Positions 1-64,000 of a stretch of 64,000 nt of DNA are shown here, piece after piece. The position numbers and the translations under genes are program-made. The notes under the pieces were generated by a model, which was not told the DNA's origin, made no database searches, and was given only the letters and a program-made list of their open reading frames with translations. How positions within the stretch are numbered: the stretch's first letter is position 1; each line of letters opens with the position of its first letter. This DNA comes from Macrostomum lignano (taxonomy: Eukaryota). Location: the NCBI GenBank assembly GCA_002269645.1, contig NIVC01000485.1, forward strand, positions 9,108-73,107. Direction: 5' to 3'.

Positions 1-2272
1 TAATTTTATTTTTTTTTAGCTTAAAATAAGCAAAAAGTTTATCACTGACGATATAAATTTTCCTTTACTTTACGTAAAAACATTAATTTACATTACAATT
101 TTCATGCACGGCATGAATTGATTCACTAAAAAATTTGTACGCCAAAAAAGTATGCGTGGCTGTGTTACTTGTGTACGCCAATACGCAATAGTGTACGCCA
201 CCAAAGTGCGCCAAGGGTTGTGTATGCCGATTGTGTACGCCAAGGACTGAGGGTGGCCGTTTTGTATGCCAGAAAAGTTCTGGTGTATATGCATACCATC
301 CGCAACCTGGCCCTACGGCTACGGATACAGAGAATTGGAATAAGCCGTAGTTTTGCTTATGGCTACGGCTACGGTACATGGACCCTCTTTACAGCGGAAC
401 ACTAATAGGGTTCATAAATAAAATGTAATTTTTAAAATTTGTTTTACAATATAAACTAATTCAAAGGCTTACTAATATTATAATTTAGATAAACTAGCAT
501 AAATGTATAAAATGAGCAATTGATATAACATTTTACCACCTGAATAAAGTCTTGTTTAAAAGAAACAAGCAGAACTTCAATTCAAAAAGTTCTTTAAAAA
601 ATAGGAAAGACTTAGGAAAATGAGCCCAAACAAATTTGTTGGGGACAACACTTAACTATTACGCAAAATTTAGCTCTACCCTTTGCCTTTGCTACTAGGC
701 CTACATCACCTATGTGTATGTCAGATATTCACTTGAAACTGAAGCTGAAAACAGACACGAGACACCCCAAATCAAATGTTTGAATTAAAAGAAAATACGA
801 GCTATTAGCTTTCCAAGCTACAAAAATAGCTTTCTTAACTTAATCCTTCATGGTTGACAGCTGTATGTCTCCGGTCTATCGGCCGGCGGTCTACCTTACG
901 GTCTAAATGAAGCTAACATTTCTAATTTAAGTTTAAAGCGTAATCTTGTAGAGTTCATAGAAATAAACACATTTGAAAAAGGACTAAGAAACATGCAGTA
1001 TATAAAAATATCTACGTAAGAAATAAAATAGTTATTTATACTATCAATGAGTTTATAAAAGTTTTATAAAAATAAAAGAATCAAATTTTGATACAACTTT
1101 AACGCTAAAGCTTTAAACTATTTAAATTTTTAAAGTAGATTGCAGTGTCGGGTCGTTCTCAAAGCTAGGTCACAACTTTTTGTTATTGCAAAAAAAGTTT
1201 ATACATCGACCAATAATCGTACAAAAAAAATTATTTCGACAATTTCTGTAAGAAGCTGCTACTAAAACCACAAGAAAACTTGAAATTGAGAAGAAATCAA
1301 GGCTATTTGTTATTCTTTGTTGCGGAAAATAAACGACAAAAATATTAAAGAGAAAATAAAATTTTCTTCTATTTTTATTTTAAATATGCAGTTAAATTTC
1401 TTTTGCAAAAATAAAAGAACAAGAAATTGACAAAGGAAATGTTTTTGAGCACAGCATTTTGTTACTCTGCTCTAAATCCCAGACATTTAAAATTATCGTG
1501 TGCGAAAAAGTGCGAAATTATTATAGCATGCACTCGAAAGGACTTCGATCAGTTTAACTAATCACTGAATTAAGAAGTCTAAATAAGTCTTGAAAGGTTG
1601 AATTAAAAATCAAGTTTTCACTATGTATATTTTCAAAGTCAAGATGATTCGACAAATAAAGAATGTTCATTTTTACGGTGAATAGAATTGTTCATTTTTA
1701 CATTAAATATAATAAAATCTAACTAATAATAGAAAAAGTCAGGGAACTATCCTTGAACACCAAAAAGCACATTGTGGATTTAATATCAACTGCATGTTCC
1801 TTAATAAAGGAATTCGGATTCTAGTATATATTTGATTATTTGTAGCATAATTTCTGAAAACTATAACTTGCTTGATTTTACTTTAAGTACTTATTACATT
1901 AATACTTATACCAAAGCTACATGTACTTAAAATAAAAAATTATAGTTACTTATTAGACATTTTACTCCAATTAACTTGAAATAATTCAAATTTATTTTAA
2001 TTAATTCATTTTTTGAAACTTTTTGGAAAATAGACAAAATTGAATTATTTAATTACCAAAAACCTACTAGCTTAACTAAAATAGCAATTAGTCTTTAAGA
2101 AAAGAATTCACTTGTTAATTGAGAAAAATGAGGATGTGCGAGGTGTAAAAATGCGAAAGAGTATGCAGGAAACAGAGACAAACAAAAATGTAGGTAAAAG
2201 ACACTGCACATGCACATAATATGATAACCAGACATAATGTCACGTTATTGGCGTAGCGGCCAGCTATGCGGT

Positions 2273-2288
2273 GACCCTTAAAAGGGCC
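2273..2288 (-). promoter_or_regulatory. Histone-type 3' stem-loop
   Basis: Minus strand reads AAAAC-GGCCCT-TTTA-AGGGTC-ACC, matching the metazoan 6-bp stem/4-nt loop consensus with an ACC 3' flank. Second copy at 34017-34032. Confidence 0.65.
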
Positions 2289-3009
2289 GTTTTAGTCCCA
2301 AAATAAGTTGAAGTCAATTCTTGTAAAGCGGATTTTGTAGCGGAGCACTTGGCGATAAAGGCAGGAACTGCCGTAGTTGTCTTTATTGTTAATATCAGTA
2401 TTAAGCTTGGTTGTTACTGGCAATAAACAGACTATAGCTTTCTGGGCACTGGCGGCTGCAACAATGGGTTGAATATAATTTGGATATGAAGTCAAGTGGC
2501 AGGCGAATGACACAATGGCGACGTGACGTGAGCAGTGGCTATGAGCACAGTGAAGGCAGTGAAACGTAGTGGCGAGTTGGCGTCGGTCGTGGCGTGAAAC
2601 AGTCAAGTAAGTGTGTGAGCAGGCTGGCCCAGACAGAAGGGCCGTGGTGAGAAATAAGGAGGCTCGAGGCAGCCAGACAAACAGATAAGACAGCTAAGAG
2701 GCCGCAGGGAAGGAAACAAGGAACAAGCGGGGAGTGCCGCCGCCAGGCGGGGGGGGGTTTAATAAAAGAGCGCAGAGGGGGGTAGCGCGAGCACGAGTGA
2801 TTTCATTGGCTGGCGAGAGAACTTAAAATTATCGATCGTGCCAATTTTATACGGTTGCGAGAGAGGATAGCAAAATATACAATGAATTATAAATTGCCAC
2901 AAAATCGTTGGGCACTACTACAAGTAAACGTCGCAATAAACGAATGGAAAAGTTTAGTTGAAACGGTGAAACTGAAGGGTTGAATGACTATGGAGAACAG
3001 CAGTCCAAC

Positions 3010-3025
3010 GGCCCTTTTCGGGACC
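3010..3025 (+). promoter_or_regulatory. Histone-type 3' stem-loop (one stem mismatch)
   Basis: CCAAC-GGCCCT-TTTC-GGGACC-ACC. Second copy at 34752-34767. Confidence 0.55.
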
Positions 3026-4435
3026 ACCTTAAACTGACAACGTCACAATAATGCGCACACTGAAACACCAGTAGCAATGACGCCCAAGCTTTTGATGATC
3101 ACAAGCGAAAAGGCAAAACCCAGCCATCAATCAAAGAAGTAGACTTTAGCACGCATCTTGAGTGCATCACGCATTTTTTGCAGAGAAGCTCGAAAATTAA
3201 CATTGTATTCTGTGCACAACCACCAACTGCGACAGGGTCTGCCGGGGGATTTGTGGGCACGCGGTCGCGGATACAAATCGGAGGAGTCGCTGACCATTCT
3301 GAAATTACTAGCTAGTACATGTAATTTTGTGTATTAATATATTTAGCCCGCTTTATTTCTATGCTCTCGTCCGCCTCTCCTTAATGCATCCCCAGACAGT
3401 GCTGGGCGTTAACTAGTTAATTGTTTAACTAGTTAATTAACTAGTTAAATTTTTTTTAAAAATCGTTAAATTTTCGTTAAATTTTTTATGTATTAACTAT
3501 TTAACAAAAATCGTAAATTTTTTTCTGTAAGTTAAAGTTAAATGACAAAAGTTAATAATTCCGGGAAATAGAGTTCGCCGGGTTCAAAATGCGCGGGTTT
3601 CAACAGCTTGTATGCCATTAAAAAGTAAAATTAATACATACATAAAATAACTTCGCCTTTCTAAGCATTATTTAACGCGTCACAAACTATTACATGTATA
3701 TAATTTCAGTTACAAGTTATAATGTATAGAATATTCCGGAAGATTCTGGAATCTTCAACTATTATCTATTGATATTCTACTCAAGGACTACTAGAAGTTA
3801 TCGTTGTACATAGGGATGTCGATTCCCCGGGGAATTTTCTTATCGGGGACCCGGGTAATTTACTGTCATTCCCCGGGGACCCCGGGGACTCCGGGGAAAA
3901 AATAAGTAAAAAACGGCGGATAACTTAGATCTTAAGTCACTAAGTGGCATTTCTTAAACTTTGATTAAAGCTTTGGATGGACTACATGTTCAAGGCGCAA
4001 GGGTAAAAACTTAAGGCAATGTTTGTTTAAAACTGTATTTGACAACGTGGCATCACCAAATCGTGCGCGCACCTTTATCAGAAAGGGTCCAGACTCCGGA
4101 GGCGGAAAATGCATACTCAGCAGCTGCAGTCGAGGGAGGATAATTAATGAATGAGACTGTTTTTATAATCGGAATTTTAATTTCTTGCAGATACATGTAA
4201 ATCACCATTTTGTCCTGTCTAATAGGGAGTATTTTGTTATTGTATGACACCCCCCTATGCGTCAGTGACTGACGCAGGATATAGCGCTGTGCCTGCGTCA
4301 AATGCGTCAAGCCATCAACGCAGACCAACACAATAGTCAGTAAGGCTTCTTTTTCCTGACGGGTTTCTACGCTCGTACGTTCAATTTGCTTGATTGAAAG
4401 ACTCATAGTGAAAAAAACATTCAAACGGGTCGCTT

Positions 4436-4641
4436 TCATAAGACCGAAATTTCACAACGCCGAAAAGCACTACCCTTCACAAGACCGAAACTTCAAAAGA
4501 CCGAAACTTCACAACGCCGAAAATTCTGCATGCAATACAATCCTTATTGTAAGGTTTTCTACGATGTGAAATTTCGATCTTATGAAGTTTCGGTCTTGTG
4601 AAGTATGGTGTTTCGGCGTTGTGAAATTTCGGTCTTATGAA
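4436..4641. mobile_element. Small MITE-like inverted-repeat element
   Basis: ttcataagaccgaaatttcacaacgccgaaa is mirrored by tttcggcgttgtgaaatttcggtcttatgaa, with internal degenerate copies of the same motif. Confidence 0.6.
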
Positions 4642-4770
4642 CCCCCCCCCCCATTCAAACGTGTGTTGTGTTTGAAATAATACATTGAAATAAGCAGTTT
4701 TGCGGTAAAAAAGCATAGACAGAGTTTCAATCAGCTTTCTGTGAAACTGATATGAAACTGATGTGAAACT

Positions 4771-4775
<5 letters not shown>

Positions 4776-4804
<29 letters not shown>

Positions 4805-4805
4805 G

Positions 4806-4852
<47 letters not shown>

Positions 4853-4889
4853 GACTAACTAACTAACTGACTAACTAACTAACTAACTG

Positions 4890-4946
<57 letters not shown>
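4776..4946. repeat. (TAAC)n microsatellite at the end of the left OATP duplicate
   Basis: Direct reading; the longer counterpart (TTAG)n is at ~20719-21140. Confidence 0.95.
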
Positions 4947-5103
4947 TTAACTGACGAACTGACCAATCACAGTTTTCAAGATCATCTTACACTCATAAAT
5001 TAAACCTAGTAGTGAAAAGTAAGTGGAAATGATCCACAAGAAACCAGAAGCAACTGAAGATAGCTTGTATGTCACAAAAGCAGAAGAATGAACAAAAACT
5101 CAC

Positions 5104-6141
5104 AGCATCGCAAGCCGGATCGTAGCTGAGACTGCCGCAATGGCAGGCGGCATTGCAGCTCACATTTAGCTGCAACTGAGCAGCAGCTGTTGATGATGAA
5201 GCTGCCGCACCGCTAGTAGCCGGGATGCCATACTGAGCATTCAGTCCCGCCATGCTGACATTCGGACAGGTGCAAAATGCCAGGCCAATAGTGAGCAATG
5301 TGGTAGCGGCGCACAGGCCCATCATGAGTAGGCTCACCGATTTGTTGCTAGGCCTATAGCGGCGCATTATTAAAGCCCCGGCGCCGATGCCAATCACGGC
5401 GCTAGGAATGACGAGAGCGCCTGGTAGTAGTTTTGGGGGGAGCAAGTTTGTTAAACCGAAGCTGGTGGTGTCAGAATGGGAGTTAAACCGAGGATCTGTC
5501 GGGATGGACACTGAAGGATGTGTTGAGATGGACACTGAAGGATGTGTCATGATGGGACACTGAAGGATGTGTCATGATGGGACACTGAAGGATGTGTCAT
5601 GATGGGACACTGAAGGATGTGTCATGATGGGACACTGAAGGATGTGTCATGATGAACACTGAAGGATGTGTCATGATGGGACACTGAAGGATGTGTCATG
5701 ATGGACACTGAAGGATCTGTCAAAATATACACTTAAGGACCTGCTAGTCAACGAAATATACGAAGTCACTGAATTGAATTTTAAAAATCAAGACACAAAC
5801 CTGTGATGATGCTGGATTGCGTCACTGGGATATTAAAAGACTTTTGCATGTACTTGTTGACGTAAGCAACGAAGGCTTGTACTACAGACTGCTCGGCCAC
5901 AATTAGCAGACTGATAAACAGCCATAACGCGTTTTTGAACAGCCGCTTTAAACCGGCTGGGATGTCGCGAATGTGCGGCTTCTCAGCCGGACTTAAAGAA
6001 GCTGCCGACTGATCCAGAGACGAGTTAGGCTCTTCATCGTCATCATTTGTTGAAGACACAATCGCTGCGTCGCTATTTGTTGTTGAAGAATTTCGCGTCA
6101 ACTCGTCGGCGTCTAGAGAGGACGTTGAACGTTGCGCTTTT

Positions 6142-6173
<32 letters not shown>

Positions 6174-7643
6174 TTGCTTCTGCAACCGTTTCGCTGCAGT
6201 GTGCGGCATTACAGTTGGAAATGCCAGCAGAGGAACAGCCACCAGCAGAGCGAGACCAGCGAAAATGACGAATCCTAGCCACCAGGCTCCCGTCCATAGA
6301 GGATGGCTGGTTGTTAAACCGTCGGGCGCTGAGCTTGGAAAGTTCACGTACAACGACAGGAACACAGCGCCGCCTAGGAAGCCGCAAGCCGGTCCAAGAG
6401 CGCTAGTGATGTGCAACGAAGCCGCGTACAGAGGATAGCTCTTCTGAGGTACATTGTCCCACAGGTAGGTTGGGGCGAGGATGTACACGGGGCTAGCGCC
6501 CAGGCCAATGAGACCAAAGCTCAGGCATAGGATCAGCAAGGCTGAGTCCTGCACTTGACAGTTCATATCTGAAGTGCCGCCACCGCCTCCCCCGCTGCAC
6601 AGCTTGACTCCACTGCTACTAATCGTGGAGGCAGAAGAGCCAGTCGAAGAAGAGGAAGCATTACCAGACACTGGCACCGTGTTACTAATGGCACTGCCAA
6701 GGAAGTGAGGAAAAGCAAAGAAAAAATATCCAATACCAATGATTGCGCAGCCAATGCCCAATAGACGGGATCTGTTGCCGCCGTGACCAAAATACGATAT
6801 GAAGAATGTAGCCACAATGCAGAACACTTCATACGACGCGTATATGTAGCCAATCTCTTTAGTTGTTAGTCCGTATCTCAGCTCAATAGTAGTATTGATG
6901 CTATTAATATAGCCGCTGACTATGAAGCTTTGGACAAAGTACAAGCCAATGACGGACACAAGGAATGGCAGGGGGCGGGCGAGCGGCTGCAGACAGGCAG
7001 GGTGGTAGCAGAACAGGCCGCATTGGGTGAGCTTCGGGTCCAGCTCTGGCTCCGTCGATGTCGTCGTTGTCGTAGCCTCCGAAGCATCGTTGACAATTCC
7101 GACATCGTCTCCGTCCGAAGCCGAAGTTGTTGGCGTCTCTAGCTGGGTGGCGCCGACTGCCAACTCGTAGTCTCGAGCTCGACTGTTGCCATGCTGATGC
7201 TGATCCTGTCGATTGTCAACGATTGACTCGGTGTTGAAGCCTCCAGGCAGGATGGCCAGGCCTGGAAGAAACAGCTGGTGCGGAGTCGGCGGGCAGCTGT
7301 GCATTCGTCGATGGCCCAGAGCTGCTCCGTGTTGGTTCTGCTGCTGATGGTGCTGATGATGACGAGGCACGACGCGAGGTCCAGGCGCAAACGAATGCGC
7401 TCGAGCCACCGCGGCTGACTTATCAGTAGACGATGCGTGGTTGTGATGACGATTATTGAGCGGCCCGGCGTCGCTTTTTAGTCGGCGATGACCGTTGGGG
7501 GCGGCGGTGCTGTGCTCATGGCCGCCGTTAGGGGCGGCGGTGCTGTGCTCATGGCCGCCGTTAGGGGCGGCGGTGCTGTGCTCATGGCCGCCGTTAGGGG
7601 CGGCGGTGCTGTGCTCATGGCCGCCGTTTTGACCCGGCGGCAT
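5104..7643 (-). pseudogene. Organic anion transporting polypeptide (OATP/SLCO), 3'-truncated copy; exons 7643-5801 and 5420-5104
   Basis: Uninterrupted exon-1 ORF with OATP motifs (SGYINSINTTIELRYGL, GYIYASYEV, ISYFG, LWTGAWWLGF). GT/AG sites are in phase. The last exon is absent beyond the TAAC tract. Confidence 0.8.
5490..5715. repeat. ~25-bp minisatellite in OATP intron 1 (mirror at ~19950-20180)
   Basis: Unit gacactgaaggatgtgtcatgatgg. Confidence 0.9.
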
Positions 7644-7799
7644 GTTGCCGCTGGGCGTCAAGGATGCTGAATTGGACGCCACAACTGCTAATATTGCGCA
7701 TGAAAATTAGTTTTTTTATAGATACTTTTATTATATGATTATTAAAGATTCAGAAACACTACAGATAGAACACAAATCTGTTTGTCTGTCTCTCTTCGA

Positions 7800-8790
7800 G
7801 TCTTAGTGTTTGCTTGTCCGTCCATCTTCGTGTCTTAGTGCTTCTGTCTGTCTTCGTGTCTTAGCGCTTCTGTCTGTCTTCGTGTCTTAGTGCTTCTGTC
7901 TGTCTTCGTGGTTTAGTGCTTCTGTCTGTCTTCGTGTCTTAGCGCTTCTGTCTGTCTTCGTGTCTTAGCGCTTCTGTCTGTCTTCGTGTCTTAGCGCTTC
8001 TGTCTGTCTTCGTGTCTTAGTGCTTCTGTCTGTCTTCGTGGTTTAGTGCTTCTGTCTGTCTTCGTGTCTTAGCGCTTCTGTCTGTCTTCGTGGTTTAGTG
8101 CTTCTGTCTGGCTTCGTGTCTTAGTGCTTCTGTCTGTCTTCGTGGTTTAGTGCTTCTGTCTGTCTTCGTGGTTTAGTGCTTCTGTCTGTCTTCGTGGTTT
8201 AGTGCTTCTGTCTGTCTTCGTGTCTTAGCGCTTCTGTCTGTCTTCGTGTCTTAGTGCTTCTGTCTGTCTTCGTGTCTTAGCGCTTCTGTCTGTCTTCGTG
8301 GTTTAGTGCTTCTGTCTGTCTTCGTGGTTTAGTGCTTCTGTCTGTCTTCGTGTCTTAGTGCTTCTGTCTGTCTTCGTGGTTTAGTGCTTCTGTCTGTCTT
8401 CGTGGTTTAGTGCTTCTGTCTGTCTTCGTGGTTTAGTGCTTCTGTCTGTCTTCGTGTCTTAGCGCTTCTGTCTGTCTTCGTGGTTTAGTGCTTCTGTCTG
8501 TCTTAGTGTCTTAGCGCTTCTGTCTGTCTTCGTGTCTTAGCGCTTCTGTCTGTCTTCGTGGTTTAGTGCTTCTGTCTGTCTTCGTGTCTTAGCGCTTCTG
8601 TCTGTCTTCGTGGTTTAGTGCTTCTGTCTGTCTTCGTGGTTTAGTGCTTCTGTCTGTCTTCGTGTCTTAGCGCTTCTGTCTGTCTTCGTGTTTTAGTGCT
8701 TCTGTCTGTCTTCGTGCTTCTGTCTGTCTTCGTGTCTTAGCGCTTCTGTGCGTATTCGTGTCTAGCGCTTCTGTCTGTCTTAGTGTCCTG
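7800..8790. repeat. 26-bp minisatellite upstream of OATP (shorter mirror at ~17090-17860)
   Basis: Unit ttagcgcttctgtctgtcttcgtgtc. Confidence 0.95.
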
Positions 8791-10541
8791 GTGGTCTGTC
8801 TGTCTGTTTTAGTTTCGTGGTGTTTCTGTCTATCTGTCTTTGTGTCCGTTTGTCTGCTTTTCAATCGGCCTTTTAGAACTTTACATGACAGTAACATGCT
8901 ACATACTCGTACATATCATATCTGTCTACGATACATCTGAGAAGTGTTTTCAAAATATTTCAAGATACGAGAGCACATACTTTTCTTATGTTTTAGCGAT
9001 AAATATAACTATTATGTTTTGAAGCGCAAAACGATTAGGTAACCTCAGACTGTCACTATCTATTGCGTATGGTGAGTGTATAATATAATATTTTATATAT
9101 AATATAATTAGACCAAGAAAACAGGCTTATAAAGATAAATAAGGCAACCTTATTTATGAGTATTGGTAAAAGTCTTGAGAAAAATTAAAATTGCGAGCAT
9201 AATCGAAGATAAACTAAATAAAACTGCATATTTAATTGTATGGAATATACAGACTGCAGTAAAAGCTCTAGTGCAGTGCTTCCACAGCCGGAACTAAGCC
9301 TATCAAAAAAGCCCTCTCCCCCCCCCCCCACCTGACAACGCCCTAGCAACGGCATGAATAAAGTCTAACAGGCAGACAATGTTAGCTCAGTGCTAGCAGA
9401 ACATGAGTATAGGAGAGATATAAGGGGGTAAGAGAGAAAATAAGAGTAAACAGTGTGCTGGACTCGCACGGATTTACTGTGGGCACACCACACACACAAT
9501 GAGCTTGAGCACAGGATTTTAGCAAAATGTGTAATGCGTAAAGCTAGGTTTTAGTGAAACACTAAAAGTACACAGAGTGTTTTCCTCCCTTCTCTCACTC
9601 TGCCTGATTAGGTAAGCAGTTCAAATTTAAGGGCGGAAAATCACGTGAATCGGTCTAGGGATTCAGGTATATATTAAAACAAAAACAACTAGCTACCGGG
9701 CTACGGGCAATAAAAAAACAAAAAAAGTACTGAGAAGTGAGAAAGCAGTAACAGGTGCTTGGCTAGCAGTATATAGCAGTGATTTCTAAGCCAAAGATTG
9801 GGCCTACAAAAATTCACCCAGTCTTTGTGATAAGTCTCCCTTGAGGGTTCTCTCTTTCACAAAAACTCGCAAATTACTTTCTGCCAGCTTTACGCGCTCT
9901 GAAAAAAGTTTTGCACGTCCTTTCGTTTGGACTTTGGATTGACGCGTCGCTTTTTATGAGTATATGGTCGCGAAAATCGTGCCTGCACCCTTTCCCTCTC
10001 GTTCTGTCCCTTCGTCCTACATAATCAGTGAACAACTGATGTTCTTGTAGGCCTAGGGGGTATTGAAATTATCGATCCGTTTTCAACCCCCTTATCTTTC
10101 TTTTCTTGCCTCCCCCTCCCTCTGTGTTGGCCTCTTGTCACTTTAATTATTTTATTGCCCTTGTATTGATCAACCACCCCTTCCTTTAAAAAACTAAATT
10201 AACTATCTAGGTCTTGCACTTCGCTTGGGTTCTCATTTGGGTTGGTGGGTCCATGAGAATTGCCCGCTGACGAATTGCAATTCACTCGCGAGCAAATCTC
10301 GGCGGGCAATTCTCATGCTCCCCGTTGGGGTCTTGTCGTGACTCGTGATGCTTTTCTATCTAACTGTACTTTCTTACTTCCAATCATAACAAAAACTTTA
10401 AAGCGATCAAGCTCCGAAAATGCTGGCAACGCCTATCATGAAATCGAAATAATCACAAACCTGAAATATCATAACACTGAACTGCTAACAACGCTAAACG
10501 CTGTATTGTTTTTGGAATTACGAGTTTCAGTTTTAAGATAA

Positions 10542-12869
10542 TGTAGTGTACGCCCACTCTATGCCTTTACTCTTCTGTGATGACTAACCATAGCCCTCTC
10601 GACCAACGTGCACTGCCACTTGTCCCTCAACTATTGCGTAACATTGTAGCCGCACGTCGGCGGTGATACTATATAGTAGCTCAAATATACGGTCCAAGAG
10701 ACCATGATTTTCTCAGCACACAAGCGCACTACAATGGCGTCGCGAGCAAGCCTACCCACACCGCCCACATTGAACTTGCGCGAAGAGCCCCATGCGGCAC
10801 ATACGAAGTGGAGCAAGTGGCTGGCTCATTTCCAGCTGTTCGCCGCGGCTGCTGACATCTCTGACAAGAAGCGACTTCGCCAACTCCTATACACAGCGGG
10901 CGAGGACCTGCAGGCCATTGCAGCCGGACTCGCCGACACCGGTGATGACGTCGACAAGCTCATCAAGGCTCTCAATGAGCACTTCACCAGCCAGCTCAAC
11001 CTGCCCTTCACCCGCTACCAGTTCCGGCTGTGCACCCAGCAGACCGGAGAGTCCCTGGACGACTGGCTGCGGCGGCTCAACAACACCGCGGACTGCTGCA
11101 AATTCGAAGGCCTCCGGGACTCGCTGATCCGCAACCAGCTGATCGCCGGCTGTAGCTCCGAGCAGCTCCGCAGGAAGCTGCTGGCCATGGACAACGTGGA
11201 CCTGGGCAGGCGGTCCGGGTGGCCAGAGCCATGGAGGCAGCGGAGTCGCAGGCCAGCCTCATGGAGACCAGCGCAGCGACCGTGCATCGGTTGCGGAAGC
11301 TCGAGTTCAGCCCGCCAGGGCAGCCGCAGAGATCAGCCACGCAGACAGCCGATCGCACGCAGCCAAAGTGCATCCGCTGCGGCAACTTCGGCCACCGCAG
11401 CTGCAGCGCAGCGGTAGGCAAGACCTGCAACCGATGCGGCAAGCCAAATCACCTCGCCAAGGCCTGCCTGTCCCGGCCGGAGGACGTGCGAGCTCTGCGG
11501 CTCGGCAGCGACAGTTCAGGCGAAGAGGACGACGTATTCTGCCTGACCGTGATGGCCTCAGACACGAACGCAACAGCGGCTCTTGCCACGGTGCTGGTAG
11601 AAGCGACTCCAGTGCAGGTGCTGGTGGACAGCGGAGCCGACTGTAACATTCTCACTGAGGCAGCCTGGCGAGAGCTCCCGGGACCCCCAGGCCTTCAGCC
11701 GACGACAAAGAAGATTTTATCATTTCGATCAGCTAAACCTCTGCGCACTGTGGGAGCCTGCAGCCTGCAGGTTTCGGTTGGCTCAATGGTCCGACTTCAT
11801 CATCGTCCCAGGGACCGGCACCAGCGTGCTCGGCCGTGCAACCTCGACATCCCTGCAGCTGCTGAGTCTGGGGACGCAGGCCCGGGCACCGGCCAGAGAG
11901 GCAACAAGTCTGAGCGATTCTCCAAACGCGCAACCAGTCCAGGACAACGTACCGCTGCAGCAGCTCAACTCCGTCAAGTCCGCACCGGAAGGCCCGAACA
12001 TCAAGAGCGTCCGCGATGCCACAGCTGGGGACCTGGCTCTGACCTTCGTCATGCAGGCGTTGGCAACTGGCAACTGGCGCTCCGGCGCTACAGCCCAGGA
12101 CGGCAGCTTCCACTCGCTCAAGGATGAGCTCCAGGTGCGTGATGGCGTGCTGCTCAGGGGCAACAGAATCGTTGTACCCGCAGCGCTTCAGCAGCAGACC
12201 ATCAGTTGGGCCCACCAGGGTCAATTCGGCAGGAGGAAGGCCATCGACCAGCTGCGGGGGAGTCAAGGAGACGCCAGCGCCAGGACATCGGAGGCGTTGG
12301 CGCGAGCGAGACGCTCTCAGCCGGCCAACAGCGGCCGGCAGACACAGCAGACGTTCAGCAGCCGTCCGAGCCCGGCTGGAAGCTGGTGACCAGACGGCGC
12401 ACGCCGCTAATTTCGATCGGCGCTCCGCCAGGTGACCGAAGGGTGCGACGGCATTTGGGAGGTCCACTGGCCGCACGACAGCACGTCAGCAAACCACAAG
12501 GCCAGCAAAACAGAGCCTCATCCTACTAACTGCAGACTGCAGACTACTAATTATCACATGTACATGCAAACGTAAATTTCACTCAACGGCTGACTAACAC
12601 AACTGTTCCGAAATCTCGTTTCGTTAATCTCCGTTAATCGAATTACAGACTTTGTACTTTTTTGGTTAGGGGAGAGATGTAGTGTACGCCCACTCTATGC
12701 CTTTACTCTTCTGTGATGACTAACCATAGCCCTCTCGACCAACGTGCACTGCCACTTGACCCTCAACTATTGCGTAACATTGTAGTCGCACGTCGGCAGT
12801 GATACTATATAGTAGCTCAAATATACGGTCCAAGAGATCATGATTTTCTCAGCACACAAGCGCACTACA
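10542..12869 (+). mobile_element. Internally deleted Ty3/gypsy LTR retrotransposon (Mag-like)
   Basis: 192-bp TG...CA LTRs at 10542-10733 and 12678-12869 with ~4 differences. 5-bp TSD GATAA (10537-10541, 12870-12874), PBS TGGCGTCGCG at 10735, and PPT ttaggggagaga before the 3' LTR. Gag has two zinc knuckles, protease has LVDSGAD, and an integrase N-terminal remnant remains (LLRGNRIVVP...WAHQG). No RT, RNase H or integrase core. Confidence 0.93.
10734..11790 (+). pseudogene. gag: gag-protease of the gypsy element (frameshift near 11205)
   Basis: ORFs 10704-11417 and 11219-12127 join as ...DLG(Q)AVRVARAMEAAE if one base is restored; contains CxxCGxxxH knuckles and an aspartic protease DSG motif. 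Confidence 0.85.
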
Positions 12870-15344
12870 GATAATACAGATAATACTACAGATAATGGGC
12901 GTTGCTAGCACTTTCGGTGTTGTGATATTTTGGCTTTGTGATCGATTGTGATGCCCCCCCCCCACAAGTGAATATCAGTGTTTCTCCTACAATTATTATT
13001 TAATGTTCTCTGCTTTTGAAACTTCTTCCAAAAACAGCCAAAAGGCAAGAGAAGCGATAAGACTTGCTAATTGTCATAGAGATTAGATAGGGAGGGGCCT
13101 TATACATTTATCAGTGCAGTGCACTTAGCTATGAGATTTTCACAATATCTGAAGCACTTATTTAGCACAGTGCCTCAGAAAGTAAATGAAATGCAATAAG
13201 TCTGAGCTTACTAGTACATGCTTCACTGTACTATAACTGTTTAAAGGCTGTAATTACCATGGAAACGAGGCAGACAGTTTTGCAAATAAAGACAGCTTTA
13301 ATAATAGCAGTTCTAAAGAACAAGTGTTTAATACTTTGTGCGTGAATCAATGGCAATGGCAAAAATGGAAAACTATGAATTATACTATAATAACAATTTT
13401 TATTTTGAAGGAAATGGTCATATTTCTTAGTAGGGCCATATTAAGAGTGTCATATCAATTTCACAGAAAATTTGCACCCTGAGAAACCAGGGATTTTTTG
13501 GCTAAAACCCTAGGGTAAGGTCCCTAATAAAGAATGTATAGACATAAAAAATGTATCCATTCAAAGTTCAAAACCAAAAGATTAAAGAAAGCTACAGATG
13601 TGTAGTAGTTTGACTTTGTACATTAAAAGTTGTCAAACTCTAGCCTGTGGGTCCTTTGAAACTTCACAATAGCAATCTAAACTTACTTAAGGTTGTGTCT
13701 TTTATCAGCTCCCTACTTTCCAATTTCTTCCTCTCTCTTTCATTCTTTTTTTTTTTTTTTTGTCTCTTTATTCCTCTTTCTAATTTTTTCCTTTTTTCCA
13801 TTTCTATATTTGAATTCCTAAGTATGGCTATCTTTCTTCTCCTATATTCCCTAACTTATTTTCCTATCTGTTTTCTTTCTCCTCTTTTCCCTTTTTCTAA
13901 CCATTAGCAAATGTTTATTTGACTGCGTAACTGCTAGTATAGTAATAATATTATGTAAAGTATAAAACTCACTAGAAGAAAAATAAATAGCTCCCTAGGG
14001 TTAGCATCCCTAGGCCACATCATTATAGTAAAAGTCACAATAAGAAATCTATCCTAACAAAATCTACAATTCTATCAACTTTGCCTATCTATGATAATTG
14101 GCATATTTATAATTGTTATCAATTGTCTGTTTGGCATAACTATAATTATAATACAATTATATTAATTAGAATATTATTGTATTCATAGTCTGGATCATGT
14201 TGTCTATATACCTAAACAAAAATTGAATAAATTTATAAATGCACACCAAAAATATTTGAGTGCATACCTACACTCCCAAATAGTGCTGCCACTCAACATA
14301 ATTATTTTTTGCACAGGGTAAAAAAATTGCCTAGATAGAAACCAAAGCTGATTGTTAGTAAAATGAAGAAAAAAATTAAGAAATTCAGTCTAAGGACTCC
14401 AGCATCCTTTTTTCTTGTCATATTTTTTCTAAGTCAAAACTTTCAAATCCTTAAAAACTCTTTCCTAAATGAATCAAATGATAAATCAAATGCTTAATTT
14501 TTGAAAATGAACAAAGTAGTATGAAAATTGCGTGTTTTATTTTAAGTGCAAACAAAGAGTAGCCATAACTGAAAAGTGAAATATCAATTTATCATCATTT
14601 GAAGTGGAATTGAACATTTTGCTACTGACAGATTTTTAACAATCCAAAGTCTGATTTGCATAGAAATTTAAGGTCTTGCATATTATTTGCACATTTGTGC
14701 AGAAAATTAAATCTTGCACACTGCGAAAAATTTGCGCAGCTGTGGCAGCACTGCTTTTAAATCTAGGCTAGTGTTAGAACAATAAATGACCTTTTTTGTT
14801 TTGAATAAATGACCTTTTTGGCTAATAATTTAGTTGACTATTTTTATCTTTTTTGCTTATACTATTTTACTTGTAGCAGAAAATTGATACCCATAAACAT
14901 TTGTTCAAATGCCTTATTACAAGCTTAAAAACTGGAAGAAAGCTTAAAATTTATGCAAAATTTGATTCTTTAAAATGCATACCAAGTGTATATATATATT
15001 ATTTTCTTAGGAGGAGTAATACGCACAAACTATACATGTCTATTTTTTGGCATACAAGGACAATGTACACCCAAATTTTTTGGGCATATATTATAAGACC
15101 CAAATGGCTAAAGTGTGGCCATTGCCCATTGGCTAAATAAAACAAATGCTAAATAAAACAAAAAATTAAGCATGTCTACAACTGTTTCAATTGATCAATA
15201 ACTATTGAATAAGCCTAGTTTAATACTTGATCAACAAAATTTTTCTTTATTCTATCTGTTTTTCATGTGCCATTTGACATATGCTGATATGCCTAGCTTA
15301 GACTTAGACCCCGAACTATTTCCTAATATAGTAATAGTAATAGG

Positions 15345-15520
15345 GTTTAGTGCTCCGCCGTAGCCGTAGCTACGGCTACGGGATCCTACGGCAAATACGG
15401 TAAAATAGGTGCCTACGGCAGCTACGATACGCTACCGTAGTAGCTGCTCTTACGGCTACGTCTAATGGAAATATGGTATTTGCTGTCACATTCCGTAGAT
15501 TCCCGTAGCCATAGTTATTA
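15345..15520. mobile_element. CTACGG/CCGTAG-repeat element end, related in opposite orientation to ~290-410
   Basis: tagtgctccgccgtagccgtag resembles the reverse complement of ctacggctacgg...cagcggaacacta near 355-403. Confidence 0.4.
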
Positions 15521-15664
15521 ATGTTAAAAATTGATAAAAATATTAGAAACAGGTAGAGTAAAACAAATATACATTTAGTAAACTGTATTATCAACCTAGA
15601 AACTTATAGAATATACCTGAAAAAGTAACAATAAAACACTAGCAAACTCTAATTTTTATTAATG

Positions 15665-15679
15665 NNNNNNNNNNNNNNN
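15665..15679. other. Assembly gap (N run)
   Basis: 15 N bases; the right duplication arm starts immediately after them. Confidence 0.99.
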
Positions 15680-18030
15680 CTAGATAGTTAATTTAGTTTT
15701 TTAAAGGAAGGGGTGGTTGATCAATACAAGGGCAATAAAATAATTAAAGTGACAAGAGGCCAACACAGAGGGAGGGGGAGGCAAGAAAAGAAAGATAAGG
15801 GGGTTGAAAACGGATCGATAATTTCAATACCCCCTAGGCCTACAAGAACATCAGTTGTTCACTGATTATGTAGGACGAAGGGACAGAACGAGAGGGAAAG
15901 GGTGCAGGCACGATTTTCGCGACCATATACTCATAAAAAGCGACGCGTCAATCCAAAGTCCAAACGAAAGGACGTGCAAAACTTTTTTCAGAGCGCGTAA
16001 AGCTGGCAGAAAGTAATTTGCGAGTTTTTGTGAAAGAGAGAACCCTCAAGGGAGACTTATCACAAAGACTGGGTGAATTTTTGTAGGCCCAATCTTTGGC
16101 TTAGAAATCACTGCTATATACTGCTAGCCAAGCACCTGTTACTGCTTTCTCACTTCTCAGTACTTTTTTTGTTTTTTTATTGCCGTAGCCCGGTAGCTAG
16201 TTGTTTTTGTTTTAATATATACCTGAATCCCTAGACCGATTCACGTGATTTTCCGCCCTTAAATTTGAACTGCTTACCTAATCAGGCAGAGTGAGAGAAG
16301 GGAGGAAAACACTCTGTGTACTTTTATTGTTTCACTAAAACCTAGCTTTACGCATTACACATTTTGCTAAAATCCTGTGCTCAAGCTCATTGTGTGTGTG
16401 GTGTGCCCACAGTAAATCCGTGCGAGTCCAGCACACTGTTTACTCTTATTTTCTCTCTTACCCCCTTATATCTCTCCTATACTCATGTTCTGCTAGCACT
16501 GAGCTAACATTGTCTGCCTGTTAGACTTTATTCATGCCGTTGCTAGGGCGTTGTCAGGTGGGGGGGGAGAGGGCTTTTTTGATAGGCTTAGTTCCGGCTG
16601 TGGAAGCACTGCACTAGAGCTTTTACTGCAGTCTGTATATTCCATACAATTAAATATGCAGTTTTTATTTAGTTTATCTTCGATTATGCTCGCAATTTTA
16701 ATTTTTCTCAAGACTTTTACCAATACTCATAAATAAGGTTGCCTTATTTATCTTTATAAGCCTGTTTTCTTGGTCTAATTATATTATATATAAAATATTA
16801 TATTATACACTCACCATACGCAATAGATAGTGACAGTCTGAGGTTACCTAATCGTTTTGCGCTTCAAAACATAATAGTTATATTTATCGCTAAAACATAA
16901 GAAAAGTATGTGCTCTCGTATCTTGAAATATTTTGAAAACACTTCTCAGATGTATCGTAGACAGATATGATATGTACGAGTATGTAGCATGTTACTGTCA
17001 TGTAAAGTTCTAAAAGGCCGATTGAAAAGCAGACAAACGGACACAAAGACAGACAGACAGAAACACACGAAACTAAAACAGACAGACAGACCACCAGGAC
17101 ACTAAGACAGACAGAAGCGCTAGACACGAATACGCACAGAAGCGCTAAGACACGAAGACAGACAGAAGCACGAAGACAGACAGAAGCACTAAAACACGAA
17201 GACAGACAGAAGCGCTAAGACACGAAGACAGACAGAAGCACTAAACCACGAAGACAGACAGAAGCACTAAACACGAAGACAGACAGAAGCGCTAAGACAC
17301 GAAGACAGACAGAAGCACTAAACCACGAAGACAGACAGAAGCGCTAAGACACGAAGACAGACAGAAGCTAAGACACGAAGACAGACAGAAGCACTAAACC
17401 ACGAAGACAGACAGAAGCACTAAGACACGAAGACAGACAGAAGCACTAAACCACGAAGACAGACAGAAGCACTAAACCACGAAGACAGACAGAAGCACTA
17501 AACCACGAAGACAGACAGAAGCACTAAGACACGAAGACAGACAGAAGCACTAAACACGAAGACAGACAGAAGCGCTAAGACACGAAGACAGACAGAAGCA
17601 CTAAGACACGAAGACAGACAGAAGCACTAAACACACGAAGACAGACAGAAGCACTAAGACACGAAGACAGACAGAAGCGCTAAGACACGAAGACAGACAG
17701 AAGCGCTAAGACACGAAGACAGACAGAAGCGCTAAGACACGAAGACAGACAGAAGCACTAAACCACGAAGACAGACAGAAGCACTAAGACACGAAGACAG
17801 ACAGAAGCGCTAAGACACGAAGACAGACAGAAGCACTAAGACACGAAGATGGACGGACAAGCAAACACTAAGACTCGAAGAGAGACAGACAAACAGATTT
17901 GTGTTCTATCTGTAGTGTTTCTGAATCTTTAATAATCATATAATAAAAGTATCTATAAAAAAACTAATTTTACAGCGCAATATTAGCAGTTGTGGCGTCC
18001 AATTCAGCATCCTTGACACCCAGCGGCAAC

Positions 18031-20723
18031 ATGCCGCCGGGTCAAAACGGCGGCCATGAGCACAGCACCGCCGCCCCTAACGGCGGCCATGAGCACAGCA
18101 CCGCCGCCCCTAACGGCGGCCATGAGCACAGCACCGCCGCCCCTAACGGCGGCCATGAGCACAGCACCGCCGCCCCAACGGTCATCGCCGACTAAAAAGC
18201 GACGCCGGGCCGCTCAATAATCGTCATCACAACCACGCATCGTCTACTGATAAGTCAGCCGCGGTGGCTCGAGCGCATTCGTTTGCGCCTGGACCTCGCG
18301 TCGTGCCTCGTCATCATCAGCACCATCAGCAGCAGAACCAACACGGAGCAGCTCTGGGCCATCGGCGAATGCACAGCTGCCCGCCGACTCCGCACCACAG
18401 CTGTTTCTTCCAGGCCTGGCCATCCTGCCTGGAGGCTTCAACACCGAGTCAATCGTTGACAATCGACAGGATCAGCATCAGCATGGCAACAGTCGAGCTC
18501 GAGACTACGAGTTGGCAGTCGGCGCCACCCAGCTAGAGACGCCAACAACTTCGGCTTCGGACGGAGACGATGTCGGAATTGTCAACGATGCTTCGGAGGC
18601 TACGACAACGACGACATCGACGGAGCCAGAGCTGGACCCGAAGCTCACCCAATGCGGCCTGTTCTGCTACCACCCTGCCTGTCTGCAGCCGCTCGCCCGC
18701 CCCCTGCCATTCCTTGTGTCCGTCATTGGCTTGTACTTTGTCCAAAGCTTCATAGTCAGCGGCTATATTAATAGCATCAATACTACTATTGAGCTGAGAT
18801 ACGGACTAACAACTAAAGAGATTGGCTACATATACGCGTCGTATGAAGTGTTCTGCATTGTGGCTACATTCTTCATATCGTATTTTGGTCACGGCGGCAA
18901 CAGATCCCGTCTATTGGGCATTGGCTGCGCAATCATTGGTATTGGATATTTTTTCTTTGCTTTTCCTCACTTCCTTGGCAGTGCCATTAGTAACACGGTG
19001 CCAGTGTCTGGTAATGCTTCCTCTTCTTCGACTGGCTCTTCTGCCTCCACGATTAGTAGCAGTGGAGTCAAGCTGTGCAGCGGGGGAGGCGGTGGCGGCA
19101 CTTCAGATATGAACTGTCAAGTGCAGGACTCAGCCTTGCTGATCCTATGCCTGAGCTTTGGTCTCATTGGCCTGGGCGCTAGCCCCGTGTACATCCTCGC
19201 CCCAACCTACCTGTGGGACAATGTACCTCAGAAGAGCTATCCTCTGTACGCGGCTTCGTTGCACATCACTAGCGCTCTTGGACCGGCTTGCGGCTTCCTA
19301 GGCGGCGCTGTGTTCCTGTCGTTGTACGTGAACTTTCCAAGCTCAGCGCCCGACGGTTTAACAACCAGCCATCCTCTATGGACGGGAGCCTGGTGGCTAG
19401 GATTCGTCATTTTCGCTGGTCTCGCTCTGCTGGTGGCTGTTCCTCTGCTGGCATTTCCAACTGTAATGCCGCACACTGCAGCGAAACGGTTGCAGAAGCA
19501 ACAACAGCAGCAGCAGCAGCAGCAGCAGCAAAAAGCGCAACGTTCAACGTCCTCTCTAGACGCCGACGAGTTGACGCGAAATTCTTCAACAACAAATAGC
19601 GACGCAGCGATTGTGTCTTCAACAAATGATGACGATGAAGAGCCTAACTCGTCTCTGGATCAGTCGGCAGCTTCTTTAAGTCCGGCTGAGAAGCCGCACA
19701 TTCGCGACATCCCAGCCGGTTTAAAGCGGCTGTTCAAAAACGCGTTATGGCTGTTTATCAGTCTGCTAATTGTGGCCGAGCAGTCTGTAGTACAAGCCTT
19801 CGTTGCTTACGTCAACAAGTACATGCAAAAGTCTTTTAATATCCCAGTGACGCAATCCAGCATCATCACAGGTTTGTGTCTTGATTTTTAAAATTCAATT
19901 CAGTGACTTCGTATATTTCGTTGACTAGCAGGTCCTTAAGTGTATATTTTGACAGATCCTTCAGTGTCCATCATGACACATCCTTCAGTGTCCCATCATG
20001 ACACATCCTTCAGTGTCCATCATGACACATCCTTCAGTGTCCCATCATGACACATCCTTCAGTGTCCCATCATGACACATCCTTCAGTGTCCCATCATGA
20101 CACATCCTTCAGTGTCCCATCATGACACATCCTTCAGTGTCCATCTCAACACATCCTTCAGTGTCCATCCCGACAGATCCTCGTTTAACTCCCATTCTGA
20201 CACCACCAGCTTCGGTTTAACAAACTTGCTCCCCCAAAACTACTACCAGGCGCTCTCGTCATTCCTAGCGCCGTGATTGGCATCGGCGCCGGGGCTTTAA
20301 TAATGCGCCGCTATAGGCCTAGCAACAAATCGGTGAGCCTACTCATGATGGGCCTGTGCGCCGCTACCACATTGCTCACTATTGGCCTGGCATTTTGCAC
20401 CTGTCCGAATGTCAGCATGGCGGGACTGAATGCTCAGTATGGCATCCCGGCTACTAGCGGTGCGGCAGCTTCATCATCAACAGCTGCTGCTCAGTTGCAG
20501 CTAAATGTGAGCTGCAATGCCGCCTGCCATTGCGGCAGTCTCAGCTACGATCCGGCTTGCGATGCTGTGAGTTTTTGTTCATTCTTCTGCTTTTGTGACA
20601 TACAAGCTATCTTCAGTTGCTTCTGGTTTCTTGTGGATCATTTCCACTTACTTTTCACTACTAGGTTTAATTTATGAGTGTAAGATGATCTTGAAAACTG
20701 TGATTGGTCAGTTCGTCAGTTAA

Positions 20724-20784
<61 letters not shown>

Positions 20785-20821
20785 CAGTTAGTTAGTTAGT
20801 TAGTCAGTTAGTTAGTTAGTC

Positions 20822-20876
<55 letters not shown>

Positions 20877-20941
20877 CAGTTAGTTAGTTAGTTAGTTAGT
20901 TAGTCAGTTAGTTAGTTAGTCAGTTAGTTAGTTAGTTAGTC

Positions 20942-21016
<75 letters not shown>

Positions 21017-21019
21017 CAA

Positions 21020-21051
<32 letters not shown>

Positions 21052-22039
21052 AAGTTAGTCACTTAGTTAATTAGTCAGTTAAATAGTTAGTTAATTAGTC
21101 GGTTAGTCAGTTAGTTAGTTAGTTAGTTAATTATTCGGTTTGTTAGTCAGTCAGCCAGTTCGCAAGAGGTACTTCCACACTGTCACAAATCAAGGCCACG
21201 GCCGACCCGCAACCAGGTTAATCTTATTATTTTTGTTATTATCGCTTACTGACAAGTAGTGATTGAAGAGTGTAAAGCGATTGATTGTATGCTTATAGAC
21301 CACAAATTTGACACGTTTTCGCAATGTAAAGTTCAACTCGCCCCACCCTACTCAGCTCACGGGAACAACCTACTTCACGCCGTGCCACGCCGGCTGTCAA
21401 TCAAAGCAGTCCTCGACAGGGTCGAGCGATTCCTGGAATTACACCGACTGCTCATGCGTTCCCATAGCAACCAATGCCAGTCTGCCCGGTGGTTACGTCA
21501 CTGGCGGTAAATGTACGGCTGCTTGCTACACGTTTGGCCCGTTCTGTGCACTGCTGTTCATCATTGTGCTGCTGACCGCCTGCGGCTACGAGCCCAGCCA
21601 CATCCTCACTTTGTCCTGCGTCTCCGAGTCAGACAGCAGCTTCGCATTGGGCATTCAAAATATTCTGCAACGTTTATTAGCCTTCATACCGGCCCCGATC
21701 TACTTTGGCAGCCTGTTCGATTTCAACTGCCTGATGCGTTCGTCCGATTCGGCTTGCAGCAACGCCGACGCCTCGGCGTGCATGGAGTACGACTTGACCA
21801 GACTGCCCTACATGTGGATTGGCGTCATTCTGGGATTGAAAGTTGTCGGCTTCCTGTTTGCCAGCGCGTGCTTTCTGGTTAGTCGGGCTAGTCGAGCTGT
21901 TGATCTGCTGGACGTTGCGGCCGATGCCACAGTTGCTATGGAGAAGGATGGTGGCGCCATGTCGGCTTCGACAAAGACTGCAGTTCAAATTGGTGCCTAT
22001 AGTTCTAAGACTGATGTTGACGGAAATCACGTAGCCTGA
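18031..22039 (+). CDS. OATP/SLCO organic anion transporter, 3 exons (18031-19871, 20250-20566, 21356-22039); two N-terminal indels
   Basis: Splices read ITG|ALVIP and YDPACDA|LTGTTYFTPCHAGC (Kazal-like loop), ending in the C-terminal AFIPAPIYFGSLFDFNC motif. Relative to the left copy there is a 1-nt loss at ~18175 and a 2-nt gain at ~18397. Confidence 0.88.
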
Positions 22040-24831
22040 GTGATTGAGCGGGTGAAGCTACCGATTCTGAAGGGAGATATATACGGGGTGTCTCAATAAA
22101 ATGTGACCACAGTTATTGTATACCAGGGACACTCCATCTTATCGGCTGCGTTCGAAACTCAACTAGAAGAGCTGACAATTGGAAATGGGTTTGCATTTTG
22201 ACTGCCGCCTTGCATGTATTGCCTCAGACAACAACAGCCCTGCCATGGGGCTCCCATTTCATGGACGACAGCATCTAAATTGGGGTCCATTGTTATTGAG
22301 ATACCCGTTATATTGCCTTTTTTATCATGCTAAAAGTGATAAAATAACGAAAAGCCTATTGGATAAAGGTAGGTTTGGCCATAGACAGCAGACAGCAGCC
22401 ATAGACATCCTCACCGGCTTTCGGCTCATTTCTAAGAAAAGCAGCACAGAATGTTCCGTGATAAAATAAAGTTTATCAGTCAGAAATTTGCATGTTGTCT
22501 ATGGCCCAACCTACTATTTTCATAGAGTTTTTTATGAAGCTCGACGATTTTAGCTGAAAACCTCTATTTAACTGTATCTCTTAGAGATTGAGAAATGGTT
22601 CTGTTTTGGTTTTTTGACACTATTTTAATCCTTAGATTAAGAGAGCTATTTTTACAAGTGTGATATGTCATCAGATGAGATTTTACCTATGCAAAATTTT
22701 ATGCGTGCCTTGTTTCAGTGAATTGACTAATTGATGCCATCCATTCATCCTTGCCATGACGCCTATCTGTCACATGTACTTTGCTAGATAGTGCAAGCTA
22801 TACACATTCTTAAAAAATTTCATTTCGGATTTTTTTTAATTCCAAGACTTTTAGATACTTTTCTTACTCTGATAACAGTCCCCCCCGTTTGATATAACAT
22901 GTACATTATGCCATGTAATCTGTACAGTATTTCCCTATCCAAGCACCGCTTTATCCAGGTAAAATTTTTGTGTGTTCTACTTCACTAGTTTTGAGTTGTT
23001 ATTCGCTTTGTTTTTTTTAAAATGACTCTTATTGAAAACTGATGTTTTAATCCGAGCTTTATCTTAGTAAATTGCTTAGCACTAGTATGTGTTGCTGTGC
23101 GTTTCAAATGGTTAAATGGGTTATTGTATTTTTTCAGTGATACATTAACTACTTCATCAAAGATAATGCTCATTAGTAACTTATCAACTTAGGGCATTTG
23201 TTTTTTTTGAGCAAAACTCCATGGCTATACAGACTTCAGTACTTATCAGATATTTATGAATTTCGTAGCTTAATGCGGTATTGTGAACCTTCTATCTATA
23301 CGCCTGTTGTTCAGACCAAACCAACATTCCAAGATTTTACAGAATTCTTGTCTTATTTTCTTATGTCTGTCACGAACGAGTTTTTCCTTGCACAACTCTG
23401 AACTGTTTTCAGAATTTGTTTTACAATCCAAGCTGACCTTTAATGATAGATTCTGTTAATCATTCAATATTTAAAACTCTTATTGGTTAACTTTTCTGAC
23501 ATATATAAGGATGTAGCAAGTACCTAAAGTTGCACGTGGTACTGCCATACTTTTTAACACAATATTAAACTATTAAATATATTATTTATGACTCAGTGGC
23601 TTTGGATTTGTTTGTTTAAAAAGTTGTTTTTTGAAAAATCAATCATATGAGGATGGAATTTACAACGAAAACTTTATTTTTTCGCATCAATATGGCACGC
23701 TTGGGTAAAATGCTACATACTACTTCTATGTATTGTACTTACACAAACAAGTTATATACACATAGCTCACTTAGCTAACTTTGTTCATCAGACTTGTCCT
23801 AAGTACTGCAAAGTAACATGATTTCAATATTAATCAATAATATTTGATAAATCGAATATTACTACTAATAAGTAGCACGAGTTATATTTGTTATTTTATA
23901 CTCTAAAACTTAAAACATTCATTCGTTTAATTGAATTAAATTTGAATTCGTGCCAACAGTTTAACACAATCACTATTAACTAATGTAAGATGTAAGAAAT
24001 GTGTTGCCATTGGACTTAACATCATTAAAAGATAAGGTAAGTTACTGGTAATATATTAGCTGGCGCTACAGATATCATCGATTTGTTGTGAGCTGTTGGT
24101 TACGGCGGAACTCCATTTGCTACTGAAAATAGTACATGTAGTTAAGCGCATTTTTGCCAAGTGACATCAAGTATTCTACTAGCTCTTATCTGTGGCAATG
24201 ACCTTTTTAGTGCGAAATTATAGTAAATTGAAACTTTTAAACTCAATTCAAATTCAGTTCCGATCGTCACCTTTAGCCGAAAAACGAACTGCATTCTGCT
24301 TAATTAGCCGCTTCTCGTCCGCAAAATTTACGAGCGAACATGTAAAATATATCCAAGCGGAAATTACGCTTTGACTATGCAGAATAATCTCACTCATTCT
24401 TTTTCTCAGCCATCTAGCCTAGACTACCTTTATTCTCCAGCGGCCTAGCCAGTGATTTGAGCGCCGAGACATGTGCTAAAAATAGCACAGCCTTGAGCGG
24501 TCAACCCCCCCCCTCCCATGCCAGTGTGCCCCTTGGAATTTCCAAAGAAAAGCGAAGCTGGCAATTTCTCAGTTTCAGCTCCGGTTTTTCATCCGCCAAT
24601 CAGAGACCAAAAGGAAGAGAAGACGCCTGTGATGTCAGCCTATTGAATGGAAACTATTTTAAGCTATTTTTGCAGTCTTTGCGGCAGAAACGTAAAGCGG
24701 ACAGGTCTCGATTGGAATTTCCAACGCTCACGCCTGGCAGACCCCGGGAACCAACGGTTGCATAAAAAAGCGGCTCAATTCAATGAAATGCAGCCGTTCC
24801 CCAACTGAAAATCGTTATTCAAATAATTCAA

Positions 24832-26485
24832 ATGGAAACTGGAAAACTGCTTCCTGGCTGCCTGCTGCTGCTGCTGCTGCTTCTGCTGTCTTCAGCAGCT
24901 CACGGCTTGCCTGCTGCATCTTCTTCGGACAGCCAGAAGCTCCAGCAGGCACGGAGCTTCTGTGCAGCCTGGCGGCGCAGCGAGGCGCTGAATCGTCGAA
25001 CTTCCATCTACCAGACCGGCCTGGTTGAGAAGTACCTGCTGGACTCGCTGACTGACCTGCAGGACTTCGAGACCGAGCTGTTGGAGAGGCGGCTGCTGGG
25101 AAAGTCGGTGCAGCACCTGCGGCAGCGACATTCATCGAGACTGACGCGGCAATTCGGCTTCAAGACGGTGCAGCCGTTGAGAAGCCTCGCCGGCCTCGGC
25201 GCTGACGTCTTCCACAACGCGGCGACTGCGGCATTCCTGATGGAGCGGCTGCTGGCTGAGGAGTTGGCGTTGGAAGTCCGCGACAGGTGAGGCATCCTTC
25301 TTTAACTGCGGTGATCTTTGCATCAGATTTTGCGTTTTCTCGGAGCCACCTACATGTAGTTGGTCAGAAGAAGTGAATGAAATTCTCCGTTAAGGTTGAA
25401 TGAGCGCTTGAATCAGGCCCGCTGGGTCAGTCAGCAACTCAACAATCTGTATCAGAGTAGATCACACAACAAACTGCAACTCAACAACAATCTGTATCAA
25501 AGTAGATCACACAACAAACTGCAACCCAACAATTTGTATCAGAGTAGATCACACAACAAACTGCAACCCAACAATTTGTATCAGAGTAGATCACACAACA
25601 AACTGCAACTCAACAATCTGTATCAGAGTAGATCACACAACAAACTGCAACTCAACAACAATCTGTATCAGAGTAGATCACACAACAAACTGCAACCCAA
25701 CAATCTGTATCAGAGTAGATCACACAACAAACTGCAACTCAACAATCTGTATCAGAGTAGATCACACAACAAACTGCAACTCAACAACAATCTGTATCAG
25801 AGTAGATCACACAACAAACTGCAACCCAACAATCTGTATCAGAGTAGATCACACAACAAACTGCAACTCAACAATCTGTATCAGAGTAGATCACACAAAA
25901 AACTGCAACTCAACAATCTGTATCAGAGTAGATCACACAACAAACTGCAACTCAACAACAATCTGTATCAGAGTAGATCACACAACAAACTGCAACTCAA
26001 CAACAATCTGTATCAGAGTAGATCACACAACAAACTGCAACTCAACAACAATCTGTATCAGAGTAGATCACACAACAAACTGCAACTCAACAACAATCTG
26101 TATCAGAGTAGATCACACAACAAACTGCAACTCAACAATCTGTATCAGATCTGCCTGGGCCTCCTAAATCCACAGAGCCATCCACAAACTCTGCTCTCGC
26201 AGACGGTCATCAGCTCGATTCGCGGACGACCTCTCCTACACCAGGGACAGCCTAGTGACCGCCATGCATCACCAGCACGAGTTCCTGTACCGGTTGGGCC
26301 ACCGGTTCTCCTGGAGCGATCTGGGCCGGTACAGGGACCAGTTCAACAGGATCGAGAGGGTGCTGCACGGAGACCGCGAGGCTCGCTACCTGCGTGACTA
26401 CTTTATTGCTGGCATAGTTGCTGAGGCTGTTAATGAGACCGCGAGGGCTGTGCAGGTCCTGCGGCTGTGTCTGGGAGAGCAGTGA
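24832..26485 (+). CDS. Secreted 245-aa predicted helical protein, 2 exons (24832-25286, 26203-26485)
   Basis: Signal-peptide-like N-terminus (LLLLLLLLLSSAAHG). The phase-2 donor AG|GTGAG joins the acceptor ctcgcag|A to give an open frame through to TGA. Confidence 0.75.
25432..26148. repeat. 42-45-bp intronic minisatellite
   Basis: Unit aacaatctgtatcagagtagatcacacaacaaactgcaactc. Confidence 0.95.
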
Positions 26486-26690
26486 GCTGGAGTGAGCAGT
26501 GTGATGGAGTGAGCAGTGTGATGGAGTGAGCAGTGTGATGGAGTGAGCAGTGTGATGGAGTGAGCAGTGTGATGGAGTGAGCAGTGTGATGGAGTGAGCA
26601 GTGTGATGGAGTGAGCAGTGTGATGGAGTGAGCAGTGTGATGGAGTGAGCAGTGTGATGGAGTGAGCAGTGTGATGGAGTGAGCAGTGAC
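26486..26690. repeat. 17-bp minisatellite directly after the stop codon
   Basis: Unit gtgagcagtgtgatgga. Confidence 0.9.
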
Positions 26691-27481
26691 CTGGAGGCAG
26701 CGGTGTAATGAAGTCAGCTAACTTATTAAAACTTACCCAAAAAGTAAATCCAGCTAAACCGATTGTTGGATTGTTAATTAATGCACTTCTTTCAAGGTAT
26801 TTACAAAATTCTGTCATAATTTATTGATCACATCAAAAACGCACCTGCAATTCGTATAATTTATTGTTTTAACTACGAACTCATTCGGCTCAACCAGTTA
26901 ATATATTTATTATTCGTGTACTTACTGCAGCAGGCCTGACAATATCAGCCAAATTTTGCAATAAGCTTTCTTCCTTTTTTCACCTTGTTTAGCAGTTTAA
27001 CAAAGTTTTTTTAACTCTCGTTTTGCTACACATTAGATTTTTAAATGCTAAATAGTTTGCATATTTGCATACAGATTTTATCTTCATGCTATTTCACCTA
27101 TATGCTGATCCCATGTTCTCAAAGCTAGCTACTACTGATAGCGGTATATGTAACAAAATTGCAAAATTTGATTCGATATTTTCAATAAACCTTCTGAGCA
27201 GTTTTTTTGTCTATTAAAATCGCATGCAGTTCTGTGGTTGCTATGCAGCCCAGGTTTTAACGTTATAAGTTCGTTAAATTTTATCGAGCTTTACTCTCTG
27301 AAATTCACCTAACCCTACTAATGAGTAGATCGAAAGGCAAAAAAGAAGACATTTAATAACATAACGGTAGCTGATTTTTCTAGCGCGATCTTTTTCATCC
27401 AAATTTGTCTATGGTGAAACCTCATTCAGTGCTGTGCGTTCTCAAGAGATTTTTTAAGAAAATTGAGTGCAGCGTCCTTCA

Positions 27482-27884
27482 TTATAATTCATTAGTTGTC
27501 CACGGGTGCACTAGGCTTCCAGATAAGTTTGCGCAGTCCAGAAACAGCGGCTGCACCTGCGGCTGCCGCTTCATCCTGAGCAGCACCGTGACGCCTGTGC
27601 CGAACCCGATGTCGCTCTTGTTCATGGCCAGAAACGAGCTGCTCCCATCGAACGCGGCGCCCTCCTCTGTCCACTGGACTCCGACCGGATAAATTCGGTT
27701 GGTCTCTTCGTCAGCCTGGCACACGACATTCTCAAATGCAGACATGTCGTCTCCGAGCCACACGTTTGTGAGCTTCGGGTTGAGCTGAGCCGGATATTTG
27801 ATCGGAAATCGGATGAGCACTCGGCAGTCGCTGCTCGCACCGCCAGAGACAAGGTCGCGACACACGGACTGGTAGCGGAAGAGA
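27482..27884 (-). CDS. Isolated exon, possibly ConA/laminin-G-like extracellular domain
   Basis: GC-rich open frame after a CAG acceptor (LFRYQSVCRD...AAFDGSSSFL...VTVLLRMK). The domain call is from pattern resemblance only, and no upstream exons were found. Confidence 0.4.
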
Positions 27885-27887
27885 CTG

Positions 27888-28310
27888 CACTACGTATCGC
27901 GCCATTAGAGCTGGGTTTTCAGAATTCTGACGCAAAAAACGCAAATTATACTACTATCTGAAAATGAAGTAAGTAGTATTCGAAAACGCTATCCTAAGCG
28001 TGATATATGGCAATATGTAGTCGTAATAATCCATGTGCTCATATATGTACATTAATCCCATGTACATTAATCCCTATCTATCTCAAATTGGATATGTACA
28101 TTAATCCTATGTACATTAATCCCTATCTATCTCAAATGTCCATGTCTATACCCAATTCTATATGTACGCAGTATGTGCATTAATCCACATGTATAGTGTC
28201 ATCCCCAGACGGCCCGCGCACACCAAAATTACAACTCGAAACCCTACTACATGTACAATCTCATCCAAATGAGTCAACTAATTGTACAGCTCACATCGTA
28301 TATAAACTAT
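27888..28310. mobile_element. Left ~420-bp inverted repeat beginning CACTAC
   Basis: cactacgtatcgcgcc (27888-27903) is the reverse complement of 49518-49533. An exact ~34-bp block (ttatactactatctgaaaatgaagtaagtagtat) and further blocks also match, with moderate divergence overall. Confidence 0.8.
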
Positions 28311-28706
28311 TTACAAAGAAGATATATTTACATTAAATCAGTAGCATATTACAGTAAATAATTTATGTACAACATTACCAGCGAATAGAATATACAGAAA
28401 ATTTTACATTGTTTTTCAATATTTTTCTCTTCATAAATGATTTTAAACAGGTCTGACACGCAAAATATGTACAATAGATTTTTACATTGGCAATTTCGCC
28501 GCATACAATACAAAAATGCTTTATGTACATTGAATTATGTACAACAAATAGATTTACTCTAATAAATTTGGCAATACTACAATGCAAAAATGCTTTATAT
28601 ACGGCTCGTACATTGACATGCAAATTATGTACAACAAATAGATTTTTTCTGATAAATTTAACAATACAACAATGTACATTGAATCGTCAGTTATAATTGG
28701 ATTACA

Positions 28707-31700
28707 TTATTTATAACCATAAGGCCTGCTGCCGGCCCCGTACACACGTTTTGTCAGGACGCGCTGAAACGTCTTGTCCATACTAACAGCGTGAATGGTA
28801 CAAGACGCCTTGTCGCGCCTGAACTGAAACTGCGGCAGCTGCAGAGAGCCACCGTGTAGCAGTGTGTTGCGCAGGTCGTCGCTACGCTCCCGTATCTCCG
28901 GAGTCAGGCGAATGCCCTTGCATTTCAAGACCTGGCTCCGGACACCGGCCGCATCCTCGACAATGTAAGTGTAGAGCTTGGGCCCTCCACTTACAAAGTC
29001 GGTCATCCGGCTGCCTGTGGGCACTTCGTCGGTCCACATTCCGAGGCTCGTGCCATGGGGCGGCTCCCATTGGCCCTCGGAATGCCGGTAAACGACCCTG
29101 TGTGGGGGGGAGAGAGAAAAACGAGATAATTGCTAACTATTTACATGTAATCAATTCTAAAAGAGCAATACTTACGAGTCAGTGTCGCAGTAAATGGCCC
29201 GTTCGCCGAGCCCCTCCAATGCCTCGTACAGGCGCAGCCGGGCCTGCGTGGTTGTAAAAACACCGATTGGCACGTTGGAGTAGCGGAACGGCCGCTGATT
29301 AAAGTAGCGGTGCCGGTACTCCAGCAGCATAAACTCGCTGCCAATCGGTTCGCAGGCCTTGACTTTGAGGTTGGGGTCGGTCAGCCGGGCGAGCCAGTCC
29401 TCGTAGCTGGATACAATTTCTGTCGATGTCAGGTCGTCACGCTGACAAAATTTACCCCAGAGCCTGCGTGTAAAGAAAAGCTACTGTTAGTAGAAGAAGA
29501 AATCGTTTAAAAATCAATTTATGAATACTTGCTAATTCAAAAAGATTTTCACTACAAAGCGAAGTCCTGGGTTGGGCTCGACCTTGTCCAGCGTGACGCC
29601 CTCCTTTGCGTAGAAATCGGCAATATAGGCGGCCTTGTCTTCATCTGACATGCCGGGGGAGCCGCTCGACTCAGCCTTCAATTTGAGGAAGGTGCTGACA
29701 TAGTCACATAGTCCAGTAGGCCAGCGCGTGCACCACCTGCAGCCGGTAGCCCAACTGGAAGGCCTTTCGCAGCTCCGGCGTGGCCCAGGTGCCAGTCAGC
29801 GCTCGCTCCTCGTCTGAGTGGTCGCAGCAGCCGCTGCACTGCTGCTCCATACAGGTGCGGCAAAGCCCAAAAAGAGCTTCTTTTGCACCCTGTAGGGCAG
29901 CAGCGGAATATGCAAATCTGACGGCGGCAGCACTGTCACTTTGGCAATGCCAAAGTAGCTGGCCAGCGCGTCAGAATCGAGCACTTGCGGCGTCGGGTGG
30001 TTCACCGGGTGGCCAATCGGGTACGGGTCTTTCGACTGCACCGTCGGGTACAGAGAGACCTGCCAGTTGAAATAAAACATTATTTTTCATAAACTGTATT
30101 TTTGCAAAATATTCTACTACATTAGTAGTATCACTACTCACCACATCCCGATATTTGAGAGTCTCAGTCTCGCTGGCCACAGCATGCGGGATAAAACACT
30201 CTACGCGGCCGCCGTAGAGCGCATCTTCCATCTTGAGCGGAGCGCGCAGATGTGCAGTTGCGGCAATGAAATCAGCCTGCGATGCCAATACAGTGTCGTA
30301 TTCGTGCTCCCAAATGACTCGAACACTGTAATTGTGCCGCTCCAACTCGCGAGTGAACCACTCAGTCTCGTGGCGGATATGGCTCAGAGGCTGCCGTTTG
30401 AGCGGGTGGACAACATCCTGATCGGGCATGCACTGCTCGCAGCCATGGTAGAAACAGCCATGAAACTGCAAGACAGTGTTGGTGGCCTCATCAAAGCCGT
30501 CCACCTTGCGGCCGAGAATGACCGCCTCACCGCCAGTCGAGTCGCAGGTTCGCAGCCGCCCACCAAATTCGGTGGCATTCAAATAGGCCAGCCACTTGCG
30601 CGCCTTGAATGACTGCTGGTCGGCCTGCCGGGCAATCACGCCGACCGAGTTGGGCTCCATAAATCGGGTGGTGAAAACGGCCATTGCCAAACTGGCAATC
30701 GTGTTGGCCTGTACAAATGGTTCCAGGCCGTCACAAATGTCTCCAATTATTGCCCTGTACTTGATGCAGCCCTCGCGAAGCAGCACCGTGTCGCTCAAAC
30801 AATAATCGAGATATTCCCGATTAAAGTTGAACAACTCGCCCTGTCGCGAGGCCAGCCAAGCACAGATGGAGCCGTAATCCTTGTTTGTCTTGCCGCCATA
30901 ATAATCAATAGTCGGGTAGGAGCCCACGTAGTTCCAATTAGCCGGCTTGTTGAACTCGTGGGGAAAGGTCCCCTTGGCCAGCTTTGTGTCGGCGAGCCCC
31001 AGAGCTTTGGGGAATTGCGCAAGCGGGATTGGTATAAAATTAAACGAATCTTTAAATACCAATTTATCAACCGTCATGCTCATTAGCCGGCTGCCCTGGA
31101 ACAGTACTTGGGGCCGCTTCTTGGCCAGGCCGTTGAGTAGAGCGCCAAGCAGTAAAAACGAATCGTAGCCTGATGCATTATGCGCGACAACAATGGCGCC
31201 GCCTCGGAATGTGGTGCTTAGCCAGGCGAAAAAAGCATTCAGCGAGGCCGGGCCCACAGCCACAAAATCGGCCATTTGGCAGGCGCAGTCTGAAGGGCTG
31301 ACGCAATTGGAGAATTCCTTCCCCAGATCGCGGCCAGTCAGACAATTGGCAGTGCTATGCAGGCCATTGCAGAGGCGGCAAGTCTCGCGCGGAAATGCCC
31401 GGCCGGAACAGGTCTCGCAACACGTGACGGCAGTCACCAGATGCACGTGATGCTGCTTCTCCTCATCCGTGTATGTTTCCGTATCGTAGAACACGTACGG
31501 CATAGTTGAAGCTTTCACTTTGGAAGCCTTGACGAAGCACAAATGCGAGCCGGCCTCGTCATACTGTTTACACAGTGGGCACTTGATGTGGCCGCACTTG
31601 TGTTCCGGCTCCTTCTGGCCGGGTTTTAGTTCTTCGCAATACCCGCAATTAGCGCAGACTCGGACAGAGTCGCAGCGCGACCGCCCAGCCCGGTTTTTCC

Positions 31701-32881
31701 GGCGGTGGTTGTCAAAACACTGCTGATTGTAACAATTCAATCCGCAGTCTGGGCAGCGCTTGTAGTCGCACCGCAGGCTCTTGCAATTGGCGCCGGGCGC
31801 TTTACACTGAGGGCAGGTGTTGGAGCACTTGTGTTCTCCAGACACGCAGTCGTACGGCTGCTGGCAGCGGTCGCAATAGCGACGGGCACCGAAAAATGGC
31901 GGCACCTTGCACACCGCGTTAGTGCTCGCCAATTAGGTGCAAATTCAGCACTGTGCTGCCTGGTAGGGCGTACACACATGTATTGCCCTCCTCGGCACTG
32001 TACACACGAACGCCGAAATCCCGGCCTGGTGACTGGGCGTTCAGGACAGCCAACAGTTGGGGGAGCATGTCAACCCCGAAAGGCCCGTCCTGTGCAATGG
32101 TTGATAAAGACTAAAACATTTGTATATTAATAAAAATGCAAATTAAAATGTGCAAGATTATTTTTTACTCACCGAATACAATTTAGCAGCAATCTGAAGC
32201 TCCCCAGTCAGCTTCTTCTGCATTGTGGAGTCGGCCTTGACGGTTTGCCATGTAGTCCTAGTAATGGCCTTGGCCTGCAGATCGGCGAAAGCCTTGGCCA
32301 CCACCAGCGCCCTGATGAGGCAACGTTTGTCGCTGTTGGCGATGACGACATAGCTGTTGCCCATAGCATGCCTGGCCTGAATATGCTTTTCCGCCGCATC
32401 TAGGCTGCCGCAGCCGCCCCGCGGAACCCAGGCCTTGAGCAAAAACAATTTAAAGTTGTTACCCAAGACGCTGGAGTCCGACTGCAGAACCTTGTTGATA
32501 TGTTTAAATATCAGCTCTGCAGTGAAGCGGCTGCGGCGGACGGGCGGGACATTGATGGCGAGCATCATATTGTCCGCCGTCAGCTTAGATGCGACGAAAT
32601 CATCTGCCCGCAGGTCCTCACAAAGTGTAGAAATTACTTCTGTGAATGTGGCGCGAATATCAGTGGTATCGGTGAATGATACCACATACTCATACCCTGC
32701 GGCTCTAAATTTAGGCAGGGCTTTCGCCCCGCCAAGATGCGCAATGAAGCCTGAAAAAATGAAGGGTTTTGAAATTAGAATTGCGAGAGGCGGCGGGTGT
32801 ATGACTCATGAAATAAAATCAACTCTTTACCATCGCCTTCGACAGTGTCGGGCTGGGGCGGGGGTTGAAATTGAGCCAAAT
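28707..32881 (-). pseudogene. polB: Polinton/Maverick-type protein-primed DNA polymerase B with >=5 introns; exons 32881-32831, 32750-32173, 32110-30142, 30059-29533, 29463-29176, 29097-28707
   Basis: Exonuclease motifs YDTETY, HNASGYD and YCLSD; internal nuclease-like KVDGF...QFHGCFYHGC; polymerase motifs YGGRVE, DV|VSLYP, KxxLN(S)|LWGKF, YCDTDS| and GPKLY. Introns of 62-82 nt restore these motifs. Lesions at ~31920, ~29880, ~29700 and 29533. Confidence 0.9.
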
Positions 32882-32893
32882 CTGCAATAAAAT

Positions 32894-35136
32894 GGGTCGT
32901 TCTCAAAGCTAGGTCACAACTTTTTGTTATTGCAAAAAAAGTTTATACATCGACCAAAAATCGTACAAAAAAAATTATTTCGACAATTTCTGTAAGAAGC
33001 TGCTACTAAAACCACAAGAAAACTTGAAATTGAGAAGAAATCAAGGCTATTTGTTATTCTTTGTTGCGGAAAATAAACGACAAAAATATTAAAGAGAAAA
33101 TAAAATTTTCTTCTATTTTTATTTTAAATATGCAGTTAAATTTCTTTTGCAAAAATAAAAGAACAAGAAATTGACAAAGGAAATGTTTTTGAGCACAGCA
33201 TTTTGTTACTCTGCTCTAAATCCCAGACATTTAAAATTATCGTGTGCGAAAAAGTGCGAAATTATTATAGCATGCACTCGAAAGGACTTCGATCAGTTTA
33301 ACTAATCACTGAATTAAGAAGTCTAAATAAGTCTTGAAAGGTTGAATTAAAAATCAAGTTTTCACTATGTATATTTTCAAAGTCAAGATGATTCGACAAA
33401 TAAAGAATGTTCATTTTTACGGTGAATAGAATTGTTCATTTTTACATTAAATATAATAAAATCTAACTAATAATAGAAAAAGTCAGGGAACTATCCTTGA
33501 ACACCAAAAAGCACATTGTGGATTTAATATCAACTGCATGTTCCTTAATAAAGGAATTCGGATTCTAGTATATATTTGATTATTTGTAGCATAATTTCTG
33601 AAAACTATAACTTGCTTGATTTTACTTTAAGTACTTATTACATTAATACTTATACCAAAGCTACATGTACTTAAAATAAAAAATTATAGTTACTTATTAG
33701 ACATTTTACTCCAATTAACTTGAAATAATTCAAATTTATTTTAATTAATTCATTTTTTGAAACTTTTTGGAAAATAGACAAAATTGAATTATTTAATTAC
33801 CAAAAACCTACTAGCTTAACTAAAATAGCAATTAGTCTTTAAGAAAAGAATTCACTTGTTAATTGAGAAAAATGAGGATGTGCGAGGTGTAAAAATGCGA
33901 AAGAGCATGCAGGAAACAGAGACAAACAAAAATGTAGGTAAAAGACACTGCACATGCACATAATATGATAACCAGACATAATGTCACGTTATTGGCGTAG
34001 CGGCCAGCTATGCGGTGACCCTTAAAAGGGCCGTTTTAGTCCCAAAATAAGTTGAAGTCAATTCTTGTAAAGCGGATTTTGTAGCGGAGCACTTGGCGAT
34101 AAAGGCAGGAACTGCCGTAGTTGTCTTTATTGTTAATATCAGTATTAAGCTTGGTTGTTACTGGCAATAAACAGACTATAGCTTTCTGGGCACTGGCGGC
34201 TGCAACAATGGGTTGAATATAATTTGGATATGAAGTCAAGTGGCAGGCGAATGACACAATGGCGACGTGACGTGAGCAGTGGCTATGAGCACAGTGAAGG
34301 CAGTGAAACGTAGTGGCGAGTTGGCGTCGGTCGTGGCGTGAAACAGTCAAGTAAGTGTGTGAGCAGGCTGGCCCAGACAGAAGGGCCGTGGTGAGAAATA
34401 AGGAGGCTCGAGGCAGCCAGACAAACAGATAAGACAGCTAAGAGGCCGCAGGGAAGGAAACAAGGAACAAGCGGGGAGTGCCGCCGCCAGGCGGGGGGGG
34501 TTTAATAAAAGAGCGCAGAGGGGGTAGCGCGAGCACGAGTGATTTCATTGGCTGGCGAGAGAACTTAAAATTATCGATCGTGCCAATTTTATACGGTTGC
34601 GAGAGAGGATAGCAAAATATACAATGAATTATAAATTGCCACAAAATCGTTGGGCACTACTACAAGTAAACGTCGCAATAAACGAATGGAAAAGTTTAGT
34701 TGAAACGGTGAAACTGAAGGGTTGAATGACTATGGAGAACAGCAGTCCAACGGCCCTTTTCGGGACCACCTTAAACTGACAACGTCACAATAATGCGCAC
34801 ACTGAAACACCAGTAGCAATGACGCCCAAGCTTTTGATGATCACAAGCGAAAAGGCAAAACCCAGCCATCAATCAAAGAAGTAGACTTTAGCACGCATCT
34901 TGAGTGCATCACGCATTTTTTGCAGAGAAGCTCGAAAATTAACATTGTATTCTGTGCACAACCACCAACTGCGACAGGGTCTGCCGGGGGATTTGTGGGC
35001 ACGCGGTCGCGGATACAAATCGGAGGAGTCGCTGACCATTCTGAAATTACTAGCTAGTACATGTAATTTTGTGTATTAATATATTTAGCCCGCTTTATTT
35101 CTATGCTCTCGTCCGCCTCTCGTTAATGCATCCCCA
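32894..35136. mobile_element. 2.24-kb dispersed repeat, copy 2
   Basis: Direct copy of 1150-3395; it begins ~10 nt upstream of the first recognisable polB splice acceptor. Confidence 0.8.
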
Positions 35137-38100
35137 GGACCCCAGACTCTTGCAATAATCAAACTTATGATCGAACTATGCATGGCTTCCGTCCCTCGCT
35201 TTGAATCTCTCACCTCCCCATAGTTCCATCAACCTTACCTTAGTGGCTTCCTATGCAAAAATCATCCCTCCGCATCTTACACAGGCTACTTCAGGCTGTA
35301 GACTGTACTACACTTTTACTTCAGTAATTAGTTGCGCTATAAGGAATCTACATGCATTTTGCTCGCAGCGCAGCGCGTTGCTCAAAGAAGTTTAGTTCTA
35401 TCTAGATATTCTAGTAATTTCATGTTTTTCGATAGACTAGAGCTCATGAGATGAGAATTCCATTAACTAGTACATTTAATATGAATGAACTGCGTGTGTG
35501 TGTGCTGTGCATACATATGTATAATATACGAGTAGTTTATGGGCCAAACTATTGTGTGGCACAATTCTTGGCATCACTCAGCAGGCACAAGATGCAGTTA
35601 AGCAGCGCACGAAAATTCTACAAAAGAAATTGAGCCTGGTTGAGGTGATGCGAGGAGGCAGATCCACACAATCTCAGTGAATACACCAGACTGCACCAGA
35701 TACGAGTCCAGTCGAATGAGTGCACTGGTCTAAGCAGCACACGCATGTCCTTCTGACAATGACGGCACCTAGCTTCGTCCAAGCCTTTGCCAGCGTCACT
35801 GACAGCGTTAATACTACCATGCAGTGCCACCTGCAGCACCGACAACGGCAATTCCTCCAGTTAGCCCACAACAGTGGCTAAACTGAGGGACAGGGAACCT
35901 ACCCACAGAAGACACACACATACACACACAGCACCGGCAGCAGCACTCTGACAGCATAACCTAAAGCTCCATGAGCTCAGTTTTCAAGCATTGAAGAAGC
36001 AGAAGCAGTCATCTTGGATCCAGGGATCAGGAAGAGTGTTGCATGTCCGACATGTGCTGTTTCCGTGGCAAAAGGTGATGGAGCAAATTAATCAACACTT
36101 ACTATCTAGCTCGTATTAAGACTAAAAAACTGAGGCAAGCAGGGATTAAACCAAAGAAAATTTTTTACTATACTTTTTTACCATACTTTTACTATACTTC
36201 TATAGTATAGTAGAGAGGTACTCTATTTAAATGCAGTAAGAAGTGAAACAAATTTATATATTTAATTATTAAATTAAATTAATTCAAGGTAAATAACTAA
36301 TTTAACCAATTTATTAGGAGTATTTATTATTATAATAAATTGATTTTTATACCTTACACGAAATAAGCTCTACATTCATTTCTTAGCTTGGGGCCCATCT
36401 GTATAAGGTCAGTTTCTTCAAAATGCTGATTAATTAATTAAGGCCTGTTGTCTTTACTTAAATTTATAAGGGCATCTTAGAAGTTAATATTACTATATAA
36501 TACATGTATAATAGTATTACTATATTATAATAATATAGTTGCAATTTTAATGACTATTAAATAAGTTTAAATGCTTCCCCTATTGACTCTAAATATATGG
36601 TATCTTTCCCTTCAGAAAAAATTAGCATAGAATGACTTGATGAAAACAAAAAAATCATTTAGAGATACACATTTGCTGATCATTCAGGTCAAATTTCAAG
36701 GTCCAGTTTTGCACATGTTTCTCTGTAGCTTGGTTACAAGGATTTTAATAAAAATATAATAAATATGTCCAATGAACTAACTGATACATAGCCAAATTGA
36801 AGTATTTTCAAAAACAAAAAAAATCTTTTGCTCAGTTTACTTTACTGGATATCTGTGTAAAATTTCAGCTCAAAAGGTGCTCCATGGAGAATGCTAGTGT
36901 GGTTACAGGATATTTATTTTGTGCTTCAAAGTAGGAGTTTATTGCGATGCATGGTTGCTTTTAATTATTTTTATCAACAATAGTGCTCTATTTCATAACA
37001 ATTTTTTACAAAAAGATAATAAGACATGTTTTTCTAATTATCTGCATCAAAATGTATCATTTTAAGCACGCATTCTAGACGTCAGCCGAAAAATACATTT
37101 TGTGAGACGCAAAGAGGCTATCCCACCGGAAATGCTAGGCGTACAGTTAAGCGTCTATAAAATCATTTGTAGTGCAGTTTATTGAGCTTTAAAAAATTCT
37201 TAAATTAAATTTATATAAGCTTTAATTTTAAATGTAATATAGCAAGGTTTCAACACAACAACAACTTTTTTTAGCTACAGACATCTTGTAGTATCAAAAA
37301 TTAACATCGGTGAAATGATTGAATTTGAATTTTTTCAACGCTAATTATCGCTTAATACCGCCAGATGATTAAAAACACTGTTGTATGATAAAGTTCAACC
37401 CAAAAATTATCTTTATTGACAGATAAAAGTGTCCTATTATTTTCAATATGGCAGTAATAATAGTAAATGTTTGGAAAATTGTTAAAATTTTTGCTCCTCC
37501 TAGAATTTGCGAACGACCCAAATGCGCATGGTGACTAAAATTCTGACCGCTTGGAATTTTACAACTGTCAAAAATTTTTTGATTGATTGCCTGCAGCAGC
37601 AGCAATTTTATCGCCCCACCCCAAGCAACAAAAATCGGCGAGTTGTAAAAACCCCAACTCGGCACGTTCCGACACGTAGCAACAAAAGAAATGTGGGGTT
37701 GATTGAACCCCGCTTCGAATTTTAGGCTGTCAAAAATGTTTGATTGATGACCCTGATAACACTGATCCTGCCGCAGCAGACATTGTAAAATTTAAGAAAA
37801 CCCCCTATCAGCACGTGCCTCCATTGTGCCCCCTTGACACCTAGCAACAATACCGCGCGGTCGCTTTTGGATTTTTAAAGCTGTCATAAATGTCTGATTA
37901 ATAACCCTCACTGTAGCAGCCAAGTTTTATTGCTTCCAAAACCCCTACAATTACCGGTACAGCGGTGATTACATCATCATGCCCAAAATCGGGGGTTGAT
38001 TTTATCACTGCCGCCAGAATACCGGCCTGCCCACCCCGCTGAGTCACGTTCGCGCTGCAGGATTGCTGTTTTTGCTTCTCTCTAGTTCAAGGATTAGTCA

Positions 38101-38496
38101 CATAACCCCTGAAATTTTATGACTATCCTCTACAGGCATTATCCGGCTATACTGCTGCTGCTGCGGATATTCTCTAAAACTCTGTTATTTCAACAGGCCT
38201 GAATTTGAGAAATCCAGTTCCTCCCTTTACTTCAACATCTATGTCAAGAGGAAATTCAGAAATTTTAAGTCAAAATGAATGTTAAAGATGAAAAGCAGCT
38301 GTGGTTTCAAAGAAAGCCCATATTTCAACTAGCGAAAAAATTTGCAAATCACACAAATGCTAAAGCAATTATACAGCCCTATTTTTCTGAATTCAGATTT
38401 TGCAAATGCTAAAAGCATAGTTTTACACACGCAGAGACTCACCCAGCGGGCGTCCCCTCTTTGCGGCCGGAGGCTGATGCTGTTGTTGCTGTTGCT

Positions 38497-40362
38497 TCTT
38501 CTTCTTCTTCTTCTTCGTCTTCAGCGCTCGCTTTACCGGCGCGGCGGCGCCGAGATTTGCGGGGGCCATCGCCCCATGCTCCGAAGGAGCGAGAGACATT
38601 TTCCCGGGTTCCGGAGGAGCTCCTCGTGATCGTTCCCGACCAGGGCCATCCGTCGAGCGTCTCCCCGGTGGCAGTGAAGTAGCGCATGGGCGCTGTCGTC
38701 GAGTTCTCCGCAGTCCGGGCACTGCGGATTATCGATCATACCGAATCGGTGCTGGGTCTCGGCGCAGAGCATCGTCATGCCTGCGCGAAGCTGGCACACC
38801 GCCGTTTGCTCCCGCCGGTCTCTCGCTTTGAAGTCCGGCCAGGGTTGCGGCAGGGTTTCTTTCTCCAGGGTCCGGCGATCGCGGCGAATGGCTGCTTTTG
38901 CGGCGTTGAAGGAGATGGGCACTTCCTCTTGGGGCAAGCCTCTTGCCATGCCGGCCGCGCGGTCCGCCGCTTCATTAAGGCTGATGCCGCAGTGGGCTGG
39001 CACCCAGATTAGTTCTATGTCGGCCGTTTCGTTGATGTCTAGCATGTGGCGCCAGCAGTCCGTACCGGTCTTAGTCGCCTGGGCTAGTGGTCCGGCCCCT
39101 AGTGCTGTCAGTGACGATAAAGAGTCGCTACATAGGCGAATCTTCTTTTCGCTCGGGCTGCGGTTGTTCTTAATAAAAACCAGTGCTTCGCGGATGGCTA
39201 TCATTTCTGCGTCAAATGAGCTACAGATGATTCCGGCCGGGGCCTTGCGCACATGGCTCGCCAAGTTCGTGCAGGTTATAGCGGCGCTGCCGCCGGGTCC
39301 GGTGCCGTCCGCCACCGATCCGTCTGTCCACACGCTGATGTCAGCCTCAGGCAGTGACTGCAGAAACTCCGTTGCCGCCGCGCTCCGGGACTCCTGGGGG
39401 TCCGTGCGGCGGCATCGGGCCGAGATGTCCAGGCGGATGTTAATGTCCCGTGTGTCGCACTCCCACGGCGGGATGCCGGGGCTTACCGGGTCGCCTCTTT
39501 TGTGGGAATCCAATATGGCAACCGACGGCAGCTCCAGTGCCGCCCTCCTCCAGCAGTTCCGGAAGGGGCGGGTGGCGTCCCGCGGGTCGATGAGGTTCAG
39601 CGAGTTCGGCTGTGCTTCGTCGTCGGCGCCGCCGTCTCCGTGGGTGCGGCCGTGATCGCGTGCCAAAGCTTCGTAGGTACGGTTTTTCAGTCTAGGCCTG
39701 GTGTTCCGCAAGGCTACTTGTCCCGCCGAGACACTCGGGTCGAGTCTGAGGACTCTTTCCCTTAGGCGTGCCGCCCTCTCGGACGCGATGAATGAGAGCG
39801 GTGTGAGCCCGGCCAGTTGTAGGACTGAGCGGATGTTGGTCGGCATGATACATCCCGTAATCAGTCTCGCGCACGCGTTCTGCTGCTGTTCAATAGCTCG
39901 TCTGGTGGAGGGGGCGGCGCCGCATAGCCAGGTACCTGCGGCGTACTCGGCCACAGCGCGGACGGTACTGATGTAGGCTGTTCGGATCGTTTGTAGATCA
40001 GCTCCGGTGCTCCTGCCGGCCATCGCTGCGAGCGGTCGGCGTCTGGCGCACATCTTGGCGCGGACTGTCGCGGCGTGCTGCGCGAAATTGAGTTGACCGT
40101 CTAGGCGAACACCGAGGTAGTTCGGGGCTGGGTCAAAGGCTATTGGCTTGTCATCGATGAGCAGGTTGAGTCTCTTTTTGCCGTTTGATTCCTTTGCGTC
40201 CAGCGTGAAAGTGCCGTACACGCTCTTTTCCACGCTGAGCTCCACTTTCCATTCCTTGCACCACTGTGAGACGGCGTTCAGCGCGGGTTGCAGCTTCTCT
40301 TCACATGTGTCCAGAGACCTGTTAGAGGTCAGGAGGGCGCTGTCATCGGCATAAAGACGATA
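38497..40362 (-). mobile_element. 5'-truncated RNase-H-bearing LINE A (I-group/Ingi-like)
   Basis: Runs from LYADD through RNase H (WTDGS, WVPAHCG, NEAADRAA) and a CCHC-like motif to a (GAA)n tail. 10-bp TSD TGCTGTTGCT at 38487-38496 and 40363-40372. Confidence 0.9.
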
Positions 40363-40388
40363 TGCTGTTGCTGCTGCTGCTGCTGTTG

Positions 40389-43300
40389 TTGTTGTTGTTG
40401 TTTTGGTGGTACGCGCCCAGGCAGAGCTAAGGGCAGTGTCTGGCCAGCGCTATCAACCCGAGGGGGTCGGCGGAAATGCTGCTGATGTCTGTCGTGGGTC
40501 CTCCAAGAAGGCGGAGCCTGGTGCCAGCGAGAGCTGGGCAGTCAAGCCAGTGTTCCAGGTCATCGCAGGGATGGCCGCAGCGGTGACATGCCGGGTCGAC
40601 GGCCGGGTCGACAATGCTGCGATACGCGTTGAAAAGAGTGCAGTGACCTGAGCGTAAGCGCGCAAGAAGCACCGCATCGGCACGGTTGGTGATGGAGTCC
40701 TCTTCCAATTGACGGTTGAGAAGCCGGTACGCGTGCCGGGTGCGCTCGTGGCGTATCGGGGGATCGAGGACGGATCTTCTGATGACGTTTTTGGCGCTGT
40801 GGATGCTGATCTGACTAGCGGGAGACACGAGCGTGGTGGCCTCTTTGGCTGCTTGGTCGGCCAGCTCGTTGCCAGGAATATTCTGGTGGCCCGGAACCCA
40901 CTGCCAGGTGATTTCGGCAGATGCAGTAGGTAGTGCAGATCTGATTCTGGGGTTGCCGCTGGCCAGAGCGCGGAGCATAGATTGGCTGTCGGAGCAGATG
41001 TTGGTAGCCGCGGTGAGAGCAGCTTGGTTGATCCAGCCGATGGCGAGAGAGGCGACGCGAAGCTCCTCTTCGAACGAGGATGTGGAGGGCGCGCCGCGCT
41101 GTTGAAGAGTCGCCAGGATGATAGGGTGGGCTGGGTCACCGGTCGTGACGATGGCTGAGGCGCCGCCATTGGTCGTGCCGCCTGATGCCGAGCCGTCGCA
41201 GTAGATGGTGATCAGGCCTGGGAGGTGGCGGATAGTGTCGATGGCCGTGGCTGTGCGCGCGGGACCGGGTTCCGGCAACGCCATGTCGACACGCACGTCG
41301 GTAGAGAAAGGGTCCCAAGGCGGCGGACGAGCAGTGCAGATCATGGCGCGCGGCGTGACCGAGCTAGCTATGAGTGGCAGCAGGTCGGTGACGTGGTTCC
41401 GCCAACTGTTCCTGCGTAGCCTGTGCGCTGTGTTACCAGTGGCGGCAATGCGGCACGGGTGAGAATCCGGGAGGCGCTGAGCTCTTTCGAAGGCCGTCAG
41501 GCATATAACATTGCTACCAGTGCGGACGGAGCAGATGCCAGCTTCCAGCCTAAGGGCCTCAACCGGTGTCGTGCGGTGTTGTCCTGTGACAATACGAAGA
41601 GCTGCGTTCTGCGCTCTCTCCAGCTGTTGAAACGCGGATTCAGAGAGCCAAGGGTGCCAGGCCGGCGCTGCTAAGTTAATGATGCTAAGTTGCATGGCAC
41701 GGTAAATGCGGATCAGGAGTTTTTTGGACCAACCCCATTCCTTGGAGGCCAGGCAGGCGAGGAGACGGCAACGGGAAGTGGTCCGATTGCACACGTGCTC
41801 CAGATGGCTGCGGAAACTCAGAGTGCGGTCCAGTGTGAGGCCCAGCAGCCGAGGCGTTGGATTGTGCCGCAGGTTCCGGCCTTCGATAGAGATAGCCGGG
41901 GACCAGGCGGCTTCGCTGGTGTCCGTGGAGAAAAAGGCGGCCTCGCTTTTGTCTGGGTTTAGGACCATTTTGTGCTCATTGCTCCAGCGGGCCACGTTGT
42001 CGAGTGCTCTTTGCACAGCGCGTTGAGCCTCTAGCTTGTTGCGGTGGCGGGCGCGGAGGGCGATGTCGTCGGCATACATGGAGATCTCTGCCGGCGGGTT
42101 GACCACGTCATTGACCGTGTCAATGAAAATAAGGAAGAGAAACGGAGCGATGACCGATCCTTGCGGGAGGCCCTGGCGCATGATAACCGGTGAGCTGCGA
42201 GGACCGTGGAGTTGCACGCGGGCAATGCGATGGTGCAGAAAGGCCGCAGTCCATTTTATAAAGACAAGAGGGACGCGTTTGCGTGCCATAACGGTGATGA
42301 GGCGCTCACGCCACACTTGTCAAGGCTTTACAGAAATCAAGCAGAGCAATGATCGTGCGTTCAGATGGTTTGAGGTTCATCCCGTCGCTGATGTCTTGGG
42401 TGACTCTCAGGAGCTGATCCTCGCAGGAGTAGTTGGCCCGAAACCCCGCCTGGTTCGGGGAGATCCAGCCGTGGCGCTCAGCCAGGTGGTGCAATCTAGT
42501 GACCAGGATGCGCTCGAGCAGCTTGACAATACAGGATGTGAGGCTGATGGGGCGAAAGGCCGCGATGTCCCGAGCTGACTTTCCAGCCTTGAGCAGGGGA
42601 ATAATAATCGCGGTGCGCCAGGATTGAGCGACGGCCGCGTGCTGGAAGGACCAGTTGAAGAGACTAAGCAGCTCTGCGCGGGCGAGCGGGCCAAGGGCCT
42701 TAATGAACCGAGGCGTGACCTCGTCGGCGCCAGCAGCGCCGTTAGCACGCTGGTGTTGTATGGCGGAGTCCAGTTCCTGCTCGGTGATGGCGGCGTATCC
42801 GTCGTGGGTCGAACCTGGGAGCGGAAGGGGAAGCCGAAGGATGGCTTTGGCTTCTCGGATAGTAGCGCGATCCGAATGGGAAATGTGGTACCTGCTGACA
42901 GAGGCGTACTGCTTGGCAAAGGCGTTGGCTTTGTCTCTAGGGTCTGTTAACACTTTGTTGCCGACCTGGAGGGCCTCATTAGGGCAGTTGGAGTCCGGAG
43001 TGCCGTTAAGGCTGCGGATGAACTTCCACGCCTTGTTCGAGTTGGGCTCTTTCTCAAGATCGGTTATCGTGTCACGCCAAGCAGCCTCTTTCGTTGCCCT
43101 GGCAATTTTGTGAACGTTGGCGCAGGCGCTGAGCCAATCTTCTCTATTCTCGCCAACGGAGCGCCTGAGGCGGTTACGGAGCTTAATCGCCGCTTTGAGT
43201 TCAGGGGTGAGCCAGGGACGCGGTCTGTGCGAGGTACGGACTTTGCCGATGCAAAGGTTTGCCGCTTGCATGACTATATCATTAAAACGTTTGGCTCTGG

Positions 43301-43684
43301 CGTCAAAGGTAAGATGCTCTTTGTGAAGGGCTTTAAATTTGTCCTCGACGACCGTTTGGAAAGCATTCCAGTCGACCCCTTGTTTGCGCCATATGAGACG
43401 GCTTTGGGCCTTAGGCAAGGTCCTAACCTTGAGGTCAAGGCGGATCACAATCGGCGTGTGATCACTGCCGAGGTCATCGGAGACTTGCCAGGTGCATTTG
43501 CTAGCCAGCTTTGAGGAGGCGAAGGACACATCCGTTGAGCTTTCGCCACCTGTGGCTTTATTGACTCTGGTGGGCGAGCCGTCGTTAAGGATTTCCAGTT
43601 GCGAGTCGATGGACCAGTCCAGGAGCGTGGAGCCTCGTTCGTCCTGGGGCTGTATAGGGTCCCAGGCCGGAGAGTGCTCTGTGC
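40389..43684 (-). mobile_element. 5'-truncated RNase-H-bearing LINE B (I-group/Ingi-like)
   Basis: APE C-terminal half (NDGSPT...GSDH), RT (FRPISL, GLPQGS, YADD), RNase H (YCDGS, WVPGH) and a zinc finger, ending in a (CAA)n tail. ~20-bp TSD (TGC)5TGTTG at 40369-40388 and 43685-43704. 1-nt frameshift near 42325. Confidence 0.92.
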
Positions 43685-44042
43685 TGCTGCTGCTGCTGCT
43701 GTTGTGAGGGGCCTGCTCGCCCCCACAAGGCTGAAATTGCTGCTTCAGCGGCCGAACGTTTTGATGCCATGCTTCTGCTGCTGCTGCTGTGCTACTGCGA
43801 TTGCGGCTGATGCTGCTGTGATTGCGACTGTGACTGCTGATGCTTGCGGTTTCTGATGCTGCTGCCGTTTGCTGATGTTGTGACTTCTGCTGTTGTTGCT
43901 TCTTCTGCTGCTAGCTGTGCTGATGCTGCTGCTGTGTTGCCGCTGTTGCAGGCTGATGCTGTTGAAGCAGTTGATGCTGCTGTTGTGGCTTCTGCTGCTG
44001 CTGGCTGCTTTTGCTGATGCTGCAGCAGCAGCTCTCACCCGC

Positions 44043-44050
44043 TTTATATA
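44043..44050 (-). promoter_or_regulatory. TATA box upstream of the polyQ/AT-hook exon
   Basis: Minus strand GGG-TATATAAA-GCGGG, followed by a CAG-rich leader and the ATG at 43770. Confidence 0.55.
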
Positions 44051-45352
44051 CCCTGCGAGAGGGAGGATGGGGTAGGGGCACGAGAGGTGTGCGTGATTTT
44101 CTTTCCCGGGTCTATATTTTCTAGATTAGTGTACGATTGTACACTCGGTTCCGCATTTGGTATAGAAAAGTTGGGGGTCGAAAATACCCCACCAATTCTT
44201 TTCTCATGCGGTATTTTATTGGATCTGAGCGGAGCCACCCAACCAGCATTCTCGCAGGAGTGAAAACTGCTGCTCCGCCAGAGTACAGTCTCTTAATTAG
44301 GAAGACCGCTTCCTCTTGCAGCATGTCTTTTCGACTTGAATTGGATAGAAAACGGTGTTTATTCAAAAGACAATACCTTGGCGGACCAATAATAGCTAAA
44401 TACAGATGAAAAATATGAAAGATGACTTCTGTGGTTTTTAAGGCCCGCCGGTCTCTGCGAGAAAATGGTTGTTAAAAATCGCTGTATCAATTTAAGAACC
44501 TGGGAGAAATGGGGCTTGTGTGCAAAGCATCTGATTGACAGAGGCTCGGGGAAGAGAAATAGTCGATGAAAAGCTCTTGCCATCATCCAAAATATCCATC
44601 AAAGAGTAATAAAGGTGACAGCCCCTGTCGCAAGCCAAATCAGAGACAGAGTTTTCTACTTCTGTTTACGTAATGTTTAGGGATGGACCTGGGGTTATAG
44701 GGACAGAGAGTCAGTTATGGCATTTACGCGGTAGTAAAGAATTGCCTTGGTGAGGCTTGGGTAGGTGTTGTTCTCTCCATATTGGCGAACATTAATAGTC
44801 CTGGGTTGAATTTTGAATATGGCTAGAATGTATAGCGGCCGGAGAATCGTTGAATTGAAGGGTGAATCAACATGCAAAGTATGCAACAAAACCGATTCAG
44901 TGCATCTAAAAGAGGCTGTTGTGAGCTTCAGAACTGAGAATAACGTTTAAAATAGCATCAATGGCATGATGTAGTAATCGAAATCAATTGAATGCTGAAA
45001 ACTTTAGGTTTAATAGGGTAATTGCAGACTGTGTTTTTAGCCCCAATTTTTACAGTGTCTATAGAATATTTCCCCAGCTTCTTGGACAATGTACATGCCT
45101 ATTTGAATGACAAAACAACATTTTTTGATGGTATATTAGCTAAAATTATGATTTCTATTGATAAAATGGCAGATTTTGATCCATAAAGTAAGCATTTTAA
45201 CGTTAAAAATCGAAAAATGAGGAAAACTCGTGTTTTTCATGAAAAAATTGCATTACTAGCAATTTAGCCTCCATTAACTATTTCTTGGGCTGGGCTGTAG
45301 ACTTCCGTGTGGGATTCATTCCTGCTTCGAAGCCGTCTCAAGTAGTTGAAAC

Positions 45353-46965
45353 GGGATAGCTACGTTTGCCTGCGGGACGTTTGCCAGCCGACGTTTGCCT
45401 GCGAGACGTTTGCCAGCCGACATTTGCCAGCCGACGTTTGCCAGCCGACGTTTGCCAGTGGGACGTTTGCCAGCCGAAGTTTGCCTGCCGGACGTTTGCC
45501 AGCCGACGTTTGCCTGCGAGACGTTTGCCAGCCGACATTTGCCAGCCGACGTTTGCCAGCCGACGTTTGCCAGCGGGACGTTTGCCAGCCGAAGTTTGCC
45601 TGCCGGACGTTTGCCAGCCGACGTTTGCCTGCCGGAAGTTTGCCAGCCAAAATTTGCTAGCCAATATAAAGCCAGTCAGTGAAAAATTTGATACTGAAAC
45701 ATTCGCAGTTTAGCGGTTTGACAAAAACCGTTTTTACTCCAACTTTTTGACGGTTATTCGCATGTATACAAGTTTGAAAGCAAAATATATAAATTAATGC
45801 AGTTCATCAGTCTAACGTCTAATATCTAGTTTAACAACGATTTTGGCACAACATATCAAAAGATGAACATTGGGTTTGCCTCGTATGAAAGCAATAACAA
45901 TTGTTGTGCTGAAAAGATGAAAACTTCCTATCTCCCTATGGCCTTGAAAACATTTTTCATAGATTTCGAGTGCTGCGTACTTCTACTTTAGTAGTCCTTG
46001 GCATGACTAAGCTTTGCATACGTAGTGTCTAGCGCTTGCTATTCTACTAGCTTGCTACTGGCGGCTTGTCTGGCTATTCAGCTATATAGCTTACTATAAA
46101 AACGTACCGCATTCGACTCGTCTACACATGTACGTTGAGATCGCGGTTTCCTTGCTTACTTGAGTAGTAATACAACAGAATTGGAATCAATTTGCTTACT
46201 TTTAGATCTCCCAATGAACTGAGAAATATATGAGCCAGAATTACCGCTCAGCAGCTCTTTTTGTTTGCCTCATAACTTAATCGCTGGAGATTCCCGTTGT
46301 AATCTGCGCGTCTTCTTTCGCACATCAAAAATCAAACATCTCAAACTGGGAAAAACGATACACAATTGTCAAAAGTAAACAATATTTTAACATTCAAAGA
46401 AAATCGTTGTTAAACTGGATATTAGATGTAAATCTATATAAATTGCATAATATATAAATTGCATAATGCATAATTGCATAATTTATATAGATTTTGCATA
46501 AATTTCATAATTTATAGATTTTGCTTTCAAACTTGTATATATGCAAATAACCGTCAAAAAGTTGGAGTAAAAACGGTTTTTGTCAAACCGCTAAACTGCG
46601 AATGTTTCAGTATCAAATTTTTCACTAACTGGCTTTATATTGGCTAGCAAATTTTGGCTGGCAAACTTCCGGCAGGCAAACGTCGGCTGGCAAACGTCGG
46701 CTGGCAAACGTCCGGCAGGCAAACGTCGGCTGGCAAATGTCGGCTGGCAAATGTCGGCTGGCAAATGTCGGCTGGCAAACGTCGGCTGGCAAACGTCGGC
46801 TGGCAAACGTCCCGCAGGCAAACGTCCGGCAGGCAAACTTCGGCTGGCAAACGTCCCGCTGGCAAACGTCGGCTGGCAAACGTCGGCTGGCAAATGTCGG
46901 CTGGCAAACGTCCCGCAGGCAAACGTCGGCTGGCAAACGTCCCGCAGGCAAACGTCGTAGACCCC
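45353..46965. mobile_element. Foldback/MITE with ~500-bp inverted arms built of ~15-bp gacgtttgccagcc repeats
   Basis: 45353-~45850 is mirrored by ~46400-46965; GGG...CCC ends; no coding capacity. Confidence 0.85.
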
Positions 46966-47841
46966 TGTGACCCTTTGCATTTTGCGCCTTTTTGAGCCAG
47001 CCGATGCCCAGGTCTAGTATCCTATCTGCAACCATAGGCATTTCCGCTAGCTCATGTAAGAATTTAGTTTGCGTGTAACTGGGAGCACCATAGCATAATC
47101 TCAGGGCTAGATTTTGGGTTTGTTGGAGTTTGGTGATGCTGTCATTTCTGAGTACTTGGAGAATTGGTGCCCCATAGGTCATGGTGCTCTCAACATATGC
47201 TCTGTAGAGCATTTTTAGTGTCTCACTGCTGAGTTTAGTAAGTTTGGAGATTCGATGGATTGACATAACAAGTGCCCTGCATTTGGTGATTACAGCCTCA
47301 CAGTGGGGTTTCAGGGTGAGTTTATAGTCAAGGTTGATGCCCAGAAATTTCACTTCTTTTTGGTAGATTAAGGACGCGTCACCTAGTTTCAGTTCTGGCC
47401 TAATGTCCCTTCTAGTCGGGTTCGCTGGGGCATAGGAAAAAACTATGGCTTGACTTTTGCTAGCGTTTATTTTGATACCTTGTTCTCCGCACCAGGCCCA
47501 AAGGCTGTTTAGGTAGGGTTGAACTACATTTCGGAGTTCTCCGAAGGACTTGGCAGATGCCCAGATGGCCATGTCATCTGCAAATTGACTTTTCCTAATG
47601 TTTGGATGACCCGTATGGGGCATTGTGCTAATGAAGAGCAGGTACAAGAAGGGGCTGAGTATACCTCCCTGGGGAACGCCTGCCATAATTTGAAACGAGT
47701 CACTGAGGATGTTGTTAACTTTGACCCGAAAACTCCTGTTCTCAAGGTAGTTGGAGCAGATCCTGGTGATGGCTGTTGGCAAGTCTATCTGGAACATTCT
47801 ATACCTAATATAGTTGTGGACCATCGTGTCAAAGGTTGTGC
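46966..47841 (-). mobile_element. Non-LTR retrotransposon RT fragment (LINE C)
   Basis: GVPQGGILSP, QFADD and KFLGINLD motifs; the frame is cut by the MITE. Confidence 0.88.
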
Positions 47842-49144
47842 GGGATTCATTCCTGCTTCGAAGCCGTCTAAGGTCAAGTTAAAAACGACATTTGGACACA
47901 TTAGCTGTTGAAATTATGGTTTCCAGTGATGAAACTACTGATTTTGATCAACAAAGTCTGCATTTTAACGTAAAAATGCATAAAAAATGGTGAAAAATTG
48001 TATTTTCTTATGAAAAAATGCACATTTCTAGTCATTTAGCTTTCAAAATAACCAAATTTCTTGTTTGAAATTCCAACTTTACTTTGTATGGAGAGGTCAG
48101 TGCATGATTCATTCCTGCTTCTAACAGATTAAACCGACCGTCTCAAAGACCAAGTCTGAAAGCTTCAAGTGAGAAGGCATGGGGAGGCGGAGAGGTAGAA
48201 TTGAATATTTAAATATGTGGACTTCACTACTTCTAGTATAACGCAAGGGTGACTTATACAATTTACAAAGTTTAGAATCAAGTAAATCAGAATTGCATGC
48301 GGTGATTCATAGGCTGTGTACATTTACAAATGCAGCTGGGGTTTGTCAATGCAGGTAGAGGTAGAGGTTGGCGGACTCGGATTTGTTCAGATTCTTGGGG
48401 TTGATGTGTGCATTAAAAGTTGGTTTCTTGCTAACTGCTTCTATAGGGGTATGGATGACGTAATCGGAGAAGAGAGGGGTTTTGCTGAATGAAGTTTAAT
48501 ATAGGGTCTGTGCTGTGGAAAGATCTGTCTGTACACTGAAAATGGAGAGAGGGTCGAAATTCCTTGGCATTTAGAAGGGGAGAGAGAGAACAGGGGCGAG
48601 TGTTAAAATTTAGCTCGATTTGCTAGGGTCTGCGCTGTGAAGACGAGTCTGGTGAACATCGGAGGGGTGGCTGTTTTCGAACAGTCTTGGGTTGAATTTT
48701 GACTATGGTCCGAGTTAAAGGGTGATTCAAAATTTAGTATAGGAGCTTCGAGGGGTGAGGATATACCGTACAGCAGTAGCAGTTGATAATTACCAATTAA
48801 AGGTCTTGTATCATCCGCACTGTCAATATAGAATTATAAAGCACTGCTTCAACACAGTCCTGCATTTGGGGTCTGACTTGGGGAGAGGCTTGGATGACGC
48901 AACCCCCACCCCATCGCTTGGCGAGAGTTTGTACAGGCCCGCCTCTATATGATAGTATGTGTATTTTATAAGTGATTTTGAATAAATTATCAGCATATTC
49001 AAACCTACAGTCTCCGAGGGTGAAAATGTACATACCTAATTTTTGGGGTATGTGGCGGATATGAGTATAGAGGCTATCGATGTACATATAGACTCCGACC
49101 AGTATTATTCAAATCTGTCTGAGAAATGTACATTGGAAATATAC

Positions 49145-49533
49145 ATTTACGTTGTGAGGTACACAATTAGTTGACTCATTTGGTAGTAGTAGATGAGATT
49201 GTACAACTGTACATGTAGTAGGGTATCGAGTTGTAATTTTGGTGTGCGCGCGGGCCGTCTGGGGATGACACTGTACATGTAGATTAATGCACATACTGCG
49301 TACATATAGAATTGGGGATAGACATGGACAATTGAGATAGATAGGGATTAATGTACATGGGATTAATGTACATATATGAGTACATGGATTAATACGACTA
49401 CATATTGCCATGTATATCACGCTTAGGATACCGTTTTCATATACTACTTACTTCATTTTCAGATAGTAGTATAATTTGCTTTTTTTGCGTCAAAACATCT
49501 GAAAATCAACCGTTAAAGGCGCGATACGTAGTG
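49145..49533. mobile_element. Right inverted repeat ending GTAGTG
   Basis: Reverse-complement match to 27888-28310. Confidence 0.8.
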
Positions 49534-50714
49534 TCACGGCCCCCCAGATACACATTTAGGTCACGGCCCCAGAGATACAAATTTAGGTCACGGCCCCCCA
49601 GATACAGATTTAGGTCATGGCCCTAGATACTTATAGCCCAGGTGTAATCAAGAGTTTTTTACATGTAGTCGATAAATTAAATATTCACTAACCAACTAAT
49701 CTTGCTAGCTATCTTATTGCCTGGAAACTAATAAATTTCATTGTTTTTACTGTCACATTTCAATTGATAAAAATTTTACTAAGTTATCCTGCAATTTCTG
49801 CGATGATGCTGTCTATATAGTCACAGCTTTGCTATTGTTATACTGTAATTATTTTTGTGGCACTATTAAAAAAACTACTTTTTTACTACAAGTACGAGTA
49901 GCATAGATAAATGCATTAGCATAAATATAGTATCAAACAAAACTACACGTGTATTGTTATTAATTTCATACCTACAATATTTCGCTATTTCTACTGTAAG
50001 TAAAGCATTAGGGAAATACTAAGGTATAGAAATTGTAGTTGCATCGCTTAATTTTTTAAAATAAAGTAAAATAAAGATAGGAGCACACAAGCGTTGCAAA
50101 GTGAAATATATATATATAGTGTAGGCAACACCTGAAGTAAAAATCAACAATGAGAAAACTATAAATAAATAAATTTATTTGGGTTAATTAATCAACTACT
50201 ACAGGTTAAAACTCCTTAAATCAGCAAAATAATCACAACACAGCAACACTGTTGATTAATTCTATGCAAATTACTATATAATATTCTCTTTTACCAATCG
50301 GCAAAATAAAATATTGGTAAAATACGTTTCATACTACTCAGTTTATAACTATGTGTAAAAGAACAAGTAAAATTGGGCGACATATAATAGATTTAGTAGT
50401 TCTAAAATAGAAAGGTGGTAAAAACGAAGACCAGAAAATAACTGTAAAATGTAGCAATGTTACACTACTTACTAATTACTGTATATACTACTTCCAAGCA
50501 TCAGGAAAATGAGTAGTACAATGTCGGAGATTTAGGCGCGTAAAACTGCGACAGCAACAGCAAAACAGGCAAGTCAAAAAGTTTTTACACCTTTTTAAAA
50601 CGGCATTCGATTTTAAAATGTAATAGAAATGAGATGACAACCAACTCTTAGAAAGTGGCAACTAGATGCAAGAAAACAGAATTTATTTTTTGAGAATATA
50701 GCGCATATTTCAAA

Positions 50715-52250
50715 GAAAATGGCACCTAATTCTAAGAAACTGGCGAACAATTCCAAGAAAATGGCACCTGATTCTAAGAAACTGGCGAACAATTCCAAGA
50801 CAATGGCACCTGATTCTAAGAAACTGGCGAGCAATTCCAAGAAAATGGCACCTGATTCTAAGAAACTGGCGAACAATTCCAAGAAAATGGCACCTGATTC
50901 TAAGAAACTGGCGAACAATTCCAAGACAATGGCACCTGATTCTAAGAAACTGGCGAGCAATTCCAAGAAAATGGCACCTGATTCTAAGAAACTGGCGAAC
51001 AATTCCAAGAAAATGGCACCTGATTCTAAGAAACTGGCGAGCAATTCCAAGAAAATGGCACCTGATTCTAAGAAACTGGCGAACAATTCCAAGAAAATGG
51101 CACCTGATTCTAAGAAACTGGCGAACAATTCCAAGACAATGGCTCCTGATTCTAAGAAGCTGGCGAACAATTCCAAGACAATGGCACCTGATTCTAAGAA
51201 ACTGGCGAACATTTCCAAGAAAATGGCACCTGATTCTAAGAAACTGGCGAACAATTACAAGAAAATGGCACCTGATTCTAAGAAACTGGCGAACAATTCC
51301 AAGAAAATGGCACATAATTCTAAGAAACTGGCGAACAGTTCCAAGAAAATGGCACCTAATTCTAAGAAACTGGCGAACAGTTCCAAGAAAATGGCACCTG
51401 ATTCTAAGAAACTGGCGAACAGTTCCAAGAAAATTGCACCTAATTCTAAGAAACTGGCGAACAGTTCCAAGAAAATGGCACCTAATTCTAAGAAACTGGC
51501 GAACAGTTCCAAGAAAATGGCACCTAATTCTAAGAAACTGGCGAACAATGCCAAGAAAATGGCACCTGATTCTAAGAAACTGGCGAATAATTCTAGGAAA
51601 ATGGCACCTGATTCTAAGAAACTGGCCAACAACTCCAAGACAATGGCACCTGATTCTAAGAAACTGGCGAACAATGCCAAGAAAATGGCACCTGATTCTA
51701 GGAAACTGGCAAACAATTCCAAGAAAATGGCACCTGATTCTAAGAAACTACTGACGAACAATTCCAAGAAAATGGCACCTGATTCTAAGAAACTGGCGAA
51801 CAATTCCAAGAAAATGGCACCTGATTCTAAGAAACTGGCGAACAATGCCAAGAAAATGGCACCTGATTTTAAGAAAGTGGCGAATAATTCTAGGAAAATG
51901 GCACCTGATTCTAAGAAACTGGCCAACAACTCCAAGAAAGTGGCACCTGATTCTAAGAAACTGGCGAACAATGCCAAGAAAATGGCACCTGATTCTAAGA
52001 AACTGGCAAACAATTCCAAGAAAATGGCACCTGATTCTAAGAAACAGGCGAATAATTTCTAGAAAATGGCACCTGATTCTAAGAAACTACTGACGAACAA
52101 TTCCAAGAAAATGGCACCTGATTCTAAGAAACTGGCGAAAAATTCCAAGAAAATGGCACCTGATTCTTAGAAACTGGCGAACAATGCCAAGAAAATGGCA
52201 CCTGGTTCTATAAGTGGCGAATAATTCTAGGAAAATGGCATATATTTTTC
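50715..52250. repeat. 42-bp (2x21) minisatellite
   Basis: Unit aagaaaatggcacctgattctaagaaactggcgaacaattcc. Confidence 0.97.
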
Positions 52251-52669
52251 TAGGATTAATAAGATATATTTTTCTAAGCGCATTTTTCTAAGAAAGTGTA
52301 ACCTGAATCTAAGAAAATGGCACCTAATTTCAATAAAAAGACGCACAATTCTAAGAAAATGGCACCTGCTTCTAAGAAAATCCCGTATATTTCAAAGAAA
52401 CTGGCACCTAATTACTAAAACAAAAGGCACCAAACTATAAGAATGTATGACACTTGATTCTGAGTAACTGAAGTCTCAATACATGATCACACAAGCTGCG
52501 AATTTAACAAATGGTTAGTCGGGAAGCGAGTTTGTTTAGTAAGAAAATAAAAACATGAGTATATATAGAGAGAGAGAGAGAGTTATTGAGAACAGCACCT
52601 TTTGAAGTCGGGCATGCAAAAAGGTAACGGTTTGTGTTAAAAAGTTCAACAAGGCACCCAGGCAATCAG

Positions 52670-59908
<7,239 letters not shown>

Positions 59909-59939
59909 TTATCGCATGCATTGAGGGGAGATGACCATT

Positions 59940-60430
59940 AGGGTTGAGGGGCAATTTTAGGGTGGTTGAGGGGCGATTTTTAAAGTTGTTAGGCGATTTT
60001 TAGGGTGGTTGAGGGGCGATTTTTAGGGTGGTTGAGGAGCGATTTTAAGGGATTAAGGGGCGATTTTTAGGGAGGTTGAGGGGCGATTTTTAAGGTGGTT
60101 GGGGGCGATTTTTAAGGTGGTTGGGGCGATTTTTAAGGTGGTTGGGGGTGGGCAATTTTTAGGTTGGTTGAGGGGCGATCTTAGGGCTGTTGATGGCGAT
60201 AACTAGCGTTAAGGGTGATTATTAGATGGTTGAGGGGCGATTTTTAAGGTGGTTGGAGGAGGGCAATTTTTAGGGTTGTTGATGGCGATAACTAGCGTTA
60301 AGGGTGATTATTAGGTGGTTGAGGGGCAATTTTTAGGGCGGTTCAGGGGTGATTTTTAGGTTGGTTGAGGGGCGGTTATTAGATGGCTGAGGGGTGATTT
60401 TTAGGGTGGCTGAGGAGCGGTTTTTAGGGT
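59940..60430. repeat. ~20-bp G-rich intergenic minisatellite
   Basis: Unit similar to ggttgaggggcgatttttag. Confidence 0.85.
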
Positions 60431-60748
60431 GCATGGCTCGAAGAACCTTCAAGCAAGAAACAGTAATCACTGAGTCGCACAAAACAGCAAAGAAAAAACA
60501 TCAAAGTTACGTTAGCGCAATAATAAAAAGCCTGCTATTTTTTCATATGCATTTCAATACCCATTAATCAAATACAGTAGCAGCAATGAATAATATGCAA
60601 AATAAACAACGAGCGACACTTCAAATAACAGGGCTGATTTACACTGTACAACTTTGAAAGCCCTCAATCTGAAAAGCGCTCATAAGCGCGTACTTTGGCC
60701 ACATCTGTTTGGCTAAGACACACTGAACAGTCTACGCAAAATGCCTAA

Positions 60749-64000
<3,252 letters not shown>

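Follow-up and report, generated by a model that had tools for sequence, protein, structure and literature searches.

A spliced Polinton-type DNA polymerase on an integrase- and capsid-free mobile element of Macrostomum lignano: the likely replication half of a bipartite Polinton

Polintons are generally treated as one-piece, intronless genomes. The DNA analysed here, a stretch of 64,000 nucleotides from the flatworm Macrostomum lignano (GCA_002269645.1, contig NIVC01000485.1, positions 9,108 to 73,107; hereafter the window), carries a Polinton-type pPolB gene interrupted by spliceosomal introns, and the question it raises is how old and how genuine these introns are, and what kind of element bears such a gene.

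Structure, age and expression of the spliced polymerase gene

The assignment of the gene to the Polinton-type pPolBs, as proposed by the initial annotation, was upheld, as the large exon matches PF03175 in Pfam (E 1.7e-15) and the window gene is nested, on a long branch, among single-ORF homologues in a FastTree tree (35 rows, midpoint-rooted). The large exon finds its best matches in automatic gene models of M. lignano (90-95% identity); single-ORF Polinton-type polymerases come next, with about 30% identity. Similarity to pPolB was also observed in Heterodera gene models of 1,000-2,700 aa (P0026-P0034, P0036). All five introns originally reported are real, with the coordinates, lengths and termini then given (four GT-AG and one with a GC donor; Table 1). 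These downstream introns (introns 1-5; 62-82 nt) are AT-rich, with a GC content of 0.19-0.38 as compared to 0.53-0.58 in the flanking exons, and three of them split the catalytic motifs A, B and C of the polymerase, as had been claimed. The initial annotation had named homologues encoding the intron sequences as protein as the finding that would speak against it, and this objection was not borne out: in the intronless homologue P0017 the flanking exons abut at 1025/1028, 1209/1211 and 1305/1307, leaving no room for the intron sequences. Of 96 long homologues, 88 have an uninterrupted motif A, 71 an uninterrupted motif B and 84 an uninterrupted motif C. A sixth, most upstream intron and a first exon were located in addition. 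This first intron measures about 0.9-1.2 kb in other copies of subfamily A (see below) and is enlarged in the window copy by an insertion, while the TATA-like box 5′ of exon 1 has a counterpart at the corresponding place in other A and B copies. Judging from its position, exon 3 likely represents the terminal-protein/vOTU region (compare PMC11161782).

Table 1. Features of the polymerase element in the window (positions of the window; strand where assigned)
Positions	Strand	Feature
27889..28220	.	Left TIR of polymerase element; outer 31 nt (27889-27919) are the tip common to the integrase/capsid element
28707..29097	-	pPolB exon 7 (last), to stop codon
29098..29175	-	Intron in motif C (DTDS), GT-AG, 78 nt
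29176..29463	-	pPolB exon 6, open frame
29464..29532	-	Intron of 69 nt in motif B, with a GC donor next to an in-frame stop
29533..30059	-	pPolB exon 5; frameshift near 29873 and short deletion near 29708
30060..30141	-	Intron in motif A, GT-AG, 82 nt
30142..32110	-	pPolB exon 4: Cys-rich region, exonuclease; PF03175; frameshift near 31921
32111..32172	-	Intron, GT-AG, 62 nt
32173..32750	-	pPolB exon 3, N-terminal region
32751..32830	-	Intron, GT-AG, 80 nt
32831..32881	-	pPolB exon 2, 51 nt
32882..38442	-	Sixth (first) intron, GT-AG, with 4.6-kb insertion at 32894-37519
38443..43770	-	pPolB exon 1, Gln-rich, ATG at 43770; LINE-type retrotransposon inside at about 38509-43681
44043..44050	-	TATA-like box 5′ of exon 1 (putative function)
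47836..49532	.	Right end with A-type tip (49502-49532)

The pPolB genes of this type fall into two subfamilies, A and B, with ~65% amino-acid identity to each other. The large exon gave 123 matches in the genome (A mostly at 93-100%, B at about 61-71%) and the last exon 122, all 133 candidates having been scored. Among the 38 polymerase copies examined (16 A and 22 B) all six intron positions are present in both subfamilies. Introns 3-5, located from the flanking peptides alone, are GT-AG at 105 of 107 located sites, and the six introns together at 177 of 179 located sites out of 228 possible, the three most upstream introns having been located with DNA motifs and less completely. The sequences of introns 1-5 align between A and B about as well as shuffles do (z -0.9 to 2.3). 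An introner origin was considered and rejected, as introns 1-5 form no sequence family (the long first intron was left out): all ten pairs within A gave z <2, and one of ten pairs within B reached z 3.9.

The exons are under purifying selection. Low dN/dS values, mostly 0.03-0.2, were obtained exon by exon. Comparisons within A gave 0.03-0.17, those of four exons within B gave 0.03-0.14, and those between the subfamilies 0.11-0.21; the value of 0.42 for the last B exon is probably inflated by frameshifted copies. Where the five downstream exons could be located, every frame is open in 4 of the 8 A copies and in 6 of the 7 B copies. Contigs from three runs of three studies, guessed to be RNA, join exactly across the last intron of another A copy, which served as reference in place of the window copy; a fourth, DNA-like run showed no such join. 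In one run the aligned parts of two contigs break off at the intron 3 and intron 4 donors with further letters beyond, which is a hint only. The junctions listed in RNA contigs represent one of the six introns, the last, with 38 joints outside those listed, and among the listed runs, whose kinds were likewise guessed, none on record as RNA contains the window stretch. The proposal that this lineage was long expressed through the host spliceosome was thus borne out by intron positions older than the A/B split and by the RNA-contig junction.

A mobile polymerase element and the decay of the window copy

The gene resides on an element whose copies measure 8.5-10.8 kb, longer or shorter where insertions or deletions have occurred, with terminal inverted repeats (TIRs) of a few hundred bases; the ends are ACTACGTA in A and ACTACTA in B. 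A 6-bp target site duplication (TSD) flanks all 30 elements with both ends read (12 of 12 A, 18 of 18 B). The ~100 dispersed polymerase loci, a count which may include haplotype duplicates of the assembly, together with the TIRs and TSDs, indicate a recently mobile element. These features bear directly on the suggestion that the gene had been domesticated, the window copy being a pseudogene of a host polymerase: host-like GC-rich exons, six introns, a TATA box and purifying selection would all suit a host gene, but ~100 scattered loci, the presence of TIRs, 6-bp TSDs that differ from site to site and nesting in other elements would not, and domestication is very hard to credit. As to such nesting, a polymerase element of subfamily A lies within a non-coding A-tipped element (L031-L033, C1485), and one of subfamily B within the capsid gene of an unrelated Polinton (L135, C4072).

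The cargo comprises at most the polymerase, a PC4-like gene and a dUTPase. The PC4-like gene is divergently oriented and was found in 19 of the 22 B copies and in 3 of the 16 of subfamily A, scoring just above the Pfam PC4 cut-off in A; the dUTPase lies within at least two A elements, and most A copies, including that of the window, lack both. Integrase, capsid, ATPase and protease of the partner element described below were sought in the 38 polymerase copies with no match inside any; the single nearby capsid match lies in an unrelated Polinton that harbours an inserted polymerase copy. Among 72 further ORFs (at least 75 aa, four copies), in a scan that could miss a finely spliced gene, no transposase or integrase family was recognized, only PC4 and dUTPase exceeding the cut-offs. 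Lacking integrase and capsid genes, the polymerase element taken alone does not qualify as a Polinton, and a 6-bp TSD made without an integrase of its own implies help in trans.

The copy in the window belongs to subfamily A and is dead. Its decay, already recognized, is manifest in frame breaks, insertions and a private splice-site lesion, but the initial judgement of which lesions were genuine had to be reversed. The breaks at 31920 and 29880 had been regarded as possible sequencing errors and the changes at 29533 and ~29700 as less probable ones; the breaks near 31921, 29873 and 29708 are however shared by two loci 98.6% identical to the window copy and are therefore inherited, whereas the GC donor and stop at 29533-29531 are private to the window copy; of the 37 other copies in which the motif-B intron could be placed, 36 show GT-AG. 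The right end is closer to a non-coding class of elements than to polymerase elements and bears no TSD matching the left end, so that the window copy has likely been rearranged.

Several further features of the window were noted. The 4.6-kb insertion at 32894-37519, with short inverted ends, a 4-bp AT-rich duplication and no long ORF, is probably a non-autonomous DNA transposon; the near-identical C583 locus lacks it. At 38509-43681 and 46625-47878 lie LINE-type ORFs (endonuclease, RT, RNase H), which are partly tandem-duplicated in the window copy. A large inverted duplication at 4773-20897, with arms about 99-100% complementary around a gag-like region, holds a long OATP-family ORF in each arm (5781-7706 and 18254-19891), and a long open frame for an AMPK-alpha-like kinase lies amid simple repeats at 57730-59034.

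A partner element sharing a 31-base tip

During examination of the ordinary Polintons of the genome, a TIR element of 10-11 kb (10.4 kb when first found) with the same starting bases came to light. This partner encodes an rve integrase (E 2.5e-8) and a capsid protein which is a double jelly-roll by fold (E 4e-13 to the PBCV-1 capsid; atlas 0.98), and which matches double-jelly-roll proteins rather than the parvovirus-type capsid of Bidnaviridae; searched by sequence, the capsid alignment had no match in the PDB. Further ORFs are presumed, from their motifs, to be ATPase-like, protease-like and minor-capsid-like; the first two are similar to genes of one-piece Polintons in the same genome, and Pfam returned nothing significant for them. 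About 55-63 partner loci, de-duplicated by hand, form two subfamilies (int-A and int-B); haplotype duplicates of the assembly may add to this count, too. In 12 partner elements no polymerase of either type was found, and a 6-bp TSD was read in 9 of 12 with both ends read. The capsid gene is under strong purifying selection, with a dN/dS of 0.04 between subfamilies. Of the initial suggestion that the polymerase belongs to a non-viral element, the absence of capsid genes from the polymerase element itself stands, but the element with matching tips carries a selected capsid gene. The genes otherwise expected within a single Polinton, integrase, capsid, ATPase and protease, are found on the partner only.

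The two elements have only their outermost 31 bases in common and are almost unrelated beyond base 31. The tips sort by subfamily: all 12 int-A ends have their nearest tips in pol-A and all 10 int-B ends in pol-B, the B-type ends of the second partner subfamily having been predicted before retrieval and then observed. Tip positions 9-27 vary in blocks which are common to both halves of one subfamily and never shared between the partner of one subfamily and the polymerase element of the other; int tip variants were found in the pol elements of the same subfamily in 4 of 5, 4 of 4, 5 of 7 and 3 of 4 cases, but only one exact 31-mer per subfamily is common to both halves. Positions 9-27 are hypervariable within the polymerase elements, where 25 pol-A ends yielded 14 variants and 40 pol-B ends 21; the outer bases are invariant, and the two ends of one element usually bear the same or nearly the same tip. 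None of the 50 elements examined (38 polymerase and 12 partner) contains both halves, and no listed pair on one contig is nearer than 45 kb, the closest distances being 45-48 kb. Non-coding elements of 7.7-9.9 kb carry the same tips and TSDs, the TSD being present in 6 of 6 of the A type.

These data suggest a bipartite Polinton whose halves reside on separate elements and complement each other in trans, a reading to which we assign a probability of roughly 70%. The spliced pPolB on its integrase- and capsid-free element would likely be the replication half, and the partner the integrase-capsid half. What is directly observed is the distinct make-up of the two elements, each with TIRs and 6-bp TSDs, the pairing of their tips within subfamilies, selection on the genes of both, the conservation of six intron positions and one RNA-contig junction; co-replication and mutual dependence of the halves are suggested by the shared tip variants and by the TSDs on both, and trans-complementation and virions are predicted from sequence. 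Weighing against this reading are the single exact 31-mer shared in each subfamily, the lack of PC4-like and dUTPase genes in most A copies, the listing of one junction out of six, in contigs of runs guessed to be RNA, and the contrasts in GC3, introns and outside relatives taken up below.

Alternatively, both elements could be deletion derivatives of a complete Polinton missing from the assembly, or could borrow functions from ordinary Polintons. Polymerase-less Polintons beside complete ones are known (10.1101/2025.02.07.637071); the genome searches, which score best candidates only, give lower bounds, and a complete parent could be absent from the assembly. The one-piece Polintons of M. lignano, whose ends, where read, begin with AGT and not ACT and which have the other polymerase type, served as a control. 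Of one AGT-ended family (C494), 2 of 8 members fetched are complete and the others are without the polymerase or capsid region, wholly or in part, so that deletion derivatives do occur in this genome; these share whole TIRs and backbone with complete members, at about 85-99%. The ACT-ended pair is unlike such derivatives, as its elements share 31 nt, have their own TIRs and include no complete member (0 of 50), and the split pattern recurs in both subfamilies, which are separated by a dS >1. The ordinary families read, moreover, have AGT ends and the other polymerase, and we consider deletion or borrowing quite improbable. C494 itself was examined as a second bipartite family and rejected, as complete members are present. 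Further one-piece families were noted (L061-L078, L139-L157, L195-L207), with an EndoVII-containing polymerase in those scanned and some with dUTPase or PC4-like genes.

A different account concerns origin only and leaves the present mechanism unchanged: the halves may never have been one genome, an old, host-adapted and spliced polymerase replicon having been joined by a newer, polymerase-less virus that adopted its tips. The GC3 of the polymerase half (0.67-0.68) as against the partner (0.43-0.49), and introns in the polymerase half and none in the partner, fit separate origins. So do the long polymerase branch, the resemblance of the int-A TIR just inside the tip to the pol-B TIR over 29 nt, and the distribution of relatives: six integrases about 70% identical (P0037-P0042) occur in other public assemblies without matching polymerase relatives, the one outside polymerase fragment found being at 61-66%. 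No relative of integrase or polymerase with DNA context was found in IMG/VR, nor any for a 69% integrase relative in JGI metagenomes. Frequent re-pairing of replication and capsid modules is also reported (10.64898/2026.10.13.758929). On the other side, the A-B synonymous divergence is alike in both halves (1.3-3.0 for the polymerase; 1.3-1.9 for integrase, capsid and ATPase) and the tips co-sort, so that any merger must be older than the A/B split; the gene sets are complementary, with no overlap among the genes tested, and the PC4-like gene occurs also in a one-piece Polinton family of M. lignano. Separate origins appear unlikely, though less so than deletion or borrowing.

Proposed mechanism, known relatives and significance

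Under the bipartite reading, host RNA polymerase II would transcribe pPolB from the TATA box and the spliceosome would remove its six introns. Together with the PC4-like protein and dUTPase in elements that have them, the polymerase would replicate any tip-ended linear DNA by protein priming, and the partner integrase would insert any tip-ended DNA with a 6-bp duplication. The partner capsid, ATPase and protease may package both halves, and the non-coding elements, which bear these tips too, would parasitize the pair. The pair would work like one Polinton, by the same present-day mechanism even if the two elements were paired secondarily. A more specific proposal, put forward tentatively and at somewhat less than even odds, is that of a bipartite integrating double-jelly-roll dsDNA animal virus, with a host-spliced replicon segment (pPolB, PC4-like, dUTPase) and an integrase-capsid segment, both packaged, held together by a shared, recombining 31-base tip and stable through a deep subfamily split.

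The halves summed resemble Polintons/Mavericks (adintoviruses) in pPolB, rve integrase, double-jelly-roll capsid, ATPase-like and protease-like genes, in TIRs and 6-bp TSD, and in size, 19-20 kb falling within 12.7-24.6 kb; here, however, the genes lie on two separately inserted elements. Intact vertebrate Mavericks are reported to be intronless and 12.7-24.6 kb in size and to end in (AGT)2, (AG)3 or (AC)3A (PMC8097293), whereas the pPolB described here has six spliceosomal introns and the ends are ACTAC..GTAGT. Complementary segments with a common terminal sequence and a Polinton-derived pPolB also characterize bidnaviruses and the Drosophila Vesanto virus (PMC8502044, PMC4061559, 10.1101/2020.10.16.342956), but those are ssDNA viruses with a parvovirus-type capsid and no integrase listed in the portions of these sources consulted, while here the capsid is a double jelly-roll and both halves integrate. 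In transpovirons and proposed mobile replication modules, too, replication genes move without a capsid module; transpovirons are described as having their own DDE transposase (10.64898/2026.10.13.758929), in contrast to the 72 ORFs scanned here, and a specific partner with matching tips exists in our case. The polB-less Polintons of Pieris (10.1101/2025.02.07.637071) are alike in polB loss but coexist with complete parents. Introns in Polinton-like elements have been described for dinoflagellate MPLVs (introners) and nematode Maverick cargo (10.1101/2025.03.18.643946, 10.1101/2022.07.12.499685); the former are mostly recent introner insertions and the latter lie in cargo genes, whereas the introns described here are old, interrupt the catalytic motifs of a core gene and have been kept under selection.

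No earlier description of such a split arrangement was found for the Polinton group, nor of a spliced pPolB or of Macrostomum Polintons, in the literature as far as its texts were accessible, a search whose scope left aside Repbase and subscription papers. At least one survey admitted only elements with the full set of core genes inside 20 kb (PMC10748475), a design that would overlook a split form. A natural division into a replication half and an integrase-capsid half gives a concrete example of the independence of modules that has been proposed for these viruses (10.64898/2026.10.13.758929). The likely cis signal for replication and integration is narrowed to 31 bases and is open to test. 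The old introns in catalytic motifs tie production of the polymerase to the host nucleus and spliceosome, and splicing, free DNA and particles can be searched for directly in a laboratory flatworm host.

Follow-up and report, generated by a model that had tools for sequence, protein, structure and literature searches.

A gene for a protein-primed DNA polymerase (polB) lies on the minus strand of a 64,000-nucleotide stretch of the Macrostomum lignano genome (hereafter, the window), 5.5 kb from a short coding segment that is itself interrupted by retrotransposons. The locus raises the question of whether this segment is the first exon of polB, what its peptide might do and what kind of element carries the gene.

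The proposal that a hidden exon 1 is split by two LINEs was borne out, and its TATA box, ATG, donor and acceptor were all located. The TATA box (TATATAAA, 44043..44050, minus strand) starts 280 nt 5' of the ATG at 43770, close to the 270 nt first estimated. The 5' coding part of the exon (MASKRSAAEAAISALWGRAGPS, 43682..43770, minus strand; MASKRS...GPS-Q7) holds a first basic cluster, and the 3' part (QHQPPAAKRGRPL plus a final G, 38443..38494, minus strand) holds a second, ending at the phase 1 donor G/GTGAGT (GT at 38442). The two LINEs sit in tandem within the CAG tract, both on the minus strand, recognized by Pfam and with approximate borders. The Q7 end abuts LINE A (40385..43681), which is truncated, encodes EN, RT and RNase H and carries a frameshift near 42.3 kb; directly after its (CAA)n tail comes the 5'-truncated LINE B (38495..40362), with RT, RNase H and a (GAA)n tail. 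They share ∼25% amino-acid identity. Because the borders of the LINE duplications are ambiguous inside the CAG/CAA run, the count of Q11 after excision is uncertain.

Exon 1 is not a chance reading frame, since its 5' part has 47 matches in the genome and its halves are contiguous in uninterrupted natural copies (8 of the 20 loci examined). The LINE-free copies that the preliminary description called for therefore exist. The Q-rich tract differs in length among natural copies. It is likely a linker under no constraint, in which non-LTR retrotransposons accumulate; two such insertions broke the copy in the window.

In the window, the genuine intron 1 (37520..38442, with a remainder at 32882-32893, minus strand) is followed on the same strand by exon 2 (32831..32881; 51 nt, entered and left in phase 1) and by exon 3 to the stop (28707..32750), which encodes the polymerase (PF03175, E 1.7e-15; 25-30% to animal Polinton polBs) and has several short GT-AG introns 3' of its start. 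The gap of 5.5 kb arises because 4.6 kb of it is one DNA-transposon-like insertion in the intron 1 polypyrimidine tract (32894..37519), with inverted ends GGGTCGTTC and a 4-bp ATTT duplication, missing from the other mapped copies. A 2.2-kb piece of this insertion is seen again at 1150-3395 of the window. The donor G/GTGAGT is present in all 23 matched exon 1 copies. A polB acceptor follows within the retrieved stretch in 15 of these, at 694-1240 nt in 13.

Direct phase 1 splicing of exon 1 to polB, as originally predicted, agrees with this spacing and with a GT..AG joint found in assembled contigs. The exon 1-exon 2 joint (8555 to 9733, CT..AC, natural copy L022) occurs in two contigs of run X4; its short side is 25 nt at 80% likeness, and it comes from one of four runs and from copies other than that of the window. 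The runs, read as contigs, were taken as RNA by guess, none being recorded as such, and X1 to X4 belong to one study. The exon 2-exon 3 joint was found in X1 and X2, and four more polB introns are skipped in contigs of X1, X5 and X7; a separate comparison of polB intron skipping had exon 1 masked, and the exon 1-exon 2 joint is absent there. The intermediate exons once suspected at 35140-38440 do not exist: 35140-37519 lies inside the insertion, and the joint skips the remainder in one step.

A second family of elements (family B; the window copy belongs to family A) shows the same arrangement. TATA box, exon 1, intron, exon 2 and exon 3 follow in this order and in phase in both families, with exons 2 and 3 at the same places, in polB pieces that are 54-72% identical. 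The family B exon 1 reads MAKRSAxxxxFLADKRQR(L/F)Y followed by G/GTAAGT in 11 of 11 copies, with the TATA box 61-81 nt before the ATG. Together, these results support exon 1 as the 5' exon of polB, joined directly to the exon at 32881. That it was left behind by some other, vanished gene (a transposase, for example) would fit the 5.5-kb gap but has a negligible probability, given that 4.6 kb of this gap is one insertion, that the distance is 0.7-1.2 kb in 13 copies and that the exon stands beside polB within the same terminal inverted repeats (TIRs), with a direct joint seen. The gene model corrects the UniRef annotation of the polB start: three UniRef models begin within intron 1, without a methionine. 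Adenovirus E2B likewise obtains its start codon from a short upstream exon joined by splicing.

What might the exon 1 peptide do? It had been read tentatively as an AT-hook through which polB could attach to the AT-rich repeats at the element's ends. An AT-hook of the HMGA type has an RGRP core with K/R on both sides. The core itself stood up in the window and in five other copies, where the donor-side reading is KRGRPL (6 of 23), and is the one feature shared with HMGA-type hooks. It is not conserved: the reading is KRGRQL in 16 of the 23 and a stop in one, four further copies have KRRQL, and family B lacks both RGRP and polyQ (KRQRL/F, 11/11). In the spliced phase the core is followed by L-D, with no K/R behind it. 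No Pfam family, AT_hook included, matched three natural exon 1 peptides of 20-41 aa at E<=10, in a search whose HMMER filters can lose short motifs. The repeats are not simply AT-rich either, the shared terminal ∼31 nt being mixed in composition. An AT-hook-polB fusion is thus very improbable.

Two basic clusters, by contrast with the core, are constant in both families: KRS/P near the start and KRxR before the donor. A classical basic nuclear localization signal consists of KR, 10-12 residues and then three K/R out of five. Family B fits this exactly (KR-x10-KRQRL), whereas in family A the clusters lie ∼30 residues apart across a Q-rich spacer. Judged from these residues, the clusters are likely a nuclear-import signal. 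Exon 1 could instead serve only to provide the ATG and an intron that enhances expression, with no targeting role for its peptide; in favour of this, the linker is free to vary in length and sequence and no Pfam family is recognized, but both clusters are kept across families whose elements have ∼65% nucleotide identity, and we regard it as unlikely. An import signal has a precedent in the terminal proteins of phi29, PRD1, Bam35 and Cp-1, in which, according to the cited passages, the protein used for priming and capping the linear genome bears a basic import signal (PMC4974454). Unlike in those proteins, the putative signal here would be the N-terminal tail of a fused terminal protein-polymerase precursor.

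The element that carries polB is bounded by TIRs at the polB 3' end (27889..28316) and at the promoter end (49131..49532), both with the terminus ACTACG. Termini sort by family, with ACTACG in A and ACTACT in B. The left target hexamer (27883..27888) has its twin beside an element on contig C3173, a reciprocal exchange, and the right one (49533-49538) lies inside a 30-nt minisatellite. Among 18 family A elements, the 6-bp duplications are exact in 15, have one mismatch in one and are swapped in two (the window with C3173); in family B they were found in 17/18, then in 3/3 and 2/2 of further sets. CACTA-transposon ends were considered for the several ends that read C+ACTACG and rejected, the C being part of the 6-bp target duplication. 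Without large insertions, elements measure 9.4-10.8 kb. The window copy is broken: besides the two LINEs, comparison of its polB with that of a sister copy reveals frame-disrupting indels near 31.9, 29.9 and 29.7 kb. Its promoter arm contains an insertion (45358..47837) with 14-15-nt tandem-repeat ends and an RT fragment, missing from sister copies. N-terminal to the exonuclease, the terminal protein and vOTU domains are putative, resting on Cys and His motifs picked out by eye and on the literature; a single-sequence model of this N-terminal region is poor (pLDDT 47). A divergent gene bears a PC4 label as a lead only (Pfam E 0.19; Atlas 0.91, recognition below threshold).

Genes for an integrase, a double-jelly-roll capsid, an ATPase and a protease-like protein are found on other ∼10-kb elements, which have the same ends but lack polB. 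The 53 end-paired elements found in the two families comprise 15 with polB, 8 with capsid, 30 with neither and none with both (family A: 10 polB, 6 MCP and 14 neither among 30 pairs; family B: 5, 2 and 16 among 23). A joined polB and capsid element may have been missed, because the terminal patterns are exact matches and the genome searches give minimum counts (95 of 448 MCP and 91 of 974 polB candidates were scored). Among the matches listed, the closest polB/MCP pair on one contig is 50 kb apart (105 x 62 positions). Reciprocal searches agree: an INT/MCP/ATPase panel found nothing in seven polB elements, and an 11-protein polB panel found nothing in seven capsid elements except a stray intron 1 piece. 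This piece of polB intron 1 lies in one capsid element.

The integrase is recognized by PF00665 (E 2e-9) and the predicted MCP model matched the capsid proteins of PBCV-1, an iridovirus and mavirus (best E 2e-14); for ATPase and protease, Pfam matches are sub-threshold only. A Pox_A32 search of the genome returned nothing although ATPase genes exist, and carries no information. IMG/VR yielded no relatives of the MCP, whereas other data sets contain MCP proteins with 80-81% identity. As a control, 18 of 27 long metagenomic MCP relatives have polB alongside; of the others, seven end <1 kb from the ATPase or match only via a fused ATPase and two are without a match. The terminal ∼31 nt are common to polB and capsid elements within each family, and non-coding palindromes of 6.6-9.5 kb carry the same ends. 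A short ORF at both ends of family B capsid elements sits in the TIR and was not scored as a gene.

Polintons, Mavericks and adintoviruses, as described in the cited passages, share with these elements a pPolB (PF03175) whose N-terminal region is long, an rve integrase, a double-jelly-roll MCP, an ATPase and a protease-like gene, as well as TIRs of some hundred nucleotides and 6-bp target duplications (PMC10748475, PMC8502044, 10.1101/2024.03.18.585575). There the core genes occupy one element of 13-25 kb (PMC10748475); our elements differ in this and in having a spliced polB whose first exon is short. Here TIRs, a duplication within the 5-8-bp range and a protein-primed polB are present, whereas integrase, capsid, ATPase and protease lie on partner elements with the same ends rather than beside polB; single elements are shorter than 13-25 kb, and a pair amounts to ∼20 kb.

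Complete Polintons of several other families do occur in this genome, with an intronless polB, MCP, ATPase and INT. They were rejected as direct parents, as there is no significant polB match and the four whose ends were read have AGTAG..CTACT, unlike the ACTAC..GTAGT of our elements. The two element types might still be independent deletion derivatives or satellites of these Polintons, or of an unseen joined parent. Complete families could help in trans, the palindromes show that ends alone suffice for copying and insertion, and the element searches are lower bounds. Against this, beyond the foreign ends and unmatched polBs, each type, in both families, carries the genes that the other lacks, with no overlap, a capsid element contains the intron 1 piece, and family age agrees across types (identity within family B: capsid 98.6-99.4%, polB 94-97%; within family A: capsid 94.5-99.4%, polB 85-93%). 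We consider such an origin unlikely.

Taken together, our results favour, with a probability of roughly 0.7, the reading that a Polinton pPolB gene begins with exon 1, joined to it by splicing and likely encoding an import tail, and that the ∼10-kb element is probably the replicase half of a Polinton in two segments. The essential genes are divided (0/53 with both, in lower-bound searches) and the terminal sequence is shared across segments. A precursor ordered as terminal protein, vOTU, exonuclease and palm would enter the nucleus via the basic clusters of exon 1, and the polymerase would replicate any linear DNA with the ends of its family. The partner integrase would insert both kinds of segment, and the capsid may package them separately; complementation between segments, and packaging, we infer. 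The palindromes are likely snap-back defectives that ride on both. More tentatively, and at somewhat less than even odds, the system could be a segmented double-jelly-roll dsDNA virus, in which two equally long segments, one with the spliced replicase and one with integrase and capsid, are each packaged and integrated alone, in two families trailed by snap-back defective genomes.

Bidnaviruses such as Bombyx mori bidensovirus are a close parallel. In the cited passages they have a pPolB derived from Polintons and two segments whose termini match, only one of which holds the polymerase; their DNA is single-stranded, and the segment with the polymerase also encodes a capsid of parvovirus type (PMC4061559, PMC8502044). 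In the flatworm elements, the double-jelly-roll capsid is instead on the other segment with the integrase, and both segments integrate. Neither a two-segment Polinton nor any Macrostomum Polinton was reported in the main texts searched, Repbase and subscription journals lying outside this search.

Polintons are defined by a polymerase and an integrase within one element. A stable split into mutually dependent ∼10-kb elements, if true, would illustrate in nature the origin of a segmented DNA genome, parallel to bidnaviruses, and 'incomplete' Polintons would be halves rather than debris. As the host is a tractable laboratory flatworm, the system makes it testable whether Polintons form particles and which end sequence, ∼31 nt of it shared, polB and the integrase need.

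The window sequence bears out the layout of broken exon, donor and polB exon given in the preliminary description. On the minus strand, a TATA box (TATATAAA, 44050) precedes an ATG at 43770, which opens 22 codons followed by a CAG run. LINE A (endonuclease, RT and RNase H) and then LINE B (RT and RNase H) lie 3' of this run, after which exon 1 resumes with 17 codons, KRGRPL at their end, and the donor G/GTGAGT at 38442. PolB exon 2 (32881-32831, minus strand) begins and ends in phase 1; exon 3 starts at 32750 (minus strand). This polB copy is broken: the LINEs interrupt exon 1, and indels disrupt the polB body. Its intron 1 (5561 nt) is an ordinary intron 1 enlarged by a 4.6-kb insertion, which shows short inverted ends and a duplication of 4 bp. 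The insertion (32894-37519) is DNA-transposon-like, with GGG..CCC ends and an AT-rich duplication, and 2.2 kb of it are repeated near the window start (1150-3395) at 99.8% identity. Across copies, the CAG tract shows at least eight different interruptions; RT or endonuclease homology was shown for five interrupted loci, 25-55% identical to the window LINEs. Elsewhere in the window, two nearly perfect inverted copies of a transporter-like gene (4773-10210 and 15680-20897; OATP by eye) form a large duplication around a central gypsy-like fragment.

Genome searches returned 47 matches for the 5' part of exon 1 and 129 for polB exon 3, the polB matches falling into two tiers, family A at about 74-87% (with the window) and family B at about 50-60%. 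The two exon 1 parts are contiguous in 8 of the 20 loci examined. The donor pattern was present in 23 copies among the retrieved stretches, reading G/GTGAGT in every one; a polB acceptor lies downstream on the same stretch in 15, at 694-1240 nt in 13 of these, and the other eight stretches stop too early or are rearranged. On a natural copy, locus L022, exon 1 runs directly into exon 2 in two contigs of run X4, which skip 1177 nt with GT..AG ends (only 25 nt on the short side); the other three of the four runs compared did not show this joint. One contig of X2 departs from L022 at the same exon 2 acceptor, the exon 2-exon 3 joint is present in X1 and X2, and four further polB introns are skipped in X1, X5 and X7. 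Independent support for exon 1 as part of polB comes from family B, where a 20-codon exon with the start MAKRSA has its own TATA box and a phase-1 donor, and where exons 2 and 3 occupy matching positions. Database polB models lack exon 1 and start within intron 1; the UniRef models nearly identical to this polB are labelled Macrostomum lignano. The donor-acceptor spacing in copies, the X4 joint and the family-B layout uphold the earlier proposal that exon 1 is spliced to polB. With the caveats that the runs are counted as RNA by guess only and that X1-X4 are a single study, transcription and splicing of the polB segment are shown at the family level.

The reading of KRGRPL as an AT-hook is very probably mistaken. 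The donor-end peptide of the 23 copies with this donor is KRGRQL in 16, KRGRPL in 6 and a stop in one, with KRRQL in four additional copies; family B has KRQRL or KRQRF in 11/11, without a glutamine run, and at E<=10 Pfam returned no family for any of three exon-1 peptides from natural copies. The constant features of exon 1 are a KR pair near its start and KRxR ahead of the donor, 10 residues apart in family B, the shape of a bipartite NLS. Exon 1 is thus predicted to be a nuclear-import tail of polB. An NLS is present on terminal proteins of several protein-primed phages (PMC4974454), and Polinton polB has a terminal-protein domain at its start, then a vOTU protease (10.1101/2024.03.18.585575).

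The exon is part of a TIR element whose borders, 27889 to 49532, were set by sister copies and which measures about 9.5 kb without insertions. Such elements carry polB. Family B and many family-A copies, though not the window, also have a divergent PC4-like gene (a tentative label); no integrase, capsid or ATPase was found within the seven polB elements searched. Target duplications of 6 bp flank the ends, exact in 15/18 family-A and 17/18 family-B elements. The hexamers flanking the window element (27883-27888 and 49533-49538) are unlike each other and were found swapped on contig C3173 (L027, L028), and the left-flank empty site runs on as the C3173 flank in seven of eight loci, the eighth being the window itself. 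The window element is therefore the product of a reciprocal exchange between two insertions, which accounts for its unlike ends; both products are in the assembly. The left flank (27482-27889) is a high-copy repeat: it has 41 matches at 97-100%, many of them grouped on a small number of contigs, and contains an open frame of 135 codons for which there is no Pfam family. At L034 and L037-L039 (C471, C157), polB fragments lie head-to-head in inverted and nested clusters that resemble integrated aberrant replication products. Another polB, in short pieces (L105:9214 to L106:976, C234), is more distant, at about 30% to that of the window, and is possibly a third spliced family.

A terminal-motif search (63 matches for B ends, ACTACT, and 92 for A ends, ACTACG) revealed separate partner elements of ~10 kb with ends as in the polB elements. 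They encode an integrase (rve, E 2e-9), a capsid whose predicted model (pLDDT 64) matches double-jelly-roll capsids (best E 2e-14), ATPase, protease-like and penton-like ORFs (motif or weak matches only) and three other ORFs; no polB was found in them. Their major capsid protein (MCP) occurs in two tiers sorting with the ends, ~86% with A and ~99% with B. A Fic-domain gene (PF02661, E 7e-14; L133:9122-9901) lies on family-B capsid elements, none being detected on those of family A. A 370-nt stretch from polB intron 1 lies in one capsid/integrase element (L152:3042-3410), pointing to exchange between the two kinds of segment.

Among end-paired elements, 10 of family A have polB, 6 MCP and 14 neither, the corresponding family-B numbers being 5, 2 and 16, and none has both polB and MCP; single ends agree, and the genome match lists behind these comparisons are lower bounds. 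In one A element lies a polB fragment, 52 residues long, that belongs to the B tier. The segment types have the terminal ~31 nt in common and diverge beyond. Inside this shared end, nt 12-30 form a hypervariable patch in both families. The patch does not differ between the two ends of one element, and its variants are common to different segment types and even to both families; over nt 28-50, the capsid elements of family A match the polB elements of family B. Retrieved elements with neither gene are mostly large palindromes made from one arm. Near-perfect palindromes of 6.6-9.5 kb (L099, L100, L159, L160, L167, L168, L131-L146), with family ends and 6-bp duplications and mostly non-coding, outnumber coding elements among end-paired copies.

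The element in the window is probably one half of a bipartite Polinton. Complete Polintons of the M. lignano genome have MCP beside an intronless polB and, in the four whose ends were read, termini AGTAG..CTACT; several unrelated complete families with intronless polB coexist (C506, C114, C211, C67, C2285, C781, C273 of the genome assembly, G000). Among metagenomic relatives of the partner MCP, polB stands beside MCP in 18/27 long loci. The nearest precedent is the bidnaviruses, which have two segments whose termini match and a polB derived from a Polinton (PMC4061559, PMC8502044); in the non-subscription full-text literature searched, no report of a two-segment Polinton was found. The main rival explanation, that both segment types depend as satellites on other Polintons or on a joined parent that escaped detection, draws on the polB and MCP match lists being lower bounds. 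In a bipartite Polinton, the exon-1 tail would bring the polB precursor into the nucleus; the precursor would replicate both segment types, priming at the ends that they share, with palindromes as putative snap-back by-products. The partner's integrase would insert both types, leaving 6-bp duplications, and the equal segment sizes suggest that packaging may be limited to near 10 kb.
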